In this document: piece by piece, positions 1-64,000 of the stretch | Numbering within the stretch: the stretch's first letter is position 1 | How the letters are laid out: the number at the start of each line of letters is the position of its first letter | From: Planctomycetia bacterium | GTDB lineage: Bacteria > Planctomycetota > Planctomycetia > Pirellulales > UBA1268 | Length of the DNA stretch: 64,000 nucleotides | Direction: 5' to 3' | NCBI GenBank assembly: GCA_014192425.1 | Contig: BJHK01000018.1 | Coordinates: forward strand, 6,986-70,985 | Made by a program: the position numbers and the translations under genes | The notes under the pieces: model-generated | Told to the model about the DNA's origin: nothing | The model's input: only the letters and a program-made list of their open reading frames with translations | The model's database searches: none

Positions 1-1121
1 CCGTCTCGCAGGCCCTGCTGAAGCGCGGCCAGCCGGCGTGGGTCGGGATCGCCGAGGCGGATCTCGCCGGCGTCGATCGGCGCCGCCTCCAGCACCTGGG
101 CCAGCCCCTCGTCGAGCCAGCGGGGCAGACGGCCCCGTCCTCCGGCACGAAGCCGCGTGTCGGCGTAGGCATGCCAGGCCTCGTGGGCGAGCCGGCCGTA
201 GAATTCGCGTCGGGCCGCCGTCAGCCGCGCCTGGTTGCCCCGGTTGGCGGTGTCGATCCGCACTGCCTCCGCGTCGCGCTCCTTCTTCCAGCGGGCGCGG
301 ACCTGCTGCACGATCTGGTCGCGGGCGGCGGGCGCCAGCTTGGCCCGCTCGAGGTCGGCGGCCAGTGCCCTGAGCCGGTCGGGGAGTTCACGGTCGCGGT
401 CCTTGAGGCTCTTGGCCGCGGCCGCGTTCGCCTCGGCCGCCGCCGCCTGCCGGGCGGCTACATCCGGCAGGTCGCTCCACGCCGCCACGAGCCGCTGCCC
501 GGCGGCATACAAGGCGGGGTTCTCCAGGCGGATGCCCAGGGCCTGCTGCACGTCCCGGTATTCCGCGGCGCTGCCGCAGATCCGCACCTTCGGTCGGGCC
601 GCGTCCGCGGCCCTGACCGTCGCCGGCACGAGCAGTTCGAAGGCGTTGAACACCTCCTCCAGTCGCACCACCGCGTCGCGGCTGGAGGCGGCATCGGCCG
701 TGCTCTCGAACGCGAACGTCGCCGATTCATACCGCCACGGCCCGGCGTCGCCGTCGCGGCGAAGCTCGGGCGCCGGCGGGCCGCCGGCCTCGCGGCCGGC
801 GCGGAAGGCATCGACGCGGGCGGCGAGCCGGGCATGCTCGGCGGCCGGGAGGCGTTCGAGCCTGCGGATCCGTCCCCGGCCGATCGGGCCCCAGGTGACG
901 ATGAACATCGGCCGGCCCGGCGGCCGCTTCACCACGTCCACGAACACCACGTCGGGGCCCGCCTCGTCGATCAGCCCCTCGAGCCGCACGCCGTCGCTCA
1001 GTTCGACCGCCTCGAGCTGCCAGGGCTCGGTGCCGAGCCCGCCCTGCGCCGCCGCCGTTCCGCACTGGCCCGCAGCCAGCGCCGTCACGACCGCGGCCAG
1101 CATGGCGACGCTCCGGCGCAT
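1..1121 (-). CDS. Secreted DUF1570-like putative zinc metallopeptidase. The C-terminal end runs off the window, and the gene is absent from the supplied ORF track.
   Basis: Manual reverse-strand translation from the ATG at 1121 gives MRRSVAMLAAVVTALAAGQCG..., a signal-peptide-like N-terminus. GC3 is high and the frame stays open to position 1. The product contains HEAWH (HExxH) followed by LPRWLDEGLAQ, as I recall for planctomycete DUF1570 proteins. The + strand ORFs 171..1238 and 235..1248 are its shadows. Confidence 0.7.
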   Translation of the reverse strand, partial: MRRSVAMLAAVVTALAAGQCGTAAAQGGLGTEPWQLEAVELSDGVRLEGLIDEAGPDVVFVDVVKRPPGRPMFIVTWGPIGRGRIRRLERLPAAEHARLAARVDAFRAGREAGGPPAPELRRDGDAGPWRYESATFAFESTADAASSRDAVVRLEEVFNAFELLVPATVRAADAARPKVRICGSAAEYRDVQQALGIRLENPALYAAGQRLVAAWSDLPDVAARQAAAAEANAAAAKSLKDRDRELPDRLRALAADLERAKLAPAARDQIVQQVRARWKKERDAEAVRIDTANRGNQARLTAARREFYGRLAHEAWHAYADTRLRAGGRGRLPRWLDEGLAQVLEAAPIDAGEIRLGDPDPRRLAALQQGLRD

Positions 1122-1244
1122 CGCGGCGATCCTCTCGTACGGCACCCGCTTGATCCTGGCGCACGACACGACCCTGTTGAACCATCGGGTCGGGCGTGGG
1201 CAGCCCCGCCCAGCGAAACGCGCGACGGTCAAGTGTGAGCCGTG

Positions 1245-2570
1245 TTAGAGGTAGGTGTTGATGACGTTCTCGAAGAGTTCCTGGCGGCCGCTGATGCAGG
1301 CGGCGGCCTCCCCCTTGGCGAGCATCTCCTTCTCCAGCGACACGAACGACTCGCCGCCGGCCTCGATCCGCTTGCCGAGCGGGCCCGACCAGGAAGCGTA
1401 GCGTTCGTCGACGAGCTTCTGGATCGCGCCGTCGGCCCGCAGCGCCGCGGCGATCTTCAGGCCCCGGGCGAAGGTGTCCATGCCGCCGATGTGGGCATGG
1501 AACAGGTCGACCGGCTCGAAGCTCTCGCGGCGCACCTTGGCGTCGAAGTTGATGCCGCCCGGGGCGAGGCCGCCGTACTTGAGGATCGAGTACATCATCT
1601 GCGCCGTCATGTAGATGTTCGTCGGGAACTGGTCGGTGTCCCAGCCGACGAGCGTGTCGCCGGTGTTGGCGTCGACCGAGCCGAGGAAGCCCTGCATGCC
1701 GGCGTACTCCAGCTCGTGCTGGATCTCGTGGCCGGCGAGCGTGGCATGGTTCGTCTCCAGGTTCATCTTCACGTGCTTCTCCAGGCCATAGGCACGCAGA
1801 AAATTGATGCAGGTGGCGGCGTCGAAGTCGTACTGGTGCTTCATCGGCTCACGCGGCTTGGGCTCGAAGTAGAACTGCCCGGTGAAGCCGATCTGCTTGG
1901 CGTAGTCGACCGCCATGTGCATGAACGCCGCGAGGTGGTCCATCTCGCGCTTCATGTCGGTGTTCCACAGGCACTGGTAGCCCTCGCGGCCGCCCCAGAA
2001 GGTGTAACCGGCGCCGCCGAGCCGCTGCGTGACCTCGATCGCCTTCTTGACCTGGGCGGCGGCGTAGGCGAAGGACTCGACGTTCGGGCTGGTGGCCGCG
2101 CCGTGGACGTACCGCGGGTTGCTGAACAGGTTGGCCGTGCCCCACAGCAGCTTGATGCCGGTCCGCTGCTGGTGCTTTTCCAGGGCGTCGACGACGACGT
2201 CGAGGTTCTTGTTGCTCTCGGCGAGCGTCGCCCCCTCGGGCGCCACGTCGCGGTCATGGAAGCAGTAGAAGCCGCAGCCGAGCTTCTCCAGGAACTCGAA
2301 GGCCACGTCGACCCGCTTGACGGCCATCTTCAGCGGGTCGCTCTCGTTCTCCCAGGGCCGGAGCATGGTGCCGGGGCCGAACGGGTCGCTGCCGGTGCCG
2401 CGGAAGGCGTGCCAGTAGGAGACGGCGAACCGCAGGTGGTCCTTCATCGGCTTCCCCTCCACGACCGCGTCGGCGTCGTAGTGGCGGAAGGCGAGCATGT
2501 TCTTCGTCGCCGGGCCCTCGTACTTGATCCTGCCGATTCCCGCGAATGCCTCACCGTGCGCCGCTGCCAT
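1245..2570 (-). CDS. xylA: Xylose isomerase
   Basis: The 441-aa product starts at an internal ATG ([19 protein letters not shown]...). It carries the [14 protein letters not shown] and HATLAGH motifs of class II xylose isomerase. The first 76 codons of the 517-aa ORF are Arg/Cys/Pro-rich and look non-coding. Confidence 0.95.
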
Positions 2571-2685
2571 CGAGAATGCTCCTGCTGAAAGAAGGTTGTC
2601 CGAGAGCCCCCAGATATACCGGCGGGCGCCGAGTTTGTCGCGGGGGGCCGCGCAGGCACGGTGCGGTCGCGGAGCGGGCCGTCGT

Positions 2686-3126
2686 TCAGCCGGCCCGCAA
2701 CATCCACAGGGCGAGCGCCGCGCGAGCCGTCCACAGGCCCGTCCGCAGCCAGTTGGACCGCACGAGCCGGCGCACGACGTCCGGATCGGCGGACCCACGG
2801 CCGAGACGGGCGTGGAGCGGCATCTGCACCGCCGCGGTCGAGGCCCAGGCCGCGGCCACGAGGCCGAGGCCGAGGACCGCGGGTCCGCGGCCGATCGTCG
2901 TCGGCGGGGAGACCGCGAGCAGGACGGCGGTCAGCCCCTCGACGAGCATCGGCGGCAGCACGCACCGCGGCGTGATCCGCCGATTCTCGAGCCAGTATGC
3001 CTGGGCCGTCTCGGCGGGCAGGCGACCGAAGAGCGGATAGTGGACGAGTTGCACGAACCAGATGAGCCCGCACATGAAGCCCGAGGCGAGCGCCTGGAGA
3101 TACAGCAGCGCCGCAACCGGCTCCAT
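2686..3126 (-). CDS. Small polytopic membrane protein, DUF1772 / anthrone-oxygenase-like
   Basis: The 146-aa product [33 protein letters not shown]... has four hydrophobic segments. The N-terminal 216 codons of ORF 2686..3774 overlap the next gene in another frame and are Arg-rich junk. The start lies 2 nt after the stop of the upstream gene. Confidence 0.6.
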
Positions 3127-3128
3127 GG

Positions 3129-3572
3129 TCAGCGCTCCGCGGCCGCCGCGCCGGCCCGGGGCCGCGCCTGCCAGGCGCGGAGGAGGATCAGCCCGAAGGG
3201 GATCCACCAGATGAGGTCGTTGGTCGGCAGCGTCCAGCCGAACGCCGCCGGCACCTCGCCGCGGGCCACCCCCATCGCGTAGCCCAGCGGCCCGAAGATC
3301 TTGCCGAGGAATCCGACGAGGACGATCGGCCAGTGACGGAGCGGATCGGCGGCTGCGGCGAGATAGCCGATCCCGTAGACGCCGACGATCATCCCCACGC
3401 ACTGCCAGATGAAGGGATAGTTCGGCCGCTCCATGCCCGTGAGGTCGAAAAGCCAATAGGGCAGTCCGACGGTGACCGCGCCCCAGGCGAGGTTGTAGAT
3501 TCCGGCAGCGACGAGCACGTGCCGCATCCACACCGGAAAGGAACCGCGGGTGAAGGATGACTCGCGCTGCAT
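3129..3572 (-). CDS. Hypothetical polytopic membrane protein
   Basis: The 147-aa product starts at MQRESSFTRGSFPVWMRHVLVAAGIYNLAWG. It is Trp/Gly-rich and hydrophobic with high GC3. It lies between the SDR gene and the DUF1772-like gene on the same strand. Confidence 0.6.
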   Translation of the reverse strand: MQRESSFTRGSFPVWMRHVLVAAGIYNLAWGAVTVGLPYWLFDLTGMERPNYPFIWQCVGMIVGVYGIGYLAAAADPLRHWPIVLVGFLGKIFGPLGYAMGVARGEVPAAFGWTLPTNDLIWWIPFGLILLRAWQARPRAGAAAAER

Positions 3573-3674
3573 CGGTTCTACCGCCGGTTCGGATATCGAC
3601 GACGTAGCATAGGCGGCCCGCCGCCGGCGAACAGCGGCCATCCACCTCCCGGCCGACAGCCCGGCACATTCGAC

Positions 3675-4502
3675 TCAACCGGTGAATCGGGAAAGGATCC
3701 GCCGGCCGAGATCGGGAAACCAGTCGATGAGGCCCGCCAGCAGCCCGGCCGAACGCGGCACGACGAGTTCGCACCGGCGGCGTCGGCAGGCAGCGAGCAC
3801 ATCACGGGCGAGCCGATCGGGGTCGAGACGCCGCAGCTGCGCGCTGCCCCCCGGTGCGGCCGCCTCAGCCGGCAGGCTCGCTCGGGCGACGTCGGCCGCA
3901 TAGCGGTCGGTGTCCCGGTCGGCCGCCGGATCGTCGGCGGCGCGGGCGATCGGCCCGGGGGAGACGAGGAGCACGTGGCCGCCGCGCGGGGCGAGTTCCA
4001 GCCGCACCGCGTCGGCGTAGGCCGCCAGCGCCGCCTTGGCGACGCCATACGGCCCCATGTACGGCGCGGCGAGCTTGCCCGCCAGGCTGCCGATGAAGAC
4101 GACGTGCCCCCGAGCGGCGGCGATGTCCGCGGCGGCGGCCTGCACGATCTCCACCGCGGCGAACAGGTTGGCGTCGAGGAACCCGCGCAGCTCATCCGGG
4201 GGCGTGGTCAACATCCGGTGGCGGCCCGACCGGCCCACGCAGCACACGAGGTCGTCGATGCCGCCGAGGATCCGCCGGCCTTCGGCCGCGACCCGTTCCC
4301 CCTCCCCCGCCCGACCGAGGTCGGCGCTGAGGCCGCGCACGTCGAGGCCGACGCGATCGCAGGCGGCCAGGGCGACGCGCACGCCTTCCGCCGACCGGCC
4401 CACGACGAGCACCCGGGCTCCGGCCGTGGCGAGGTGCCGGGCGAGCACGAGGCCGAAGCCGGCGGTGCCGCCGGTGACGATGACGCGTCGATCCTTCCAC
4501 AT
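3675..4502 (-). CDS. Short-chain dehydrogenase/reductase (SDR) family oxidoreductase
   Basis: The internal start MWKDRRVIVTGGTAGFGLV gives a TGxxxGxG Rossmann motif. The catalytic YxxxK is present as PYGVAK. The product is 275 aa, and the upstream part of the 444-aa ORF is Arg/Pro-rich. Confidence 0.85.
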   Translation of the reverse strand: MWKDRRVIVTGGTAGFGLVLARHLATAGARVLVVGRSAEGVRVALAACDRVGLDVRGLSADLGRAGEGERVAAEGRRILGGIDDLVCCVGRSGRHRMLTTPPDELRGFLDANLFAAVEIVQAAAADIAAARGHVVFIGSLAGKLAAPYMGPYGVAKAALAAYADAVRLELAPRGGHVLLVSPGPIARAADDPAADRDTDRYAADVARASLPAEAAAPGGSAQLRRLDPDRLARDVLAACRRRRCELVVPRSAGLLAGLIDWFPDLGRRILSRFTG

Positions 4503-4632
4503 GCTCGTGATGCTCGGGCCACACGGGAGCCTGGCCGACCGGGGGACCGCGGGACAGGGGGGACCGCGGGACAGGGGCCGGACTCCGCTCCCGTCCGGCA
4601 GCGGCAGGGCGGTCCCGCTGCCCACGGGTCGC

Positions 4633-5382
4633 TCAGAGCATAATGCACGCGCCCATCGGGCCGACACCGATCGACATCCGGCGGGGCGGAATGTCGGAGA
4701 ACGGCAGGCTGCCTCCGCCGGAGCGGTACGGGGAGTGGACCGGCGCGGACCGGGCCCGGGCGGCCGCCTCGCGCGAGGCGTTGGCCGTCGCCTGCCGGCT
4801 CCCGCCGGCCCGCTCGACCAGCGTGGTCTGCCGCGCCTCGACGCCCTGCTGCCGCTGACGAAGCGTCGCCCGCAGGGCATCGATCCGCTGGATCTCCTGC
4901 CAGAGTTGATCGGCCGACATGTCGAGGATGGAGGGGACGTTTCGCAACGCCTGGGCCCGGCGGGCGTCGGACATGGCGGAGAGATACTCGCCCAGCCATG
5001 CCTTGGCATCTCGGGCCTCCGGCGTGTCGAGCAACCTCATCTTGGCCGCGATCGTTTCGAGGAGATACTCGATCTCGTACGACGACATCGCCGCGACCTG
5101 GTTGTTGAATTGCATCTTGATGCGCCGCACCTCGGCCGGCGTGTAGATGGACTGCGACGTCAGCCAGGTGCCGAATTCGGCCACGACCCGCTGCCAGGCC
5201 GGGCTGTGCAGCAGGTCCGACTTGCGGGCGAGGTCGCCATGCTCCTCGTCGGTCGTCGGGCTAAAGACCCCCGCGTTGGCCGGGTCGGACGATCGAGCCG
5301 CGAAGGCCGCCGAGACCGCCCAGGCCAGGCAGCAGCCGAACCACGCCGTTCGCCAGGTGCAATCGGAACGTGACCTCTTCAT
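4633..5382 (-). CDS. Hypothetical secreted protein
   Basis: The internal start MKRSRSDCTWRTAWFGCCLAWAVSAAFA looks like a signal peptide, and the body is helical and Gln/Arg-rich. The ATGA start/stop overlap at 5379-5382 with the upstream gene suggests an operon. Confidence 0.55.
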   Translation of the reverse strand: MKRSRSDCTWRTAWFGCCLAWAVSAAFAARSSDPANAGVFSPTTDEEHGDLARKSDLLHSPAWQRVVAEFGTWLTSQSIYTPAEVRRIKMQFNNQVAAMSSYEIEYLLETIAAKMRLLDTPEARDAKAWLGEYLSAMSDARRAQALRNVPSILDMSADQLWQEIQRIDALRATLRQRQQGVEARQTTLVERAGGSRQATANASREAAARARSAPVHSPYRSGGGSLPFSDIPPRRMSIGVGPMGACIML

Positions 5383-6410
5383 CGCCCCTCTCCCTTCGGC
5401 TTTCGTACCCAGGTCGCCCGCGTCGGCCGACCGTCGGCGGGCGACAACGCATCGGGCATGGTTCGCCAGATGCAGCGGTCCCGGCCGTCGTAGGTATAGA
5501 TGCTGACCTGCGAGTGCTGCTGGCCACCGGGCAGGTTCCCGGTCTGCACGATGACCCACGAGCCGCCGTCGCGAAACCACGTCGCCTCCCCGCGGCTGCC
5601 GTCGGAGGAGAAACTCCAGGAGCGAACCCGCTTGACGACCGGATCCCAGCCGATCCGCTGGTGGACATGGACGACGTCCGCATCGCCGTCGTCCGTGCCC
5701 GCGCCGGCAACCCGCACGTCCCGCACCAGGAACGCCCGACCCGCATCCCAGCGCACGCTCATCTCCATCCCCGGCGCTGCGGCGGGCCTGCCACCGTCCT
5801 TGTTTCCGGCGGGCTCATCGACGACGACCACCCAGTCGCCGACCATCCAGTCGAGGTCAGCCAGCATGTTCGCGTCGGCCACGACCGGCCGCTCCGACTC
5901 GCGAACACCCGCCAGTTTCCAGACGCCGTCCCGGCGCACCCACAGGGCGGAGAACCAGCCCTCGATTGCCGTCTGCGTGCCGGGGAGCACGATGTCGGCC
6001 GTGCCATCCTCGACGGCCACGTCGCCCGTCAGGAAGCGGATCGTCGTCTCGCCAACCGTGACCTCGGGACGCGGCCTGGATGCCGCCGCGGGGCCGGCAT
6101 CGACCGGGGCGATGTCCGCCGGGCGCACCCGCTGGCCGCGGCCATCGACGATGTCGGCGTCGGCCGCCCAGGCCGCCTTGACGCCGGCAGCGTCCCCCGT
6201 GGCGAGTGCCGTGCGGTAGGCGGCTGCGGCGGCGCGGATCGCGGCCCGGTCAGCCGCGGCTGCCGCCTCCCCGGCCGATTGCCCGCGGGCGTCGGTCAGG
6301 ACCGCCATCGCCGCGCTGATGGCGAGCATCGTCACGGCGGCAGGCAGCAGGCGGCGAAGCCGCTCCCGTCGCGCTGAAACCACTCCGCTGATCGTCATGG
6401 AATCGTGCAT
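5379..6410 (-). CDS. Secreted protein with tandem NTF2-like (SnoaL/DUF4440-like) domains
   Basis: The N-terminus has a signal/anchor segment, RLRRLLPAAVTMLAISAAMAVLTDA. Two repeated modules follow (...AAYRTALATGDAAGVKAAWAADADIVDG... and ...DWMVGDWVV...WF.DGG.W), which resemble NTF2-fold DUF4440 proteins. The start is uncertain, with candidates at 6410, 6398 and 6455. Confidence 0.6.
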   Translation of the reverse strand: MHDSMTISGVVSARRERLRRLLPAAVTMLAISAAMAVLTDARGQSAGEAAAAADRAAIRAAAAAYRTALATGDAAGVKAAWAADADIVDGRGQRVRPADIAPVDAGPAAASRPRPEVTVGETTIRFLTGDVAVEDGTADIVLPGTQTAIEGWFSALWVRRDGVWKLAGVRESERPVVADANMLADLDWMVGDWVVVVDEPAGNKDGGRPAAAPGMEMSVRWDAGRAFLVRDVRVAGAGTDDGDADVVHVHQRIGWDPVVKRVRSWSFSSDGSRGEATWFRDGGSWVIVQTGNLPGGQQHSQVSIYTYDGRDRCIWRTMPDALSPADGRPTRATWVRKPKGEGR

Positions 6411-6661
6411 CCTGGGGTCGGGCGGCAGGGGCAGGGATTCGTTGGATCGCTGCATGGGCGTTGCGGAGTGTATCTCGGCCGGGTTCCGAAGTCGAACGCT
6501 GCGGGGTGATTGGGCCCGCGCGCACAGCACAGGTGGCCGCCCGCTGATGCGCGGGAAGGCGGGGCGGCGGCGACCATCGACGGGCGGGACGCGGCACGTC
6601 ACAATGTCCGAAGGCGGACAGGCCACCAGACCACGACCCGCACCCCCAAGGAGTGTCCGCC

Positions 6662-8161
6662 ATGTCGTCCCCTGCTCCGTCCTCGGTCGTGCGCACGAAG
6701 ATCGTCGCCACGATCGGCCCCGCCACCCGCGCGGAGGAGGCGATCCGCTCGCTGCTCGCCGCGGGCGTCGACGTGTTCCGCCTCAACATGGCCCACGGCT
6801 CGACGGCCGAGCACCAGGAGACGCTCGAACTGGTGCGGCGCGTGTCGGCCACCGCCGGCCGGCACGTCGGCGTGCTCGTCGATCTCGCCGGACCGAAGAT
6901 CCGTCTCGGCGAACTTCCCGGCGGACAGGTGAACTGCGTCGAGGGGGAGGAGGTGTCGTTCGTCAGCGGCACGGTGGCCGGGCCGGGGACGTTCACCGTC
7001 ACCTACGCGACGCTGATCGACGAGCTCGCCGTGGGCGACGCGGTGATGCTCGCCGACGGCACCGTGAGCCTCGTCGTCGAGGAGCGATTTCCCGACCGGG
7101 TCCGCTGCCGCGTCGTCCAGGGGGGCGTGGTCCGCAGCCGGCAGGGGGTGAACCTGCCCGGGGTCAAGCTCTCGGTCGCGGCGATGAGCCCCGATGACTG
7201 GCGGCACGCCGAATGGGCGGCCGGGGCGGGGGCCGACTTCGTCAGCCTGTCGTTCGTCCGCTCGCCGGTCGAGGTCCAGCTGCTCAAGGAGCTGCTGCGG
7301 ACCCGTGGCTCCCGGGCCCGCGTCGTCGCCAAGATCGAGAAGCGCGAGGCGATCGACGACCTCGATGCGATCGTCGAGGCCGCCGACGTCGTGATGGTGG
7401 CCCGCGGCGACCTTGGTGTGGAGATCGACGTCGCCACGGTTCCCATGGTGCAGAAGCAGATCATCCGCACCTGCCAGCGTTACCAGAAGCCGGTCATCGT
7501 GGCCACGCAGATGCTCGACAGCATGCAGCATGCCCGCCGGCCAACGCGGGCCGAGGCGACCGACGTCGCCAACGCGATCCTCGACGGCGCCGACGCCTGC
7601 ATGCTCTCCGGCGAGACGGCGATCGGCGACCATCCGCACCTCGTGGTGGCGATGATGCGCCGGATCGCCGAAGCGACCGAGCGGCAGTATCTCGCCGACC
7701 GCTGGCAGTATCTGGAGGGGCGGTTCGGCCGCGACCGCAGCGGGGCGGCCGTGGCGGCCGTCGAGTTTCCGCCGCCGCCGGAGAAGCTCGTGGACGGGCT
7801 CCATCCGATCACGCAGGCCGTCGTCGACGGGGCCGGGCGGATCGCCGCCGAGCTCGACGCCCGGCTCGTCGTCGTGGCGAGCAAGACGGGGATCGCCGCC
7901 ATCGCCCGCTCCAAGCGTCGCGGTGCGGTGCCGACCGTGGGCCTGAGCGACAGCCTGGAGACGCTCCGGCAGATGGCCCTGTATTGGGGCGTGACGCCGC
8001 TGGCCGTCGCCCCGGGATCGGACACGAGCGGCCTCTTGGAACAGGTCTGCGGCTGGGGGCTGCGCGAGGGGCGGCTGCGGCGCGGCGACCGGATCATCCT
8101 CGTGGCCGGTGCGGGCTTCGGCGCCGGAGGTCACAACATGGCCCTCGTCCACGAGGTCTGA
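6662..8161 (+). CDS. pyk: Pyruvate kinase
   Basis: The product contains TKIVATIGPA, FRLNMAHG, DLAGPKIR and MVARGDLGVE motifs. An AAGGAG ribosome-binding site at 6648-6653 sits 8 nt before the ATG at 6662. The GTG at 6653 listed in the track overlaps that site. Confidence 0.95.
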   Translation: MSSPAPSSVVRTKIVATIGPATRAEEAIRSLLAAGVDVFRLNMAHGSTAEHQETLELVRRVSATAGRHVGVLVDLAGPKIRLGELPGGQVNCVEGEEVSFVSGTVAGPGTFTVTYATLIDELAVGDAVMLADGTVSLVVEERFPDRVRCRVVQGGVVRSRQGVNLPGVKLSVAAMSPDDWRHAEWAAGAGADFVSLSFVRSPVEVQLLKELLRTRGSRARVVAKIEKREAIDDLDAIVEAADVVMVARGDLGVEIDVATVPMVQKQIIRTCQRYQKPVIVATQMLDSMQHARRPTRAEATDVANAILDGADACMLSGETAIGDHPHLVVAMMRRIAEATERQYLADRWQYLEGRFGRDRSGAAVAAVEFPPPPEKLVDGLHPITQAVVDGAGRIAAELDARLVVVASKTGIAAIARSKRRGAVPTVGLSDSLETLRQMALYWGVTPLAVAPGSDTSGLLEQVCGWGLREGRLRRGDRIILVAGAGFGAGGHNMALVHEV

Positions 8162-8287
8162 CCGGCGCGTCGCCGGCCGCGCGACCGCCGGTTTCCGCCG
8201 GGGTTTGCCCGGCCGGCTTGCATCCCGCGCCGGCTTCGGCCCGAATGCTCGAGGTCGTGGAAAATTCGCGGGCGTGAAGGAGTGGTG

Positions 8288-9508
8288 ATGGGCAAGCGGT
8301 GCGTGCTGGCGTATTCGGGCGGGCTGGACACCTCGGTGATCCTCGGCTGGCTCATCGAGCAGGGCTACGAGGTGGTCGCCGTGTACGTCGACCTCGGGCA
8401 GCCCTGCGAGGACCGCGAGGCGATCCTCGCCAAGGCGCGCACCTGCGGCGCCGTCAAGAGCCTGATCGTCGACGTCCGCGAGGAGCTGTGCCGCGACTTC
8501 GCCTTCCCGGTCATGCAGTGGCAGGCCCGCTACGAGGGCACCTACCTGCTCGGCACGTCGATCGCCCGGCCCCTGATCAGCAAGGTGTGCGTGGAGATCG
8601 CCCACCGCGAGGGCTGTTCGGTGTTCGCCCACGGCGCCACCGGCAAGGGAAACGACCAGTGCCGGTTCCAGCTCGCCGCCGAGGCGCTCGATCCGGGGAT
8701 CCGCGTCCTCGCCCCGTGGCGGATCGCCGCCTTCCGCGAGCGCTTTCCGGGCCGCAAGGAGCTGATCGAGTTCTGCGAGGCGAAGAACATCCCCGTCAAG
8801 GCCTCCAAGGGGAAGCCCTACAGCTCCGACGAGAACTGCCTGCACACCAGCTACGAGGCAGGGGCGCTCGAGGAGCTCTCGACCGACGGCTTCGCGCTCG
8901 TGGAGTTCGGGATGACCGTCGCGCCGCAGCAGGCGCCCGACAACCCGGAGACCGTGCGGATCGACTTCGACCGCGGGCTGCCTGTCCGCGTCAACGGCAA
9001 GACGCTCGCGGCCCACGAGATCGTGCTCGCGCTCAACGAGATCGGCGGCCGAAATGGCGTCGGTCGCACCGACATCGTCGAGAACCGGCTCGTCGGCATG
9101 AAGAGCCGGGGTGTCTACGAGGCCCCCGGCATGACGCTCCTCTACGAGGCCCACCGGCTCGTCGAGCAGATGACGCTCGACCGCGATCTCGTCCACCTCC
9201 GCGACCGGCTCGCGCCGGAGGTCGCCGAGATGGTGTACTACGGCTTCTGGTACTGCGCGAAGATGGACGCCCTCGCCGCGTTCATCCGTGAGGCACAGCG
9301 GCCCGTGACCGGCTCGGTGGAGCTCAACCTCTACAAGGGCAACATCCTCGTCAAGAGCCGGGAGAGCAGCCAGAGCCTGTACGACGCGGCCATCGCCTCG
9401 ATGGAAGGGGGCGGCTCGTACGACCAGACCGACGCCGAGGGCTTCCTGCGAATCCTCGGCCTGCCGCTCCGCGTGCAGGGAAAGGTTCGCCCGCGCGGCA
9501 AGGGATGA
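8288..9508 (+). CDS. argG: Argininosuccinate synthase
   Basis: The product contains AYSGGLDTS, GATGKGNDQ.RF and a MKSRGVYE-type motif. An AAGGAG site at 8277-8282 sits 5 nt before the ATG at 8288. Confidence 0.95.
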   Translation: MGKRCVLAYSGGLDTSVILGWLIEQGYEVVAVYVDLGQPCEDREAILAKARTCGAVKSLIVDVREELCRDFAFPVMQWQARYEGTYLLGTSIARPLISKVCVEIAHREGCSVFAHGATGKGNDQCRFQLAAEALDPGIRVLAPWRIAAFRERFPGRKELIEFCEAKNIPVKASKGKPYSSDENCLHTSYEAGALEELSTDGFALVEFGMTVAPQQAPDNPETVRIDFDRGLPVRVNGKTLAAHEIVLALNEIGGRNGVGRTDIVENRLVGMKSRGVYEAPGMTLLYEAHRLVEQMTLDRDLVHLRDRLAPEVAEMVYYGFWYCAKMDALAAFIREAQRPVTGSVELNLYKGNILVKSRESSQSLYDAAIASMEGGGSYDQTDAEGFLRILGLPLRVQGKVRPRGKG

Positions 9509-9536
9509 CGGGCGTGCCACGGCTGGACGGGCGGCC

Positions 9537-10877
9537 GTGAGCCGTCCGACAATGGGCCGCATGAGCCCCGCGATCCGCCTCCTGCCGATCCTGATGCGGT
9601 CCCACGCCCGCAACCCCGAACCGTGGACCGGGGCGCTGGTCGCGGTTGCGGCGGTGTGGAGCCTGGCGGGCTCACCGGGGGACCCGATCGCGAACGCCGG
9701 CCCGCGCGTGGCCGTCGCGGTCTTGATGGGGGCGTTCGCCCAGGCAGCCGCCGGTGCGGTCGTCACGCCGCCGCTGTCGGCGATCGCCACGGTGCCCATG
9801 CTGCTGGCGCGGATCTGCTGGCCGGCCGGCGGCGCATGCCTGGCGGCCGTGGTGGGCCGGCTGGTCTGGGGCACGGGGGACTGGGGCACGGGGGACTGGG
9901 GCGAGGTCGCGACCGGCGTCGCTGCTGCCGCGGCGGCGACGGCGACGATGGCGACGGCCTGCGTGCGGCGCGGCATCGCGGCGGCGGATGCCCTGAGCGC
10001 CGCCCTCGCGGCCGCGGCCTGCGGCGCGGCCGCGGCCTGCGCAAGCTCCGGCGTCGTGCCGCCGCTTGCGGCGGCCGTCGTCGGCTGGACCGTGGCAGCG
10101 TGTGCCATCCGCTCCCTGCCCGCATCGTCTGCGCCGGGCGCTGGCTGGCACGGCCGACGAGCCGAGCGGCCCACGCCGGCGGCGACGCTCCTCGGGCACG
10201 GCCCCGTCCGCTCGGCCCTCTCCACGGCCGCGATGGCGACGGCGTTGGCGGGAATGGTGGCCTGGTTCTTTCTCGATCCCGCCCGGGCGGCCTGGTATCC
10301 GCTGCTCGCGGTGACGTGGTTCGTGTGTCTGGCCGTGCCCCAGGCCGTGGCACTGCCCGTGGCGGGACGAGCCGGCGACCTCGGCAGGTCCGCCGCCGGT
10401 GCTGACGGCGTGTGGCGGCTCCCCGCGGTGCGTCGGGCGCGGGCGTCCGTCACGGCTCATGCGCTGGTGCTCGGCTGGCCGGCGCTGGTGGCCCTCGGCC
10501 TGCATGGAAGCGGTGCCCTGGCCCGTGGCGATCAGGTGGTCGGGCCACCGGCCACGCTGGTCGGGCTCGCGGGGGCCGCCGGCGCCGTGACGGGGATCGT
10601 CTGCCTCGCCGCCCGGTGCGGATTGCCGGCATGCCGCGTTCGCGCCGTCGCTTTCACGGTCGCGGCTGCCTCGGGGCTCGCGGCCTTCGCTATCCTGCCC
10701 GCCCTGCCCGACCTGCTGCGGCCGCCGGCGCCATCCGGTCCAGGCGGTCACGTTGCGGGCCGCGCGGCTGTCGAGACGGCGCCGGCAAATCGGCCGGAAA
10801 TCGTCCGCTTTTTCGGGGATCGCGTCGACGCGATGAAACCGCGGTTGAGAAAATGGCCGGTTTGGAACGATAACTAG
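9537..10877 (+). CDS. Hypothetical Ala-rich polytopic membrane protein
   Basis: The frame has very high GC3, and the product has many hydrophobic Ala/Val/Leu/Gly segments. It contains an in-frame 15-bp x2 repeat (GTGDWGTGDW) at 9870-9899. I recognise no family. Confidence 0.5.
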   Translation: MSRPTMGRMSPAIRLLPILMRSHARNPEPWTGALVAVAAVWSLAGSPGDPIANAGPRVAVAVLMGAFAQAAAGAVVTPPLSAIATVPMLLARICWPAGGACLAAVVGRLVWGTGDWGTGDWGEVATGVAAAAAATATMATACVRRGIAAADALSAALAAAACGAAAACASSGVVPPLAAAVVGWTVAACAIRSLPASSAPGAGWHGRRAERPTPAATLLGHGPVRSALSTAAMATALAGMVAWFFLDPARAAWYPLLAVTWFVCLAVPQAVALPVAGRAGDLGRSAAGADGVWRLPAVRRARASVTAHALVLGWPALVALGLHGSGALARGDQVVGPPATLVGLAGAAGAVTGIVCLAARCGLPACRVRAVAFTVAAASGLAAFAILPALPDLLRPPAPSGPGGHVAGRAAVETAPANRPEIVRFFGDRVDAMKPRLRKWPVWNDN

Positions 10878-10929
10878 GTCGGTCCGCCAGGCGGACTTCC
10901 GTCCCCTGCCCTTCGCAAGGATTTCCGAG

Positions 10930-12978
10930 ATGCGCTCTTGCTTTCGTGGGTCGATCGCCGGCCGGGGCCGGCAGCGTGCCGCAGTCGCCGCGGTGCTGGC
11001 CACGCTCGGCATGATCGGACTCGCGGACGGCGCCGGCATGGCGCCCAGCGAGCAGGTCCTTCCCGACAGCACCCGGGCCTGGGTGAGCGCCCGGGATTTT
11101 CGCGCCACCCGCGAGCGGTTCCAGCGGTCGTCCTACGGCCAGTTGATCGCCGACCCGGCGATGAAGGAATTTCTCGACGGCCTACGCACCCAGTTGGCCA
11201 AGAATGGCCGGCAGCGGCTGGCGAATCTCGGCGTCGCAGTCGAGGACCTGGAAAAAATTCCGGGGGGCGAAGTGGCCCTCGCAGCCGTGGAGACGCCCGC
11301 TGCCGACGGCCGGGCCGGCCGGCTGGCCATGCTGCTGCTGGTCGACACGACGGGGCACGAGGCCGAGGCGAAGGCGCTCGTCGAGCGGATCACGAAGGGG
11401 CTGACGGACAAGAAGGCGACCCGGCTGGAACTCAAGTCGGCGCCGCCCCAACTGGTCGTCTACCAGCTGCCGCCCGATGAGCAGGCCGGGCCCGGCCGGC
11501 CGCCGCGGCAGGTGGCGTTGGCCCTGGCGCCGGCGGCGCTCGTCGTCGGCGACGACGCCGTGCAGGTCGGCCAGGCGTTCAACGCGCTGGCCCAGGGGCG
11601 GAAGGACTGCCTCGGCGCCATGCCGTCGTTCGCGAAGGTCGCCGAGACCTGCGGCGGCAAGGTCACCGGGAGCGAGTCGCCGGCCCGCTGGTTCATCGAT
11701 CCGCTGCGGTTCGCCAAGGCCTATCAGGCGACCAATCCGCCGCGCGAGAAGCGCAAGGGACCCGACATGGTGGCGATTCTCGGCCGGCAGGGATTCGATG
11801 CCATCAAGGGGGCCGGCGGCACCGTCGTCTTCGCCGCCAACGGCCAGGCGGTCCGCCACCACACGCTCGTCCATGCCCCTGCCCTCGCCGGCAGGGATCC
11901 GTTCGGCCCCGAGCGGTTCGATCTCGGCGCCCGGGTCCTGCGGTTTCCGGACGCCGTCGGCGTCGCGCCGCCGGCCTGGGCCGGAAGTGCCCTGGCCGGC
12001 TGGACCGCGCTGCAGTGGGACATCCGCAAGGCGTTCGCTTCGGCCGACGGATTGGTGGACGACATCATCGGCGAGAAGGGCGTCTTCAAGGACGTCGTCG
12101 AATCGATCCGTGACGAGCCCGACGGGCCGCAGGTCGACGTCGAGGCCGACCTCGTCAACGTGCTCGGCAGCCGCGTCGTGCTGCTCTCCGGCCACACCGA
12201 GCCCCTGGGGACGGACTGCGAACGGCTCTTGATCGCGGTCGAGGCCACCGATCCAGAGCGGCTCGCCAAGACGATCGACAAACTGATGAAGGCCGACTCC
12301 GACATGCGCCGGATCGAGGTCGCGGGGCACGGTGTCTGGGAACTGATCGACCGCACCCACGACGAGCTGCAGGTCCAGGTCGAGCTGCCCGGCGCCGCCG
12401 GCGTCAAACACGCCGACGGCCACGACGGCGACGACGACGCGGCCCACCGCCGCCGGCAGAAGATGCGCCAGAAGGAGGAGCGGATGCTGCCGCATTCGAC
12501 GGTCACGGTCGCCCACGGCCACCTCCTCATCGCCTCGCACCGCGACATCCTCGAGAAGGTGCTGACGCAGCCGGCGGACGCGACGCTCGCCGCGACGGCC
12601 GACTACCGCGCCGCCGCCGCACAGCTCGACGGCCTGCTGCCGGGGACGTCGGCCGCCCGGTCGTTCCTGCGCGAGGAGGACGCGCTGCGGCCGTCGTACG
12701 AACTCCTCCGGGACGGCGCGATGCCCAAGTCGAAGAGCCTTCTCGGGCAGGTGCTCAACGGGGCGCTCGGCGAGGCCAAGCCGGGCGCGGTCCGCGAGCA
12801 GCGGCTCGATGGCAAGACGCTGCCGCCGTTCGAGGCGATCCGCCGGCATCTCGGCGTCGGCTGCCTGGGGATGCAGACGACCGTCGACGGCTGGTACGTG
12901 GCCGGTGCGGTCATCCCGCGGCAGGGACTGCAGCCGAACGTGGCGGTCCAGCCGGGAGAGCCGCCGGCCCGGCAGTGA
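10930..12978 (+). CDS. Hypothetical secreted protein (planctomycete-type conserved hypothetical)
   Basis: The 682-aa product has a signal-like N-terminus (AAVAAVLATLGMIGLADGAG), balanced composition and high GC3. I recognise no catalytic motif. Confidence 0.6.
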   Translation: MRSCFRGSIAGRGRQRAAVAAVLATLGMIGLADGAGMAPSEQVLPDSTRAWVSARDFRATRERFQRSSYGQLIADPAMKEFLDGLRTQLAKNGRQRLANLGVAVEDLEKIPGGEVALAAVETPAADGRAGRLAMLLLVDTTGHEAEAKALVERITKGLTDKKATRLELKSAPPQLVVYQLPPDEQAGPGRPPRQVALALAPAALVVGDDAVQVGQAFNALAQGRKDCLGAMPSFAKVAETCGGKVTGSESPARWFIDPLRFAKAYQATNPPREKRKGPDMVAILGRQGFDAIKGAGGTVVFAANGQAVRHHTLVHAPALAGRDPFGPERFDLGARVLRFPDAVGVAPPAWAGSALAGWTALQWDIRKAFASADGLVDDIIGEKGVFKDVVESIRDEPDGPQVDVEADLVNVLGSRVVLLSGHTEPLGTDCERLLIAVEATDPERLAKTIDKLMKADSDMRRIEVAGHGVWELIDRTHDELQVQVELPGAAGVKHADGHDGDDDAAHRRRQKMRQKEERMLPHSTVTVAHGHLLIASHRDILEKVLTQPADATLAATADYRAAAAQLDGLLPGTSAARSFLREEDALRPSYELLRDGAMPKSKSLLGQVLNGALGEAKPGAVREQRLDGKTLPPFEAIRRHLGVGCLGMQTTVDGWYVAGAVIPRQGLQPNVAVQPGEPPARQ

Positions 12979-13004
12979 CGCCGTGCGAGCGGGGCGGGTG
13001 AGCG

Positions 13005-15389
13005 TCAGTCGCGGCCGCGGCCGGCCGCGCCGCCCGGCTTCTTCTCGACGACGGCCCAAAAGGGGTGCTGGCGGTCGGCCCGCAGCCGGAGGTCCTCCAG
13101 CATCACGCGCAGGTCGGGGTTCACCCGGCCGGCGAACACCCGCTCGCCCGCCACCGTGACGCTCGTGGGCAGGGCGAAGTCGATGAACTCGGGCGCCAGC
13201 CAGACGCGCACGTTGCGGGCGCCGCACTGGACCCTGATCACGTTCCCCGGCTTGACGGTCTGCGCCTTGGCGTCCACCTCGAAGGCGACCGTTCCCTTGG
13301 GGGGCGGCCACTGCGCCGGGAGCACGAGGGTCTTCGCCGGCGGGTCGTCGTATTCCAGCCACCAGAAGAACCGGTCCCAGGGCCGCATCGACACCGCCTC
13401 GATCTGCGCCGGAAAGAAGGCCCGCTTCCGCCTGCCGAGCCAGTCGAAGATCCGCAGTTGCTCGTCGGCGAAGTGCTCGTGCCCGCGGCCCCGGTACTCG
13501 ACGTAGGTGACGTCGAAGCCGCGCTCGAAATACTCGTCGAGATCGACCGCGTTGCGCTTCAGCGTGCCGCCGTCGAGCTCGCCGCCGACGAGGTACAGCG
13601 GGACGGCGGCGGCGTTCTTCCAGTAGAAGCGGACGTACTTGTCGGCCGTGGCGGAGATGCCCACCATGCCGGCCCACATGTCCGGATGGGCGAGCGCCAC
13701 GTCCCAGGCCGCGTTGCCCCCCTGCGCGTGCCCGGCGAGGAACACCCGGTCGCTGTCGATGGAGAACCGGCGGCAGGCCTCGCGGACCGCCCCGAGCACC
13801 ACGGCGTGCTCGCGGGCGCTGAACTCGTACCCCGCCTGGTCCGCGCGGGCCCACGCGGGCGCGATCACGATCATACCGTGGCGGGTCGCCTGCCCCGCCC
13901 GGATGCCGTCCTGCCCGGGCATGCCCGCCCACCACTCGACCTGCGACAGCGGGGTCATGCCGCCGGCGTGCAGGGCCACGATCGCGGGGTAGCGTCGGAG
14001 CGGATCGTATTCGGGGGGCAGCTGCACGAGGCAGGCCGCCTTGTCGTCGTCGCCGAGGCCGGTCACGGTCAGTTCGTGCAGGCCCGGGCTGCTGGCCGCG
14101 GGGGGATCGAGCGGCGGCCGCATGTGCGCGGCGATGGCGGCGACCGTCGCCGGCTCGAACGCCTCCTCTTCCCCCATCCGGGTGAACAGGGCGTCGCGGG
14201 CCGCGGCGTCGGCCGTCCGCAGGTAGTCGCGGATCAGGCCGCGGAGCCGGAGCGCCGACAGCGACAGCTTGAGGTTCTCGGTGCCGGCCCCGACACCCTG
14301 CAGCCAGCCGCCGATGGCGACGGCCAGCAGCCGGTCGGCGGGCCTGCCGGCATCGTCGGCGAGCTGGTCGAACGTCGCCAGCCGCTCCACGGTGGCGAAC
14401 GAAAGTTGCTCGCGGATCTCCGCCAGCGTCTCACCGGCGGCCCGCCGACTGCCCTCGTCCTCGATGCCGGCCAGCAGTTTTTCCAGCCGGGCGACGAGGT
14501 CGCGGGCCTGCTGCAGCCGCTCGCGGTAGCGCTCGCGGGCCTCGCGGATGGCCTCCAGGGTCTCGCTTCCGAGGTTGTCCGTGGGAAACGATTCCAGGAG
14601 CCGCATCGCCAGCCGATCCTGGCCGGAGCGCCCGCGCAGGGCGAGTTCGGCGAGGATCTGCCGGGCCGTGAACTCCGCCAGCCTGCGGCGCTGGTCGTCG
14701 AGGCCGGAGAGCGTGGGGAAGTCGGCGAGCACGCCCTCCAGCTCGCGCCGCGCCTCCTCGTAACGCTCGCCCTGGATGAGCAGCCGCACCACCCGCAGCC
14801 GCTCGTCGGGGTTCGTGCGGTCGATGTGCTGCTCGATCACCCGACGCAGCACGTCGCGGGGAAGGGTGCTCGTCGCCACCCGCATGTCGAGCAGGATCGG
14901 CTGCTCGGTGACGATGCCCTCGATCCGCGTCCAGCGCGGGGTGATCTCGGTGATCCCCTGCACGACGTCGACACGGCCGCCGGCCGTGTCGAGCGCGAGG
15001 ATCCGCCGGCCGAACTCGTCGAACGGGGTCGCCCGGAGCGCGGCCCCGATTCCGATCACGCGCCGGCCCTTTTCCGGCACGGGCTGCGGGATGCGGATGC
15101 GCTCCACGCCCAAGTCGACGGGGCCCTCCTCCGTCCGCGCGACCTGCCGCTTGGCCACCATGGTCCGCGTGAGTTCGTCGTCACAGACCAGGATGTTGGT
15201 GATCGGGGAGGGCTGCGTCGCCTTGGCCGGATCGACGGCCACGCTGGGCAGGACCGCGAACCGCCCCTCGAGGACGCGGCCGTCGCGCAGCGTGACCTGG
15301 TCGGCACGGCCGCTGGCCGCGAGCAGCACGCCCCACGCCGGGGCGAGGACCGCAAGGAGGATCTGCGTGCCGCGCGACGAGCGAACCAT
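13005..15389 (-). CDS. Secreted two-domain protein: helical N-terminal region plus a C-terminal alpha/beta-hydrolase (esterase/peptidase-like) fold with an atypical GHAQG nucleophile elbow
   Basis: A signal peptide is present (ILLAVLAPAWGVLLAASGRA). The C-terminal part (IVALHAGG...VFLAGHAQGGNAAWDVALAHPDMWAGMVGISA...YRGRGHEHF) looks like an esterase/PHB-depolymerase-type hydrolase. Confidence 0.75.
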   Translation of the reverse strand: MVRSSRGTQILLAVLAPAWGVLLAASGRADQVTLRDGRVLEGRFAVLPSVAVDPAKATQPSPITNILVCDDELTRTMVAKRQVARTEEGPVDLGVERIRIPQPVPEKGRRVIGIGAALRATPFDEFGRRILALDTAGGRVDVVQGITEITPRWTRIEGIVTEQPILLDMRVATSTLPRDVLRRVIEQHIDRTNPDERLRVVRLLIQGERYEEARRELEGVLADFPTLSGLDDQRRRLAEFTARQILAELALRGRSGQDRLAMRLLESFPTDNLGSETLEAIREARERYRERLQQARDLVARLEKLLAGIEDEGSRRAAGETLAEIREQLSFATVERLATFDQLADDAGRPADRLLAVAIGGWLQGVGAGTENLKLSLSALRLRGLIRDYLRTADAAARDALFTRMGEEEAFEPATVAAIAAHMRPPLDPPAASSPGLHELTVTGLGDDDKAACLVQLPPEYDPLRRYPAIVALHAGGMTPLSQVEWWAGMPGQDGIRAGQATRHGMIVIAPAWARADQAGYEFSAREHAVVLGAVREACRRFSIDSDRVFLAGHAQGGNAAWDVALAHPDMWAGMVGISATADKYVRFYWKNAAAVPLYLVGGELDGGTLKRNAVDLDEYFERGFDVTYVEYRGRGHEHFADEQLRIFDWLGRRKRAFFPAQIEAVSMRPWDRFFWWLEYDDPPAKTLVLPAQWPPPKGTVAFEVDAKAQTVKPGNVIRVQCGARNVRVWLAPEFIDFALPTSVTVAGERVFAGRVNPDLRVMLEDLRLRADRQHPFWAVVEKKPGGAAGRGRD

Positions 15390-15649
15390 GGTGCAGCCTC
15401 CGGGGGGGCCTGCCGACTCCTGCAGGATCCGTCATCATGCCGCACGACGGCGAAAAAAGGCAGTCCAGCGGGTGTCCCTTGCCGACCGCATGCGCAGCGG
15501 CGGGCGGCCGGCAGGTTGTTGCTTGACGGTGGCCGGCGCTGGACGGGACAATCATCGCGAGTGTCCGTCGGTGGCGAGCACCCGCCAGCCTGCTCCATCC
15601 CGCCGAACATGCTCCATCCCGCCGAACAACGACAACCTGCAGTGGTGAC

Positions 15650-16030
15650 ATGACGCGCGACGGTCTCGGGCGCCTGCTGGCATGGGGAGTGGTCGCGGCC
15701 TTGCTGCTGCCGGTGCTCCTCGTGGTCCTGCTGGGCCTGTCGGCCCTGCTGCAGGCGGTCGGCGACGAGGGGGGGGCGCGGGCCTGCAGTCGCGCTGCGA
15801 TCGGCGGTGGCGTCGCCTGGATCGCGGCGCTCGTCGTCACGGTTGCCGTGAACGCGATGCTGACGCTTTGCGGACCGGGCGTCCCGCCTGCGGTCGCCGG
15901 CCACGGCCGCGATCCTCGGCGTCGGCGACGCCGCCGATCCGACCGGCTCGTCCGGGAGCATCCGGGGCTGGGAGACGCGGGACCGGGAGACCGACGCGGA
16001 GCGGCGGACCGGGGACCGGGAGCTGGATAG
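15650..16030 (+). CDS. Small hypothetical membrane protein
   Basis: The 126-aa product has two hydrophobic segments followed by an Arg/Gly-rich tail. It ends 3 nt before the next gene. Support comes only from composition and position. Confidence 0.4.
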   Translation: MTRDGLGRLLAWGVVAALLLPVLLVVLLGLSALLQAVGDEGGARACSRAAIGGGVAWIAALVVTVAVNAMLTLCGPGVPPAVAGHGRDPRRRRRRRSDRLVREHPGLGDAGPGDRRGAADRGPGAG

Positions 16031-16033
16031 ACC

Positions 16034-17653
16034 ATGAAGCGCAGCACGGCGGCAGGTGTGGTCCACGAAGGCGGCCGGCTGTGCCGGGGGTGCTGCGTCG
16101 CGCTGGTGATGCTGGGGGCGCTCGGAGCGGCGCCGGGCCGCAGCCAGGAGCTGGCGGCGGGCCGAAAAATCTCCTTCAGCACGCAGGTCGCCCCGATCCT
16201 CGCCGCCCGCTGCGGCGGCTGCCACGTCGCCGGCAACAAGGGCAACTTCCAGATGCCGTCGCACGCGGCCCTGCTCGCCTCCGGGTTCGTGCAGCGGGGC
16301 AACCCCAGCGCCAGCCGCCTCCTCGAGGTGATCCTGACGGGCGACATGCCGCGCGGCGGTGGGAAGATCTCGTCCGACGAGGTGGCGGTGCTGACGAAAT
16401 GGATTGCCGCCGGCGCCCCCTTCGACGGCCCCGACCCGACGGTGTCGATCGACGTGCTCGCCCGGACCGCCGCGCCCCCGCCTCCGACGCCGCCTCCGGC
16501 CAAGCCGGTGGCCATCCGACCCGGCGAGGTTCTGTTCGCGACTGACATCGCCCCGATCTTCATCACCCACTGCGTCACCTGCCACGACGACCGCGACCCC
16601 GAGGCGAACCTGCGCATGACGAGCCTCGATGCGCTGCTGGCCGGCGGCCGGTCGAAGTCGCCGGTGGTGGTTGGCAAGGGGGCCGAGAGCCTGCTGGTCA
16701 GGAAGCTTCGCGGCCGGAACATCGACGGGCAGCGGATGCCGCTCAACAAGAATCCGCTTCCTGACGATGTCATCGCCCTCGTCGAGCGCTGGATCGACGA
16801 GGGTGCGCGGCTCGACCTGCTGACGGGCAAGAGTCCCCTCGACGCCGTGGCCGCCGCCGGCCGGTCCCGCCGCCTCTCGGGGAAGGAGCTCAGTGCGATC
16901 CGCTTCGCGGCCGGCGAGAAGGTCTGGCGGCGGGCGATCCCCGACGAGCCGCCGCAGTCCGTCCGCCGGGAACGGGTCTGCCTGATCGGCAACCTGCCCG
17001 CGGAGCGGCTCGAGCTGCTGGCCGCCGCGGCCGACGACCTCGTCGGCCGCGTGGAGAAGGAACTCGTCGGGGACGACGGCGACTTGCTCAAGGGGGGCAT
17101 CGTCGTCTACACCTTCGCGAAGGCCTACGACTATTCGGCGTTCTGGCAGGAGGTGGTCGGTGTCGAGCGGCCGCGCGGGATCGTCGGCCATGCCGGCGTC
17201 TCCGGTGACGTGGCCTACGGCGCGCTGACGGTCGCCGCGGACGACGCCGACACGAGGCTCCTGCTCGCCGAGCAGATCAGCGCCGCGGCGCTGGCGGGCC
17301 GCGAGCTGCCCGGCTGGTTCGTCCGCGGTGCGGCCCGAGCCGTGGCGGTCAGGATCGTGCCCAAGGCAGCGCTCGCGCAGGAGTGGAAGCAGGAGCTGCC
17401 GCTGGCGCTCGATCGGGTCGGGGGGGCGAAGGCCTACTTCGCCGGTCAGGCGGACGCCAGCACTGCCGCGGTGGTCGGCGGCGGCTTCGTCGCGACGATC
17501 GCCACGGGGGCACGGCTGCGGCAGGTGGTGGAGATCGTCGACGGCGGTGGCTCGTTCGACGACGCCTTCGCCAAGGTCTTCAGGGCGCAGCCGGCGGACG
17601 CCTTCGATGCCTGGGCCGCGAAGGCCGCCCGCGGCCGGGGCCGGGGCCGCTGA
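16034..17653 (+). CDS. Planctomycete cytochrome-c-domain protein with two CxxCH motifs
   Basis: A signal peptide is present. Two modules (APILAARCGGCH... and APIFITHCVTCH...) match the PSCyt-type heme-binding domain arrangement. The roughly 300-aa C-terminal region is uncharacterised. Confidence 0.8.
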   Translation: MKRSTAAGVVHEGGRLCRGCCVALVMLGALGAAPGRSQELAAGRKISFSTQVAPILAARCGGCHVAGNKGNFQMPSHAALLASGFVQRGNPSASRLLEVILTGDMPRGGGKISSDEVAVLTKWIAAGAPFDGPDPTVSIDVLARTAAPPPPTPPPAKPVAIRPGEVLFATDIAPIFITHCVTCHDDRDPEANLRMTSLDALLAGGRSKSPVVVGKGAESLLVRKLRGRNIDGQRMPLNKNPLPDDVIALVERWIDEGARLDLLTGKSPLDAVAAAGRSRRLSGKELSAIRFAAGEKVWRRAIPDEPPQSVRRERVCLIGNLPAERLELLAAAADDLVGRVEKELVGDDGDLLKGGIVVYTFAKAYDYSAFWQEVVGVERPRGIVGHAGVSGDVAYGALTVAADDADTRLLLAEQISAAALAGRELPGWFVRGAARAVAVRIVPKAALAQEWKQELPLALDRVGGAKAYFAGQADASTAAVVGGGFVATIATGARLRQVVEIVDGGGSFDDAFAKVFRAQPADAFDAWAAKAARGRGRGR

Positions 17654-17951
17654 CGGGCCGCAGCCGCGGCCAGTAGCGGACTGGGGCGGGGGCCGGGGGC
17701 GATAAGTCTTCCACCGCGATGCCGTGGTGTCGTGTGATGCGGAGAGCTCGTTTAGGAAAAACGGGGGTGCCTTGGATTCCGGGGCACGTGATCCGGAACG
17801 AGCCGGCGTGACGTGCGACAAGAACCATCGATCGGCCCCCAACGAGCCTCGGTAAGAGCTCACCGGCATGGATCGACAGCATCACGAACATGGCAGAAAA
17901 CTTATCGCCGCCGCCCCCCTTTCCTTCCGTGCACGGGATTCCCTCCGGGCG

Positions 17952-19058
17952 TCAATACTCGCCCGAGTCGCGGCCGTAGGGCTCCATCGTCTTCGTGTTC
18001 CGCTCGACGGCCAGCACCACCGTCCGCCGCGCGCCTGCATCCGGGGCGCTGGCCACGATCGGAATGACCTGCCGCCGGTTCGGCATCTCGACGCGCACGC
18101 GGAACGTCCCGTCGGCGGCGAGTTTCACCGGCTCGCCGTGCAACGTCACGTAGGCGTCGGGCCGAGTCGCCCCGTAGACGACCATCTCGGCATCGACCTG
18201 CAGCTCGCAATCGCAGGCGACGGCCTCGGGCTCTTCCGCCTCCACCACCGCGTGCCGTGCCTCGGGCGGGCTCATCGGCCGGCGCATCCGCTCCGCGAAA
18301 AGCTCCTGCAAATCGGCCGGCGCGGTGTCCCCGGAAAAACCGCCGCTCATGGCGTAGATCCGGTCGCAGTCGCCGGCGATCTCACCCCAGTGGACATCGA
18401 GCGTGTCCCCTTGGGCAGTGACCGGCGTGCTCACGGCGTTGCTGCGGCCGAGCGCATGAAACCGGCCACTCGTCGTCCGGTAGCCCAGTTCCACCCGGCA
18501 GCGCAGCGGATCGCGGACGTCGATGAACCAGTTCTTCACGCCCCCATGGACCCCGATCTCGCGGATCACCTTTTCGGCAGCCGAGTTCTGCAGGTCGCTG
18601 TCCAACTGCACGATGCGCAGGACCGGACGGGCCGTGTGCCATTCCTGGCCCAGTGCGGCACGGGCTCGATCGATGCTCCGGGGGGTCACCTCCCAGAACG
18701 CGTGCAGCCAGTGCGGGCCGCGAACCATGAGCACGATCCGGTCCCGGTCGCGGCGGCTGCCCCGTGCCTGCTCGGGTCGCGTCGCCAGGTCCTTGACCCG
18801 CGACAGCCGGTCGCGGGCCTCGGCGATCCTTGCCGCCACACGCGGGTCGCAGGATGGGCCCGGGCCAAACGCGGTCGGCGCGGATGCCTGCCGCGACTCC
18901 TGGTCGCCGGCCGGTCGCGGCAGGGCGCCCTTCGCCTTGCGAACGAGGGCCTTGATGAGCTGATCCTTCCGCATCGCGTGCCAGCCCGAGACCCCGTGCT
19001 GTTTGGCCAGCCGGGCCAAATCCCTGACCCGCTTGTCCTTGAGGCTCGCCGACGTCAT
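17952..19058 (-). CDS. DUF4912-like protein with a Rho-N/SAP-like N-terminal helix pair
   Basis: The N-terminus is SLKDKRVRDLARLAKQHGVSGWHAMRKDQLIKALV (Rho_N-like). The body contains LMVRGPHWLHAFWEV and LRIV, which resemble DUF4912. Confidence 0.75.
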   Translation of the reverse strand: MTSASLKDKRVRDLARLAKQHGVSGWHAMRKDQLIKALVRKAKGALPRPAGDQESRQASAPTAFGPGPSCDPRVAARIAEARDRLSRVKDLATRPEQARGSRRDRDRIVLMVRGPHWLHAFWEVTPRSIDRARAALGQEWHTARPVLRIVQLDSDLQNSAAEKVIREIGVHGGVKNWFIDVRDPLRCRVELGYRTTSGRFHALGRSNAVSTPVTAQGDTLDVHWGEIAGDCDRIYAMSGGFSGDTAPADLQELFAERMRRPMSPPEARHAVVEAEEPEAVACDCELQVDAEMVVYGATRPDAYVTLHGEPVKLAADGTFRVRVEMPNRRQVIPIVASAPDAGARRTVVLAVERNTKTMEPYGRDSGEY

Positions 19059-19267
19059 GCGCTTGGTTTCCCTGGGAAAGACGACCGTGTCTCAACAAGG
19101 CTACCGACGACCTGCCTTCCCGGCAAATTTCAGGGGCTCGAATGCCGGTCCTAAAGTCTTGTACCCCAATCCCTTGCGCTGCGTTTTGGGACGGCTTTGT
19201 GGCCGTCCTTTCGGGTCGACACGCGGGCGGAATCAGGCTCCGGGGCACGCGACCGGCCGGGGCTTCG

Positions 19268-20602
19268 TCATTCGCCCCGGAGTTTCAGGCCGCGCTCGGT
19301 CAACTTCTCCCGAACCTCGTTGAGGCTCGTAACGCCGAAGTTCTTGCATTCCAGCAAGTCTTCGGCCGTCCTCCGCACGAGATCGCCGATCGTGTTGATG
19401 CCGAGCTTCGTCGTGCACTTGCGGGCCCGCACCGAGAGGTTGAGTTCGTTGATCGGCAGGGAGTTGATCTCCAGATCCTCGCCAGCCGCCTCCAGCGGCT
19501 CCGGCTCCGGTTCGCCCGCCGCGATCGGCCTGACAGCCTGGCCCAGTGACAGGCCCTTCGATGCGAGCATGTCCTTGATTTCATGGAGGCTCGTCTCGCC
19601 GAAGTTCTTGCTCGCCAGGATATCGTCCTCGGTGGTCCGCGCCAGGTCACCGAGCGTGAGGATGCCCATCTTCTGCAGGCAGTTGCGACTCCTGACCGAG
19701 AGCTCGAAATCGCTGACAGGCAACTGCATCACCTGATCGAGCCGATCCCGCTGGCGCTGCTCCTGCTCGTCGAGGTGCAGGTCGCCGGATGCGGAGGAGT
19801 CGCGCATGAAGAGCCGGGCCCGGGGATGGTCGGGGTAGACCTCGAGGATTCGGCGGTAGCACTGCTGGGCGCGGGTGAAGTCGTCGTCGTCCTCGAACAT
19901 GATGCCGAGATTGAGCAGCGCCCCGACGCTCTGGGGATAGCGCTTCAGCGACCGCTCGTAGCAGTCGCGGGCCTCGGCGTCGTTGCCGAGCCGGTCGTTG
20001 ATCACGCCGAGCGCGAACAGCGCCTCGGGATGGCCGGGATCGACGGTCAGGGCCTTCTCGAAAGCCGCCACTGACTCCGCGACCGGAAGGCCGAGATCGG
20101 CGGCGATCAGGCCCCGGGCGGTGAGCGCGGCGGCGGAGGCTTCGGCCTGGGGGCCGAGCTGCTCGATTTCCCGGCGCGCCTCCTGCGACTTGCCGGACGC
20201 CCGCAGGGCCTCGGCGATCCCCGCCGCGCAGGCGCCGGCGTCGTAGCCGGCCTTGCGGGCGGCCTCGAACGATTCGCGGGCCTTGTCGTGCGTCTGCTGG
20301 GCTGCGTGGGCGAGCCCTTGGTAGAAGAGCGCGAGCGCGCCGCCGTCCCCAGTCCGCAGCGTGTCGAGTGCCTCATGGCCGCGGCCGAGCAGAAATTGGC
20401 AGACGCCGAGTTTCACCGCCGCCGCGGGGCTGCGGTCCGACTGCGACTCCAGTTCCCGGACGGCCGCCCGCAGATCGCGGTGCACGCCGGGGTCGCTCCC
20501 CAAGCCGTCGACGAGGCGGCGGATCTCCGTCGGCCCGAAGGGGCCGTTGCCGGTGATCATTTCGCGGACATCCAGCCGTGGGGCGGCAGTCGTGGCAACC
20601 AT
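19268..20602 (-). CDS. TPR-repeat protein with two C-terminal RNA polymerase alpha-CTD-like domains
   Basis: TPR-like repeats are visible (ALFALGVINDRLGNDAEARDCYERSLKRYP, ALLNLGIMFEDDDDFTRAQQCYRRILEVYP). Two alpha-CTD-like modules follow (LPVSDFELSVRSRNCLQKMGILTLGDL...NFGETSLHEIK and PINELNLSVRARKCTTKLGINTIGDL...NFGVTSLNEVR). The ATG at 20602 is preferred over the TTG at 20626. Confidence 0.8.
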   Translation of the reverse strand: MVATTAAPRLDVREMITGNGPFGPTEIRRLVDGLGSDPGVHRDLRAAVRELESQSDRSPAAAVKLGVCQFLLGRGHEALDTLRTGDGGALALFYQGLAHAAQQTHDKARESFEAARKAGYDAGACAAGIAEALRASGKSQEARREIEQLGPQAEASAAALTARGLIAADLGLPVAESVAAFEKALTVDPGHPEALFALGVINDRLGNDAEARDCYERSLKRYPQSVGALLNLGIMFEDDDDFTRAQQCYRRILEVYPDHPRARLFMRDSSASGDLHLDEQEQRQRDRLDQVMQLPVSDFELSVRSRNCLQKMGILTLGDLARTTEDDILASKNFGETSLHEIKDMLASKGLSLGQAVRPIAAGEPEPEPLEAAGEDLEINSLPINELNLSVRARKCTTKLGINTIGDLVRRTAEDLLECKNFGVTSLNEVREKLTERGLKLRGE

Positions 20603-20648
20603 GGATCGACTCTCCTGATGCGGCAAGCGGGCGTGTGGGAAATCGGAA

Positions 20649-20722
20649 AGCCAGCGGCGGGAGTCGAACCCGCAACCCCCGCATTACGAATGCGGTGCTC
20701 TGCCAATTGAAGCTACGCTGGC
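20649..20722 (-). tRNA. tRNA-Thr (anticodon CGU)
   Basis: The 74-nt cloverleaf was folded by hand. The acceptor stem is GCCAGCG/CGCTGGC and the D arm is GCTT..GAGC. The anticodon stem is CCGCA/TGCGG with loop TTCGTAA. The T arm is GCGGG-TTCGACT-CCCGC. The discriminator is U and no CCA is encoded. Confidence 0.9.
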
Positions 20723-20773
20723 GCGGTGGCTGTCCGCCCGGAACGGCCCGGGGGCGACCGACCGGAACTCCGC

Positions 20774-20803
20774 AGGCTATCGTCGGCACCCGCTGATCGT
20801 CAA
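20774..20803 (-). promoter_or_regulatory. Candidate sigma70-type promoter for tRNA-Thr
   Basis: On the minus strand there is a TTGACG (20803->20798), an 18-nt spacer and a TAGCCT (20779->20774), about 50 nt upstream of the mature tRNA 5' end. This is pattern matching only. I am assuming planctomycete promoters resemble the E. coli consensus. Confidence 0.25.
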
Positions 20804-20889
20804 GAGAACCCTGTTTTTCAGGGCTTTGTAGGCCGTCGTGCCGCGTCGCCGGCCCGCCGTTCGGCGTGGGGGCAGACCATCGGGGAAAG

Positions 20890-20989
20890 AAAAAAGTGGG
20901 GCCTCTGACCCGACAGGAGCATCCTGTCTTCGGGAATGCGGGTCAGGGGCAAGGCGACCGCACGCCCGGAACCAAGTCGAAGGCCCCAC
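20890..20989 (-). other. Branched 94-nt hairpin followed by UUUUUUCUUU on the minus strand (candidate sRNA 3' domain or intrinsic terminator)
   Basis: An 8-bp closing helix (GTGGGGCC at 20896-20903 with GGCCCCAC at 20982-20989) encloses two inner hairpins: CTGACCCG...CGGGTCAG with nested GACAGG...CCTGTC, and GGCG...CGCC. On the minus strand a T6 run follows immediately. Confidence 0.35.
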
Positions 20990-21374
20990 CTTTGAATGTC
21001 TTTCGCGGGTGGTGTCGTCGCGGGGACCGCGCCGGACATCGGGAGAAGTGGGCATCTGGCGTGCCAATCCGGATGGATTCGCGGCCGTCCATCGGCCGGC
21101 CCCGTGCCGGCCGCATGAACGCGGGCCAATCGCCTGTTTTTTAGCGATTCCGGCGGGCGGCGTGCCGGCCTGCGCGGCGTAGTCTGGGCCGCGACCCGGC
21201 CGTAGCGACCGTTTCATTCCGCGGCGGAGCGCCGCATTTTGCCCGGCTCTGGGCGCGCGATCGGCCGGCGCCAGGAAAGCCCGCACGGTCGGTCCTGGCC
21301 AGCCCGCTGTATGATTCCGCCGCGAGCATGGCACACCATCGTCGTGCCCAGCCCGTCCTCTAGAGGTCCGTGCC

Positions 21375-22214
21375 GTGAACCCCCGCCTGCCCGCCTGCAT
21401 CGGCCCGCATCGCTGTGGCCCCGAACAGCCGCTGCTGCTCATCGCTGGGCCGTGCGTCATCGAGACCGAGGATCTCTGCCTGCGGATCGCCGATCGACTG
21501 GCGTCGCTCGCCGCCCGGCTGCCGGTGCAGGTGGTGTTCAAGGCGTCGTACGACAAGGCGAACCGGACCAGCGGGGCCGCGTTTCGTGGCCCCGGACTCG
21601 ACGACGGCCTTGCCGTGTTGGAGAAGGTGCGGTCGGTCACCGGCCTGCCCGTCACAACCGACGTCCACCTCCCCGAGCAGGCGACCGTCGCCGGCGGCAT
21701 CTGCGACATGCTCCAGGTGCCCGCCTTCCTCTGCCGGCAGACGGATCTGCTCCTCGCCGCGGCGGCGACCGGCAAGGCGGTCAACGTCAAGAAGGGGCAG
21801 TTCGTGGCGCCGGGCGACATGAAGCACGTGGTGGCGAAGCTGCTCGCCGGCGGCTGCCGCGACGTGCTGCTCTGCGAGCGTGGCACCTTTTTCGGTTACG
21901 GACGGCTGGTCAACGACTTCGGCGGACTGCCTCTGATGCGGTCCTTCGGCGTGCCGGTGATCTTCGATGCCACGCACTCGGTGCAGCAGCCGGCCAGCCT
22001 CGGCGAGGCCACCGGTGGCGATCGCGGCCTCGTCGAGCCGCTGGCCCGCGCCGCCGCCGCGGTCGGCATCGATGGCCTGTTCTTCGAGACGCATCCCGAC
22101 CCCGACCGCAGCCCGAGCGACGGACCGAACATGGTTCCGCTCGATGACCTGCCGGCCGTGGTCGAGCGGGTGCTCATGATCCACGAGGCCCGCCTGCGCG
22201 GGGAGCGGCCGTGA
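21375..22214 (+). CDS. kdsA: 3-deoxy-8-phosphooctulonate (KDO-8-P) synthase
   Basis: The product contains [43 protein letters not shown] and FDATHSVQ motifs. Confidence 0.95.
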
Positions 22215-23851
22215 AAGCGCGTCCGATCGCGGCGATCGTGACGGCGGTCAGCATGACGCTGGCGGGGTGCGCGGGCCGGCCGCCGGCACCGCTGCCAGCG
22301 GCACGTGCGTTGCCGGTCGCGCAGCCTCCTGCCGCCGGCGCGGTTCTCGAAGGGGCCCTCGCGATCCTCGATCGGCTCGACGAGTATGCCGAGGACGAGG
22401 CGTATCGCCAGGTGTCGGAGCGGCTCGCCGAGTGGCGTCGGGTGCAGCCTGTGGAGGCTGCCGTCCGGCCTGGCGGGACGAACGGCGTGGAGCGGCTGGT
22501 GGCCGGATTGCCCGAGCGGCTCCGCGCCCCTGCCGCGTCCCGCGACGCCGCCGATGAACTTCGCCACCTGCGCGATTGTTGCTGGCTGGCGGGCGTGGCC
22601 CGCCAAGGCCGGGACCGGGCGGCGGCTGGCGAACCGCTGGCGGTGGCGACGGAGCTCTTCCGTTGGACCGTCCGCTCCCTGGCCATCGTCGCAGATCCTC
22701 CGGCCGTGCCGACGGCGGCCGCGCCGGGCAGCCGCTGGCTGATGCCCGGGGAGATCCTGCTCGCCGGCCGGGCCAGCGCGTCGCAGCGGGCGTGGATCTT
22801 CCTTGAGCTCCTCCGTCAGGCTGGCATCGACGGCGTCATGCTTGCGACGGGCGTTGATGGCAGCCTGCGGCCATGGCTGCCGGCGGCGATCATCGACGGC
22901 GAGGCGTACCTGTTCGAACCCGCCTACGGCATGCCGGTGAGCGGCTCGGGGGGCAACGGCATCGCCACGGCCCGCCAGGCTGCCGCCGAGGCGAGCGTGC
23001 TGGGGGCGCTGTCGCTGCCCGATCGGCCCTATCCGCTGCAGGCTGCCGACGTCGGGCACCTGGTGCCGCTCGTGGCGGCCGATCCGTCGGTACTCGAGGG
23101 CCGCGGGGCGGACATGCAGGCCGCGCTCGACCGGCTGCACGGGCCGCGGGTGACGGTCGACGCCGCGGCCCTCCTCGCGCGGGCTTGCCGAGCGATTCCT
23201 GGCAGCGGGGAAGACCGCGGCGGCCTCTGGGAGTTTCCCTTCGAGACGGTGGCCCGGCGTCGCGAAGATCCCGCCCGCGTGCGGCCCGCCCTGCAGGCCG
23301 AACTCGCCCCGTTGAATATCCCCACGCTGCCGGCCGTGGCGGCCCGGTATGCGGCACGTTCGCGGCGGGGTACGGAAGAAGACGGCCAAGGATCGGCGTT
23401 CGACGTCGAGGAACGGGCGGAGGCTCCCCGGTTTCTCCGGCCGCTGTTCGCCGGGAGGGTCCGCGAATTTCGCGGGGACGTGGCCGGCGCCCGGGAGGCA
23501 TACATGGCCTCGCGGCCGAGTGCCCGGGAGATCGCCGAGGCGGTCGCGTCCGCTCCTCCCGAGGCCCGCGACGGCCTGACGAGGACGCTCGAGCGGATGC
23601 GCGAGGACGCGGGCTACTGGCTCGGCATCGTGTCTGTGGCGGCGGGAGAGGATCGGTCGGCGGTCGACTTCCTCGAGCGGGTGACCCTCGGCGAGCATCC
23701 TCAGGGGAGGTGGACCGATGCCGCTCGGGTCAACCTTGCCGGGCCGCTCGTCGCGCTCGGCAGGATCGAGGAGGCGGCACGGTTGCTCCGCACGGACGAG
23801 TCGCCGCAGCGGTTCGGCAGCCGGCTGCGGGCCGACGCGCTGCGGCCGTAA
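22211..23851 (+). CDS. Lipoprotein, possibly with a transglutaminase-like core and a TPR-like C-terminus
   Basis: The GTG start overlaps the kdsA stop (GTGA). A lipobox is present (VSMTLAGC). The segment [26 protein letters not shown] resembles the transglutaminase-core helix but lacks the Cys. The family call is weak. Confidence 0.6.
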
Positions 23852-23863
23852 TCGGCGCTTCCG

Positions 23864-23913
23864 CCTGGGGCGGCCCGAGCGGTTCCCATCCGCCATAATG
23901 AGGCCGCCCCAGG
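23864..23913 (+). terminator. Perfect 12-bp inverted repeat just downstream of the lipoprotein gene (possible terminator or boundary element)
   Basis: CCTGGGGCGGCC (23864-23875) pairs with GGCCGCCCCAGG (23902-23913) across a 26-nt loop that contains CATAAT. No U-tract follows. Confidence 0.3.
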
Positions 23914-24039
23914 CGAATTCGCCTGCTGCGACGGTTCGCGTTGTCCGCGACAGCCCGGGCGGGTATCCTCACCGGACTGTTCCCGGCCGGCAGGCATTCG
24001 GGTTCGAAGCGTCAGGTTCACACGTCAGGATTCAGGATC

Positions 24040-24300
24040 ATGAAGGACGACATTCATCCCCGGTACATCGACACGGTGGTCCGCTGCGGTTGCGGCAACA
24101 CGTTCGCCACGCGGAGCACGGTGCCCGAGATCAAGGTGGACATTTGCAGCCTCTGCCATCCGTTCTTCACCGGCAAGCTGAAGTTCGTTGATACCGCCGG
24201 GCGGATCGAGAAATTCAAGAGCAAGTTCGCCGGTGCCGGCTACGCCAGCCTCAAAAAGAAGAAGGCGGGGGCCGCGGCGGCCGAGCCGTCCGCGTCCTGA
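24040..24300 (+). CDS. rpmE: 50S ribosomal protein L31 (Zn-ribbon type A)
   Basis: The product is [22 protein letters not shown]...[11 protein letters not shown]. The internal ATG sits within a 119-aa ORF. Confidence 0.9.
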
Positions 24301-24303
24301 TCC

Positions 24304-25416
24304 ATGGGTGAACACCCGGCCGGCGGGATCCGCGACCTGCTGAGCGAGCGGCTCGCCCGGTTCGAGGAATTGGAACGGGCTCTGGTCGATCCCGTCCTGC
24401 TCTCCGATCCGCAACGGCTTTCGGCGGCTGCCCGTGAGCATGGCACGCTGGCGAAACTGGCCCTGAAGTATCGGCAGTTCATTGCTCTCGAGCGGCAGAT
24501 CGCCGACCTGCGCGGGCTCGTGGCGGGCGCCGACCGCGACATGCGCGGGCTGGCCGAGGCCGAACTGCCCGACCTGGAGCGGCGCCGCGAGGCCGAGTGG
24601 GAGGCGCTCCTGGACCTCTGCTCCACGGATGCCGACGCGGAACGCCCCCGCTGCATCATGGAACTGCGGGCCGGCACCGGCGGCGACGAGGCGGCGCTCT
24701 TCGTCCGCGACCTCTACGAAATGTATCGCCGGGCCGGGGTCGAGCTCGGCTGGGAGTTCGAGGTCCTCGACGCCAGCCCCACCGAACTCGGCGGCTTCAA
24801 GGAACTCGTGCTCGGCGTCTCGGGGGAGGCGGTCTACCGGCGGTTGCGGCACGAGAGCGGCGGGCATCGCGTGCAGCGCGTCCCCGACACGGAGACGAAG
24901 GGCCGCATCCACACCTCGGCGGCCACGGTCGCGGTCCTGCCCGAGCCGGAGGACGTGGAGGTGTCGATCGCCCCGGACGAGTATCGCAAGGACCTGTTCT
25001 GCGCCAGCGGCCCGGGCGGGCAGCACGTCAACAAGACGGCCTCGGCAGTGCGGCTCACGCACCTCGAGACTGGGATCGTCGTCCAGTGCCAGGACGAGAA
25101 GAGCCAGCACAAGAACCTCGCCAAGGCGCTGCGCGTGCTGAAGACGCGGCTCTACGAGCATCGTCGGCAGATCGAGCACGACAAGCGGTCGGCAGAGCGC
25201 CGCACGCTCGTCGGCTCGGGGGACCGCAGCCAGCGGATCCGCACCTACAACTATCCGCAGAACCGCGTCACCGACCATCGCATCAACGAGAGCTTCACCC
25301 TCGACCAGGTGATGGTGGGTCGGCTGGGCCTGGTCATCGACGCGCTCGAGGAGCATGGCCGGCGCGAGCGTCGGTCGGAGATGGAGCGGTCCGCTAGCGG
25401 TGCGCCTGCCGGCTGA
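24304..25416 (+). CDS. prfA: Peptide chain release factor 1
   Basis: The GGQ motif is present ([11 protein letters not shown]). The RF1-type tripeptide region is [23 protein letters not shown]. The gene sits in the conserved rpmE-prfA-prmC order. Confidence 0.95.
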
Positions 25417-25428
25417 CGCCCGGCGGCC

Positions 25429-26358
25429 ATGCCCCCCGAGGAGATCATCCCGTTGAACGCCCAGGAATCGACCGCCGGCAGCGCGGGAAGTCCGCAGGCC
25501 TGGACCGTCGGCAGGCTGCTCGCCTGGACGACTGAGTGGCTCACGGCCCGCGGGGCGGAGACGCCGCGGCTCGACGCCGAGGTGCTGCTCGCGCACGTTC
25601 GCGGCTGCCCGCGGATCGCCCTCTACACCACCTTTGACGTGCCGGTGGCCGACGATGAGCGCGACCGGTTTCGCGGCCTCGTCAAGCGGCGCGGCGGCGG
25701 CGAGCCGGTCGCCTATCTCGTCGGGAGCAAGGAATTCTTCTCTCTGCCGTTCACGGTGACCAAGGACGTGCTCGTGCCGCGGCCGGAGACGGAGGGGCTC
25801 GTGGTCCGGGCCCTCGACCTCTGCGGCGGCCTGGCGGCGCCGCGGATCCTCGACGTCGGCACCGGGTCGGGCGCGATCGTCGTCACGCTCGCCCGCCGCC
25901 TGCCGGGGGCCAGGTGCGTCGCCACCGACATCTCTCCCGCGGCGCTCGAGGTGGCCCGTGGCAACGCCGCCCGGCACGGCGTAGCTGAGCGGATTGCGTT
26001 CGTGGGCTGCGACCTGATCGCCGATCAGGCCGCGGCCGGCCCCTTCGACCTGATCGTCAGCAATCCGCCCTACGTGCGCGAGGAGGAGTTCGCGGGGTTG
26101 CCGGCGGACGTCCGGCTGCACGAGCCGCGGACCGCGCTGGTGGCGGGGCCGACGGGCGTCGAGGTGGTCGAGCGGCTGGTGGCCGCGGCGCCGCGAACGC
26201 TCGCGCAAGGGGGCTGGCTGCTCATCGAGATCGGGCCGGCCATCGCCGTGGCGGCCGAGGCGATCGTCGCGGACGCGGCCGATCTCGTGCCCGGCCCGAC
26301 GCTCCGCGACCTTGCCGGTCTGCCGCGGGTGCTCCAGGCGCGTGTCCGTCCCGCGTGA
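25429..26358 (+). CDS. prmC: Release-factor glutamine N5-methyltransferase
   Basis: The product has the SAM-binding motif ILDVGTGSGAI and the catalytic motif IVSNPPYV. It lies downstream of prfA. Confidence 0.9.
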   Translation: MPPEEIIPLNAQESTAGSAGSPQAWTVGRLLAWTTEWLTARGAETPRLDAEVLLAHVRGCPRIALYTTFDVPVADDERDRFRGLVKRRGGGEPVAYLVGSKEFFSLPFTVTKDVLVPRPETEGLVVRALDLCGGLAAPRILDVGTGSGAIVVTLARRLPGARCVATDISPAALEVARGNAARHGVAERIAFVGCDLIADQAAAGPFDLIVSNPPYVREEEFAGLPADVRLHEPRTALVAGPTGVEVVERLVAAAPRTLAQGGWLLIEIGPAIAVAAEAIVADAADLVPGPTLRDLAGLPRVLQARVRPA

Positions 26359-26640
26359 TCAGGACGGCGCCGATCAGGACGGCGCCGATCAGGACGGCGC
26401 CGATCAGGACGGCGCCGATCCAGGGATCATCAGGACAGGGGATCATCAGGACAGGGGATCATCAGGACAGGGGATCATCAGGACAGGGGATCATCAGGAC
26501 AGGGGATCATCAGGACAGGGGATCATCAGGACAGGGGATCATCAGGACAGGCACCCGGAGGGGATCATCAATCATCAATCAGGACAGGCACCCGGGGCAA
26601 TCAGGACAGGAGACATCAGAGGACAGGCACAGGACACGGC
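26357..26640. repeat. Compound tandem array: 4 x 15 bp (GATCAGGACGGCGCC), then 7 perfect x 16 bp (ATCATCAGGACAGGGG), then degenerate copies containing GGACAGGCAC
   Basis: Read directly from the sequence. The 15-bp units span 26357-26416. The 16-bp units start at 26426 and recur every 16 nt to 26537. Degenerate units run to about 26640, with exact GGACAGGCAC at 26545, 26582 and 26621. The first unit overlaps the prmC stop codon. Confidence 0.95.
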
Positions 26641-26664
26641 GACTGTCCGGGCCCCTGTCGGCCC

Positions 26665-27015
26665 CTAGTGCGGCGGGGTCTGATCGTCTGGATCAGTCTT
26701 GGTTCGCCGACGCGGTTTGCCCGAATCGTTGCGGCGGAACACCGCCACGACGTCCTCGATCGGCACGACATACAGCAGGTTGTCCTGCTCGAAATCGACT
26801 GGGATCGAGTTCTTGGGGTGAAACAGCACCTTGTCGTACTTCTCGATCGGAAAGTCGGCATCCCGCTCCACCTGCAGGCTGACCTCGACGACCCGGCCGG
26901 TGATCGTGGGGATCTCAGCTTGGTCGGGGAGGACGATGCCTCCCCGGGTTTTCTGCCGGCTCTCGTCTTTGCGGATCAGGACACGCATTCCCAGCGGTTC
27001 GACGAACTCGTCCAT
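26665..27015 (-). CDS. Divergent GroES/Cpn10-family co-chaperonin-like protein (orphan, with a basic C-terminal tail)
   Basis: The product MDEFVEPLGMRVLIRKDESRQKTRGGIVLPDQAEIPTITGRVVEV...DKVLF aligns by eye with the GroES pattern (RVLV...T.GGI.LP......G.V.AVG...GD.V.F). No groEL is adjacent. GC is lower than in the flanks. Confidence 0.7.
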   Translation of the reverse strand: MDEFVEPLGMRVLIRKDESRQKTRGGIVLPDQAEIPTITGRVVEVSLQVERDADFPIEKYDKVLFHPKNSIPVDFEQDNLLYVVPIEDVVAVFRRNDSGKPRRRTKTDPDDQTPPH

Positions 27016-27147
27016 TACACGTTTCCCTTTGGTGCGGCGACGGTTGCGGTGGGCCGTCGCGTCCGTGAGTCGACCACGGACTCTTGGTCGACGTGTTGTA
27101 CGGTACGCTTCGTCGCGTTGCCAGGCAGACATCCAGGAGGACATCCA

Positions 27148-28680
27148 GGACAGGCACAAGAAGTCCCTGGGGGTCCGAGAATGAGAGTCATTGACTGCCG
27201 GCCGCCGGAGCTATAAAGTACATATGTACAGTTTTAGAAAGTGCTTGCGGAGGTCCTGTCATGACGATGCCAAGGCGGCAGTTGGTCGATGTTGCGGTGA
27301 CGCGGTTTTACCACTGCATATCCCGTTGCGTACGGCACATGTTTTTGTGCGGTGATCGCTTTGCGCACCGTAAGGCCTGGGTCGAGTCCCGACTCGAATT
27401 CCTGTCCACGCACTTTGCCATTTCCGTCTGCGGTTTCGCGATCCTCGACAACCACCTCCACGTGCTCTGCCGGCTCGATCCTGGTGTGGCCGATGGCTGG
27501 AGCGACGAGGAGGTCGTTCGACGCTGGATTGCCGTCTATCACCCTTCCTGCCTTGACGTCGATGATCCAGACGTGCTCCAGGCATGGATCGATTATCAGT
27601 GTCGTGACGCAGGCCGCGTGGCCCGCTACCGTGAGCGGCTCCAGAATCTTGGCTGGTTCATGAAAGCCCTCAAGGAGCCACTTGCGCGGCTTGCCAACAA
27701 GGAAGAGGGCTGCACAGGCACGTTCTGGGAGGCCCGCTACAAGTCGATCGCCGTTCTCGACGAGGAGGCCCTTCTTGCGACCTGCGCCTATATCGACCTG
27801 AACCCCGTGGCTGCCGGCATCGCCAAGACCCCTGAAGCCGCACGGCATACCTCGATCAAGCAGCGAGTCGACCATGTTCGCAAACATCACTCTCTGGGAA
27901 CTCTCAAACTCGCCGCCGAGGCCCAGTCAGTTGCCGCCGCGAGAGTCGAAGCCGACCTTGAACAATCCCATTGGCTCTGCCCGCTGCAGGATCGGAGCAA
28001 GGCCGGCGCGGGACGGGAAGGCATGCTGCCCGGATTCTCTCTCTCGGGATACCTTGAGCTCGTGGACTGGACCGCCCGGCTCTGCCGCAAGGGCAAGGCA
28101 AGAATCACGGAGGAAGTGGCAGGCATCATGGCCCGGCTGGGCACGACCGCTGAATGCTGGCATTCCCGTCTTCGAAAACTCATGGCCACGACGCGTTGGG
28201 TTGGTCACTACTGTGCGACCAGCGCAGAGCGGTTACAAACGGTCGCAAGGTTGCGGGGTGTCCATCATGTGGATAACGCCCTCGGGAGCCTGGTTGCTCA
28301 ATAGCGCTGCTAACGCAATCAACGGAACAGATTGCGTCGGGAATCCCGCAAAGCATTCGATCTATACCAAGCACGAGTCCGTGCGAATCGTGGGCGGCTG
28401 GAGGCTTCGTCAACGCGGCAACGAGTTTGCCGTGCTGGGGCGGCCCTCATTCTGAGAAGTGCCCGACTCCCTGCCTCCGCAGCGAAATCTGTGGATGCAA
28501 TTCGGCTCCGGTAATCGCCCGTCATTCAACGTGCGAAAACTGGCCACTGCGGAGGGGCTTTGCGCAAGAAGCGCGCAAGAAGCGGACAGGCCTCGTGGGG
28601 GACTCGAGGGACGGCAGCAGGCAGGTATAGTGGCATAGGCGGCCATAGGACAGGCACGACCAGGGGGGCGGGACAGGCAC
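27148..28680 (+). mobile_element. Possible RayT/IS200-like mobile or domesticated unit, delimited by direct GGACAGGCAC copies
   Basis: Exact GGACAGGCAC occurs at 27148-27157 and 28648-57 (1500 bp apart), and again at 28671-28680. The interior is lower in GC and holds only the Y1 transposase-like gene. A 12-bp palindrome GTACATATGTAC lies in the 5' leader. The true element ends are not established. Confidence 0.35.
27261..28304 (+). CDS. HUH-Y1 (IS200/RayT-like, COG1943-type) transposase-like protein
   Basis: The product contains FYHCISRCVRHMFLCG, the HUH motif AILDNHLHVL, and the Tyr motif ATCAYIDLNPVAAGI. GC is clearly lower than in the surrounding genes. Confidence 0.8.
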   Translation: MTMPRRQLVDVAVTRFYHCISRCVRHMFLCGDRFAHRKAWVESRLEFLSTHFAISVCGFAILDNHLHVLCRLDPGVADGWSDEEVVRRWIAVYHPSCLDVDDPDVLQAWIDYQCRDAGRVARYRERLQNLGWFMKALKEPLARLANKEEGCTGTFWEARYKSIAVLDEEALLATCAYIDLNPVAAGIAKTPEAARHTSIKQRVDHVRKHHSLGTLKLAAEAQSVAAARVEADLEQSHWLCPLQDRSKAGAGREGMLPGFSLSGYLELVDWTARLCRKGKARITEEVAGIMARLGTTAECWHSRLRKLMATTRWVGHYCATSAERLQTVARLRGVHHVDNALGSLVAQ

Positions 28681-28918
28681 AACCAGGGGGCGCGATTTGC
28701 CCCGGAGATCGCCGGCGAAAAAATCTCGGCAGAAAAGCTTTGCCCCTGAGGCCGGTGTCGCTCGCTTTATAGGGAGGCGGATTCGCCGTCATCCCGTCAA
28801 TGGAGCGAGTGCCGTGTCACGTTTCGATCTTCACAGCGAAATCCTCGGCCGCTTTTCAGCGGCATCTTCGGCGGCATGGCACCACGGGGTCAGAGCCAAA
28901 GGAGACGTTGCGGAGAGA

Positions 28919-31696
28919 ATGGCCGAAGGAAAAGCCCGGGTGGTGGCAGCCGTCGGCCACTGGAGGCGATTGGCCGGTCGCCACGTCCGGACCGAGCCGC
29001 TTCCGAGCCGACCGCTCGTCCTCGTCGCCGCCTGCGTCGCCGCCGGCTGCGTGCTGGCCCGCGTCCTGTCCGCGATGCCGGAAAGTCACGGGGCGGGAAC
29101 TGTGGACGGAGGCTGGCCGGTCACGAGCCTCGTGGTCGGTTGGTGGTTTGGTGCCATGGCGGCGCTTGCCTTTTGGGCCGGCTGCCTGCGGCACGGCCGC
29201 CCGTGGGCCGCTGCGTTGAGCCTCGCTGCCTCGATCATGTGCACGGCCGCAGCCTGGTCGGCGGCCCGATTCGATCTTTTTCCGGCCGACGATCTGGCCT
29301 GGCAACTTCCCCCCGACGCGGCGGCCATGCCTGTCCCGGTGGCCGTGGTGGGCGTCGTCGTCGAGGCACCGCGGCCCCTCCCCTCCCCCGTGGCCGATCC
29401 GAGGCAGGCGGCGGCCATCGGCTCGTCGAGCGAGTTCATCTTCGCCGTGGAGCGGCTTCGCGACGGGGGCTGCTGGCGGGACGCATCCGGGAGGGCCGCC
29501 GTGATCGTCGACGGGGATCCGCCGGCTATGCACGTCGGCAGCCGAGTGTGTGTCTTCGGACGCGGCCTGCGGCCCACGCCGGCGCTGAACCCGGGCGAGT
29601 TCGACTTCCGGCTCCGGGCCCGCACGAGCCGCTGCCTGTCCATCATCCGGGTCCACTCGGTGGCCTGCATCCGCACCCTGGCCCCGCCCCCGTGGTGGAC
29701 GATCGGCCCGTGGATCGACCGGGTTCGCACCTGGGGCGTGCGTGTCCTCCACGACCACGTGTCGCCGGCGCGGGCGCCGCTGGCCGCGGCGCTCCTGCTC
29801 GGCAGCCGCGAGTCGCTGCCCAGGCAGGATGCAGACGACTTCCTCGTCACCGGCACCGTCCACATTCTCTCCATCTCGGGCCTGCACGTCGGCCTGCTCG
29901 CCTACGCCCTGTTTCGGCTCTGCCGCTGGCTGCTCGTGCCGCGGGGCTGGTCGCTCGTGACCGTGGCAGCCTGCACGGCGGCTTACATGCTGCTCGTTCG
30001 AGCCGAGACGCCGGTCGTGCGGGCCACGCTCCTCGTCTGGCTCGCCTGCCTCGGCGCAGCCACCGGCCGCCGGTCGCCGGCCGTCAATGCCCTGGCCGCA
30101 GCGGCCGTCGTCGTGCTCGCCTGCCGACCGGGGGAGGTGTTCGCGGCCGGCGCGCAACTGTCGTTCATGTCGACGGCGGTGCTCGTCGCCGTCTCGACAG
30201 CCCTGACGCGGACGAACGGGGAGCCGGACCCGATCGAGCGGCTCATCGACCGCAGCCGCTCGCCGGTGGAGCGGGTCATCAGGCGGCTGGCGTGGAACGT
30301 CTGGGTGCTGTTCGTCACCGGGGCCGCCGTGTGGGCCGTGTCAGCGCCCCTCGTAGCGGCCCGGTTCCACGTGCTCAGCCCGATCGGACTGGTGCTCAAC
30401 GTGCTCATCGCCCCGTTCGTGGCCCTGGCGATGGGCTGGGGAACGGCCTGCCTGGCGGCGGCGCCGCTCTCCCCCGCCATCGCCGGCGCGTGCGGCGCCG
30501 CCTGCGACGTCACGCTCGCCTGCATCGGCTGGCTCGTGTCCTGGGCGGCGGCCGTGCCCGGCGGCCATGCGTGGCTGGCGGCGCCGGCGTGGTGGTGGGT
30601 CGTCGGCTGGTACGTGCTGCTCGCGACGGTGTGCCTCGTGCTGCCACCGGCTCGTCTGGCCCGGGCCGGCACCTGGGGGGGCGTGGGGATGGCCTGGATC
30701 GTCGTCGGCCTCGTGGCGGGCGGGCTCGGTCGGCTCATGGACCCCGGGCCGGGGCCGCTCCGGGTGGTGATGGCTGCGGTCGGACATGGCTCGGGCATCG
30801 TGGTCCGCAGCCCGTCGGGCCGATGCCTGCTCTATGACGCCGGCAGGCTGGGGGCGCCGGCCGCCGCCCGCCGGGCCCTGGCGGGGGTGCTGTGGAGCGA
30901 GGGCGTGTGGCGGATCGACACGCTCGTCATCTCCCATGCCGACGCAGACCACTTCAACGCCGTGCCGCAGCTCCTCGAGCGGTTCGCCGTGGGCGAGGTC
31001 GTGGTCGCGGCCGACTTTTTGGAGAGCGGGTCGCCGGCGGTCGCCGATCTCCTGCAGCGGATCGCCGACCAGGGCATCCCGCTGCGCACGGTCAGGGCCG
31101 GAGACGAATTCGCCGTCGATCCGCACTGCCGCGTCCGCGTTCTGCATCCGGATGGCGACGATCCGGACGCCGACCCAAACGACGGGAAGGCAACCCGCAC
31201 CGGGCATCGACGGCTCGACCCCGCCGTGGCCGACAACGAGCGGAGCATCGTGCTTGCGGTCGAAGCGGCCGGCCGTCGCCTGCTCCTCACCGGCGATCTC
31301 GAGGGGGACGCCCTCGCGCGGTTCGTGGCGGCAGGGCCGGAGACCTGTGATGTGCTCGTCGCGCCGCATCACGGCAGTCGCTCCAGCCTGCCCCCCGACA
31401 TTGCCCGGGCGACAGCCCCGACCTGGGTCCTCGTCAGCGGACAGGGGGGCGCGGCCTGGCCGGAGGTGCGAGCCGCCTACGGCGCGGCGTCGGTCGGCGG
31501 TCCGGGCCGCGTCCTCAAGACCGGCGGCGCGGGTGCGATCGCGGTCGAGGCCGACGCGGCGACCGTCCTCGCGCACCAGTTCCGGGCGGGCCGCTGGCGG
31601 CCTGTCACCCCGCCCTCGCCTGTCACCCCGCCGCCGCAGGAGCGGCCTGCGAGCGCGTCAGGACCAGGCCGGCGACGATCAGGGCCAGCTGGCTGA
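28919..31696 (+). CDS. comEC: ComEC/Rec2 family DNA internalisation channel with a C-terminal metallo-beta-lactamase domain
   Basis: The core is polytopic (HILSISGLHVG motif). The C-terminal MBL domain reads MAAVGHGSGIVV...LYDAG...ISHADADH...APHHGS. The start is uncertain, with 28697, 28814 and 28919 all possible. Confidence 0.8.
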   Translation: MAEGKARVVAAVGHWRRLAGRHVRTEPLPSRPLVLVAACVAAGCVLARVLSAMPESHGAGTVDGGWPVTSLVVGWWFGAMAALAFWAGCLRHGRPWAAALSLAASIMCTAAAWSAARFDLFPADDLAWQLPPDAAAMPVPVAVVGVVVEAPRPLPSPVADPRQAAAIGSSSEFIFAVERLRDGGCWRDASGRAAVIVDGDPPAMHVGSRVCVFGRGLRPTPALNPGEFDFRLRARTSRCLSIIRVHSVACIRTLAPPPWWTIGPWIDRVRTWGVRVLHDHVSPARAPLAAALLLGSRESLPRQDADDFLVTGTVHILSISGLHVGLLAYALFRLCRWLLVPRGWSLVTVAACTAAYMLLVRAETPVVRATLLVWLACLGAATGRRSPAVNALAAAAVVVLACRPGEVFAAGAQLSFMSTAVLVAVSTALTRTNGEPDPIERLIDRSRSPVERVIRRLAWNVWVLFVTGAAVWAVSAPLVAARFHVLSPIGLVLNVLIAPFVALAMGWGTACLAAAPLSPAIAGACGAACDVTLACIGWLVSWAAAVPGGHAWLAAPAWWWVVGWYVLLATVCLVLPPARLARAGTWGGVGMAWIVVGLVAGGLGRLMDPGPGPLRVVMAAVGHGSGIVVRSPSGRCLLYDAGRLGAPAAARRALAGVLWSEGVWRIDTLVISHADADHFNAVPQLLERFAVGEVVVAADFLESGSPAVADLLQRIADQGIPLRTVRAGDEFAVDPHCRVRVLHPDGDDPDADPNDGKATRTGHRRLDPAVADNERSIVLAVEAAGRRLLLTGDLEGDALARFVAAGPETCDVLVAPHHGSRSSLPPDIARATAPTWVLVSGQGGAAWPEVRAAYGAASVGGPGRVLKTGGAGAIAVEADAATVLAHQFRAGRWRPVTPPSPVTPPPQERPASASGPGRRRSGPAG

Positions 31697-34600
31697 GGAC
31701 ATAGGCCCCGAGCAGCATGAGGACGCCGCTGGTGAACCCGTAACTGTGGAGGCCGATGCTCAGCTGGTTGGTGCCGAACCAGCTCCAGGCCGTGACGATG
31801 TTGCCGCCGATCGCGAACAGGGCGAAGCCACGCGGCCCGATCCAGCGGTCCCAGCGGGCGTGGAGCAGGGCCGCGTTCCAGAGCACGATCATCAGGGCCC
31901 CGTTCTCCTTCGGGTCCCAGCCCCAGAACCGGCCCCAACTGTCGTCGGCCCACAGGCCCCCGAGGACCGTGCCGATGAAGCTGAAGAACAATGCGAAGCA
32001 GACGACGCCGTACGTCATGCGGTGGAGCACGTCGGTGACCTCACGGGCCAGGGCCGGATCACCGGACCGCTGCCGGGTCGCGATGCCATGCACGATCGAG
32101 CAGGTGGCGAGCAGGCCGGCGAGGAACGTCGCCCCGTAGCCGAGGGCGACTGTCACGACGTGCGTCGAGAGCCAGAACTGCGTGTCGAGCACCGCCTGGA
32201 GGACATGCATCGTGTCGCCCGAGTCGAGCCCGTAGGCGATCATCAGCGACAGGGCGCCGCTGGCCGCCGCCACGAGGTTGCCGATGCCGAGCCGGAAGAG
32301 CCGCTCCAGGACCAGTCCTGCCAGCACGCAGGCCCAGCCGATGAACACGGCCGAGCCGTAGAGGTTGACCACCGGCGGCCGGCCGGTGATCGCGATCCGG
32401 CAGACGATCGCGAACGTGTGCAGGCAGAACAGGCCGGCCAGCAGCCAGAAGGCGAAGCGGTTGAGCGGGGCGTGGCCGACGAGAAAGCTGGCGAAGCACA
32501 CGACCAGCGCGAAGACGTAGAGCCACTTCGCCAGGTCGGTTGGGTTGAAGGCGAGGAACCAGGCCTCGAAGGCCGCCATCCGTGCCCCCGTGCGGACCGG
32601 TTCCAGGTCGGCGATCGCCTGCCGGTAGGCCGTCACGGCCCGGTCGATCTCGGCTGGGCCCGCGGCCTGCGCGGCGAGCAGGTCGCTGAGCGGGAGGATC
32701 GCCGGGCTGATCGTCCCCGCGTTCCCCGTCAAGCGTCGTGTGAACGCCTCCATCACGGCCGGATAGAGCGACTGCCAGTCCGTGGCATTCGTCGCAGCGG
32801 ACACTTCTTCGGCCGGCGGCTGGGCGACGGGAGGAATCAGCGCCGGCGGCTTGCGATCCTCGATCAGCCGGGCACGCTGCATCATCTGCCGGATCTCGCC
32901 GATGGCCTGCTGCCGATCCGCACCGGCGTCGAGGTTCGGCAGCGCCGGCGCCTCGTAGGCGAAGCGGATGACGTCGTAGGCGGCGAACTTCTGCTCGATC
33001 TCGATCATCTTCTTCTGGACGAACGACCGCGATTCCGCGGGGACGTCGCGCAGGGTCGCCACCTGCTCGCGGAGTTTCGCCCGCCCCTTCTCCAGTTCCG
33101 CAGGCGCGTAGCGATGTCCCTGGCGGCGCTCGAGGTCGAAGAGGTCGAGAATCTCCTTGGCGTCGATGCGGAACACCGGCGCCCGCTCGACCCAGTCGCT
33201 CCCCGCCATCAGGCCGAGGAGCCACTGCGTGGCGGACACCGTCCCGGTCGGACCGCCGGCCGGCGCGTCGGCCGGCATCTTGACCCCGGTCCGGTTGCCG
33301 AGCAGTTGGAGCGTCGTGCGGGCGACGCTGTCGAGCGGCTTGATCCGCCCGGCGTCCATCACCGGCAGGCTGCCGGCGGCCCGCCAGTCGGCGGCCCCCG
33401 GCCGCGGGCCGCGCGGCAGGGCCGCGAGCACGCAGGCCCCGATCAGGCCCAGGGCCAGCGCCGCCGGCAGCAGGCTGCGGCCGGGCTGCGGGACTGCCCG
33501 TGGGGCGGGCGCGGCGTGCTGCCCGTGTCGGCCACGGCGCGGGCCGGGCGCGGCAGCGGCCGCCGGCTGCCGCTCGCGGCGATCGGCGAAGCGGAGGAAC
33601 GTGCCCCCGAAGTGGACGAGCATGCCCCAGAAGGCGAGGACGCAGGCGACGTAGGGGATCAGCCAGCCGGCGTTCGTCACGACCTGCAGCCCGGTCATCT
33701 CCACGCGTCCCTCCTTGCCCACGGGGACCATGGCATATTGGCTCTGGTAGAAGGTTTCGCCGCGGTAGCGGACGGGATTATTCATCCAGATCCGCCCCTG
33801 CTGATCGGCCTTCGTCGCCGTGTCGGTGAACGTGACGTACGACGAGTAGTCGCGCGGGGTTTCGCTGGCGGAATAGTTGATCCGCCGGACGTCGGTGAGC
33901 GACACGGAATATGGCTTGTACTCGCGCCGAAAGCGGAGCTGCAGCCGCCACGTGGTGCCCGCCGCGGCCAGGCTGTCGCACTCGTCGGCGGCCGTCGTCA
34001 GGTTCAACTGGCTGAAGTCGTTGAGCCATTGCGAGACGAGGAACGTCCCCAGGTCCGCCTCCCCCTCCTTGGCGACGAGTTGGACGTAGGCCGAGGCGAC
34101 GTTCGGCTGCGAGGAACCGCCCCCCTCCGGCGGCCGGCGGTCGGCGAGCCAGCTGCGGCCGAGGCCGGTCGTGGCCCGGTTCGGCGCCACCGGGCCGACG
34201 CGCAGGATCGTCGAGTTCGGGAAGTACTCCACGACGCGGATGGCGAACGGCAGGCCGTCGACGCTGACCGGCGCGCCCCCCGCCCGGGCCGCGAGGAGCC
34301 GGCCGGAAATTGCCGTCACGCTGTCGGTCTCGGACCCGCCGGTGTCGATGACCGCGAGTTCCACCTCGTCGGTCCGGCAGGCGACGTTCGTCGTCTGCCC
34401 CTCGACCAGCGACATCCGCTCCTCGATCTGCCGGTCGCCGAAGGCGAACTGGCCGAGCATCAACAGGCCGACGGCGACATGGATCAGGACGTTGCCGCCG
34501 CGATTACCGAACACCATCACGAGCCCCACGAGCAGCGTCAGGGCCGCCGCGCTCGATTGAATCAGCTGCCACATGATCCGCAGGCCCGGGTCGTTCATGC

Positions 34601-35318
34601 GCCAGGCAGCGCCGCCGACGATCGTTGCCAGGGCCACCCCAGCGACCGCGGCGGCCGTGATGCCGAGCACGCTGCGGACGAGCTGACGCTGCCCCTTGTC
34701 GGCAGCCGCCCAGCCGAGGCCGAAGGCCAGTGCCAGCGCCCCCCCCTGCACCAGCCGCCAGACGGTCGCGTACGAGACGGGCGGCTGTCCCTGCAGGCCG
34801 TCCCCCGCGTGCCCGGTGAGGATGACGGCGAGCGTCAGCAGGCCGCCGAGGATCGACACGCCGCTGCCCCAGGCCAGCCGGGCGCCCGAGGCGGCGACGT
34901 GGAAGCGGGTGATCTTGGCGGCGATCAGGTTGACGAGGAGCACGAGGCCGATCGTGCCGCCGCCCGGAAAGGGAAACCAGCCGGGAATCCTCCGCCAGCC
35001 CTCGTCCTGGAAGATCGTCACCGGCAGGAAGTCGGCGAGCCTGATGATCGCGATCCAGCTGTTGAAGTACTCCGCCTTCACGTCGGGAAGGTTCTTCTCG
35101 TCCTGGACGAGCGTGCCGATGAAGAGGAGAAACACCGCGGCCAGGAACATGACCACGGTGATCTTCAGCGAGCCGAGGGCGCGGAGAGCCTGCCAGGCCA
35201 GCGAGTCATGCGTGCCGGCCCGCGATCGCGGCCGGGCGACATCGACGCCGATGCCGCGATCGAGCGGCAGACTTCCTGCGGACATGGATGCGGCCTCCGG
35301 GTGCCGGTGTCTGATCAC
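31623..35318 (-). CDS. ccsBA: Fused system II cytochrome c biogenesis protein CcsBA (ResB/Ccs1 + CcsA/ResC)
   Basis: The N-terminus is ResB-like (LGSLKITVVMFLAAVFLLFIGTLVQ). The C-terminus is CcsA-like, with the WWD motif WGRFWGWDPKENGAL and conserved His residues. An alternative ATG start lies at 35285. Confidence 0.85.
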   Translation of the reverse strand: MIRHRHPEAASMSAGSLPLDRGIGVDVARPRSRAGTHDSLAWQALRALGSLKITVVMFLAAVFLLFIGTLVQDEKNLPDVKAEYFNSWIAIIRLADFLPVTIFQDEGWRRIPGWFPFPGGGTIGLVLLVNLIAAKITRFHVAASGARLAWGSGVSILGGLLTLAVILTGHAGDGLQGQPPVSYATVWRLVQGGALALAFGLGWAAADKGQRQLVRSVLGITAAAVAGVALATIVGGAAWRMNDPGLRIMWQLIQSSAAALTLLVGLVMVFGNRGGNVLIHVAVGLLMLGQFAFGDRQIEERMSLVEGQTTNVACRTDEVELAVIDTGGSETDSVTAISGRLLAARAGGAPVSVDGLPFAIRVVEYFPNSTILRVGPVAPNRATTGLGRSWLADRRPPEGGGSSQPNVASAYVQLVAKEGEADLGTFLVSQWLNDFSQLNLTTAADECDSLAAAGTTWRLQLRFRREYKPYSVSLTDVRRINYSASETPRDYSSYVTFTDTATKADQQGRIWMNNPVRYRGETFYQSQYAMVPVGKEGRVEMTGLQVVTNAGWLIPYVACVLAFWGMLVHFGGTFLRFADRRERQPAAAAAPGPRRGRHGQHAAPAPRAVPQPGRSLLPAALALGLIGACVLAALPRGPRPGAADWRAAGSLPVMDAGRIKPLDSVARTTLQLLGNRTGVKMPADAPAGGPTGTVSATQWLLGLMAGSDWVERAPVFRIDAKEILDLFDLERRQGHRYAPAELEKGRAKLREQVATLRDVPAESRSFVQKKMIEIEQKFAAYDVIRFAYEAPALPNLDAGADRQQAIGEIRQMMQRARLIEDRKPPALIPPVAQPPAEEVSAATNATDWQSLYPAVMEAFTRRLTGNAGTISPAILPLSDLLAAQAAGPAEIDRAVTAYRQAIADLEPVRTGARMAAFEAWFLAFNPTDLAKWLYVFALVVCFASFLVGHAPLNRFAFWLLAGLFCLHTFAIVCRIAITGRPPVVNLYGSAVFIGWACVLAGLVLERLFRLGIGNLVAAASGALSLMIAYGLDSGDTMHVLQAVLDTQFWLSTHVVTVALGYGATFLAGLLATCSIVHGIATRQRSGDPALAREVTDVLHRMTYGVVCFALFFSFIGTVLGGLWADDSWGRFWGWDPKENGALMIVLWNAALLHARWDRWIGPRGFALFAIGGNIVTAWSWFGTNQLSIGLHSYGFTSGVLMLLGAYVLSQLALIVAGLVLTRSQAAPAAAG

Positions 35319-35938
35319 TGCCAGCGGAGCGAGGCGACGAAGCTGCGGAAGTTTTCCTGCTCCCGCGCGGCCACGTCTGCAGCGCCGCGAAACTTGACGA
35401 ACAGCGAGTCATCGCCCGTCGGGATGACCGCGGCCAGGATCGCCTGACCCTCGGCCCCTGTGGCGGCCGAAAAGCCCGCGGCGTCGAGGAGGACGATCGT
35501 GGCCGGCCTGCCGGCGACGTCGACCGTCTCGGCGGCCGCCAGGGCCCGGTCCGCCGCCGCCGTGACGGCCGCGGCGTCGGCCTCGCCGACGAGCTGCTTC
35601 TGCCAGCGGATGACGTTGTCGCGGAGCGTGCCGCGGGCCCGGCTCAGGGTCACCTCCTGGCCGGCGTCCGGACCGCCGATCAGCAATGTGGTCAGCCGCA
35701 TGCCGCTGGCTCCCTGATCCTGCCAGCCGGCGGGCACGTCGTACCGAACCGGTGATGCCGCCGGGGGCGGGCCGGCCGATTCGCGCGGCGGCGCAGCGGC
35801 CGGCGCCCCCTTCGCCACGGTGTAGGTGCGGACGTCGCCGGGGCGGAGCGCCGTGCCGTCACCACACCCGGCGGCGGCAACCGCGGCGAAAAACCCCGCT
35901 GCCAGGAGGCCGTGGCTGAGAAAGGAGGAGCGATTCAT
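35315..35938 (-). CDS. Hypothetical lipoprotein
   Basis: The internal start MNRSSFLSHGLLAAGFFAAVAAAGCGDG carries a lipobox. The stop overlaps the GTG start of ccsBA (GTGA). Confidence 0.6.
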   Translation of the reverse strand: MNRSSFLSHGLLAAGFFAAVAAAGCGDGTALRPGDVRTYTVAKGAPAAAPPRESAGPPPAASPVRYDVPAGWQDQGASGMRLTTLLIGGPDAGQEVTLSRARGTLRDNVIRWQKQLVGEADAAAVTAAADRALAAAETVDVAGRPATIVLLDAAGFSAATGAEGQAILAAVIPTGDDSLFVKFRGAADVAAREQENFRSFVASLRWQ

Positions 35939-36095
35939 GGAGGGGGCCAAGGGAACAAGGCCGGCGGGCCGGGGAAACGGGCCACGCTGGCAGGCCGGGT
36001 GAAACGGCTCGACCCGGCGGGCCGCCGGTGGAGGCCCATCCTCCGCTCGGCTATGAATACTAGTCCGCAGCCCACCGGGCAGCAATCGCCGGGCG

Positions 36096-37154
36096 TCAAC
36101 GCCAGCCGAAGGTTTCCGCGATCTGATCGAGCACCGGGTTGGCGAGCATCGGCCCCTCGGCCGAGCCGATCGTGCGGACGAGATCGAAGACCACGAACCC
36201 GCCGCAGAGCAGGAGCAGCGAGCAGCAGACGAGGCCGGTGATCTGCAGGCCGCTGAACGGGGTGTCGAACGTGAACTCGGGACTTCCGCCGAGCATCACC
36301 GAGCCGCTGTCGACCGCCGAGCCGTCGTTGGTGAGCTGCGAGCCCTCACCCTCGATCGCCGTGCCGAAGAAGCTCGACTCCCCGGTCTCCTCGGTGGGGA
36401 TGACGACCGACGCGCTCTCCTCGTCGGTCGGCTCGCCGCCGAGGATGAACTCATCGCCTCCGAAGGCGCCGCTCGCATCGGACGAATAGATCACCGACGC
36501 CTCGCCCGAGCCGCTCTCGATTCCGCTCGCCTCCAGCGACAGGCCGCTGTCGAGCAGGCCCGATCGCTTGTTGCTCCCTCCGCCACCCGTCAGCGACGGG
36601 CCGGAGCTGACATTGCTGCCTCCGGTTCCCGAGACGTTCGACATGTTGAGGGCCAGCGAGTCGCCGGGCCCCGGGCCGATGCCGGTCGAACCGCCCTGCG
36701 ACGGCCGCGCCAGGGACGGCGAGGAGATGCCGACGATCGAGCCGAGCGACTCGAGCGACAGGTCCGCGTCTTCCCCGTCGCCGAGGTCGTCGAACACGCT
36801 CCCCGTCGGCAGGGACGGGCTCGATGGCGGACCCGAGGCGGCCGCGCCGCGGACGAGCGTCTGCGTGCCGTCGTCGTCCGCATCGAGAGGCTCTCCGAGC
36901 ACGATCTCGTCGGGGTCCGCGGCCGGCATGGCTGGCGCACCGGGGAGATCCAGATCGAGGGCCAGGTCGGTCCCCTGCGGCCCGTCGTCGCCGAGGTCGC
37001 TTGCCAAGCGTTCGACGTCCTCGGTGCGGAACTTGACGGTCGCACCGTCCCGCATCGGAAACAGCTTCTTGCGATCGACGAGGCGATTGACCTCATCCAC
37101 GGACACGCCCAGCAGGCGGGCGGCTTCCTCCAACGACACGAATCTTCCGGCCAT
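36096..37154 (-). CDS. Membrane-anchored protein with an N-terminal excisionase/MerR-type HTH, an acidic low-complexity linker and a C-terminal TM helix
   Basis: The HTH_17-like N-terminus reads VSLEEAARLLGVSVDEVNRLVDRKKLFPMRDG..VKF. A long Asp/Gly/Ser-rich region follows. The C-terminal hydrophobic segment is ITGLVCCSLLLLCGGFVVFDLV. Confidence 0.7.
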   Translation of the reverse strand: MAGRFVSLEEAARLLGVSVDEVNRLVDRKKLFPMRDGATVKFRTEDVERLASDLGDDGPQGTDLALDLDLPGAPAMPAADPDEIVLGEPLDADDDGTQTLVRGAAASGPPSSPSLPTGSVFDDLGDGEDADLSLESLGSIVGISSPSLARPSQGGSTGIGPGPGDSLALNMSNVSGTGGSNVSSGPSLTGGGGSNKRSGLLDSGLSLEASGIESGSGEASVIYSSDASGAFGGDEFILGGEPTDEESASVVIPTEETGESSFFGTAIEGEGSQLTNDGSAVDSGSVMLGGSPEFTFDTPFSGLQITGLVCCSLLLLCGGFVVFDLVRTIGSAEGPMLANPVLDQIAETFGWR

Positions 37155-37324
37155 GGCGGCTCATCCCCGGGGATCGGGCTCTCCGATCATCTCTCTTTTC
37201 GTCGGAACGCCCGAGCGTATTCTACGGCCGGTCGCCACGGATCGCGCAGCCTGCGCGACCCGCAGCCCTGAAACGTGCGGTCCGGAACCGGCGCCAGCGG
37301 CCTGCCGGGACCGGTTTTCGGCCT

Positions 37325-37708
37325 TCAGCGCGGCGGCTGCCCCGCCTCCAAGAGCTTGCGGATGGCGGCCGGCCGCGGCTCCTGGGCGTTGAACTCGCCC
37401 ACCATCAGGTCCCAGGTCAGGTCGCGGGCACTCTTCAGCGCGAGCGTGCCGTCGGCATCGACGACGTAGGCGGCCGCATGCCGCGTACCCGGGTCGACCA
37501 CCACGACCAGATGGCGGGCGTCCGGAAGCGGGCTCGTGGAAACGACGAGTTGTCCGCTGCCGGCCGGGATCGCCGGCCGTTGTCCGGACGCCGGCAGGCC
37601 GGAGACGGCAAGCAGCGCGGCGACGCAGGCCGTGAATCCCGCGGCAATGGCGCCGAGCGGCGGGCGGTTCGCGGAGCGGGAGGAGGGCGGGGGCGACGGG
37701 TCTGGCAT
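37325..37708 (-). CDS. Small hypothetical exported or anchored protein
   Basis: The internal start is MPDPSPPPSSRSANRPPLGAIAAGFTACVAALLAVSG. A beta-rich domain of about 90 aa follows. Confidence 0.5.
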   Translation of the reverse strand: MPDPSPPPSSRSANRPPLGAIAAGFTACVAALLAVSGLPASGQRPAIPAGSGQLVVSTSPLPDARHLVVVVDPGTRHAAAYVVDADGTLALKSARDLTWDLMVGEFNAQEPRPAAIRKLLEAGQPPR

Positions 37709-37968
37709 GGTGGACGTTGCTCTCGCGGGCGGAACCGATCGTGGTGACCAAGAGATCACTTCTCTGTACCGCTCGTCGTCCGGCCATCGCAAGGCCGGCC
37801 CCGGCGACCCATCTTGCCGGCCTTGCCCGGCCTCTCGGCTTGGTTTCGGTCTTTCGTCGTGCCGGATGTTTGGATTGAATCGCCTGGGCAAGGGCTACCG
37901 ATGATTGCGGTGGCGGCTTTCCGGCGCGACAGTTCGCGTCGCTGGCCCGTCGCTGGAGGAATCATTCC

Positions 37969-39261
37969 GTGGTGAACATGAACGGCCTGTCCGCGGCCTT
38001 GCTCCGCTCGCCCCTGCTGTGGGGCGGCGCGTTGGCCTTCGCCTTCTTCGCGCTCATTCACGGCGGCGTCGTCTCCGACCCGACCGTGGTCCGCTACCTC
38101 GCCGGGCACTGGGTCGAGTACGTCGAAGTGGCGATGTTCTGCGTCGGACTGGCGGCGCTGGCGATCAAGGCCGGCGACATTGCCCGGCAGCGGCGATCGC
38201 TCGGCGCGACGTCCCTGGCCGCGATACCCCCGGGCGGACAGGATCCCGCCGAGGCGGCCGCGCTGCTGGAGCAGCTGCCGGCCGAGGATGCGGCCCGTGG
38301 CTACCTCCCGGCCCGGCTCCGTGAGGCCCTCGATCTCGTGGTCCGGACCGGGTCCGCCGACGGCCTCGAGGACCACGTCAAGTATCTCTCCGATCTCGAC
38401 GCCGCCCGCGCCGCGCATGGGTACGGCCTCGTGCGGTTCGTGATCTGGGCGATTCCGATCATGGGCTTCCTGGGCACGGTGATCGGGATCACCGTCGCCA
38501 TCGCCTGCCTGTCCCCCACGCAGCTGGAGAACATCTCGGGCGTCGTCGCCGGCCTGGGCACGGCCTTCGACACGACGGCGACCGCCCTCGGCCTGTCGAT
38601 GGTGCTGATGTTCCTGCAGTTCCTCGTCGACCGCTCCGAGCAGGGGCTCCTGTCGGCGGTCGACCGGGCGGCGTGGGAGCAGCTCGCGGGCCGGTTCCAG
38701 TCGCTCGCCGGCGCGGATGGCACGGCGCTGGCCGTGGCGAAGCTCGGCGAGTCGCTGTCGCGCGGCGGCACGCGTTTGCTCGAGGCCCAGGAGCATGCCT
38801 GGCGGGCGCTGGAGCGAACGGCGGCGACCGGGCTCGAGCAGGCGCTGGGCAACGCCGCCGCGACGCTGCGCGAGACGCTCGCCGAGTCGCTCGACGCGAG
38901 CCTCGGTCGCTGGGGCGAGGCGCTGGCCCGCGTGCACGACGAGCATGCCAGCCGTCGCGAGCAGCGCTGGACCGACGCGGCGGAGTCGCTGGCCGTGGCG
39001 ATCCGCGGGCTGGAGCGTCATCAGCAGGTTCTCGACGACCAGACGCGGATGCTCGGCGAGGTCGTCGGCGCCACCCGCGACCTGGCGGTCCTGGAGCGGT
39101 CGCTGGATGCCAATCTGGGAACGATCGCCTCGGCGGGTCGGTTCGAAGAGGCTCTCGCCACGCTGGCGGCGGCCGTGCAGCTGCTGGCGGTGCGGGCCGG
39201 ATCCGCCGAAGAGCGGCACATCGATCTGCGGTCCGCGCACCGCGTCGGAAAGGCCGCATGA
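37969..39261 (+). CDS. MotA/TolQ/ExbB-family proton-channel protein with a roughly 190-aa helical C-terminal extension
   Basis: The TM pattern and signature segments FVIWAIPIMGFLGTVIGITVAI and GLGTAFDTTATALGLSMVLMFLQF fit the family. The tail is Ala/Leu/Glu/Arg-rich and looks like coiled coil. Confidence 0.8.
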   Translation: MVNMNGLSAALLRSPLLWGGALAFAFFALIHGGVVSDPTVVRYLAGHWVEYVEVAMFCVGLAALAIKAGDIARQRRSLGATSLAAIPPGGQDPAEAAALLEQLPAEDAARGYLPARLREALDLVVRTGSADGLEDHVKYLSDLDAARAAHGYGLVRFVIWAIPIMGFLGTVIGITVAIACLSPTQLENISGVVAGLGTAFDTTATALGLSMVLMFLQFLVDRSEQGLLSAVDRAAWEQLAGRFQSLAGADGTALAVAKLGESLSRGGTRLLEAQEHAWRALERTAATGLEQALGNAAATLRETLAESLDASLGRWGEALARVHDEHASRREQRWTDAAESLAVAIRGLERHQQVLDDQTRMLGEVVGATRDLAVLERSLDANLGTIASAGRFEEALATLAAAVQLLAVRAGSAEERHIDLRSAHRVGKAA

Positions 39262-41318
39262 GTCGCCCGCGCCCGGCCGAAGGGCCGACGGTATCGCTGT
39301 TCCCGTTCCTGGCCGTGCTCCTGTGCACGATGGGATCGCTGCTCGTCCTGCTCGTCCTCTTCAGCCGCTCGGCCCGGGAGGGCGACCGGGCCGCGGCCGA
39401 GGCGGCCGCAGCCGCCGCACGGCACCATGCGGAGGAGCGCGGGCTCCTGCGGGACGAACTGGCCTGGCGGCTGGAGCAACTGCAGGCGGTGCGCGAACGG
39501 ACGGCCGCTGACCTCGCCCGGGAGCGGCTGCGCCTCGCCGGCGCCGAGGACGATTCGCGCCGGCTGGCCGACGAACTGGCCGACCTCGAGCGCGTCGCCG
39601 CGGCCCTCGCCGCCGATGCCGCCGGCGCCCCGGCTGCCGACAAGGATGGCGAACTCGCGGCCCGGCTCGCGTCCACGAAGGAATCGCTCGACAAGGCGCG
39701 CAAGGAAGCGGCGGCCAGGCCGCCGGCGTATGCTGTGGTCCCCTACCAGGGCGCCCACGGCACGCACCGCCGGCCGCTGTACATCGAGTGCTCGCTCGAC
39801 GGCGTCTACCTGCAGCCGGAAGGGATCCGGCTCGGGCCGACCGACTTCGAGGGGCCGCCGGGGCCGGGCAATCCGCTGGCCAGCGCCCTGCGGGCGGCCC
39901 GCGAGCACGTCGCGGCGCAGACCGGCGACGCCGGCGATCCCGCCGCCCAGCCCTACCCGCTGCTGCTCGTGCGGCCGTCGGGCGTGATGGCCTACTACGC
40001 GGCCCGGGAGTCGATCCAGTCGTGGGGCAGCGAGTTCGGCTACCAGTTCATCGACGAGGAGTGGACGCTGCAGTTTCCCCCGGCCGACCCCCGGCTGGCG
40101 CAGGCGGAGCAGCGGGCGATCGACGAGTCGCGTCGGCGGATCGCCTGGCTGGGCGAGTCGCGGCGCCAGCGGGCCGTGCGGCCGACGCAGCAGTTCCGCG
40201 CGGCGACCACCCGGGGCGGAGTCGTCGCCACTGGCGGACCGACCGTGCTTGGCGATCAGTCTCGATTCGACTGGACAGAGGAGCAGGCGGCTCAGGCCGG
40301 CGGCGCCGAGCCCGGCCGCGGGTTTTCGCCGCGCGACCGGGCGGGGCCGCAGCGGGCCGAGAGCCTGGCGACCTCCGGCGCCGACGTGCTCAACGGCAGG
40401 CTTGGAGCCGCTGGGCAGGGAGATCAGGCCGCGGGAGGAGGCAACGCTGGCGGCTCGGGCGCCGGCGGCTCGGGCGCCGGCGGCTCGGGCGCCGGCGGCT
40501 CGGGCGGGAGCGGCTCGGGCGCCGGTCCGCAGGGCGCGGGGAGCGGGTACGCAGGCCCCTCACGGTTCTATGCCGGCGCCTCCGACGGCAACGCACGCGG
40601 GGATGCCCGGCAGCCCGGCGTCGGCGAACCGGGGAACCCGGAGTCGGGTGGCGGCGATGCGAACACAGCCGGCGACCAACCCGGCGGGGCTGGCGGCCGA
40701 AGCGGTGCCGCCGGTGGCCCTGGAGGCGATGCCATGGCGGAAGCCGGCGGATCCGGCACGGGACGATCCGGCTCGGCAGCCGGCCAGTCGGCTTCCGCCG
40801 GCGGCGCCGCCGGCGGTGGCGGCAGCATGCAGGGGCCGGCGGGGCTCGGGGGGGCGGCCGGCTCCACCCAGGCCGGCGGCGCGTCCGGCGGCGCGGCGAC
40901 GATGTCGCTGGCCGGGCAGCGCGGCAGCAACTGGGCGAGCCTCGCCAGCGCGGAGCGGCCCGTGCCGCTGCGGCGGCCGATCCGCGTCGCCTGCACGGCC
41001 CGGGAAATGCAGGTCCTCGACGACGGCGGCCGGCGCGTCGACACGCGGATTGCCTGTCCGGGCGCGACGGTGTTCGCCGTCGATCCGCTCGTGACCGCGA
41101 TCCACGCCAAGGTCGCCGGCTGGGGAATCGCCGGCGATCGGATGTATTGGAAGCCCGAACTGATCCTCTCGGCCTCCGCGGGGGGCGAGGGGCGACGCGA
41201 GGAACTGGAGCGGCTGCTCGCCGACAGCGGCCTCGACACGCGCCGCGCCGAGTCGCCGCAGCGGGTCGAGCGGCTTCCGTCGATCGAACGCACCGGCGCG
41301 GTCGGACTGCAACGCTGA
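39258..41318 (+). CDS. Single-pass membrane protein: TM, coiled coil, beta-rich module, Gly/Ala/Ser-rich disordered linker, second module (distantly ExbD/TolR-like?)
   Basis: The ATG at 39258 overlaps the upstream stop (ATGA). The N-terminus is MSRPRPAEGPTVSLFPFLAVLLCTMGSLLVLLVLF. High GC3 continues through the ORF. It is a paralogue of the next gene. Confidence 0.7.
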   Translation: MSRPRPAEGPTVSLFPFLAVLLCTMGSLLVLLVLFSRSAREGDRAAAEAAAAAARHHAEERGLLRDELAWRLEQLQAVRERTAADLARERLRLAGAEDDSRRLADELADLERVAAALAADAAGAPAADKDGELAARLASTKESLDKARKEAAARPPAYAVVPYQGAHGTHRRPLYIECSLDGVYLQPEGIRLGPTDFEGPPGPGNPLASALRAAREHVAAQTGDAGDPAAQPYPLLLVRPSGVMAYYAARESIQSWGSEFGYQFIDEEWTLQFPPADPRLAQAEQRAIDESRRRIAWLGESRRQRAVRPTQQFRAATTRGGVVATGGPTVLGDQSRFDWTEEQAAQAGGAEPGRGFSPRDRAGPQRAESLATSGADVLNGRLGAAGQGDQAAGGGNAGGSGAGGSGAGGSGAGGSGGSGSGAGPQGAGSGYAGPSRFYAGASDGNARGDARQPGVGEPGNPESGGGDANTAGDQPGGAGGRSGAAGGPGGDAMAEAGGSGTGRSGSAAGQSASAGGAAGGGGSMQGPAGLGGAAGSTQAGGASGGAATMSLAGQRGSNWASLASAERPVPLRRPIRVACTAREMQVLDDGGRRVDTRIACPGATVFAVDPLVTAIHAKVAGWGIAGDRMYWKPELILSASAGGEGRREELERLLADSGLDTRRAESPQRVERLPSIERTGAVGLQR
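40449..40523 (+). repeat. In-frame 15-bp tandem repeat (GGCGGCTCGGGCGCC, about 5 copies) encoding (GGSGA)n
   Basis: Read directly from the sequence. It lies within the disordered linker of CDS 39258..41318. Confidence 0.9.
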
Positions 41319-41359
41319 CCGGCCGTCACGGCCACCGGAAAGAAGACGGAGACGCATCG

Positions 41360-42355
41360 ATGCCACGCCCCAGGCCCGAGGAGATCAGTTCCGCCGGGCA
41401 GGACTCGTTTCTCGACGTCGTCACGAACATCGTCGGCATCCTCATCATCCTCGTGATGGTCGTGGGGGGCCGCGTCCGGCAGATCGTGCTCGCGCCCCGC
41501 CCCGCGCCGGCCGCGGCCGCCACCGACCTCGACCACGAGGTGGGGCGGCTCCAGGACACGGTCGATTCGGCGGAGAGCGAGATCGAGCAGCTCCAGGCCC
41601 AGACTAAGACCGTGGCCATGACGGCGGCGCACGTCGCCGAGGCGCGGCTGCAGCTGGCGACCGCCGTCTCGCTGGCGAAGCACGTGGTCGAGGAACAAAA
41701 GCGCGGCGTCGATGCGGCCCATGCGGCCGCCGCCGAGGCCGACGTCCGCCGCCGGCGCATGGAGGAGGAGATCGAGCGCTACCGGCTGGAGCTCGACGGT
41801 CTCTCCCATCGCCCGGCAACGACCCGCGAGGTGCTCGCCTATCCGACGCCGATCGGCCGCACCGTCAACGGCGACGAGCTCCACTTTCGCATCGCCGGCG
41901 GCCGGATCGCCTACATCCCGTTGGAGGAGCTGTTCGAGCGGGCCAAGTCCCACGTCGAGCGGAACCAGCGCCGCATCGACGATCTCGTGTCGCGGCCGCA
42001 GCGGGTCGGACCCGAGCAGGGCTTCATGCTCGAACTCGTGATCGACGTTCGCATCGACCAGGCCCGCGGCCAGATGCTCACGACCTCGCGCGAGTGGGTC
42101 GTGCAGCCGGTCACGCCCGAGACGGGCGAGACGGTCGACGAGGCGCTCGGCTCGACGTCCCGGTTCCGGCGCGTGCTCGCCGGCGTCAAGCCGGACACGA
42201 CCGTGACGCTGTGGTGCTACCCCGACAGTTTTGCCGGGTATCGTCGCGTCCGCGAGGAACTCTACCGGCTCGGCATCCCGACCGCCGGCCGGCCGCTGCC
42301 CGAGGGGGCGCCGATCGGCGGCTCCGCGGAGGGGAGCAAGTCGGTCGTGCAGTGA
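41360..42355 (+). CDS. Single-pass membrane protein: TM with an Asp, coiled coil, beta-rich module (distantly ExbD/TolR-like?)
   Basis: The product starts MPRPRPEEISSAGQDSFLDVVTNIVGILIILVMVVG. A coiled-coil region of about 120 aa follows, then DELHFRIAGGRIAYIPLE...TVTLWCYPDSFAGYRRVREELYRLG. Confidence 0.7.
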   Translation: MPRPRPEEISSAGQDSFLDVVTNIVGILIILVMVVGGRVRQIVLAPRPAPAAAATDLDHEVGRLQDTVDSAESEIEQLQAQTKTVAMTAAHVAEARLQLATAVSLAKHVVEEQKRGVDAAHAAAAEADVRRRRMEEEIERYRLELDGLSHRPATTREVLAYPTPIGRTVNGDELHFRIAGGRIAYIPLEELFERAKSHVERNQRRIDDLVSRPQRVGPEQGFMLELVIDVRIDQARGQMLTTSREWVVQPVTPETGETVDEALGSTSRFRRVLAGVKPDTTVTLWCYPDSFAGYRRVREELYRLGIPTAGRPLPEGAPIGGSAEGSKSVVQ

Positions 42356-42388
42356 TCCCGGCGCTCGTGCAGCACGCTGGCCGCAGCG

Positions 42389-43801
42389 CTAGTCGCGCCG
42401 CTCCGCGCGTGGCGGCGCGCCGTCCGGCTGCCACCAGGCGTCGAGGCTCGTCCGCAGGCTCGCGACGACGTCCGGCTGCTCGGCCGCGAGGTTGCGGTGT
42501 TCCGCCGGGTCGGCCGCGACGTCGAACAGCTCCACCGTGCCCGCGGCGTGGCGGGCCCGCGATTCGGCATCGACGTTGCCCCAGGCGCGCTTGGGAATGC
42601 CGTCGCCGCGGTCGGCGGTCGTGGGAACGATCAATTTCCAGATCCGGCCGTCGGCCTCGGCCCTGACCGTCCAGCGCCAGAGCAGGCCGCGGGCGGGATC
42701 GTCGAGATCGACGATCGTGTGCGTGTAGCACTCACCGAAGACCTGCGTGCGTGCTCTGCTTCGCTCCGCGTCGAGCAAATTCACTCCCGGCAGGCCCGCC
42801 GGGGGCGCCACGCCGCAGGCGGCGAGGATCGTCGGCATGATGTCGATCGCGCTGGCGAGTGCGCCGTCGGACCGCGGGGCGATCGTCCCCGGCCGGCGCA
42901 GCATGATCGGCGTCCGCAGGCCACCGTCGTAGGGCGAGAGCTTCGAGCGGGGGGCGAAATTCTGCCGCGCGGGATCCTGGATCCAGCCGTTGTCGGTCAC
43001 GTAGACGACGAGCGTGTCGGCGGCGAGCTTCTCCCGGTCGAGGAAGTCGAGCAGGTCGCCGACGGTCCGGTCGAACCGCTCCACGTTGGCCCAGTAGCGG
43101 GCCACATGGGCGCTGTCGGTCCGGGACTCGTAATGCTCGAGGAGATCCCGGGGCGGGTCGAACGGGGAGTGCGGCAGCATCGGCGCGTACCAGACGAAGA
43201 ACGGTTTTCCTTCCGCGCGGCAGGCGGTCGCGAAGTCGTAGACCGGCTGCATCGTCTCGCGGCCGATCGTCAGCCCGTCGTCGCCGTGCCGTGCCCCCTT
43301 CGTCATGCCGGCGTCGAACCCGCCGCGCCGAAAGTCCCCCTGCCACCACTTGCCCGTCTGCAGCGAGCGATAGCCCGCCGTGCCGAGCGCGGCCGGCAGC
43401 GTCGGGAAGGCCTCCAGCATCCGGTTCATCCGTTCGCGGCCGGCTGCGAACGCCTCTCTGCCCGCGGGCGACTCGCGGGGTTGGCCGGCATGCTCCGGCG
43501 GGTCGTTGCCCACGATGCCGTGCTCGTGCGGGTAGCGGCCGGTGATCAGGCTGGCCAGGCTGGGGCAGCACAGGCTGCTCGGCACGTAGCCGCGCGTAAA
43601 GACGAGGCTTTCCCGGGCGAGCCGGTCGAGGTTGGGCGTGCGGAGAGTTGCATGCCCTATGAATCCGTAGTCGCCCCAGTGCTGGTCGTCGGAGACGATG
43701 AGCACGACGTTGGGCGGCGCGGCGCCGGCCAGCGCCGCACATGCGGCCAGGGCGAACCAGAGCGTCGATCGGACGGCGGCGTGCGCGACCATGGCCAACA
43801 T
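42389..43801 (-). CDS. Sulfatase-family (arylsulfatase-like) exported enzyme with a non-canonical CCPSL maturation motif
   Basis: A signal peptide is present. Motifs include NVVLIVSDDQ and SSLCCPSLASLITGRYPHEHG, plus typical downstream sulfatase blocks (GKWHQ-like GKWWQG, YVTDNG). Confidence 0.9.
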   Translation of the reverse strand: MLAMVAHAAVRSTLWFALAACAALAGAAPPNVVLIVSDDQHWGDYGFIGHATLRTPNLDRLARESLVFTRGYVPSSLCCPSLASLITGRYPHEHGIVGNDPPEHAGQPRESPAGREAFAAGRERMNRMLEAFPTLPAALGTAGYRSLQTGKWWQGDFRRGGFDAGMTKGARHGDDGLTIGRETMQPVYDFATACRAEGKPFFVWYAPMLPHSPFDPPRDLLEHYESRTDSAHVARYWANVERFDRTVGDLLDFLDREKLAADTLVVYVTDNGWIQDPARQNFAPRSKLSPYDGGLRTPIMLRRPGTIAPRSDGALASAIDIMPTILAACGVAPPAGLPGVNLLDAERSRARTQVFGECYTHTIVDLDDPARGLLWRWTVRAEADGRIWKLIVPTTADRGDGIPKRAWGNVDAESRARHAAGTVELFDVAADPAEHRNLAAEQPDVVASLRTSLDAWWQPDGAPPRAERRD

Positions 43802-43872
43802 GGGCTTGCCATCCGCGCGATGCGCACCGGCGCACGGGAGGACGACGAGGAATTTCAGCCTATAGTACGGCT

Positions 43873-44529
43873 GTGAGCCACGACACGAAAACCCTCATTC
43901 TCGTCCCGACGGAACTGGAGCGCAGCCGGCTGCGGGCGGACCTCGGGCCGTCGTGCCTGGCTGCCGACCGCCTCGAGCTCTGCGGCTTCGGCCCAGTGGC
44001 CGCCGCGGCCCGCACGGCCACACTGTTGGCCCGCGACCGGCCCGCCCGGGTGCTCCTCGTGGGCATCGCCGGGGCGATCGACGCGGGCATCCCCCTTGGT
44101 GCCGCGCGGCGATTCGCCGCCGTCGCCTGCCACGGCGTCGGCGCGGGAACCGCCGCGGATTTTGCCCCGGCCGGCGCCCTCGGCTGGCCGCACTGGCCCG
44201 GCGACGACGGCTCGCCGCCGATCGGCGACTCGATCCCCCTCGACGCGCCGGGCGACGCGGGCGACGCCGGCCTGCTCCTGCTCACGGTCTGCGCGGCGTC
44301 GGGCTCCGCCGCCGACGTCGCCGAGCGCCGCCGGCTGTTTCCCGCTGCCGTGGCCGAAGACATGGAGGGATTCGGCGTGGCCCTCGCCTGCCGCCTCCAC
44401 GGCGTGCCGTGCGCGATCATCCGCGGGATCTCGAACGTCGCCGGCGATCGCGACACGTCCCGCTGGGCGACGGCCGAGGCGCTGGCGGTCGCGGCGGCGC
44501 TCGCGCATGCATTCCTCGCGGAGGCATAG
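43873..44529 (+). CDS. mqnB: Futalosine hydrolase (nucleosidase family)
   Basis: The GTG start gives VSHDTKTLILVPTELE. The nucleosidase motif AVAEDMEGFGVA is present. The gene lies immediately upstream of mqnD. Confidence 0.8.
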   Translation: MSHDTKTLILVPTELERSRLRADLGPSCLAADRLELCGFGPVAAAARTATLLARDRPARVLLVGIAGAIDAGIPLGAARRFAAVACHGVGAGTAADFAPAGALGWPHWPGDDGSPPIGDSIPLDAPGDAGDAGLLLLTVCAASGSAADVAERRRLFPAAVAEDMEGFGVALACRLHGVPCAIIRGISNVAGDRDTSRWATAEALAVAAALAHAFLAEA

Positions 44530-45366
44530 ATGGGCCGGACCATTCGCCTCGGCATCTCGACCTGCCCGAACGACACCTTCGCCTTCCACGGCCTGCTCAC
44601 CGGCGCCGTCGATCGGCGCGGCCTCGACTTCGACGTGCGGCTGCTCGACATCGAGCAGCTCAACGAAGGGCTGTTTCGCGGCGAATTCGACGTCGCCAAG
44701 GCGAGCTTTCATGCCGTCCTGCACGTGGCCGCCGACCACGTCGTCCTGCCGAGCGGCTCGGCGCTCGGCTTCGGCGTCGGCCCCCTGCTCCTGGCGGCCC
44801 GGCCGGGCACGGTTCCCACGGGCCCCGACCAGCTCACGCTCTGCCCGGGGCGGCACACCACCGCCGCGCTCCTGAGCGCCGTCTTCCATCCGGGCACGGC
44901 CCGCGTCGAGCACGTCGTGTTTTCCGACATCATGCCGGCGCTCGTGGCGGGCCGGGCCGACTTCGGGGTCTGCATTCACGAGGGACGGTTCACCTGGCAG
45001 CGGCACGGGCTTTCGCTCGTGGAGGACCTGGGGACGCGCTGGGAGGCGGAGACAAAGTGCCCGCTGCCGCTCGGAGGGATCGTGGCCAGCCGGCGGCTCG
45101 ACGCCGGCACGATCGCCGCCGTGCAGGGGGTGATCCACGACTCGCTGCGGCTCGCGCGCGCCGATCCAGCGGCGGCCCTGCCGACGATGCGGGCCCATGC
45201 CCGCGAGCAGGAAGACGACGTGATCATGCGGCACGTCGACCTGTACGTGAACGAGTGGACCGTGGACCTCGGCGCCACGGGCCGCCGGGCGCTCGACGAG
45301 TTTTCCAAAAGGGCAGCGGCCGTCGGACTTGGTTCTAACGGCCGCTTGGAAGTGTTTGCGGGCTGA
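44530..45366 (+). CDS. mqnD: 1,4-dihydroxy-6-naphthoate synthase
   Basis: The N-terminal LGISTCPNDTFAFHGL is the hallmark of MqnD/VitK2 biosynthesis proteins. Confidence 0.85.
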   Translation: MGRTIRLGISTCPNDTFAFHGLLTGAVDRRGLDFDVRLLDIEQLNEGLFRGEFDVAKASFHAVLHVAADHVVLPSGSALGFGVGPLLLAARPGTVPTGPDQLTLCPGRHTTAALLSAVFHPGTARVEHVVFSDIMPALVAGRADFGVCIHEGRFTWQRHGLSLVEDLGTRWEAETKCPLPLGGIVASRRLDAGTIAAVQGVIHDSLRLARADPAAALPTMRAHAREQEDDVIMRHVDLYVNEWTVDLGATGRRALDEFSKRAAAVGLGSNGRLEVFAG

Positions 45367-45692
45367 TGCCCCGCGTTCTCGCAATCCTCACGAGCCTCGG
45401 GTGAGCCCGGTCACGGCGTCGCCGGCAGGGCCGGTTTCTCGTGTGGCCCGCCGCCGTCAATCGAATCCCCTGGCGGATCCGATCCGGGAAAGTGCAACCC
45501 CTCACAGGCAGCTGCCACCGCCGGGCAGTCGCTTGCGCAGGAAGTTCATCCGCTTCTCAATCGGCAGTGCCAGCCGGCGGCGGATGAGCGCAAGGGGCTG
45601 ACGTCCATGACGGGATCGTACCATCACGTGAGCAGTGACGTCGCGTCGGCTCATGCCCGCGGCCGAGGCCACCCACGTGGCGTGCCAGGCTT

Positions 45693-48650
45693 TCAGCGCG
45701 GGCGGGGCGCGGCGACCGGCTGCTCCCAGGCGGCCAGCGGCACGCAGCTGCAGAACAGGTTGCGGTCGCCGTGGACGTTGTCCACCCGGCCCACCGGCGG
45801 CCAGTACTTCGACCGGCGCAGGGCCGCCACCGGGAAGGCGGCGGTCTCGCGCGGATACGGGTGCGGCCACTCGTTGCCGGCCACCGTGGCCGCGGTGTGC
45901 GGAGCGTGCTTGAGCGGGTTGTCGTCCTGCGGCCACTCCCCCGCCTCGATCCGGGCGATCTCCGCGCGGATCGCGACCATCGCCTCCACGAACCGGTCGA
46001 GCTCGGCGAGCGGCTCGCTCTCCGTCGGCTCGACCATCAGCGTCCCCGGCACCGGGAAGCTCAAGGTCGGGGCGTGAAAGCCGTAGTCGATGAGCCGCTT
46101 GGCCACGTCCTCGGCCGTGACGCCGCTGGTCTCCTTGAGCGGCCGGAGGTCGAGGATGCACTCGTGGGCCACGCGGCCGCCGGCGCCGGCGTAGAGCGTG
46201 GGGAAGTGGCCGCGGAGCCGGACGCTCACGTAGTTGGCCGCGAGGATCGCCGCCTCCGTCGCGTGCACGAGCCCCTCGGCGCCCATCATCCGGCAATACA
46301 TCCAGCTGATCGGCAGCACCGCGGCGTTGCCCAGCGGCGCGGCCGACACGGCGCCGACGTCGCTCGGCGGCAGGCCGCCGGCAACATGCCCGGGGAGGAA
46401 CGGCACGAGGTCCTCGACCACGCACACCGGGCCCACGCCCGGGCCGCCGCCGCCGTGCGGAATGCAGAACGTCTTGTGGAGGTTCAGGTGGCTGACATCG
46501 CCGCCGAACCGGCCGGGGGCCGCGAGGCCGACGAGCGCGTTCATGTTGGCCCCGTCGACGTACACCCGGCCGCCGTGCCGGTGGACGATGTCGCAGAGCG
46601 CGCGGATCGACGTCTCGAAGACGCCGTGCGTGCTCGGGTAGGTGATCATCACCGCGGCCAGCCGGTCGGCATGCTGCCGGCACTTTTCCCCGAGCTCGGC
46701 CAGATCGACGTTGCCCTGGGCGTCGCAGCCGGTGACCACGACCTGCATGCCCACCATCTGGGCGCTGGCCGGATTGGTGCCGTGGGCGCTGGCCGGGATG
46801 ATGCAGACGTCGCGCTGCCCCTGGCCGCGCGACCGCTGCCAGGCCTGGATCGCAAGCAAACCGGCGTATTCCCCCTGGCTGCCGGCATTGGGCTGGAGGC
46901 TGATCCCGGCGTAGCCGGTCGCCGCGGTCAACCAGCGGCGCAGGAGCGTTTCGAGCTCCGCGTAGCCCTGCCGCTGGTCGGCCGGCGCGAAGGGGTGCAC
47001 GTGGGCGAACTCGGGCCACGTGATCGGGATCATCTCGCTCGTGGCGTTGAGCTTCATCGTGCAGCTGCCGAGCGGGATCATGCTCCGGTCGAGCGCCAGG
47101 TCCCTGTCGGACAGAGAGCGGATGTACCGCAGCATCGCCGTCTCGGAATGGTGCGTGTGGAACACCGGATGGATGAGAAACTCGCTCGACCGGCGCAGGG
47201 CCGCCGGGATCAGCGGCGCGGCCTCCCGCTCCACGGCGGCGCGGTCGGGAAGCGGCTGCCCGGCGGGGGCGAACACGCGCATCAGCCGCGCGACGTCATC
47301 GGCGGTCGTCGTTTCGTCGAGCGCGATCGCCAGCGTGCCGGCGTCGAGCACGCGCAGGTTCATCCCCAGGTCGCGGGCCCGGGCCGCGAGGGCCGTGGTC
47401 TGATCGCCCGTGTCGAGGCACAGCGTGTCGAAGGCCTGTGCATGGCGCAGGCGGACGCCGAGCCGGCCGAGGCCGGCCGCGAGGGTCGCCGTCAGCCGCG
47501 ACACACGCTCCGCGATCCGCGTCAGGCCGGCGGGGCCGTGGTACACCGCATACATGCTCGCCACGACGGCGGGCAAAACCTGCGCCGTGCAGATGTTGGA
47601 GGTTGCCTTCTCGCGCCGGATGTGCTGCTCGCGGGTCTGGAGGGCGAGCCGATAGGCCGGGCCGCCGTGGGCGTCGATGCTGACGCCGACGAGCCGGCCT
47701 GGAAGGGACCGCTTCAGCTCGTCGCGGCAGGCGAGGTAGGCGGCATGCGGGCCGCCGCAGCCCATCGGCATGCCGAACCGCTGCGTGCTGCCGACGACGA
47801 TGTCGGCGCCCCACTCGCCCGGGGGCGCGAGGAGCACGAGGGCCAGCGGGTCGGCGGCCACGCAGAGCAGCGCCTGCCGGGCGTGGACCTTCTCGGCGAG
47901 GCCGCGTTGGTCGTCGAGGCCGCCGTCGGTGGCCGGATACTGGACGAGCGCGCCGAAGCAGTCGTGGCTCTCGACGAGGGCGGCGACGTCGCCGACGACG
48001 AGCTCGATGCCCAGCGGCCGGGCCCGGGTGGCGAGCACCTCGAGCGTCTGCGGGTGGCAGCGTCGGTCGGCGAGAAACACCGGGCTCTTCGCCGCGGCTG
48101 AGCGGCGGGCGAGCGTCATCGCCTCGGCGGCGGCGGTGGCCTCGTCGAGCATCGACGCGTTGGCGATCGGCATGCCGGTGAGGTCGCAGACCATGGTCTG
48201 GAAATTGACCAGCGCCTCCATCCGGCCCTGGCTGATCTCGGCCTGGTACGGCGTGTAGGCCGTGTACCAGGCGGGATTCTCCAGGATGTTCCGCAGGATC
48301 ACACCCGGCGTGTGCGTGCCGTGGTAGCCCTGGCCGATGAAGCTCTTGAGGAGCCGGTTGCGGGCCGCGATCCCCTTCAGTTCCTCGAGCGCCGCCGCCT
48401 CGGTGGCGGCCGCGGGCAGGTCCATGCGGTCGTGCCGGGCGATGCTCTCCGGCACGATCTCGGCGATCAGCGCGGGCAGCGAGGCCGCGCCAACGACGTC
48501 GAGCATCTGCCGCTCGTCGGCGGCGGAGAGACCGATGTGGCGGGCCTCGAACTCTGAGGGGCCGGCGTGATCGACCCGCGGTGCGGGGGCGGGACGATCG
48601 GCGGCCGCGGAGGGGGACTCGGCCCGGCGGGCCGTGAGCAGGTCTGACAT
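45693..48650 (-). CDS. gcvP: Glycine dehydrogenase (aminomethyl-transferring), single-chain P protein
   Basis: The 985-aa product aligns by eye over its full length with GcvP ([38 protein letters not shown]). A glycine riboswitch precedes it. Confidence 0.95.
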
Positions 48651-48698
48651 GACAGGGCTCCCGATGCGCTGGCGCCGGCGGAGCCGGAGCCCGGAACC

Positions 48699-48861
48699 CT
48701 GTTGTCCTGGAACCTGAGAGATTCACCGCGGCCGGCGGCCGAGGCTTGCCCCTTCGGTGGCCGCGGGCCTTCCGGCCCGGGGCACTCTCCAACAGTGGGT
48801 GGTGTCAGTCCTTTTGCCTGAGCGTTCAGCCTTCGGCGGTCTTGCGACTCTCTCCTGACTC
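48699..48861 (-). promoter_or_regulatory. Tandem glycine riboswitch (two aptamers) in the gcvP leader
   Basis: The minus-strand RNA reads GUCAGGAGAG...ACCGCCGAAGG...CUCAGGCAAAAGGACUGAC (aptamer 1), then CUGUUGGAGAG...CACCGAAGGGGCAA...UCUCAGG..CCAGGACAACAG (aptamer 2). A helix follows (GGGCUCC / GGAGCCC) that can pair with the GGAG ribosome-binding site 7 nt before the ATG. Confidence 0.85.
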
Positions 48862-49019
48862 AAGAAGTCTAGCCGGCGGTCCCGGGGCCGACAATCGCGC
48901 GCCCGCTCCGGCTCCAATCCGGCCCCGAAAACCGGCATCCCCGCCCTGCCCTGCCGCACTTCCTCACCAACCTGTTCGACGCGCCAGAGCATGCGATCGT
49001 CGTCGGCCGCGGGCGATCC

Positions 49020-49451
49020 TCAGACGGCGAGGGGATTTCGCCAACGAACACCGGGGAAGCGACCGAAATCGAGGTCCGAGGTGTGGACCTCGGCCCGATA
49101 TTCGATCGCCAGTGCGGCAATGTGGGCGTCGGTGGTCAGGGCTCCGCCGACGCCGACGGATCGCAGGCATTGCAACAGGGACGCGAGGTGGCCCTCCCCG
49201 GGTGAGATCAGTCTCACCGGCCGTGCCGTGAACCAGCGTTCGACCCGGCGGCAACTGTCGTCCACCGACAGGGGATGGGCGAGGATGCGCGTGGACGTCG
49301 TCAGCCGAAGAAAGGCCAGGATCACGACGACCGGGATTCCGACGTCGGCGTCGCCGGCCAGGAGCCCCTTCCACCAGGCCCTGGCCGCGGCGTGTTCCGG
49401 ATCCGCCTGATTGTGGGCGTAGATGATCAGGTTGGCGTCGGGAATGATCAT
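49020..49451 (-). CDS. vapC: Type II toxin VapC (PIN-domain ribonuclease)
   Basis: The product MIIPDANLIIYAH...TTDAHIAALAIEYRAEVHTSDLDF has the acidic PIN residue pattern. It overlaps the antitoxin gene by 4 nt. Confidence 0.85.
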   Translation of the reverse strand: MIIPDANLIIYAHNQADPEHAAARAWWKGLLAGDADVGIPVVVILAFLRLTTSTRILAHPLSVDDSCRRVERWFTARPVRLISPGEGHLASLLQCLRSVGVGGALTTDAHIAALAIEYRAEVHTSDLDFGRFPGVRWRNPLAV

Positions 49452-49711
49452 GACCGCCGCATCGCCCGATCGGCATCGCGGTCGGCCTCGATCTCGTCGG
49501 CCATCTGCTGCAGTCGCCGCCGGTCAACGCCGGGCTGGTAGGCCGACCGAAAGGCTAGCACCTCGACCGACTGCCGTTTGCGCGGGCCGAGGCCGGCGAG
49601 CCCGCGGCGTATCGCATCGTTGATGACCTGCTTGAAACTGACGTGCCGCCGGGCGACTTCCTTGCGCAGCAGGGCCGCGGTGTCCGGGTCGAGCGTGACG
49701 GTCGTCCTCAT
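49448..49711 (-). CDS. vapB: Type II antitoxin VapB (RHH-like)
   Basis: The 87-aa product starts MRTTVTLDPDTAALLRKEVARRHVSFKQVINDAIRRGL. It lies upstream of, and overlaps, vapC. Confidence 0.75.
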   Translation of the reverse strand: MRTTVTLDPDTAALLRKEVARRHVSFKQVINDAIRRGLAGLGPRKRQSVEVLAFRSAYQPGVDRRRLQQMADEIEADRDADRAMRRS

Positions 49712-49833
49712 GGAAGCATCTTAGCATCACCTTATGTGACGACAAGATGCTCACGTGAACGCAGCCAACCGCAGCCGCGCCGCAGTGTGGCCGTCGATCA
49801 CGACCCAGCCCCCGGCTTGCGTCCAAGCCCGGC

Positions 49834-51270
49834 TCACGTCCCGGCCGTGGCGGCGCGGATCCCGGCCTCGGCCGCGGCGGCGAGGCGGTCGATCTCTTCG
49901 AGCGACACGCACAAGGGGGGCATGATCACGACCACGTCGCCGAGCTGGCGGAAGAGCGCGCCATGCTGCCGGGCCGCCAGGCAGGCGCGGGTGCCGCGCC
50001 TCTCCTGCCAGGCATACGGCCGGCCGGACGTCTTGTCGGCCACGAGGTCGAGGCCGACCACGAAGCCGCACTGGCGGACGGCGCCGACATGGTCGAGCCG
50101 GCCGAGCCGTGCGGCATGCTCGCGCAACCGGGCGATCTTGGGCGGCAGCAACTCGAGCACGCGGTCCTCGCGAAACACGTCGAGCGACGCCAGCCCCACG
50201 GCCGCGGCCAAGGGATTGCCGCCGTAGGTGTGGCCGTGAAAAAATGTCCGCCGGTCGCCGTGCGGCCCGAGGAACGCGTCCCAGATCCGCTCGGTCGTGA
50301 GCGTCGCCGCCATCGGCAGGTAGCCCGCCGCGAGCCCCTTGGCCAGGCAGAGAAAGTCGGGCGCGACCTGCTCCTGCTCGGAGGCGAAGAGCGTGCCCGT
50401 GCGGCCGAAGCCGGTCGCGACCTCGTCGAGGATCAGGAGCACGCCGTGCCGGGCGGTGATCTCGCGGACGCCGCGCAGGAAGCCGGGTGGATGGACGTAG
50501 ATCCCGGCGGCCATCTGCACGAGCGGCTCCATGACGAGGGCCGCGACCGTGCCCCGATGCTCGTCGAGGAGGCGCTCGAGCGCGGCGAGCGATTCGTCGA
50601 GCGTCGGCGCCGGCCGGCCCGTCGCCGGGCAGGGCCCGCCGGGTGACGGCAGCCGGATCGCCGCGAACGTCAGCGGGGCGAAGAGCGACGTGAACCGGTC
50701 CACGCCCCCCACGCCGATGGCGCCGAGCGTGTCGCCGTGATACGCCTCGCCGATGGCGACGAACCGGGTCCGGTCCGGCTCCGGCCGCGGCGCCTGCCGC
50801 CAGTATTGGAAGGCGATCTTCAGGGCCGCCTCGACCGCGCTCGATCCGTCCCCCGAAAAAAACACCTTCTCCAGGCCGGGGGGCGCGACCGCGACGAGCC
50901 GGCGGGCGAACTCGACCGTCGTCGGGTTCGAGAGCCCGAGGTTTGTCGTGTGGGCCACCTTCGCCGCCTGGGCGACGAGCGCGGCGTCGAGCCGCGGGTG
51001 GCGATGGCCGTGGACGTTGCACCACATGCTCGCCGAGCCGTCGAGGTAGCGGTTGCCGGCCGTGTCCACGAGCCACGCCCCCTGCCCCGACCCGATGAGC
51101 AGCGGCTCGTACTCCTGCATCTGCGTGAACGCGTGCCAGACGTGCTGCCGATCCCAGTCGGCGAGCAAGTCGGCGGCCGGGGACGTTCCAGTGGCCGACA
51201 GACGCGGGTCCGCGGCCGACAGGCTCGGGTTGGCGCAGGAAATCCGGCTGCCGGGTGCGGAAGGGCTCAT
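49834..51270 (-). CDS. bioA: Adenosylmethionine-8-amino-7-oxononanoate aminotransferase
   Basis: Class III aminotransferase blocks are present (HVWHAFTQ, YLDG.SSMWCNVHGH, ILDEVATGFGRTG, GHTYGGNPLA). The ATG at 51270 avoids overlap with the upstream gene. Confidence 0.9.
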   Translation of the reverse strand: MSPSAPGSRISCANPSLSAADPRLSATGTSPAADLLADWDRQHVWHAFTQMQEYEPLLIGSGQGAWLVDTAGNRYLDGSASMWCNVHGHRHPRLDAALVAQAAKVAHTTNLGLSNPTTVEFARRLVAVAPPGLEKVFFSGDGSSAVEAALKIAFQYWRQAPRPEPDRTRFVAIGEAYHGDTLGAIGVGGVDRFTSLFAPLTFAAIRLPSPGGPCPATGRPAPTLDESLAALERLLDEHRGTVAALVMEPLVQMAAGIYVHPPGFLRGVREITARHGVLLILDEVATGFGRTGTLFASEQEQVAPDFLCLAKGLAAGYLPMAATLTTERIWDAFLGPHGDRRTFFHGHTYGGNPLAAAVGLASLDVFREDRVLELLPPKIARLREHAARLGRLDHVGAVRQCGFVVGLDLVADKTSGRPYAWQERRGTRACLAARQHGALFRQLGDVVVIMPPLCVSLEEIDRLAAAAEAGIRAATAGT

Positions 51271-51298
51271 GCCGAGAGTGTAGCGGCTCGGGCGGGGA

Positions 51299-51856
51299 TC
51301 ACTCGCGGGCGGCCAGCACCTCGTCGAGCTGCTTCTCAACGCCGAGCGGGCCGGCCCAGCGGCGCAGGTAGCGCTCGTCGAGCTCGCCCTGCGTGAACAG
51401 AATGTCCTGGATGTCGATCAGGTCGCGAGGCCGCGCCGCGATCAACTTGAAGAGAATCAGGTCCTCGGCGGAGACGAGTTTGACGGACCGCCCCTCGATG
51501 TCCGCCGCGACGTGCCGCTCGATGACCTCCCGCTGGAAGTCGGTCTCGGCGATGAAGATGTCCGCATCGACGGCCCGGCCGTCCAAAAACAGCCTGACTT
51601 TCACCAGCGGCATGCCACCGACGCTGTCGACCCAGCCGCGAGAGTATTGCTCGGGCACGCTGTAGCCACGATCGGTGATCGCCGCGAACATCGCCCCCAG
51701 CCGGTCACGGGGAACGGCGAGGGTGAAGTCGACGTCGTAGGTAGGGCGCGGAATGCCATGCGCCCGGACGGCGATGCCGCCCATGATCGCGTAGGACAGT
51801 CCGAGCCGGTCGAATACATCGACGAGATCGTGAATGACGGTGGTCAGGTCGGACAT
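51299..51856 (-). CDS. Minimal nucleotidyltransferase-fold protein (DUF6036/MNT-like)
   Basis: The NTase signature is IMGGIAVRAHGIPRPTYDVDFTL (hGG...x...DhDh). The product is 185 aa and the gene overlaps the upstream small gene by 13 nt. Confidence 0.7.
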   Translation of the reverse strand: MSDLTTVIHDLVDVFDRLGLSYAIMGGIAVRAHGIPRPTYDVDFTLAVPRDRLGAMFAAITDRGYSVPEQYSRGWVDSVGGMPLVKVRLFLDGRAVDADIFIAETDFQREVIERHVAADIEGRSVKLVSAEDLILFKLIAARPRDLIDIQDILFTQGELDERYLRRWAGPLGVEKQLDEVLAARE

Positions 51857-52077
51857 GTTCCGTTCGCGACAAGGGGCTTCAGTCGCCGCAACGCCGCGAG
51901 CAGACGCTCATTGCGCAGGTCGTTCTCCCGCTGCAGGAGAGCGAACCGCCGCTCGACGACGTCGGGCGTGCCGGCCAGCAGATAGGGCGTGTTCTCCCGG
52001 ATCATCTCGAACGTGAGCGCGAGCCGCTCGCCGGGCGTCATCCGTCGATACGCGTCGAGGGTCTCCTTGCTGAGCAT
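51844..52077 (-). CDS. Small helical protein, cognate partner of the NTase (candidate antitoxin or adaptor)
   Basis: The 77-aa product is MLSKETLDAYRRMTPGERLALTFEMIRENTPYLL... The coding call rests on composition and the operon overlap only. Confidence 0.5.
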   Translation of the reverse strand: MLSKETLDAYRRMTPGERLALTFEMIRENTPYLLAGTPDVVERRFALLQRENDLRNERLLAALRRLKPLVANGTCPT

Positions 52078-52109
52078 GACCCCAGTCTACACCGCGGCCC
52101 GGCGCCGGA

Positions 52110-52889
52110 TCAGCCCGGCCCGCGGTCCATGATCAGGACGCGGCTGCCGAGGCGGGCGCTGAGCTGCGTGTCGGCCCGGCCCGCGACGATCGCCGCCTCG
52201 ATGAAGCCCTGTGATCCGACCAGCGCCACCGGCGTGCCGGCGGGCGCGTCGCCGTAGGTGCGGACGAGCGCGGGCACGTCCCGGTCGCCGACGCGCAGCC
52301 GGCCGGCGGCGACGACCCGCGGCCAGAGTTGGGCGGGCAGGTTCGTGACGAGGTTGCCGAACGCATCGACGTGGAGCACCTCGCCGGCGAGTCCCGCAGC
52401 GGTCTCGTGCGGCTCCGGCCAGGCGAGCCGCGCGAGGTCCGCGACCAGGGGCCCGAGCGTCTCCGGCGGCGCGCCGTTGAGGAGCCGCACGGCGGCGGGC
52501 GCGAGCACGTCGCGGCCGTGGAACGTGGCCGCGGCACCAGCCGGGACGGCGATCGCACGGGCCGCGTCGAGCGGGGCGCGGGAGAGCGCCCAGGAGAGCA
52601 GGCCGTTGTCCGGGGCGAGAAACTGCCGGCCGCCGATGTCGGCCCACACGAGCCGCCGGGATGTCCCGACGCCGGGATCGACGACGCAGAGGTGCAGCGT
52701 GCCGGGCGGAAATGCCGGGCAGGCCTGGCCGACGAGCCAGGCCGCGGCGCGGACGTCGTGGGCCGGCAGGTCGTGGGCGATGTCGACGAGCGTGAACGGT
52801 TCGCGGGCGTGGAGCAGGCTGGCCTTCAGCTCGGCGACATAGCCGGAGCCGGTGCCGAAGTCGGTGGTCAGCGTGACGATCCGGTGCAT
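52110..52889 (-). CDS. SAM hydroxide adenosyltransferase / SAM hydrolase family protein (DUF62)
   Basis: The product contains MHRIVTLTTDFGTGSGYVAELK, VVDPGVG and HVDAFGNLVTN. The internal start at 52889 lies within a 413-aa ORF. Confidence 0.85.
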   Translation of the reverse strand: MHRIVTLTTDFGTGSGYVAELKASLLHAREPFTLVDIAHDLPAHDVRAAAWLVGQACPAFPPGTLHLCVVDPGVGTSRRLVWADIGGRQFLAPDNGLLSWALSRAPLDAARAIAVPAGAAATFHGRDVLAPAAVRLLNGAPPETLGPLVADLARLAWPEPHETAAGLAGEVLHVDAFGNLVTNLPAQLWPRVVAAGRLRVGDRDVPALVRTYGDAPAGTPVALVGSQGFIEAAIVAGRADTQLSARLGSRVLIMDRGPG

Positions 52890-53016
52890 GACGGGCAGCC
52901 TACCCCGGCCGGCCAGAACGGGGAAAACACCGGTTCCAGGTCCGGAAAAATGCTCTCGTCCGTCCCGGCCCGTGCCGTTATTCTCTCCGCCCCCGCAGGC
53001 GAGAGGGAGACGAACC

Positions 53017-53724
53017 ATGAGCTTCGTGAATCGACCCGGCCGGCGCACGATCCTGCTGCGCGGGCTTGCGGCATCACCCCTCGCCATCCTCGCGGCCGGC
53101 TGTCGCGGCATGCAGTTCGCCCGCGTCATGCGGCCCGGCGAGAGTGCCATGATCGGCAGCCACCAGGCAGGCCAGGAAACCTTCACGCCGCTGGTGAACG
53201 ACGCGGTCGCGAAGCTCCTCGCCCGGCACGTCGAGACGGCCGTGCAGCAGGTGTCGTATGCGCCGGGTACCGAACCGCTGCCCCAGCCGGCCCGACGGAT
53301 CTGCTTCGTGGGGGTCGAAAACAAGAGTGCCGAGGAGATCGGCGATTTCAAGGAGCAGATCTACCAGTCGATCGACGGGCGGATCCTCGAATCGAACGTC
53401 TTCCAGTCGGTCAATCGTCGTTTCGTCGATGCCGGTCTCAGGGACACCCGCCTGCGGCCCGACCAGTTGCTCGTGCCCGAGCACATGCGGGCGTTCACCG
53501 CTCACATGGAACAGCAGGGTCAGCCGATCGACTACCTGCTCTACGCCACGATCACCTCGGGAACCACGCGGGAGAACCGCGACTACCAGCGCGACTACGT
53601 GCTCACGCTGGAACTGGTCGAGGTCGGAACCGGCACCTACGACAAACAGTCGGCCGAGTTGAGCAAGGGCTATCATCACAGCCGCCTGAGCCGTTGGCGG
53701 GCCACCGCTCCGCTGACGCCATGA
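53017..53724 (+). CDS. LpoB-like (penicillin-binding-protein-activator-like) lipoprotein
   Basis: A GAGAGGGAGA ribosome-binding site lies upstream. A lipobox is present (LAILAAGC). The core reads ICFVGVENKSAEEIGDFKEQIYQSIDGRILESNVFQSVNRRFV...YLLYATITS, which resembles LpoB-family proteins. Confidence 0.7.
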   Translation: MSFVNRPGRRTILLRGLAASPLAILAAGCRGMQFARVMRPGESAMIGSHQAGQETFTPLVNDAVAKLLARHVETAVQQVSYAPGTEPLPQPARRICFVGVENKSAEEIGDFKEQIYQSIDGRILESNVFQSVNRRFVDAGLRDTRLRPDQLLVPEHMRAFTAHMEQQGQPIDYLLYATITSGTTRENRDYQRDYVLTLELVEVGTGTYDKQSAELSKGYHHSRLSRWRATAPLTP

Positions 53725-55187
53725 TCCGTCCGCGGGCAGGCGGTTTTGGCGTGTGGGCGTCCGTTCTGTCGCCACGAGTTCGCCGGGGAGCCGGGGGCGA
53801 CGAATGGTCGAGGACCAGTCGGCGTCTCGTCGCCACCGTGACGCGCTGCCCGCCGTTCGGGCGGTGGCGTGCCAGCCTGGTCATCCTCGCCGCGGTCGTC
53901 TCCCTGCCCGGCTGCGCGACCCACATGATCCGCCTGCAGCCGGTGCGGGCCGCGTTCCAGAGGGGCGACATCGCCGAGGCCGACCGGCTGCTTGCCGACA
54001 AACTCGAACGCCGCTCGGCCGACGAGGACCTGCTGCTCCTCGACCGGGCCATGGTGACGCTCGCGGCGGGCCGGCCGGCCGATGCCGAGCGGACGCTGCG
54101 CCGGGTCCGCGACAGCTTTGATCATCTCGAGGAGGAGAGCCCGGCTGAAAATGCCTGGAGCATGCTCAGCGACGATGAAGCCCGGTCATACCATGGCGAA
54201 GACCATGAAAAGGTGCTCCTGCGGGCGCTGCTCGCCCTCGCCAACCTCGTGCAGGACGGCGACGACGCCGAAGCGTACAGCCTGCAGGTGATCGACACGC
54301 AGCGGCGGATCGTGGCGGCCGCGGCCCGCCCCGACGGCACGAATCCCAAGGCCGCCTACCAGCAGGTGGCGCTCGCCCCGTACCTCCGCGGCCTGCTGCG
54401 CGAGGAGACCCATCGCGACTACGACGACGCCGCCCGAAACTTCCAGCTCGTCGTGGACTGGCAGCCCGAATTCCAGCCGGGACGGAATCACCTCGCCCGG
54501 GCGGCCGGGGGCAGTCACTCGCGCCGTGGCCATGGCGTGGTGCACGTCTTCGCGCTGGTCGGTCACGGTCCGTTCAAGACCGAGGTCGAGGAGATGCCGA
54601 CGAGCACCGCGCTCCTGATCGCCGATCAGATCCTGAGCGCGCAGCTGGGAACGACGCTGCCCCCCACGATCGCACCGATCAAGGTGCCGCGGATCGTTGC
54701 GGCGCCGGGCGACGCGGGAAGCGTGCAGGTGGCGGTCGGCGGGCGGGTGGCGGGACAGACGGAAACGATCACCGACATCTCGCAGATGGCACTCCGGCAG
54801 CAGGAGGCCGTCTTGCCCTTCATCGTCGCCCGGGCGCTGGCCCGGCGCACCGGCAAGAAGGGGACGATCTACGGCATGAAGCAGGGGCTCGGCATGCGCG
54901 GGGGGCTGCCGTCGCTGGCCCTCGACGTGGCGGGCGTCGCCTGGGAGGCGACGGAAAATGCCGACACGCGTTGCTGGACCCTGCTCCCCGACCGGATCCA
55001 GGTGCTCCGTCTGGAGATGCCCGTCGGTGCGCACGCGATGCTCGTCCAGCCGCTCGACCGCCACGGCCAGCCGCTGGGGCAAGCCGTGGAGCAGAGCGTG
55101 ACGGTGGCGGACGGCCGCAACACCTACCTGCTGGTTCGGGCCACCGATGTCGGGCTCGTCGGCCGGCCGCTGACCAACAGCCCGTAG
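53721..55187 (+). CDS. Hypothetical large lipoprotein (COG3014-like?)
   Basis: The ATGA overlap with the LpoB-like gene indicates coupling. A lipobox is present (AAVVSLPGC). The N-terminal half is TPR-like and helical, and the C-terminal half is beta-rich. Confidence 0.65.
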   Translation: MIRPRAGGFGVWASVLSPRVRRGAGGDEWSRTSRRLVATVTRCPPFGRWRASLVILAAVVSLPGCATHMIRLQPVRAAFQRGDIAEADRLLADKLERRSADEDLLLLDRAMVTLAAGRPADAERTLRRVRDSFDHLEEESPAENAWSMLSDDEARSYHGEDHEKVLLRALLALANLVQDGDDAEAYSLQVIDTQRRIVAAAARPDGTNPKAAYQQVALAPYLRGLLREETHRDYDDAARNFQLVVDWQPEFQPGRNHLARAAGGSHSRRGHGVVHVFALVGHGPFKTEVEEMPTSTALLIADQILSAQLGTTLPPTIAPIKVPRIVAAPGDAGSVQVAVGGRVAGQTETITDISQMALRQQEAVLPFIVARALARRTGKKGTIYGMKQGLGMRGGLPSLALDVAGVAWEATENADTRCWTLLPDRIQVLRLEMPVGAHAMLVQPLDRHGQPLGQAVEQSVTVADGRNTYLLVRATDVGLVGRPLTNSP

Positions 55188-55229
55188 GCGAAGCCGCCGC
55201 CCGGAACGGTGCGGGAATGATCGATCGGG

Positions 55230-55335
55230 CCTGTCCCACGATCTGCCTGTCCCACGATCTGCCTGTCCCACGATCTGCCTGTCCCACGATCTGCCTGTCC
55301 CACGACCTGCCTTTCCCACGATCTGCCTGCCACGG
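55230..55335. repeat. Tandem array of about 6 x 16 bp (CCTGTCCCACGATCTG), the reverse-complement relative of the 26426 array
   Basis: Read directly from the sequence. Units start at 55230, 55246, 55262, 55278, 55294 and 55310, and the last two are degenerate. The reverse complement contains GGGACAGGCAGATCGT. The array fills the gap between two convergent stop codons (55187 and 55340). Confidence 0.95.
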
Positions 55336-55339
55336 CCCG

Positions 55340-56548
55340 TCAGCCCAGCAGGGCCGGGATGTCGTCGAGGCCGATCGTCTCCACGGCCGGGCCCGCCGGC
55401 TCGCGCAGCGTCTGCCGAGTCGGCGTGCGACAGACGACGGCCATGGCCGCCACCGCGTCGGTGCCGATCGCCTGGCGGATCCGCAGCAGGCGGCGGATGT
55501 CGGCGGTCGCCGGAAACTCGCTCCACGCGGCATCGAGGAGGACGAGGCCGCGTGGTGTGGGAACGACGAAGTTCGCCTCCTTGGTGCGATCCCGCCAGAA
55601 GGCCGGCTCGACGGCGGGCGTTGCCGCCGCCGCGAGCCGGCGGACCTCGCGATGGACGGCGGCCTCCCAGACCGCCGGCGCATGGGGCGAGGCGGCGAGT
55701 TCGTTGGCCGTGCGGATGCCGAGCAGGTGGCTGCACAGGCCGGTGTCGAGGAACTGCAGCTTCGGCGCCTTGACCAGTCCCCTGCCCTGCGGCTGTGCTG
55801 CCGGCCTGAGCAGGGAGATGATGCCCGCTTCGACGAGCGTGTCGAGCCAGATCGCCGCCGTGGAGCCGGCGATGCCGACCGCGCGGGCGAGCTCCGCCTT
55901 GTTGAGGATGCGACCGCTGCGCAGGGCCGCGGCGCGGAGGAACCGCTCGAAGGCGTGGACGCTGTCGACGCGGAGTTGTTCGGGGAGATCGCGCACCAGG
56001 TGGTCGGCGACGAGGTCGCGCATGAAGCCGGCGATGTCCGGCTCGGCGTCGGCATGCAGCGCCGGAAACCCGCCGCGCAGGAGCCGCTCGGCCAGGGGCA
56101 GATCGGGACGGGCGGCGGACGCCTCGGCATGCGACAGGCCATCGAGCCGGATCAGGGGAGCCCGGCCGGAAAACGCCTCGTCGGCCGCCGCGGCGAGCAG
56201 CACGGGCCGGCAGCCGACGAGCACGTAACTGGCCGGCGGCAGCGGCTGCTGGGCAAGCAATCGGCCGAGGTGGTGGATGAGCCGCGGTGCGAGGTGGACG
56301 TCGTCGATCACGACCGGCGGAGGGTGGTCGGCGAGGAAGGCTGCGGGGTCGAGGTGGGCTCGGGCGGCGTCACTTGGGAGGGCCAGCGCGACGCGTCGAT
56401 GGAGAGGATGGAGAGAGGTGGCAAGATGGGTTTTTCCGCAGGCTCGTGGACCGGTGATGGTGAGGCAAGGGTGTTGGGCGCGGTCACGTACTGTTTGATG
56501 GGCAACATGACGTTCGATAAAAACGACATTATTCATCGACGTTATCAA
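55340..56548 (-). CDS. AAA-type ATPase with a DUF4143-like C-terminal domain
   Basis: The Walker A motif is ITGPRACGKTH and the Walker B-like motif is PVVIDDVH. The C-terminal ...NFVVPTPRGLVLLDA resembles the restriction-endonuclease-like DUF4143 module. The 5' end and leader are AT-rich. Confidence 0.8.
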   Translation of the reverse strand: MITSMNNVVFIERHVAHQTVRDRAQHPCLTITGPRACGKTHLATSLHPLHRRVALALPSDAARAHLDPAAFLADHPPPVVIDDVHLAPRLIHHLGRLLAQQPLPPASYVLVGCRPVLLAAAADEAFSGRAPLIRLDGLSHAEASAARPDLPLAERLLRGGFPALHADAEPDIAGFMRDLVADHLVRDLPEQLRVDSVHAFERFLRAAALRSGRILNKAELARAVGIAGSTAAIWLDTLVEAGIISLLRPAAQPQGRGLVKAPKLQFLDTGLCSHLLGIRTANELAASPHAPAVWEAAVHREVRRLAAAATPAVEPAFWRDRTKEANFVVPTPRGLVLLDAAWSEFPATADIRRLLRIRQAIGTDAVAAMAVVCRTPTRQTLREPAGPAVETIGLDDIPALLG

Positions 56549-56612
56549 ATGATTTGTATGGCTATGCCGATGAAAGTCGGGGGCTTGGGTAGAGTGGGCT
56601 GCAAGCGCGTGG

Positions 56613-58100
56613 TTACGAGCCCTTGATCAGGTCGAGGCACATCTGCCGGACCTTGCCCGGATTGACGTTCGGGTTTTTCTTGCGGGCCTGGCCGATCAGG
56701 CCGGCGGCCGCCTGCTCCTTGCCCCCCTGCACGTCGGCGACGATCTTGGGGTTGGCGGCAATCAGTTCCCGGCACAGGGCGACGAGCTCGTCGTCGCTGA
56801 CGGCGGCGATGCCGAGTGACGCGACGACGTCGGCGACGGAGCGGCCCGATTCGAGGGCGGCCGCGAAGATCTCCCGGCCGCGGCTGGTGTCGAAGTCGCC
56901 ATTGCGGACGCGGCCGATGATGTCGGCCACCGCCGCCGGCCGCAGCGGAAACTCGGCGATCGTGCCGCCGCGGTCGTTGAGCGTCCGCAGCACGTCCTGC
57001 TGCATCCAGTTGCTCGCCACCTTCCCCTCGCCAACGAGCGCGGCGAGCTCTTCGAAGTAGCCGACCAGGTCACGACCCTGGTTGACGAGGACGTCGGCGT
57101 CGTAGGCGGAGATCTCCCAGGTCGCCTCCAGCGCCTTGCGGAGCGCCGTCGGCGGCTGGCCCATGGTGGCCCGGGCCGCGGCGATGTCGGCCTCCGACAC
57201 GGTCACCGGCACGAGGTCGGGCTCGGGGAAGTAGCGGTAGTCGCTCGACTCCTCCTTGAACCGCTGGGCCCGCGTCACGCCGGCGGGATCGTCCCAGCCG
57301 CGGGTCTGCTTGGGGGTCGTGCCGAGCTCGGCACCGGTCGCCTGCCACTCCTCCCACTGCCGGGCGACCTCGTAGGTCAGGGCCCGCTCCACGGAGCGGA
57401 AGGAGTTCATGTTCTTGATCTCGACGATCGGCGTCTTGGCGATTCGGCCGTCGGGACGGGGGATGTGCAGGTTGACGTTGGCGTCGACCCGCAGGCTTCC
57501 CTCCTGCATGTTGCAGTCGCTGACGCCGAGGTAGACGAGGAGCAGCTTCAGCTCGTTGAGCCAGGCCCGGGCCTCCTGCGGGCTGCGCAGGTCGGGCTGG
57601 GTGACGATCTCGCAGAGCGGCGTGCCGGCCCGGTTGAGGTCGATGCGCGTGTCGGCCGTGCCCGCCGCCTCGTCGTGCATGCTCTTGCCCGCGTCCTCCT
57701 CGAGGTGCACCCGGATGATGCCCACGCGTCGGGAAAACGCCCCCTTCGGATCGACCACCTCGAGCGTCCCGTCGCTGGAGAACGGCAGGTCGAACTGGCT
57801 GATCTGATAGCCCTTGGGGAGGTCGGGGTAGAAGTAGTTCTTGCGGTCCCACTTCGTGAACGGGGCGATCCGGCAGTCGAGGGCCAGCGCCGCCCGGACC
57901 GCGAGGTCGAAGGCCGTGCGGTTCATCACCGGCAGCGAGCCGGGCAGGCCGAGACAGGTCGGGCAGACCTGCGTGTTGGGGGGGGAGCCGAACGTTGTCG
58001 GGCAGCCGCAGAAGAGTTTTGTCTTCGTCAGCAGCTGGACGTGGACCTCGAGGCCGATGACGGTCGTGTAGGGCTCGGTGCTGGCGGCGGGCGTAGTCAT
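56613..58100 (-). CDS. gatB: Asp/Glu-tRNA(Asn/Gln) amidotransferase subunit B
   Basis: The product contains VIGLEVHVQL, LFCGC, RKNYFYPDLPKGYQISQ and VDLNRAG-like blocks. The internal ATG at 58100 lies within an 869-aa ORF. Confidence 0.95.
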   Translation of the reverse strand: MTTPAASTEPYTTVIGLEVHVQLLTKTKLFCGCPTTFGSPPNTQVCPTCLGLPGSLPVMNRTAFDLAVRAALALDCRIAPFTKWDRKNYFYPDLPKGYQISQFDLPFSSDGTLEVVDPKGAFSRRVGIIRVHLEEDAGKSMHDEAAGTADTRIDLNRAGTPLCEIVTQPDLRSPQEARAWLNELKLLLVYLGVSDCNMQEGSLRVDANVNLHIPRPDGRIAKTPIVEIKNMNSFRSVERALTYEVARQWEEWQATGAELGTTPKQTRGWDDPAGVTRAQRFKEESSDYRYFPEPDLVPVTVSEADIAAARATMGQPPTALRKALEATWEISAYDADVLVNQGRDLVGYFEELAALVGEGKVASNWMQQDVLRTLNDRGGTIAEFPLRPAAVADIIGRVRNGDFDTSRGREIFAAALESGRSVADVVASLGIAAVSDDELVALCRELIAANPKIVADVQGGKEQAAAGLIGQARKKNPNVNPGKVRQMCLDLIKGS

Positions 58101-58123
58101 CGGGGCGTGGTCAGGAACGTGGG

Positions 58124-59653
58124 TCAGGAGAGCGTCGGGCGGCGGACGTGCCAGTCGGTCTCGCGCTGGTAGCGGTCGGCGGCACGGAGCAGGAGGGCAT
58201 CGGCCCGGGCCGGGGCCTGGAGCTGGAAGCCGATCGGCAGGCCGCCGGCCGTGAAGCCGCAGGGGAACGAGATGCCGCCGATGCCGGCGAGGTTCGCCGT
58301 CACCGTGTACATGTCGACGAGGTACATCGCCAGCGGATCGTTCGACTTCTCGCCGAGGGCGAAGGCGGCCGTGGCCGACGTCGGGCCGCCGATCAGGTCC
58401 ACCTCCTTGAAGGCGTCGAGGTAATCCTGGCGGATGAGCCGGCGGACGCGCAGGGCCTTGGCGTAGTAGGCGTCGTAGTAGCCGGCGGAGAGGGCGTAGG
58501 TGCCGAGCATGATCCGGCGCTTGACCTCGGGCCCAAAGCCCTCGGCCCGGCTCCGGCAATACATCTCCACGAGCGGCGATTCGAACGTGCCGGCCTGCGA
58601 GCTGTCGGCCCGGTGACCCGCCCCGGGCTCGGCCCGGTGGCCCATGCCGGGCTCGGCCCGGTGACCATAGTGTGCGCCGTCGTACCGCGCCAGATTGCTC
58701 GACGCCTCGCACGGCGCGATCAGGTAGTAGGTCGGGATGCCGTGCCTGGCGTGCGGCAGCTTCACATCGTGGATCGTCGCCCCCAGCGCCTTGAACGCGG
58801 CGAACGCCTCCTCCACCCCCCGGGCCACCTCCGGATCGAGGCCCTCCGCGAAGTGCTCGGCGACGCGGCCGATCCGCAGGCCCGTGAGCGGCTGCCCGAG
58901 GAGTTCGGTGTAGCGCGGCACCGCGTCGGGGAGCGACGTCGAGTCGCCGGGATCGTGGCCGGCGATCGTCTCCATGAGCAGGGCGCAGTCGGCCGCCGAC
59001 CGGGCCATCGGCCCGATCTGGTCGAGGCTCGACGCGAAGGCGATCAGGCCGCGCCGGCTGACGGCGCCGTAGGTCGGCTTCAGCCCGGTGATCCCGCATA
59101 GCGCCGCCGGCTGGCGGATCGAGCCGCCGGTGTCCGAGCCGATCGCGACCGGCGCCATGTCGGCCGCCACGCAGGCCGCCGAGCCGCCGCTCGAGCCTCC
59201 CGGGGCACGGGACAGATCCCACGGATTGTGGACCGCTCCGAAGGCCGAGTTTTCATTCGACCCCCCCATGGCGAACTCGTCCATGTTGGTCTTGCCGACG
59301 ATCACCGCGTCGGCCGCCCGCAGGCGGCGCACCACCTCGGCGTCGTACGGGGGCCGAAAGTGCTCAAGCATCCGCGAGGCGCAGGTCGTGGGCAGGTCGG
59401 CCGTGCAGAGCACGTCCTTGACCGCCACGGGGAGCCCGGCCAGCGGGCCGATCGGCTTGCCGGCGCTGCGCCGGGCATCGACGTCGGCCGCCCTGGCGAG
59501 CGCGCCGTCCCGGTCCACCTTCAGGAAGGCGTTGACCCTGCCATCGACCCGCTCGATGCGGTCGAGGAACGCCTCGGCGCACGCCCGCGCGGTGATGTCG
59601 CCGCGCCGGACGGCGGCAACGAGGTCTACGGCGGAGAGTTCGAGGGGCTGCAT
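58124..59653 (-). CDS. gatA: Glutamyl-tRNA(Gln) amidotransferase subunit A
   Basis: The amidase signature is GGSSGGSAA...GSDTGGSIRQPA. The start is the ATG at 59653 (MQPLELSAVDL...). Confidence 0.95.
   Translation of the reverse strand: MQPLELSAVDLVAAVRRGDITARACAEAFLDRIERVDGRVNAFLKVDRDGALARAADVDARRSAGKPIGPLAGLPVAVKDVLCTADLPTTCASRMLEHFRPPYDAEVVRRLRAADAVIVGKTNMDEFAMGGSNENSAFGAVHNPWDLSRAPGGSSGGSAACVAADMAPVAIGSDTGGSIRQPAALCGITGLKPTYGAVSRRGLIAFASSLDQIGPMARSAADCALLMETIAGHDPGDSTSLPDAVPRYTELLGQPLTGLRIGRVAEHFAEGLDPEVARGVEEAFAAFKALGATIHDVKLPHARHGIPTYYLIAPCEASSNLARYDGAHYGHRAEPGMGHRAEPGAGHRADSSQAGTFESPLVEMYCRSRAEGFGPEVKRRIMLGTYALSAGYYDAYYAKALRVRRLIRQDYLDAFKEVDLIGGPTSATAAFALGEKSNDPLAMYLVDMYTVTANLAGIGGISFPCGFTAGGLPIGFQLQAPARADALLLRAADRYQRETDWHVRRPTLS
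58605..58670 (-). repeat. In-frame 24-nt tandem duplication inside gatA encoding GHRAEPG(M/A) x2 plus a partial copy
   Basis: On the plus strand the units TCGGCCCGGTG... start at 58605, 58629 and 58653. The protein reads YGHRAEPGMGHRAEPGAGHRAD. Confidence 0.9.
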
Positions 59654-59672
59654 GATGCCGACGGACCGCGGG

Positions 59673-59975
59673 TCAGGCGGCTCCCGATTCGCCGAGCACG
59701 GCCGGCACGAGGAAGCACTCGCCGTCATGCCGCGGCGCTGACTGCAGCGCCTCGGCCGTCGTCAGCGACGGCCGGACCTCGTCGGCGCGAAACACGTTTT
59801 GCGAGTCGAGCGGATGGGCGAGGGGCTCGACCGCCGCGGTGTCCACCTCGGCGAGTTGCGAGACGAGGCCCACGATCTTGGAGAGCTCGCCGGTCATTCT
59901 CTCCAAGTCGGCGTCGCTGAGCGCGAGCCGGGCAAGCATGCCGACCTTCGCGACGTCCTGCCGGGAGAGTGTCAT
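59673..59975 (-). CDS. gatC: Asp/Glu-tRNA amidotransferase subunit C
   Basis: The product contains VAKVGMLARLALSDADLERMTGELSKIVGLVSQL and FRADEVRPS. It lies upstream of gatA. Confidence 0.9.
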   Translation of the reverse strand: MTLSRQDVAKVGMLARLALSDADLERMTGELSKIVGLVSQLAEVDTAAVEPLAHPLDSQNVFRADEVRPSLTTAEALQSAPRHDGECFLVPAVLGESGAA

Positions 59976-59999
59976 GGCTGGAGACGGCGTTCGTCAGAC

Positions 60000-60326
60000 T
60001 CAGGGACGGGCGCGCGGACCGGAGGGAACTGCCTCCACCGTCGCCGCCGTCTTGGCCGCCTTCTCCACCTTCGGCAGCCGGAAGGGCTGCTGCTTGACGA
60101 GCTTCGTCACCGCCCCTCCCTTGATGCACTGGGTGCAGACGAGGAGCGACGTGCTCGTGCCGTTGCCGACCGTGACCCGGACCCGCTGCAGGTTGGGCTT
60201 GAACTTCCGCCGCGTGATGCCGGTGACCTTCGTGCCGACGCCGCCGAGGTACTTGGCCTTGCCGCGAATCGTCACCTGGTTGCCGACCGAAAAGCCTTTG
60301 CCGCAAACCTGACAGGAACGTGCCAC
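60000..60326 (-). CDS. rpmB: 50S ribosomal protein L28 (Zn-ribbon form, with a C-terminal Lys/Ala-rich extension)
   Basis: The GTG start gives (M)ARSCQVCGKGFSVGNQVTIRGKAKYLGG...RRKFKPNLQRVRV...VCTQCIK. The rest of the 345-aa ORF is Arg-rich junk. Confidence 0.85.
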   Translation of the reverse strand: MARSCQVCGKGFSVGNQVTIRGKAKYLGGVGTKVTGITRRKFKPNLQRVRVTVGNGTSTSLLVCTQCIKGGAVTKLVKQQPFRLPKVEKAAKTAATVEAVPSGPRARP

Positions 60327-60340
60327 TGGATCGCTCTTTG

Positions 60341-60385
60341 CTGGGGAGTTCCGGGCTGGGGAACTCCGGGCTGGGAAATTCCGGG
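60341..60385. repeat. 3 x 15-bp tandem repeat (CTGGGGARYTCCGGG) 14 nt upstream of the rpmB start codon
   Basis: Read directly: CTGGGGAGTTCCGGG, CTGGGGAACTCCGGG, CTGGGAAATTCCGGG. Confidence 0.9.
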
Positions 60386-60460
60386 CGGCTGGCCGCCGGT
60401 CCCGGGGGGTGTTCGAAGCCCTGAATGTAGTCGGGCGGCCGGATTTGACAAGGCGGATCG

Positions 60461-61312
60461 TCAGGGGCGGGTTCCGCCCGGCGGCGCGAGCAGGCGCAGG
60501 ACATCGGCATGGAGGATGCCGTTTGTGGCCAGGCCGTCCCCGGCATCGATCCGCTCCCCCCCGGACCAGTCGCTGAACCGGCCGCCGGCCGCGCGGACGA
60601 CCGTCTCGACGGCCGCCGCGTCCCAGCGGTTCATGAGGGGATCGATCATCACGTCGGCCCGCCCCGTCGCCACCAGCACGTACCCGTAGCCGTCGCCCCA
60701 GGTGCGTACCACGCCGGCCTCCGCCTCCAGCCGGGCCCGCGCGGCGGCACCGGCGGCCGCGCCGCCCCCCCAGCGCGAAAACGACGTGAAGTCGCTGGAA
60801 CAGACGAGCGCGGCCTCGAGGGTGGAGCGGGCCGAGACCCGCGCCGCGACGGGGGCCGCGCCGCCGCGCACGTGCCAGGCCCCGGCGCCGACGGCCGCGT
60901 AGACGACCTCGTCGAGCGCGGGAATCGCGATCACGCCAAGCACGCCGGTGCCGCCGCGCCGGCAGCCGACGAGCGTGGCGTAGAGCGGCACGCCGCGGAT
61001 GAACGACTTCGTGCCGTCGATCGGGTCGACGACCCACTCGTATCCGGACGTGCCGGACGTCGTTCCCGTCTCCTCCCCCTGGAAGGCGTCGTCGGGAAAT
61101 CGCCCGAGCAATTCGCGGCGCAGGATCGCCTCGGCGGCCCGGTCGGCCGCGGTCACCGGCGACAGGTCGTGCTTGACCTCGACCTCGAGCGCCGGGTCGG
61201 TGAAGCGGCGCAGCGTCTCGGCGCCGGCGCGGCGGGCGGCGGCCAGCGCGGCCGCGAGCCGCGGATCCAGCGGCCGGCCGTCCGCGGCGATCGCCGTGTC
61301 GGCGGGGGTCAT
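60461..61312 (-). CDS. Inositol monophosphatase family protein (SuhB/HisN-like)
   Basis: The product contains EWVVDPIDGT, the WDAAA motif and GDGYGY. The ATG at 61312 overlaps the lspA stop by 4 nt. Confidence 0.8.
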   Translation of the reverse strand: MTPADTAIAADGRPLDPRLAAALAAARRAGAETLRRFTDPALEVEVKHDLSPVTAADRAAEAILRRELLGRFPDDAFQGEETGTTSGTSGYEWVVDPIDGTKSFIRGVPLYATLVGCRRGGTGVLGVIAIPALDEVVYAAVGAGAWHVRGGAAPVAARVSARSTLEAALVCSSDFTSFSRWGGGAAAGAAARARLEAEAGVVRTWGDGYGYVLVATGRADVMIDPLMNRWDAAAVETVVRAAGGRFSDWSGGERIDAGDGLATNGILHADVLRLLAPPGGTRP

Positions 61313-61902
61313 CGTGCGGGCCTCGCGTCCGGAGGGGCTGCGTCGTGGCGGGCTTGCGGCTCGGTTTCGCCGCGCAGCGTCGCCAGCACCATGAACGCCG
61401 CGCCGATCACGAGCCAGCAATCGGCGAGGTTGAAGATCGGCCAGTCGATCACGCCGGGCAGTTCGAAATGGATCCAGTCGCGGACGGCCATGACGCGTTC
61501 CCCGACCCGCTCGGCCGGCGCGTGCCAGACGAGCCGGGGCAGGCCGAGCCGGTCGTAGAGGTTGCCGAGGATCCCCCCCGTGATCAGGCCGAGGGCCGTG
61601 ACGAGGCCGCGGTCGGCCCGCATCGTGCCCCGGGCGAGCATGCCGACGATGCCGGCGATGGCGAGCACCGAGATGCCGGCGAACATCGCCCCCCAGCCCT
61701 GCCCCATGCCGAACAGCGCCCCCTCGTTGAGGTTCGTCTGCAGGCTCAGGACGGGGGGCAGGATCTGGATTGGCGCCGCCGTTCCCGGCATTCCGAGGCG
61801 GTCAAAGATCCAGGCCTTGCTGACGAGGTCGGCGGCCACGGCCGGCAGCGCCACGGCCGCGAACAACAGCCAGCCGCCGCGGTGAGGGGGGGTGCGGGCC
61901 AT
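61309..61902 (-). CDS. lspA: Lipoprotein signal peptidase (signal peptidase II)
   Basis: The product contains NEGALFG, GGILGNLYDR and FNLADCWLVIG motifs. Confidence 0.9.
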   Translation of the reverse strand: MARTPPHRGGWLLFAAVALPAVAADLVSKAWIFDRLGMPGTAAPIQILPPVLSLQTNLNEGALFGMGQGWGAMFAGISVLAIAGIVGMLARGTMRADRGLVTALGLITGGILGNLYDRLGLPRLVWHAPAERVGERVMAVRDWIHFELPGVIDWPIFNLADCWLVIGAAFMVLATLRGETEPQARHDAAPPDARPAR

Positions 61903-61954
61903 CGTGTCCTGCCGCCGTCTCCGTCCGCGCGGTTTTGGTCCAAGCGATCGCGGG

Positions 61955-62350
61955 CTAGCGCGGCTGACGGGGCCTGACGCTCCCCTGCTCCTGCTTCTCG
62001 GCGCAGCGGATGCAGAGCGCGGCGAAGGGGATCGCCTCCAGTCGCTTCTTGGAGATCACCCCCTCGCACTCCTCGCAGATGCCGAACGTGCGCATCCGGA
62101 TCCGCGCCAGCGCCTCCTCGATCTGCTCGAGCGTCCCCTCCTCGCTCGCCATCAGGATGAGGGTGAACTCCTGCTCGTAGGCGTCGGAGCCGATGTCGGC
62201 CATGTGGATCGGCATGCTCGACAGGTCGCCGCTCGCCTCCGACCGGGTCTTCCGCAGCGCGGCGTCGGCCATCGTGGAGACGTCGCCCCGCAGCCGGGCG
62301 CGCATCGCCTCGAGGGCCACCTTGAAGACCTTCATTTCCGCCGCTTTCAT
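61955..62350 (-). CDS. DksA/TraR-family C4 zinc-finger protein
   Basis: A coiled-coil N-terminus is followed by CEECEGVISKKRLEAIPFAALCIRC (CxxC-x17-CxxC). Confidence 0.8.
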   Translation of the reverse strand: MKAAEMKVFKVALEAMRARLRGDVSTMADAALRKTRSEASGDLSSMPIHMADIGSDAYEQEFTLILMASEEGTLEQIEEALARIRMRTFGICEECEGVISKKRLEAIPFAALCIRCAEKQEQGSVRPRQPR

Positions 62351-62617
62351 GTCCGCACCCGCCTGGTGAACGGTCCGTGCCGCGCTTCGGCCGGGCTCCA
62401 GCTGGCTGCCGGACCGCCGAGCACCTCATGGTAAAAAGCCGGATTTTACCTGTCAAACTGGCAGGGTTTTGACCGCAGGCGGCGTCGCCCGCTCTAAAAT
62501 CTTGCTGTCCCGGGGGGCGTGACCTACCCTTGAGGCCGTCGGCGGACCTTTTCAGGGAGTTCGCCACAGAGCCGTCCCCTGGCCTGCCGATGCCTAGGGG
62601 GTCCCGGAGCCCACGCC

Positions 62618-64000
62618 TTGGCCGTCGCCGCCCGCACCGATCTCGCCTTCCAGCAGTGCATCGATCCCGCCTGCGCGGCGACGTTCTCGGTGGACGAGGT
62701 GCTGACCGCCTGCCCGGCCTGCGGCAACCTGCTCGACATCGAGTACGACTGGAACCGGCTCCGGCCGCCGAACTCGTTCGAGTTCTTCGAGCGGAAGTGG
62801 ATGCGTCGCAGCGACCCCCTCGCCTTCAGCGGCGTGTGGCGGTTTCACGAACTGCTCCCCTACGCCCCGCGCGAGGCGGTGGTGACGATCGGCGAGGGGC
62901 AGACGATGTGCAGACCCTCCGACGGCGTGGGGGGCTACGTGGGCGTCAATCCGGGCCGGCTGTTCCTCCAGTACGAGGGGCTGAACCCGTCGGGGTCGTT
63001 CAAGGACAACGGCATGTCGGCGGCGTTCACGCACGCCCGGATGATCGGCGCCCGGCGGGCGGCCTGCGCCTCGACCGGCAACACCAGCGCCTCACTGGCG
63101 GTGTACTGCGCCGTCACCCGGCTGATGCGCGGGATCATCTTCATCGGCTCCGGCAAGATCTCCTCCGGCAAGCTCTCGCAGGCGCTCGACTACGGGGCCC
63201 TCACGATCCAGATCGCGGGCGACTTCGACGACGCCATGGCCCGGGTCAAGGAGGTGTCGGGCAGGCTTGGCATCTACCTCGTCAACAGCGTCAATCCCTT
63301 CCGGCTGGAGGGGCAGAAGACGATCATGTTTCGGGTCCTGGAGTCGCTCAACTGGGAGGTCCCGGACTGGATCGTGGTCCCCGGCGGCAACCTCGGCAAC
63401 TCCAGCGCCTTCGGCAAGGCGTTCGCCGAATTGCGGAAGCTCGGCCTCATCGACCGCGTGCCGCGGCTGGCCGTCATCAACGCCGCCGGCGCCAACACGC
63501 TCTACGAGCTCCACGAGCGGCGCGGCCTGCGCTGGAACGGCGGCCGGGGCGATCTGGCCGCGGCCTGCCATTACTACGACGAGCTCGACCGCGACCGGAA
63601 GCGGGCCGACACGATCGCCTCGGCCATCGAGATCAACCGGCCCGTGAACCTCAACAAGTGCCTGCGGGCCCTGGAGGTCTGCGACGGCGTCGTCCGGCAG
63701 GTGAGCGAGCAGGAGATCCTCGACGCCAAGGCCCAGGTCGGGGCCGGCGGCCTGGGCTGCGAGCCGGCCAGCGCCGCCAGCGTGGCCGGAGCCCGGCAGC
63801 TCGTGGCCGAGGGGGTGATCGGCCGCGACGAGCGGGTGGTGTGCATCCTCACCGGCCACCAGCTCAAGGACCCGACGGCGACCGTCGCCTACCACACCAC
63901 CGACCAGAAACTGTTCAACGACGTGCTCGGCAGCCGGGGCGTGAGCCGGGCGAGCTTCGCCAATCGCGCCGTCAGCGTGGGCAACCGTGTCGAGGAGATC
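62618..64000 (+). CDS. thrC: Threonine synthase (3' end runs off the window; absent from the supplied ORF track)
   Basis: Manual translation gives ...[32 protein letters not shown]...GEGQT...[14 protein letters not shown]...[13 protein letters not shown]...PGGNLGN. The only in-frame start after the stop at 62531 is the TTG at 62618 (or the CTG at 62579). The frame is open to 64000. Confidence 0.85.

Follow-up and report, generated by a model that had tools for sequence, protein, structure and literature searches.

The window, a 64,000-nucleotide stretch of a Planctomycetia genome, carries a gene for an HUH-Y1 nuclease/transposase whose family is accompanied, in Planctomycetota and Gammaproteobacteria alike, by the short motif GGACAGGCA. 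We consider it probable that this subclass 2.3 enzyme arrived with its own cis site, GGACAGGCA(C/T), and that the nearby repeat arrays are by-products formed as DNA is processed at this site. The motif forms the outer boundary of the unit that carries the gene, and short tandem duplications are strongly enriched at it.

The gene (27261..28304, + strand) encodes a protein of 347 aa with NHLHVL at residues 64-69 and YIDLNPV at residues 177-183, as first annotated. Across 18 homologues of 63-81% identity, H65, H67 and Y177 never vary. Judged against Table 1 of the reference classification (Quentin, Siguier, Chandler & Fichant 2018, PMC6006769), the protein carries a subclass 2.3 signature: NHLH / FWE / YIDLNP, 110 residues from H67 to Y177, an extra segment of ~55 aa at roughly 72-127, HTS at 196-198 and a length of 347 aa. 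The traits published for the subclass are NHYH / WE / YVDLNP, a HuH-Y distance of ~110 aa, a 55-aa insertion beta3-alphaC, a TS motif and ~325 aa. The middle HuH residue is therefore L in the window protein but Y in the subclass signature. Shared by both are a size of ~325-347 aa, NH[Y/L]H with WE and Y[V/I]DLNP, the 110-aa HuH-Y distance, the ~55-aa insertion after beta3, the TS motif past the core, a subclass-specific C-terminal domain and several moderately identical copies per genome. Utilizing tblastn, we found homologues in Pseudoalteromonas, Shewanella, Catenovulum, Vibrio, Photobacterium and Aeromonas (36-39% identity over 85-94% of the query, E 1e-45 to 2e-57), and this homology to Alteromonadales and Vibrionales members is a further likeness to the subclass. 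Subclass 2.3 is known mainly from Chromatiales and Alteromonadales; the reference classification lists it without associated repeats and without known function, and REP-like sequences were not found for subclasses 2.1 and 2.3 (PMC6006769). The family described here differs in including a large planctomycete clade (>2800 proteins) and in having a conserved, hairpin-less 9-10-nt motif that flanks the genes in both phyla.

In the AF2 model, weak as a whole (mean pLDDT 61; 73-95 over residues 41-140, <50 in the C-terminal 80 residues), the core best matches RayT 4er8_A when searched against the PDB with Foldseek (E 3.2e-4, probability 1.0, TM-target 0.60), followed by the TnpA proteins of IS608, ISDra2 and IS200. 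Sequence searches of the PDB, with the single protein or a profile, gave no meaningful match, and the RayT link comes via the fold search only. The NCBIfam model REP_Tyr_transpos (NF047646) scores 38.3 bits against a cutoff of 80, with residues 132-192 alone matching, and Pfam Y1_Tnp (PF01797) scores 18.6 bits against a gathering cutoff of 23. Taken at the level of sequence and predicted fold, the protein fits an HUH-Y1 enzyme of TnpAY1 subclass 2.3, a long RayT-like branch. The first-pass annotation had called it RayT/IS200-like; the HUH-Y1 assignment stands, with E. coli RayT (4er8) as the nearest fold, but the protein is neither a classical RayT nor an IS200 enzyme.

A search for homologues returned 8918 cluster representatives at E up to 1e-3, and JGI and COG label homologues RayT. 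A single copy would have supported a RayT-like role; the family is instead multi-copy in several MAGs and patchily distributed. There are at least 4 loci in UBA4655, 4 in BJ22 and 2 in another MAG, all genomes other than that of the window. At the DNA level the copies are 75-93% identical (intragenomic copies 81-93%), and the homology between them begins at the motif and ends at the stop codon. A few MAG names (Kuenenia at 66-69% GC, Crocinitomicaceae, Chloroflexia) probably reflect faulty binning or labelling and were not used to argue for inter-class transfer.

Multiple copies, contigs that frequently break at the gene, a gene GC below that of the host, absence of the gene from relatives and the HUH-Y1 fold would all agree with an ordinary IS200/IS605-type insertion sequence with hairpin ends, for which the GGACAGG repeats would be host minisatellites acting as an incidental target or mere neighbours. 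The family does share with IS200/IS605 TnpA (IS608, ISDra2) the HUH-Y1 core, a promoter by the left end and a presumed strand-specific chemistry. However, we find this explanation highly improbable. At 347 aa with NHLH and YIDLNP, the protein is twice as long as the ~150-aa TnpA with its DH[VI]H and Y[IV]ENQ; subterminal hairpins, tnpB and any identifiable arrangement of a short conserved target and guide are lacking; and the copies within a genome, at the identities given above, are diverged. The motif is also kept with the gene in hosts of two phyla, which argues that it is not a host repeat.

The association between motif and gene rests on loci retrieved by protein similarity alone and restricted to those with upstream DNA. 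In all of the planctomycete loci so obtained (18/18), GGACAGGC lies on the gene strand 83-231 nt before the ATG, at ~-85 in most, and conservation among these loci starts exactly at the motif. The suspected tie of GGACAGGCA to the gene family is thereby upheld. In gammaproteobacterial loci, [AG]GACA[GC][GAC]CA is found at -70 to -153 in 7/9; here the variants GGACAGGCA, GGACAGACA or AGACACCCA accompany homologues that are 36-39% identical, often with inverted copies downstream. Such inverted copies lie 200-830 nt after the stop codon in L014, L017, L021 and L024 as well as in Vibrio, Photobacterium and Pseudoalteromonas (Bsw). Target-site duplications were sought at the inverted-type copies of L017, L021 and L024 and none were found. 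The Vibrio replicon pMA35 has 14 motif matches where 2.1 are expected, and 9-10 of them cluster at one Y1 gene, 5 upstream on the + strand and 4-5 inverted downstream. A second paralogue on pMA35 bears another variant, GGACACACA. That the variant differs by paralogue within one replicon speaks for a pairing of protein and site, not for a host factor. In this one complete replicon the motif is largely limited to the gene flanks, and its genome-wide dispersal is modest.

Motif copies or clusters without a Y1 gene occur on many planctomycete-like metagenome contigs, for example L090 (8 copies), L076, L064 and L091; the motif served to select the metagenome hits, which include some unrelated low-GC contigs matched by chance. 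Among viral contigs (IMG/VR), the 17-nt motif had no exact match, which gives no hint of a phage or plasmid-like vehicle. A literature search on the motif string returned primer sequences only.

The position of the motif also invites a different explanation. It stands 6-8 nt upstream of the -35 box in most loci, ending that far ahead of TTGAC in Aeromonas and Pseudoalteromonas as well; in the clade of the window the distance to the -35 box is ~33 nt greater than in other loci. The motif could therefore be a transcriptional operator instead of, or besides, a cleavage site. In its strong form, this explanation holds that the motif is an operator or activator site inherited with the gene, that extra copies are partial duplications of the 5' region, that arrays arise by slippage and that the enzyme is inactive on the motif. 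Many extra copies are indeed stubs made up of motif, promoter, 5'UTR and the first 20-40 nt of the gene (L098, L046, L043, L108). But the inverted copies 200-830 nt downstream, present in both phyla, have no promoter role, and the arrays at 26357-26630 and 55229-55329 sit between convergent genes without a promoter. Neither the duplication scar outside both inverted ends (L017, Vibrio) nor the motif variants that follow the paralogue within one replicon would be expected of an operator. We find the strong form unlikely.

The locus itself lies in an insert. GC is 0.56-0.64 across ~26350-28900 and 0.70-0.78 on both sides, bearing out the lower-GC islet described at the outset, and the Y1 gene has ~60% GC against a background of 72%. 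The low-GC insert measures ~2.4 kb and is placed between prmC and comEC. Relatives whose PrmC is 76% and 83% identical lack the Y1 gene at the syntenic site; the gene was horizontally acquired and sits in the low-GC insert. The insert also holds an orphan GroES-like (Cpn10) gene (26665..27018, - strand), an annotation that a Pfam Cpn10 match confirms (E 4e-17). Four relatives, L162-L165, were compared at prmC. In L162-L164, prmC is followed after 93 nt by the GroES-like gene, with neither Y1 gene nor motif; in L165, prmC and comEC are separated by a 145-nt gap and the GroES-like gene is absent. The GroES-like gene, part of the insert, is older than the Y1 unit. The motif was sought over 9-15 kb in all four relatives and was absent, barring one GGACAGG in L165. 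That lone GGACAGG is on the minus strand, ~6.5 kb from prmC, and has the look of a chance match.

Within the insert, the Y1 unit extends from ~27148 to ~28690 and consists of motif, promoter, gene, a ~340-nt tail and more motif copies. Its left junction, (GACATCCAGGAG)(GACATCCAG)GACAGGCAC (27128..27157, + strand), is a tandem duplication abutting the gene-proximal motif copy at 27148-27157, and homology with relative L162 stops near 27125. A sigma-70-like promoter, TTGACT-17-TAAAGT (27191..27219, + strand), is homologous to TTGACG-N17-TAGGAT elsewhere; it lines up with the promoter conserved among the homologues and is the sole promoter-like site within 26300-28950. The gene is followed by a non-coding tail (28305..28561, + strand) kept in the closest relatives only: L172 retains it at ~97%, L174 in part and the other loci not at all. 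An Rfam search of 26200-29000 gave just a chance match to RsmY (E 0.92). Next comes (GCGCAAGAAGC)x2 and then the variant motif GGACAGGCC (28562..28592, + strand), a stretch that L172 keeps with a different tandem repeat after it; the variant copy, at 28584, had been overlooked earlier. Two head-to-tail 23-nt units, each opening with GGACAGGCAC (28648..28690, + strand), form the right end and are invariant across strains L030-L034. The right junction (28696..28750, + strand) has TTTGCCCCGGAG and TTTGCCCCTGAG at a distance of 43 nt from each other, and homology to the prmC-comEC spacer of L165 restarts near 28737. The motif is the outer boundary of the Y1 unit.

Exact copies of GGACAGGCAC are found at 26545, 26582, 26621, 27148, 28648 and 28671, all on the + strand. 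These 6 copies compare with 0.30 expected, and 0/100 shuffles reached 6. The positions 27148, 28648 and 28671 and the 1500-bp spacing of the like-oriented copies at 27148 and 28648 agree with the first reading. The right-hand duplication is real, but its period is 23 rather than the 22 first given; the unit common to the pair is 20 nt with one mismatch, GGACAGGCAC[G/A]ACCAGGGGG. The big array reported just left of the gene proves to be two arrays on the + strand: a 15-nt array, GATCAGGACGGCGCC x4.3 (26357..26420), which starts inside the prmC stop codon, and a 16-nt array, GGGATCATCAGGACAG x8.1 (26423..26551). The big array belongs to the GGACAGG repeat family. Each 16-nt unit joins 10 nt of local sequence to the motif's first 6 nt, and the final unit continues into a full GGACAGGCAC. 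Degenerate units follow (26541..26660, + strand), with the full motif copies at 26545, 26582 and 26621. A second array of the family, (AGATCGTGGGACAGGC)x6.3 (55229..55329, - strand), lies between two convergent genes 27 kb away; one other contig alone carries the neighbouring AAA_14/DUF4143 gene, and it breaks at this array. An intergenic repeat, (GGGGGACCGCGGGACAG)x2.2 (4541..4577, + strand), is a possible third member. It has GGACAGG and is missing the GCA part, and its place in the family is uncertain.

These repeat tracts are what distinguishes otherwise similar strains. Strains that are ~99.5% identical elsewhere differ at every repeat tract, the big array included. In the sister strains L032, L172 and L173, the 15-nt array is absent or single. 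The 16-nt array is found in the window strain only; the other strains have 4 GGACAGG copies, arranged differently. GATC content and a 16-bp period, once taken as features of the repeats, are local accidents of the window strain and do not hold family-wide. The last unit of the degenerate stretch is kept in all strains. The left-junction duplication is polymorphic, with one unit in L172 and three in L032, and L032/L033 have 4 copies of a 21-22-nt motif unit at this junction.

The same kind of duplication recurs at motif sites in other loci. A tandem duplication ending at -2 to +5 of the motif is present at 50/256 motif sites and at 16/4462 control positions (20% vs 0.4%; odds ratio 67, P 2e-51). 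Duplication boundaries scatter from -2 to +7, as expected from microhomology, and mark no precise cut site. The [X][X]motif pattern is also seen in Catenovulum and Vibrio, and inverted ends, such as those of L017 and Vibrio, both have the duplication on their outward side. Breaks at the motif may be what causes these duplications.

The first-pass annotation had drawn an analogy to RayT genes and the REP sequences that flank them. Like RayT/REP (REPtron; E. coli TnpAREP, PDB 4ER8), the present system has an HUH-Y1 fold and a gene flanked by presumed substrate repeats, which are also found away from the gene. A classical REPtron, a single-copy domesticated gene maintaining hairpin-forming REPs, would account for the fold nearest to E. 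coli RayT, for the RayT label given by JGI and COG and for the gene's own short repeats at its flanks. Taken strictly, however, the analogy fails: the repeats are not palindromes, and they cluster head-to-tail, not inverted. We folded 11 motif regions as DNA and none clearly beats its shuffles (z -1.99 to +2.20). The best score is that of the gene-proximal motif copy (z -1.99). The arrays are less structured than shuffles (26423..26551, z +0.68; 55229..55329, z +2.2), and the degenerate stretch 26541..26660 ends in a weak GGACAG...CTGTCC inverted repeat beside the stop of the GroES-like gene (z -0.94). No GTAG foot of the REP type is present in the repeats. Counting neighbouring motif copies up to 400 nt apart, we find 107 direct, 3 convergent and 3 divergent pairs, which gives 107 direct vs 6 inverted. 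REP elements are imperfect palindromes with a 5' GTAG foot, recognized as hairpins, that usually occur as inverted pairs and in hundreds of copies, and RayTs have ~150-200 aa and are mostly single-copy; these features are absent here. With the score of 38.3 bits against the REP_Tyr_transpos cutoff of 80, and with several MAGs carrying multiple copies while relatives carry the family only patchily, a REPtron is very improbable, and on the defining repeat structure it is already contradicted.

The closest precedent is the TIRtron/TIRYT described by Di Nocera, De Gregorio & Rocco (2013, PMC3733652). There, RAYT-like genes are flanked by inverted repeats (TIRs), not REPs; some TIRs have GGGGWSAS in common, set at a constant distance from the gene; and TIRs are also found elsewhere in the genome as singles, dimers and clusters, with R. 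baltica named as repeat-rich. The motif studied here, (G)GGACAG / AGACAC, fits 6-7/8 positions of GGGGWSAS, a consensus-level comparison that is a lead only. Its distance from the gene is fixed, at ~-85, in most planctomycete loci. The flanks are inverted as in TIRtrons in L014, L017, L021, L024, Vibrio, Photobacterium and Pseudoalteromonas Bsw, whereas the window and its clade have direct ones. Further differences are the head-to-tail arrays, the duplication scar and strain hypervariability, none of which is described for TIRtrons in that paper.

Direct copies raise the possibility that the motif works in pairs. They bracket the gene in the window, L001, L010 and L108 and could be paired sites of initiation and termination cleavage, as in a rolling-circle-like process. 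The DNA between would be released as a single-stranded circle and integrate at a different copy, which would shuffle cassettes, among them promoter modules and RHS toxin fragments. Consistent with this, unrelated sequence families follow the motif, among them truncated RHS ORFs starting 15-27 nt later (L098, L039, L050, L046, L057), and units were gained or lost between motif copies in L032 relative to the window. However, slippage or unequal recombination would explain the gain and loss of units equally well, the RHS junctions may have a single ancestry, and neither a circle junction nor a precise cassette polymorphism was observed. We regard such paired cleavage as quite unlikely. A wider proposal, which we put forward tentatively and do not expect to hold in full, is that subclass 2.3 enzymes, a widespread branch, read a hairpin-less 9-10-nt word, that repeated cutting drives tandem duplication through microhomology and so generates hypervariable head-to-tail arrays, and that paired direct sites move promoter-bearing cassettes, including orphan RHS toxin modules.

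Taken together, our results favor an enzyme that came with its cis site. From the co-occurrence and position of the motif, we infer that the protein itself binds or cuts it. The enzyme would most likely bind and cut on the strand that reads GGACAGGCA, its predicted site, and would recognize the motif without a REP-type hairpin. Repeated breakage or stalling there could be repaired by microhomology-mediated copying, and such repair would leave a short tandem duplication, specific to the site, that lies immediately 5' of the motif or extends into its first bases. Iterated duplication would then produce head-to-tail, strain-variable arrays like those at 26357-26630 and 55229-55329. Motif copies, with or without the promoter, would be seeded elsewhere too.

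Subclass 2.3 is among the larger RayT-like branches, and a conserved cis motif common to its planctomycete and gammaproteobacterial members is a concrete candidate DNA substrate for the family. If it is true that the enzyme cuts a plain 9-10-nt word and not a hairpin, this would widen the known recognition by Y1 enzymes. The duplication scar would be a rare case of a specific protein-site pair linked to minisatellite formation and bacterial strain variation. Possible uses include strain typing and understanding the intergenic repeat arrays of high-GC Planctomycetota.

The ORF at 27261-28304 (+) encodes a 347-aa protein, which carries, as the first-pass annotation had it, the motifs NHLHVL and YIDLNPV. 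Pfam Y1_Tnp (18.6 bits versus a cutoff of 23) and NCBIfam REP_Tyr_transpos (38.3 bits versus 80) match it only in the Tyr half. The AF2 model has a good core although it is mediocre as a whole (pLDDT 61), and its best PDB match is 4er8_A, the E. coli RayT with bound REP hairpin (E 3e-4), followed by the folds of the IS608, ISDra2, and IS200 transposases. More than 2800 metagenome homologues, 60-98% identical, keep a nearly constant length of ~347 aa, a full scan at E up to 1e-3 gave 8918 cluster representatives, and H65, H67, and Y177 are invariant among homologues. Subclass 2.3 of the TnpAY1 proteins has the signature NHYH / WE / YVDLNP, a HuH-Y distance of 110 aa, a TS motif, a 55-aa insertion after beta3, a length of ~325 aa, 3.9 copies per genome, and a "no" for REP (Table 1 of Quentin et al. 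2018, PMC6006769). The window protein has NHLH / WE / YIDLNP, a HuH-Y distance of exactly 110, and HTS at 196-198. Utilizing tblastn on plasmids and chromids, homologues 36-39% identical across 85-94% of the length were found in Pseudoalteromonas, Shewanella, Catenovulum, Vibrio, Photobacterium, and Aeromonas. Because signature, spacing, and length fit, together with these homologues, we file the protein under subclass 2.3, as a relative of RayT. Strict RayT or IS200 TnpA identity was rejected, since the profile scores are sub-cutoff and the signature is that of subclass 2.3 instead. The gene is thus an intact HUH-Y1 enzyme gene.

Exact copies of GGACAGGCAC, reported to bracket the gene, number six in the window (26545, 26582, 26621, 27148, 28648, and 28671, all +) versus 0.3 expected, a count reached by no shuffle. 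The low-GC islet holds up as well, with GC of 0.56-0.64 across ~26350-28900 and 0.70-0.78 outside. The big array left of the gene resolves into a 15-nt unit repeated 4.3 times and then a 16-nt unit repeated 8.1 times; the right-hand duplicated pair is real, but its period is 23 rather than 22. Each 16-nt unit consists of 10 local nt plus GGACAG, and the last of 8 repeats runs into the full motif. At the gene's left junction the sequence is (GACATCCAGGAG)(GACATCCAG)GACAGGCAC, and a variant copy, GGACAGGCC at 28584, directly follows (GCGCAAGAAGC)x2. The 15-nt array (26355-26420) starts within the prmC stop codon (cgcgTGAtcagg). Sister strains carry a single GATCAGGACGGCGCCTGTCC terminator-like palindrome at its place, which makes the prmC terminator the origin of the array. 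The motif family has a second array 27 kb away, between convergent genes (55229-55329), reading (AGATCGTGGGACAGGC)x6 on the minus strand. It is directly adjoined by an AAA_14/DUF4143 ATPase gene (55340-56536, minus) with a lower-GC upstream region; the sole other contig with that gene, L161, stops at the array. Just 3' of the -10 box predicted for the Y1 promoter is a perfect palindrome, GTACATATGTAC (27218-27229), kept in the relative L172 and nearly so in L174 (TACATGTGTAC), while the other clade has ATACGGGCGTTCAGTAC there. Its role may be that of an operator or of a structure in the 5'UTR.

We retrieved 29 genome loci, L001-L029, by nothing but protein similarity. All 18 with upstream sequence have GGACAGGC 83-231 nt ahead of the ATG, in the orientation of the gene. 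It usually takes the form AAAAGGACAGGCATAATCC, often in 2-10 copies, followed at once by the -35 of a TTGACG-N17-TAGGAT promoter. In the alignment the motif is the exact start of between-locus conservation, with nothing alignable further upstream. Gammaproteobacterial homologues, whose upstream regions are otherwise unalignable, have [AG]GACA[GC][GAC]CA at -70 to -153 in 7/9 cases: GGACAGGCA and GGACAGACA in Vibrio, GGACAGACA in Photobacterium, AGACAGGCAC in Catenovulum, AGACACCCA in Pseudoalteromonas and Shewanella, and GGACACCCA in Aeromonas. The complete 220-kb replicon pMA35 of Vibrio tritonius contains 14 motif matches versus 2.1 expected. Nine or ten of these cluster at one Y1 gene, five upstream (+) and the other 4-5 inverted downstream, and a second, diverged paralogue has a different variant, GGACACACA. 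Among planctomycete members, the more diverged L014, L017, L021, and L024 have inverted copies downstream as well. In two phyla, then, the gene unit has a conserved motif at its outer edge. As a 9-nt word is kept beside the gene in both, with variants tracking the paralogue, it belongs to the gene family as a cis element and is no host repeat. The main rival explanation, that the motif is merely an operator beside the -35 box, accounts for the fixed spacing between motif and promoter; it leaves unexplained the inverted downstream copies and the promoter-less arrays between convergent genes, and we find it unlikely. The taxonomic labels of several MAG contigs (L001, L006, and L011, Candidatus Kuenenia; L010, Crocinitomicaceae; L017, Chloroflexia) do not match composition, e.g., 'Kuenenia' at 66-69% GC. 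These are probably binning or labelling errors, and host range read from such labels is therefore unreliable.

The motif repeats are not REPs, consistent with the earlier remark that they differ from hairpin REP/BIME elements. Eleven motif regions folded as ssDNA had z-scores between -1.99 and +2.20, with the arrays less well folded than shuffles, and no GTAG foot was found in the repeats. Copies are polar and head-to-tail, in 107/113 neighbouring pairs up to 400 nt apart. The proposal that the gene is the enzyme of the GGACAGG repeats survives as a tie between motif and gene family but not in its strict RayT/REP form.

Across loci, motif copies tend to follow a tandem duplication of a differing local 7-17-nt sequence, which often extends over the opening 1-7 nt of the motif. 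This scar takes the form of, for example, (aatgtagggaaaGGACA)x2 in L058, (acagaaaaGGACA)x2 in L098, (gaccggaaaag)x3 in L067, (aaaccccata)x2 AGACAGGCAC in Catenovulum, and (AACCTTATCG.)x2 GACAGACAC in Vibrio. A duplication ends at -2 to +5 of 50/256 motif sites versus 16/4462 control positions within these sequences (odds ratio 67, P 2e-51), tying the scar to the motif. The 16-nt array, left junction, and 28584 copy of the window show the same pattern in iterated form. In inverted-type elements (L017, Vibrio) the scar is on the outer side of both ends, and so follows motif polarity rather than gene polarity; an operator role leaves this unexplained too. Because the boundary is spread over several bases, the exact cut site cannot be named. 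In the 98%-identical relative L172, a different tandem repeat, (GAGGACTCGGGCATA)x3, stands right after GGACAGGCC (L172:3330-3392) in place of the window spacer 28593-28647, a further microduplication particular to one strain and lying 3' of a motif copy.

Seven other metagenome contigs, with unchanged neighbours around the gene, code for an identical protein. Unique DNA is ~99.5% identical among these strains, while each of the repeat tracts differs, the tracts being hypervariable. L032 and L033 have four copies of a 21-22-nt unit, CAGGACAGGCACAAGAAGTCC(T), before the gene versus one in the window, and a differently built left array. L172 and L173 (98% protein identity) show another arrangement again, without the long array, and L174 (91%) retains GGGACAGGCAC at -120. 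The x8 array is seen in the window strain only; other assemblies break or insert Ns at that place.

Presence or absence of the Y1 unit varies from relative to relative. L165 (76% PrmC identity) has rpmE-prfA-prmC and, after 145 nt, comEC and ccsA/resB, with neither a GroES-like gene nor Y1; its sole GGACAGG in 14.9 kb, an isolated minus-strand copy ~6.5 kb from prmC, is consistent with chance. In L162-L164 (83%) prmC is followed after 93 nt by the GroES-like gene, beyond which lies other DNA, with GGACAGG absent from 9.3 kb. Homology to L162 stops near 27125, the left junction, and homology to L165 starts again near 28737. These edges and the presence/absence pattern indicate that the islet (26359 to ~28737) is real and composite. 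By this comparison, the GroES-like gene arrived first and the Y1 unit (~27148-28690), bounded by direct motif copies, later; prmC and the GroES-like gene are separated by an array that arose only in the lineage with the Y1 unit. The orphan GroES-like (Cpn10) gene (26665-27018, minus; L162:7999-8349 in the 83% relative) has a basic C-terminal tail and scores 46 bits, far under the NCBIfam GroES cutoff of 109. L019 has a homologue (450-727) at ~5 kb from its Y1 gene.

A metagenome scan with AAGGACAGGCATAATCC gave at least 120 matching stretches, 80 of which were made into loci L037-L116. About 28/80 have the Y1 gene with the motif at ~-85; it was not found in the DNA fetched for the rest. Among the matches listed without the gene, some are chance hits in unrelated low-GC contigs, and many are planctomycete-like with a purine-rich scar (e.g., L090, with 8 copies, L076, L064, and L091). 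Motif copies are convergent in L064 (899-1170, two + facing two -) and L091 (12339-12442, one of each), 96-198 nt apart, with A-rich outer flanks and no gene in between, resembling miniature derivatives of inverted-type elements. A frequent form is a stub in which motif, promoter, and 5'UTR are followed by just the opening 20-40 nt of the Y1 gene (L098, L046, L043, L108). Stubs also stand in tandem (ATGACGATGCCCAGGCGGCAGCTG...; L098:1-500, L046, L043, L108:72-184), each cut off before a new scar and motif, and the gene in L108 is flanked by direct 113-nt copies of the stub module. In another form some different sequence is attached to the motif, most notably a truncated RHS/YD-repeat ORF starting 15-27 nt after it. 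In Pirellulales-like contigs, Y1 genes and motif copies often lie beside RHS/YD-repeat toxin genes. Five loci (L098:333-3845, L039, L046, L050, L057) have motif plus TTGAC running into an RHS ORF that lacks its 5' part, with the join at one and the same residue (GGVGNGNLTK); this may be a mobile promoter/cassette junction or one inherited event. The fusion in L098 is followed by a toxin tip and a small downstream ORF, and RHS sequence is also present in L012, L027, L037, L066, L073, L095, L097, L100, and L108.

We consider it fairly probable that enzyme and motif are a cognate enzyme-site pair with the arrays as by-products. The enzyme would bind and nick the strand bearing the motif, and recurrent breaks or stalled forks there would be repaired by microhomology-mediated copying, which predicts duplication boundaries spread over several bases, as seen. 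Such repair would give tandem duplications able to iterate into arrays, and the motif, with or without promoter, would be spread to new sites.

Di Nocera et al. 2013 (PMC3733652) describe TIRtrons as RAYT-like genes with inverted repeats on their flanks; some of these repeats share GGGGWSAS at a fixed gene distance, and the repeat families occur as dimers or clusters. GGGACAG and AGACAC match most of that consensus, the stated consensus being all that was compared; given this fit, TIRtrons and the motif/Y1 system are probably one phenomenon from two angles. The enzyme class itself, subclass 2.3, is already known, and automatic or manual search gave no associated repeats for subclasses 2.1 and 2.3 (PMC6006769). 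What appears to be new is the connection, spanning phyla, between subclass 2.3 and a defined motif without hairpins, along with its head-to-tail arrays, duplication scar, and strain-level dynamics.

Follow-up and report, generated by a model that had tools for sequence, protein, structure and literature searches.

Three adjacent genes (g1, g2 and g3) in a 64,000-nucleotide stretch of a Planctomycetia bacterium genome (contig BJHK01000018.1; the window) look, judged by their sequences, like a core-genome planctomycete operon that encodes a version of the known MotA/ExbB motors with a partner architecture found in no known family. We consider it probable that their products form one inner-membrane, PMF-driven motor of the MotA/ExbB '5:2' kind, specific to Planctomycetota, in which g2 and g3 together provide a heterodimeric axle. 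g1 belongs to the MotA/ExbB family, all three proteins carry characteristic motifs that are conserved, and the order of the genes is kept among relatives.

A preliminary description of the window had placed three genes in positions 37969-42355, and the open reading frames were confirmed there on the plus strand with coherent codon-position GC (third-position GC = 0.88-0.93 in the called frames of g1, g2 and g3, with a frame plot coherent over all three, Table 1). The GTG start of g1 agrees with the N-termini of the aligned g1 homologues. The overlap between the g1 stop and the g2 start, which had been pointed out before, is present as ATGA, and the same 4-nt overlap was also found in seven gene-called relatives (loci L001, L004, L085-L088 and L093). 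A promoter scan and an Rfam scan of positions 37000-42600 returned nothing useful. On the whole, the preliminary description was right about the layout, the motifs and the linker of g2; a shared beta-rich module and paralogy of g2 and g3 over their full length were not supported.

Table 1. Features of the g1-g2-g3 locus (positions within the window)
Feature	Position	Strand	Description
Shine-Dalgarno-like GGAGGA	37955..37960	+	8 nt 5' of g1 GTG start; read from sequence
g1	37969..39261	+	430 aa; MotA/TolQ/ExbB-family channel subunit; Pfam PF01618; GC3 0.91
g1 MotA_ExbB core, residues 118-219	38320..38625	+	Pfam match; GTV (T170) and DTT (D201, T202, T203) in last two TM helices
g1 C-terminal helical tail, residues 220-430	38626..39258	+	composition and conservation; ends in conserved G(K/R)AA
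ATGA overlap, g1 stop/g2 start	39258..39261	+	translational coupling; seen in sequence
g2	39258..41318	+	686 aa; single-pass; order: TM helix, coiled coil, globular domain, disordered linker, C-terminal alpha/beta domain
g2 TM helix	39297..39365	+	near-invariant motif LFPFLAVLLCTMG; Ala19 at 39312-39314, position of ExbD Asp25
g2 long helix/coiled coil, to about residue 153	39366..39716	+	AF2 helix; periodicity; homology to g3 N-terminal part
g2 membrane-distal conserved domain, residues 155-300	39720..40157	+	RRPLYIEC...PYPLLLVRPSGVMAYYAARE; family conservation
g2 Gly/Ala/Ser-rich disordered linker, residues 307-569	40176..40964	+	composition, AF2; sequence and length variable
g2 C-terminal beta-beta-beta-alpha-beta-alpha-beta domain, residues 570-665	40965..41252	+	AF2
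GGAG	41348..41351	+	8 nt 5' of g3 ATG; read from sequence
g3	41360..42355	+	331 aa; single-pass; order: TM helix, ~100-residue coiled coil, alpha/beta domain, C-terminal peptide
g3 TM helix	41399..41473	+	motif G-x-DSFLDVVxNxVGILIILV; Asp19 at 41414-41416
g3 heptad coiled coil, residues 52-149	41513..41806	+	AF2 single helix and heptad periodicity
g3 alpha/beta domain, residues 160-308	41837..42283	+	motifs YPTP, HF, VGP, LGE, TxTLWxYPDSF; AF2
g3 C-terminal peptide AGRPLPxGxPIGGSxxGSKSxxQ	42284..42352	+	strongly conserved family-wide, loci without g1 included

By its sequence, g1 is a bona fide MotA_ExbB member, in agreement with the MotA/TolQ/ExbB signature noticed earlier: it matched PF01618 above the cut-off (E = 7.3e-9, 35.9 bits, cut-off 22.9, residues 118-219), and the domain was carried by 120 of 120 g1 homologues among the matches listed. 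There are 850 g1 homologues with 64-98% identity across the full length. Hydropathy indicated four hydrophobic segments, at about residues 17-35, 54-72, 164-182 and 202-220. D201, T202 and T203 are invariant in an alignment of 45 sequences and T170 is kept in at least 90% of them; in an alignment with ExbB, T170 and T203 fall on the Thr of GTVWG and that of LATAMG, two residues that we take, from ExbB structures, to be pore-lining. g1 was far from every solved motor (ExbB, E = 0.015-0.17; PomA, E = 0.49), and in PDB searches the g1 family profile gave marginal matches only (ExbB, E = 0.17). The tail of g1 is rich in Ala, Leu, Glu and Arg as described before (55% over residues 220-430), homologues span it at 100% coverage, and its length and sequence are kept down to 35-44% identity; it has no match in Pfam or PDB. 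By analogy with MotA/ExbB, we infer that this helical tail is cytoplasmic.

The claim that g2 and g3 are clearly paralogous holds for the N-terminal ~112-125 residues (BLASTP E = 6e-6; hhalign E = 1.7e-7, probability 94%), a stretch that takes in TM helix and coiled coil, and not beyond it. The beta-rich module proposed to be common to the two proteins was not significant (hhalign E = 0.15), and the second copy of it inside g2 came down to 19 aligned columns (hhalign E = 3.5e-4, probability 37%). The heptad-like coiled coil attributed to both proteins was recovered in g3, where the power at period 3.5 was 41-46 vs 4-7 in shuffles; in g2 the amphipathic period of the coiled coil peaks at 3.6 rather than 3.5. 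TM helix and globular domain lie 135-148 residues apart in g2 and 142-150 apart in g3 (52 loci), and this match of helix lengths speaks for side-by-side pairing. About 2.2 Lys+Arg occur on either side of the TM helix, so topology is not settled by the positive-inside rule. No His was found in the TM helix of g2 or g3.

The Asp in the TM region was correctly assigned to g3 only: g3 has Asp19 where g2 has Ala19, and both states are conserved family-wide. Asp19, a candidate proton-binding residue on sequence evidence, is present in 254 of 255 motif-bearing family members. The g3 family comprises 1314 clusters at 50% identity (E <= 1e-3), or 456 at E <= 1e-30, and nearly all members are 320-350 aa long among the matches listed. 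The AF2 models, all of monomers, showed a single helix in g3 with pLDDT >89 from about residue 61 to 140. The alpha/beta domain that follows had no significant PDB match by sequence profile or Foldseek.

In g2, Ala19 is kept in 119 of 120 close homologues, and nine more distant loci, whose g3 is 31-55% identical to that of the window, have Ala as well except L080 (Asp) and L090 (Gly). The FPFLAVLLC motif is conserved as strongly as the TM motif of g3, and near-invariance of this kind is well above what a plain membrane anchor needs. AF2 placed helices at residues 15-121 and 127-153 (pLDDT 82-95 except for a break near 121-130). Residues 155-300 are the best-conserved region of g2, and the AF2 model there is poor (pLDDT 33-73, mostly 40-60). 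The Gly/Ala/Ser-rich linker recognised earlier was confirmed (263 residues, 60% Gly/Ala/Ser, predicted disordered), and orthologues of g2 range from 541 to 1053 aa. The C-terminal domain was modelled with pLDDT 84-91, dipping to 55 around residues 621-630, and Foldseek gave weak matches only, to ribosomal uS11-type folds (E = 0.045-0.1).

Profile searches, which had been suggested as a check, did not place g2 and g3 in the ExbD/TolR, TonB or TolA families. Neither g2 nor g3 had a family match in Pfam, NCBIfam, PADLOC or PDB, where the profile search with g3 gave coiled-coil noise only. Specifically, there was no match to ExbD/TolR (PF02472) at E <= 1 or in NCBIfam, no Pfam match to a TonB_C/TolA C-terminal domain or to a vWA domain, and no OmpA-like peptidoglycan-binding domain of the MotB/PomB/ZorB type in Pfam, NCBIfam or PADLOC. 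Furthermore, ExbD, OmpA-family, TonB_C and TolA were absent from the 25 most-matched Pfam families of 43 diverse g3 and 50 g2 members. Because no canonical ExbD/TolR gene was found in the window or in 85 loci, hhalign comparisons used an ExbD/TolR alignment of three sequences (among them E. coli ExbD, checked against PDB 6TYI, and E. coli TolR), a size that limits their power. With this profile, g2 ISLFPFLAVLL aligned in register with ExbD INVTPFIDVML, with Ala at the Asp position (E = 0.0037, probability 9%), and g3 SFLDVV aligned in register with ExbD PFIDVM (D25, E. coli numbering) over six columns, which is not significant; the likeness of the TM motifs to ExbD is thus short and individually weak (probability <10%). 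An ExbD/TolR-type TM helix with a conserved Asp near the cytoplasmic end was found in g3 and not in g2. Neither by profile nor by Foldseek did the periplasmic domains of g2 and g3 resemble ExbD, TolR, TonB or TolA significantly. The earlier characterisation of both as TolR-like partners could be demonstrated for the TM helix motif and not for the periplasmic domains.

Among relatives, the order g1-g2-g3 was found in 53 of 53 g1-containing loci, and the trio is tightly co-conserved down to ~31% identity of g3, an outcome in favour of the linkage that the preliminary description had proposed to check. The trio was found only in Planctomycetota as far as sampled, in very many planctomycete genomes, and its conservation is core-gene-like (60-70% identity over many genomes). 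The flanking genes differ in loci L085-L088. g1 is present in 53 of 58 loci and coupled to g2 in every gene-called relative examined. In the other five loci g2-g3 occur without nearby g1; the Asp and the TM motif of g3 have decayed in three of them and the Asp is kept in two, while the periplasmic domain and the C-terminal peptide of g3 are conserved in all five. The presence of g1 and the g3 Asp are linked, the Asp being lost in 0 of 53 loci with g1 vs 3 of 5 without it (P-value = 3e-4, Fisher test, phylogeny ignored). Since five loci keep g2-g3 without g1, and two of these keep the Asp, some role of g2-g3 needs no adjacent g1. The loci without g1 and with decayed TM motifs are ready comparative controls.

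These features suggest a machine for which we infer the assembly, its stoichiometry, an N-in/C-out topology, coupling to ions and a role in envelope force transduction as follows. g1 would build a ring that conducts ions, its helical tail lying in the cytoplasm, and inside this ring g2 and g3 would form a heterodimeric axle (5:1:1) out of their homologous N-terminal TM helices. The sole proton-carrying Asp would come from g3 (D19), g2 having a fixed Ala there; we know of no characterised 5:2 motor that runs with one Asp per axle. Past the membrane, the g2 and g3 helices of matched length (about 100 residues, ~15 nm) would pair as a coiled-coil stalk that bears the alpha/beta head of g3 and the conserved domain of g2, and the ~260-residue Gly/Ala/Ser tether of g2 would lead to a small distal alpha/beta domain reaching the wall or the outer membrane. 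Proton flow via g1/g3 would turn or cycle the axle and exert pull or rotation on an outer-envelope partner, and the job done in other bacteria by ExbD plus TonB (or TolR plus TolA) would be merged into the axle proteins. The earlier interpretation survives as far as it proposed a stator-like channel with two single-pass partners of no known family, but the likeness to TolR and ZorA is weaker than was stated. We advance more tentatively, as a possibility that we ourselves doubt, that the trio is a lineage-specific proton-driven envelope machine in which the ring turns an asymmetric single-Asp g2/g3 axle that is itself the force transducer, and that it does Tol-Pal/Ton-type work in place of those systems. 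If this is true, the work of the machine could include outer-membrane tethering or invagination in budding, or powering uptake into the enlarged periplasm.

An axle made of a g3 homodimer (5:2), as in ExbD, TolR and MotB, would leave g2 as a TonB/TolA-like force transducer or regulator that either docks outside the ring or takes a place in the axle as an inactive subunit without the Asp. The use of two Asp-bearing subunits by all characterised 5:2 motors known to us, the family-wide lack of Asp in g2, its TonB/TolA-like TM-linker-globular layout and the greater uniformity of g3 in length all agree with such an arrangement. However, we think it unlikely, because g2 and g3 have homologous TM helices, that of g2 fitting the trans-pore motif of ExbD and not the SHLS/His motif of TonB/TolA, and because the FPFLAVLLC motif of g2 is conserved on a par with the g3 motif and the matched helix lengths favour pairing side by side. 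The two proteins might instead serve as a membrane-anchored coiled-coil strut, or spacer, in the wide periplasm of planctomycetes, with g1 as an accessory channel or regulator and no force generation. Although the five loci that keep the periplasmic domains of g2-g3 intact without adjacent g1 fit this scaffold, as does the fact that g2/g3 are most strongly conserved in their periplasmic domains and in the C-terminal peptide of g3, we regard it as quite improbable: g1 accompanies g2-g3 in nearly all loci and is translationally coupled to g2 in the gene-called relatives examined, about 98% of members keep the charged Asp in the TM helix of g3 and this Asp decays only without g1, and g1 retains both Thr positions that align with ExbB.

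A Zorya-like anti-phage sensor, in which a MotA-like protein with a long cytoplasmic tail signals envelope damage to effectors, was also considered, as the tail of g1 is long and helical and PADLOC gave ZorA matches to g1 (weak, best E = 9e-5). These matches are limited, however, to residues ~164-231 (~70 residues) in the common TM core, and the g1 family profile found no ZorA in PDB at E <= 1. In g2 and g3 PADLOC detected none of ZorB, ZorC and ZorD; the only matches there were weak ones of coiled coils to the JetC and LmuB models. The neighbours of the trio within 9 kb (ComEC, ResB/CcsA, HTH_17, sulfatase, MqnA-like and GcvP) are housekeeping genes in conserved synteny, the sole defence-type gene seen in the window is an AbiEii-like ORF ~9 kb off, and core-gene-like conservation speaks against a defence system. 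On genomic context and the PADLOC results this reading was rejected as extremely unlikely; of the ZorA resemblance suggested earlier, the helical C-terminal tail and the weak TM-core matches stand, and nothing further. As had been reported, no TonB, Tol, Pal, OmpA-like (MotB) or flagellar genes were found among the window ORFs scanned, nor did any Pfam family among them point to gliding.

Full-text literature searches found no description of the trio, and g2 and g3 are described in none of the annotation sources searched. To our knowledge, MotA/ExbB-type motors are the sole bacterial route by which inner-membrane energy reaches the wall, the outer membrane and the surface. New partner architectures have so far each brought to light a new cell function, as in flagella, Ton, Tol, gliding with type 9 secretion, and Zorya. 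If the heterodimer model is right, the trio offers a natural test of whether one proton-binding residue is enough for a 5:2-type motor, and is a case of stator and force transducer fused in one axle. The planctomycete periplasm is enlarged, and FtsZ is, as far as we know, absent in planctomycetes. Tol-Pal was reported to be largely reduced in Planctomycetes (PMC8871954). Given these three features, the trio would, if the model is right, be a candidate for energising the atypical planctomycete envelope. In TraDIS essentiality tables of Planctopirus limnophila (PMC10632474), at least two unrelated MotA/TolQ/ExbB genes (Plim_0746 and Plim_2583) appear, both non-essential, and no orthologue of the trio was located among the entries listed.

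Of the known systems most like the trio, ExbB-ExbD-TonB and TolQ-TolR-TolA share with g1 the Pfam family and the GTV and Thr motifs in the last two TM helices. Additionally, the partner gene lies directly downstream in ExbB-ExbD and TolQ-TolR, as g2 does after g1, and the ExbD/TolR partner is a single-pass protein with (F/L)(I/L)D(V) at the N-terminal end of its helix, as in the trio; the layout of TonB/TolA (TM helix, extended region, disordered linker, distal globular domain) resembles that of g2. The trio differs from Ton/Tol in having a ~100-residue coiled coil between TM helix and globular domain, two different axle candidates of which one lacks the Asp, no separate TonB/TolA with the SHLS/His helix, and a g1 with four hydrophobic segments and a ~210-residue tail. 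ZorA-ZorB is similar in that its MotA-family subunit has a long helical tail at the C-terminus, in the cytoplasm, but the g1 tail is far shorter and unrelated in sequence, and the trio lacks both an OmpA-like ZorB and a ZorC/D effector.

Williams-Jones et al. (2025, PMC12204202) proposed that, beside TolQ-like genes, TolR can be replaced by heterologous pairs of trans-pore-helix proteins, and reported the vWA pairs among them mainly from Proteobacteria and Verrucomicrobia. Like the trio, these comprise two single-pass proteins with TolR-like helices and their own periplasmic effector domains, without ExbD/TolR, and direct insertion into a TolQ-like pentamer is proposed for both; unlike them, the trio has a coiled coil and unclassified alpha/beta domains, and the Asp in one partner only. 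Myxococcus AglR-AglQ/AglS similarly combines one TolQ/MotA-like subunit with two distinct TolR-like partners, although the Agl proteins lack a coiled-coil stalk and a tether and the Glt genes are not near the trio. AglQ and AglS are small ordinary TolR-family proteins. With GldL and GldM, for which g1, g2 and g3 gave no Pfam matches, the difference is that GldM is a homodimer of folded domains, where the trio would have a heterodimeric coiled coil plus a disordered tether. The likeness of the proposed trio to GldL-GldM/PorL-PorM is that the axle protein itself would span the periplasm as a long dimer, with no TonB-like hand-off.

Because the G+C content of the window is 72%, it contains many long spurious ORFs. 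The three genes of the preliminary description, namely g1 (the MotA/TolQ/ExbB-family channel gene) and g2 and g3 (downstream genes for single-pass coiled-coil proteins), are real, as judged from the GC content by codon position (0.88-0.93 at third and 0.47-0.63 at second positions in their frames, as expected for coding sequence) and from a sliding frame plot that was coherent over 37969-42355. The neighbours of the trio are an HTH_17 gene that diverges from it and a sulfatase gene that converges on it, and the trio is therefore a self-contained three-gene unit. The region of about 800 bp 5' of g1 (37155-37968) holds no convincing gene, the third-position GC of ORF 37161-37787 being only 0.63, and Rfam and promoter scans of this region found neither an Rfam match nor a sigma-70-like promoter. 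The divergent HTH_17 gene is kept at its position in most loci with enough upstream sequence, including the related locus L093 (~31% identity), and is absent from the distant loci other than L093; its product may be a regulator.

Coordinates of the trio and of other features in the window
Feature	Position	Strand	Description
g1	37969-39261	+	GTG start; 430 aa; GGAGGA 8 nt upstream
g2	39258-41318	+	686 aa; ATG start overlapping g1 TGA (ATGA)
g3	41360-42355	+	331 aa; preceded by a 41-nt spacer with GGAG
G(K/R)AA closing the g1 C-terminus	39247-39258		strikingly conserved
g3 C-terminal peptide	42284-42352		AGRPLPxGxPIGGSxxGSKSxxQ; strikingly conserved
HTH_17 gene	36096-37154	-	352 aa; N-terminal HTH_17 (excisionase-type); divergent from g1
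ResB/CcsA-like ORF	31623-35318	-	single 1231-aa ORF; ResB-like and CcsA-like (Cytochrom_C_asm) cytochrome c assembly domains
Extra segment after g3	42389-48650		~7.5 kb relative to L001, L004 and L093; sulfatase, MqnA-like menaquinone gene, glycine dehydrogenase GcvP
AbiEii-like ORF	51299-51856	-	nucleotidyltransferase toxin-like; between Aminotran_3 and SAM_HAT genes; nothing at this site in related loci
TPR protein	19268-20626	-	452 aa; TPR repeats and two RNA polymerase alpha C-terminal domain matches, an unusual combination
Large ORF	10930-12978	+	682 aa; good codon-position GC; no Pfam match
Large ORF	13005-15389	-	794 aa; good codon-position GC; no Pfam match
Large ORF	22211-23851	+	546 aa; good codon-position GC; no Pfam match

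Residues 118-219 of g1 matched the Pfam family MotA_ExbB above its curated threshold (E 7e-9), and the NCBIfam ExbB, TolQ and MotA models and the PADLOC ZorA models gave sub-threshold matches only, all on the transmembrane (TM) core. The nearest solved proteins were ExbB chains (E 0.015); searching the PDB with a family profile of 45 g1 sequences brought no improvement (ExbB E 0.17, PomA 0.49), and ZorA was not among its matches. Because these matches to solved proteins are weak, g1 is a deep, separate branch of the MotA/ExbB superfamily. Hydropathy revealed four hydrophobic segments, which is the MotA-like count, and T170 (FLGTVIG) and T203 (FDTTATALG) align with the two Thr of the ExbB motifs GTVWG and LATAMG. 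Among the 45 sequences (identity down to 29%), D201, T202 and T203 are invariant and T170 is present in at least 90%. The tail (residues 220-430; 55% Ala/Leu/Glu/Arg) matched nothing known in Pfam or in the PDB profile search; it is kept at full length in relatives at least 38% identical, and the g1 of L093 (35% identical) has 404 aa. Its terminal G(K/R)AA is invariant.

Neither g2 nor g3 matched a Pfam, NCBIfam or PADLOC family apart from coiled-coil noise, which was likewise alone among the matches listed when 43 diverse relatives of g3 and 50 of g2 were scanned singly. The two had been described as paralogues, and this holds for the N-terminal third: BLASTP aligned residues 1-112 only (34% identity, E 6e-6), and profile-profile comparison found the TM helix and coiled coil to be homologous (probability 94%, E 1.7e-7). 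Beyond this third, a proposed shared beta-rich module aligns where predicted, yet not significantly (profile-profile E 0.15), and a second copy of it claimed within g2 came down to 19 columns (E 3.5e-4, probability 37%); neither was sustained. Except for this confinement of the paralogy, the description of the trio was largely correct.

The AlphaFold2 model of g3 (mean pLDDT 77) consists of a TM helix (14-44), an unbroken helix (52-149; pLDDT >89 over residues ~61-140) and, at 170-325, an alpha/beta domain. In g2 (mean pLDDT 56), a helix at 15-153 is followed by a conserved but poorly modelled domain (155-300), a disordered stretch (307-569) and a confident beta-beta-beta-alpha-beta-alpha-beta domain (570-665). 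The heptad signal of the g3 helix is sharp (period-3.5 power of 41-46, versus 4-7 in shuffles), and the periodicity of the g2 helix peaks at 3.6. Foldseek searches against the PDB gave no significant match for either model, the best being ribosomal uS11-type folds for g2 (E 0.045-0.1, TM about 0.4) and uS11, RNase H-like and NTF2-like folds for g3 (all E ≥0.066).

The TM motif is G-x-DSFLDVVTNIVGILIILV in g3 and SLFPFLAVLLCTMG in g2. Using a small ExbD/TolR alignment (E. coli ExbD checked against PDB 6TYI chain Y), SFLDVV of g3 was paired with PFIDVM of ExbD over 6 columns, which is not significant, and ISLFPFLAVLL of g2 with INVTPFIDVML (E 0.0037, probability 9%). In these alignments, each weak taken alone, ExbD D25 corresponds to Asp19 (D19) of g3 and Ala19 of g2. 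What is not weak is the conservation of these residues: D19 was found in 254 of 255 motif-bearing g3 sequences, and Ala at position 19 in 119 of 120 close relatives of g2 and in seven of nine more distant g2-bearing loci, the exceptions being L080 (Asp) and L090 (Gly).

The related loci L080, L089, L090, L091 and L094 carry g2-like and g3-like genes (the latter at about 7001-8000 in each) but lack any MotA_ExbB gene within 7 kb. D19 of g3 is replaced by Asn in L089 and L091, and in L090 the entire TM motif is degenerate; D19 was lost in none of the 53 g1-containing loci (Fisher p = 3e-4 versus g1-less loci, shared ancestry uncorrected). D19 is retained in L080 and L094, and therefore g1 may lie elsewhere in these genomes. 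In every g1-less locus inspected, the periplasmic domain of g3 is intact, as is the C-terminal peptide (AGRPLPxGxPIGGSxxGxxSxAQ/E). Selection thus acts on the TM motif of g3 jointly with g1, and on the periplasmic module independently. Of all the evidence gathered, this pattern argues most strongly for g3 acting inside or against g1, and it also shows that a role of g2 and g3 can outlive g1. In the g2-like gene of L080 (4400-6950), Asp replaces the near-universal Ala (LLPLLDVLLCTMG) and frameshifts break the gene; QueC, QueD and an IS4/5 transposase lie upstream in place of g1. Either a faulty assembly or decay of the locus could account for this variant.

Relatives of g3 are numerous: more than 1000 in a 90%-clustered collection (the best 120 being 61-97% identical), and 1314 clusters at E ≤1e-3 and 456 at E ≤1e-30 in a 50%-clustered library, the best 150 of which nearly all measure 320-350 aa. 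In species-representative genomes, a scan confirmed at least 576 stretches, which correspond to hundreds of genomes and not to 576, as up to two patterns may match one gene. Most of the best 80 records bear planctomycete names; some are MAGs labelled Kuenenia, and a few carry labels that are evidently wrong. By tblastn and gene calls, the order g1-g2-g3 was found in 53/53 g1-containing loci, and the 4-nt g1/g2 overlap in all seven gene-called relatives containing g1. In close relatives, the trio is flanked by ResB/CcsA (the 1231-aa type of ORF), a hypothetical gene and HTH_17 on one side and by Aminotran_3, SAM_HAT, GatB, GatA, GatC and L28 on the other; the window has this downstream block too, shifted by about 7.5 kb. 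Neighbours differ in the distant relatives L085-L088, and therefore linkage is confined to the trio itself, which sits in core-genome territory.

The core of the preliminary interpretation is supported. The trio most likely encodes a variant motor of the MotA/ExbB kind, conserved across Planctomycetota, whose axle proteins are unclassified. By homology with the MotA/ExbB family, g1 would form the ion-conducting ring. Because the TM helices of g2 and g3 are homologous and equally conserved, with matched spacing to the globular domain (135-148 residues in g2 and 142-150 in g3, 52 loci), the simplest model places one helix of each in the pore. These helices would extend into a parallel, heterodimeric coiled coil some 15 nm long (about 100 residues × 0.148 nm), with g3 supplying the single Asp of the axle and g2 contributing a flexible linker (263 residues in the window, widely variable among orthologues) and the distal domain. 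Driven by proton flux, the axle would rotate or cycle and would act on a wall or outer-membrane partner. We infer an N-in, C-out orientation from the ExbD-like Asp position and the basic N-termini; charge counting around the TM helices was uninformative. The tail of g1, being long and conserved, may make a further contact in the cytoplasm, and the conserved C-terminal peptides of g1 and g3 look like docking peptides. On balance, we moderately favor a PMF-coupled complex of the three proteins acting on the envelope.

A full-text literature search found no description of the g1-g2-g3 operon. A survey of MotAB relatives contains many "generic ion transporter" clades without assigned function, and in part of its text Planctomycetota are mentioned only in flagellar stator clades and the word "coiled" is absent (PMC12505986). 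Tol-Pal is reported to be largely reduced in Planctomycetes (PMC8871954), and an essentiality study of P. limnophila reported 108 essential proteins that are specific to the phylum and have no known function (PMC10632474). Membership tests by profile match placed g2 and g3 outside ExbD/TolR, MotB/ZorB, TonB/TolA, GldM and the vWA transducers. The way of working proposed for the trio is that of Ton/Tol, and the flexible linker and distal domain of g2 are laid out like domains II and III of TonB/TolA. The nearest published concept to the g2/g3 pair is that of heterologous vWA protein pairs with trans-pore helices adjoining TolQ-like genes, proposed in 2025 from structure prediction (PMC12204202).
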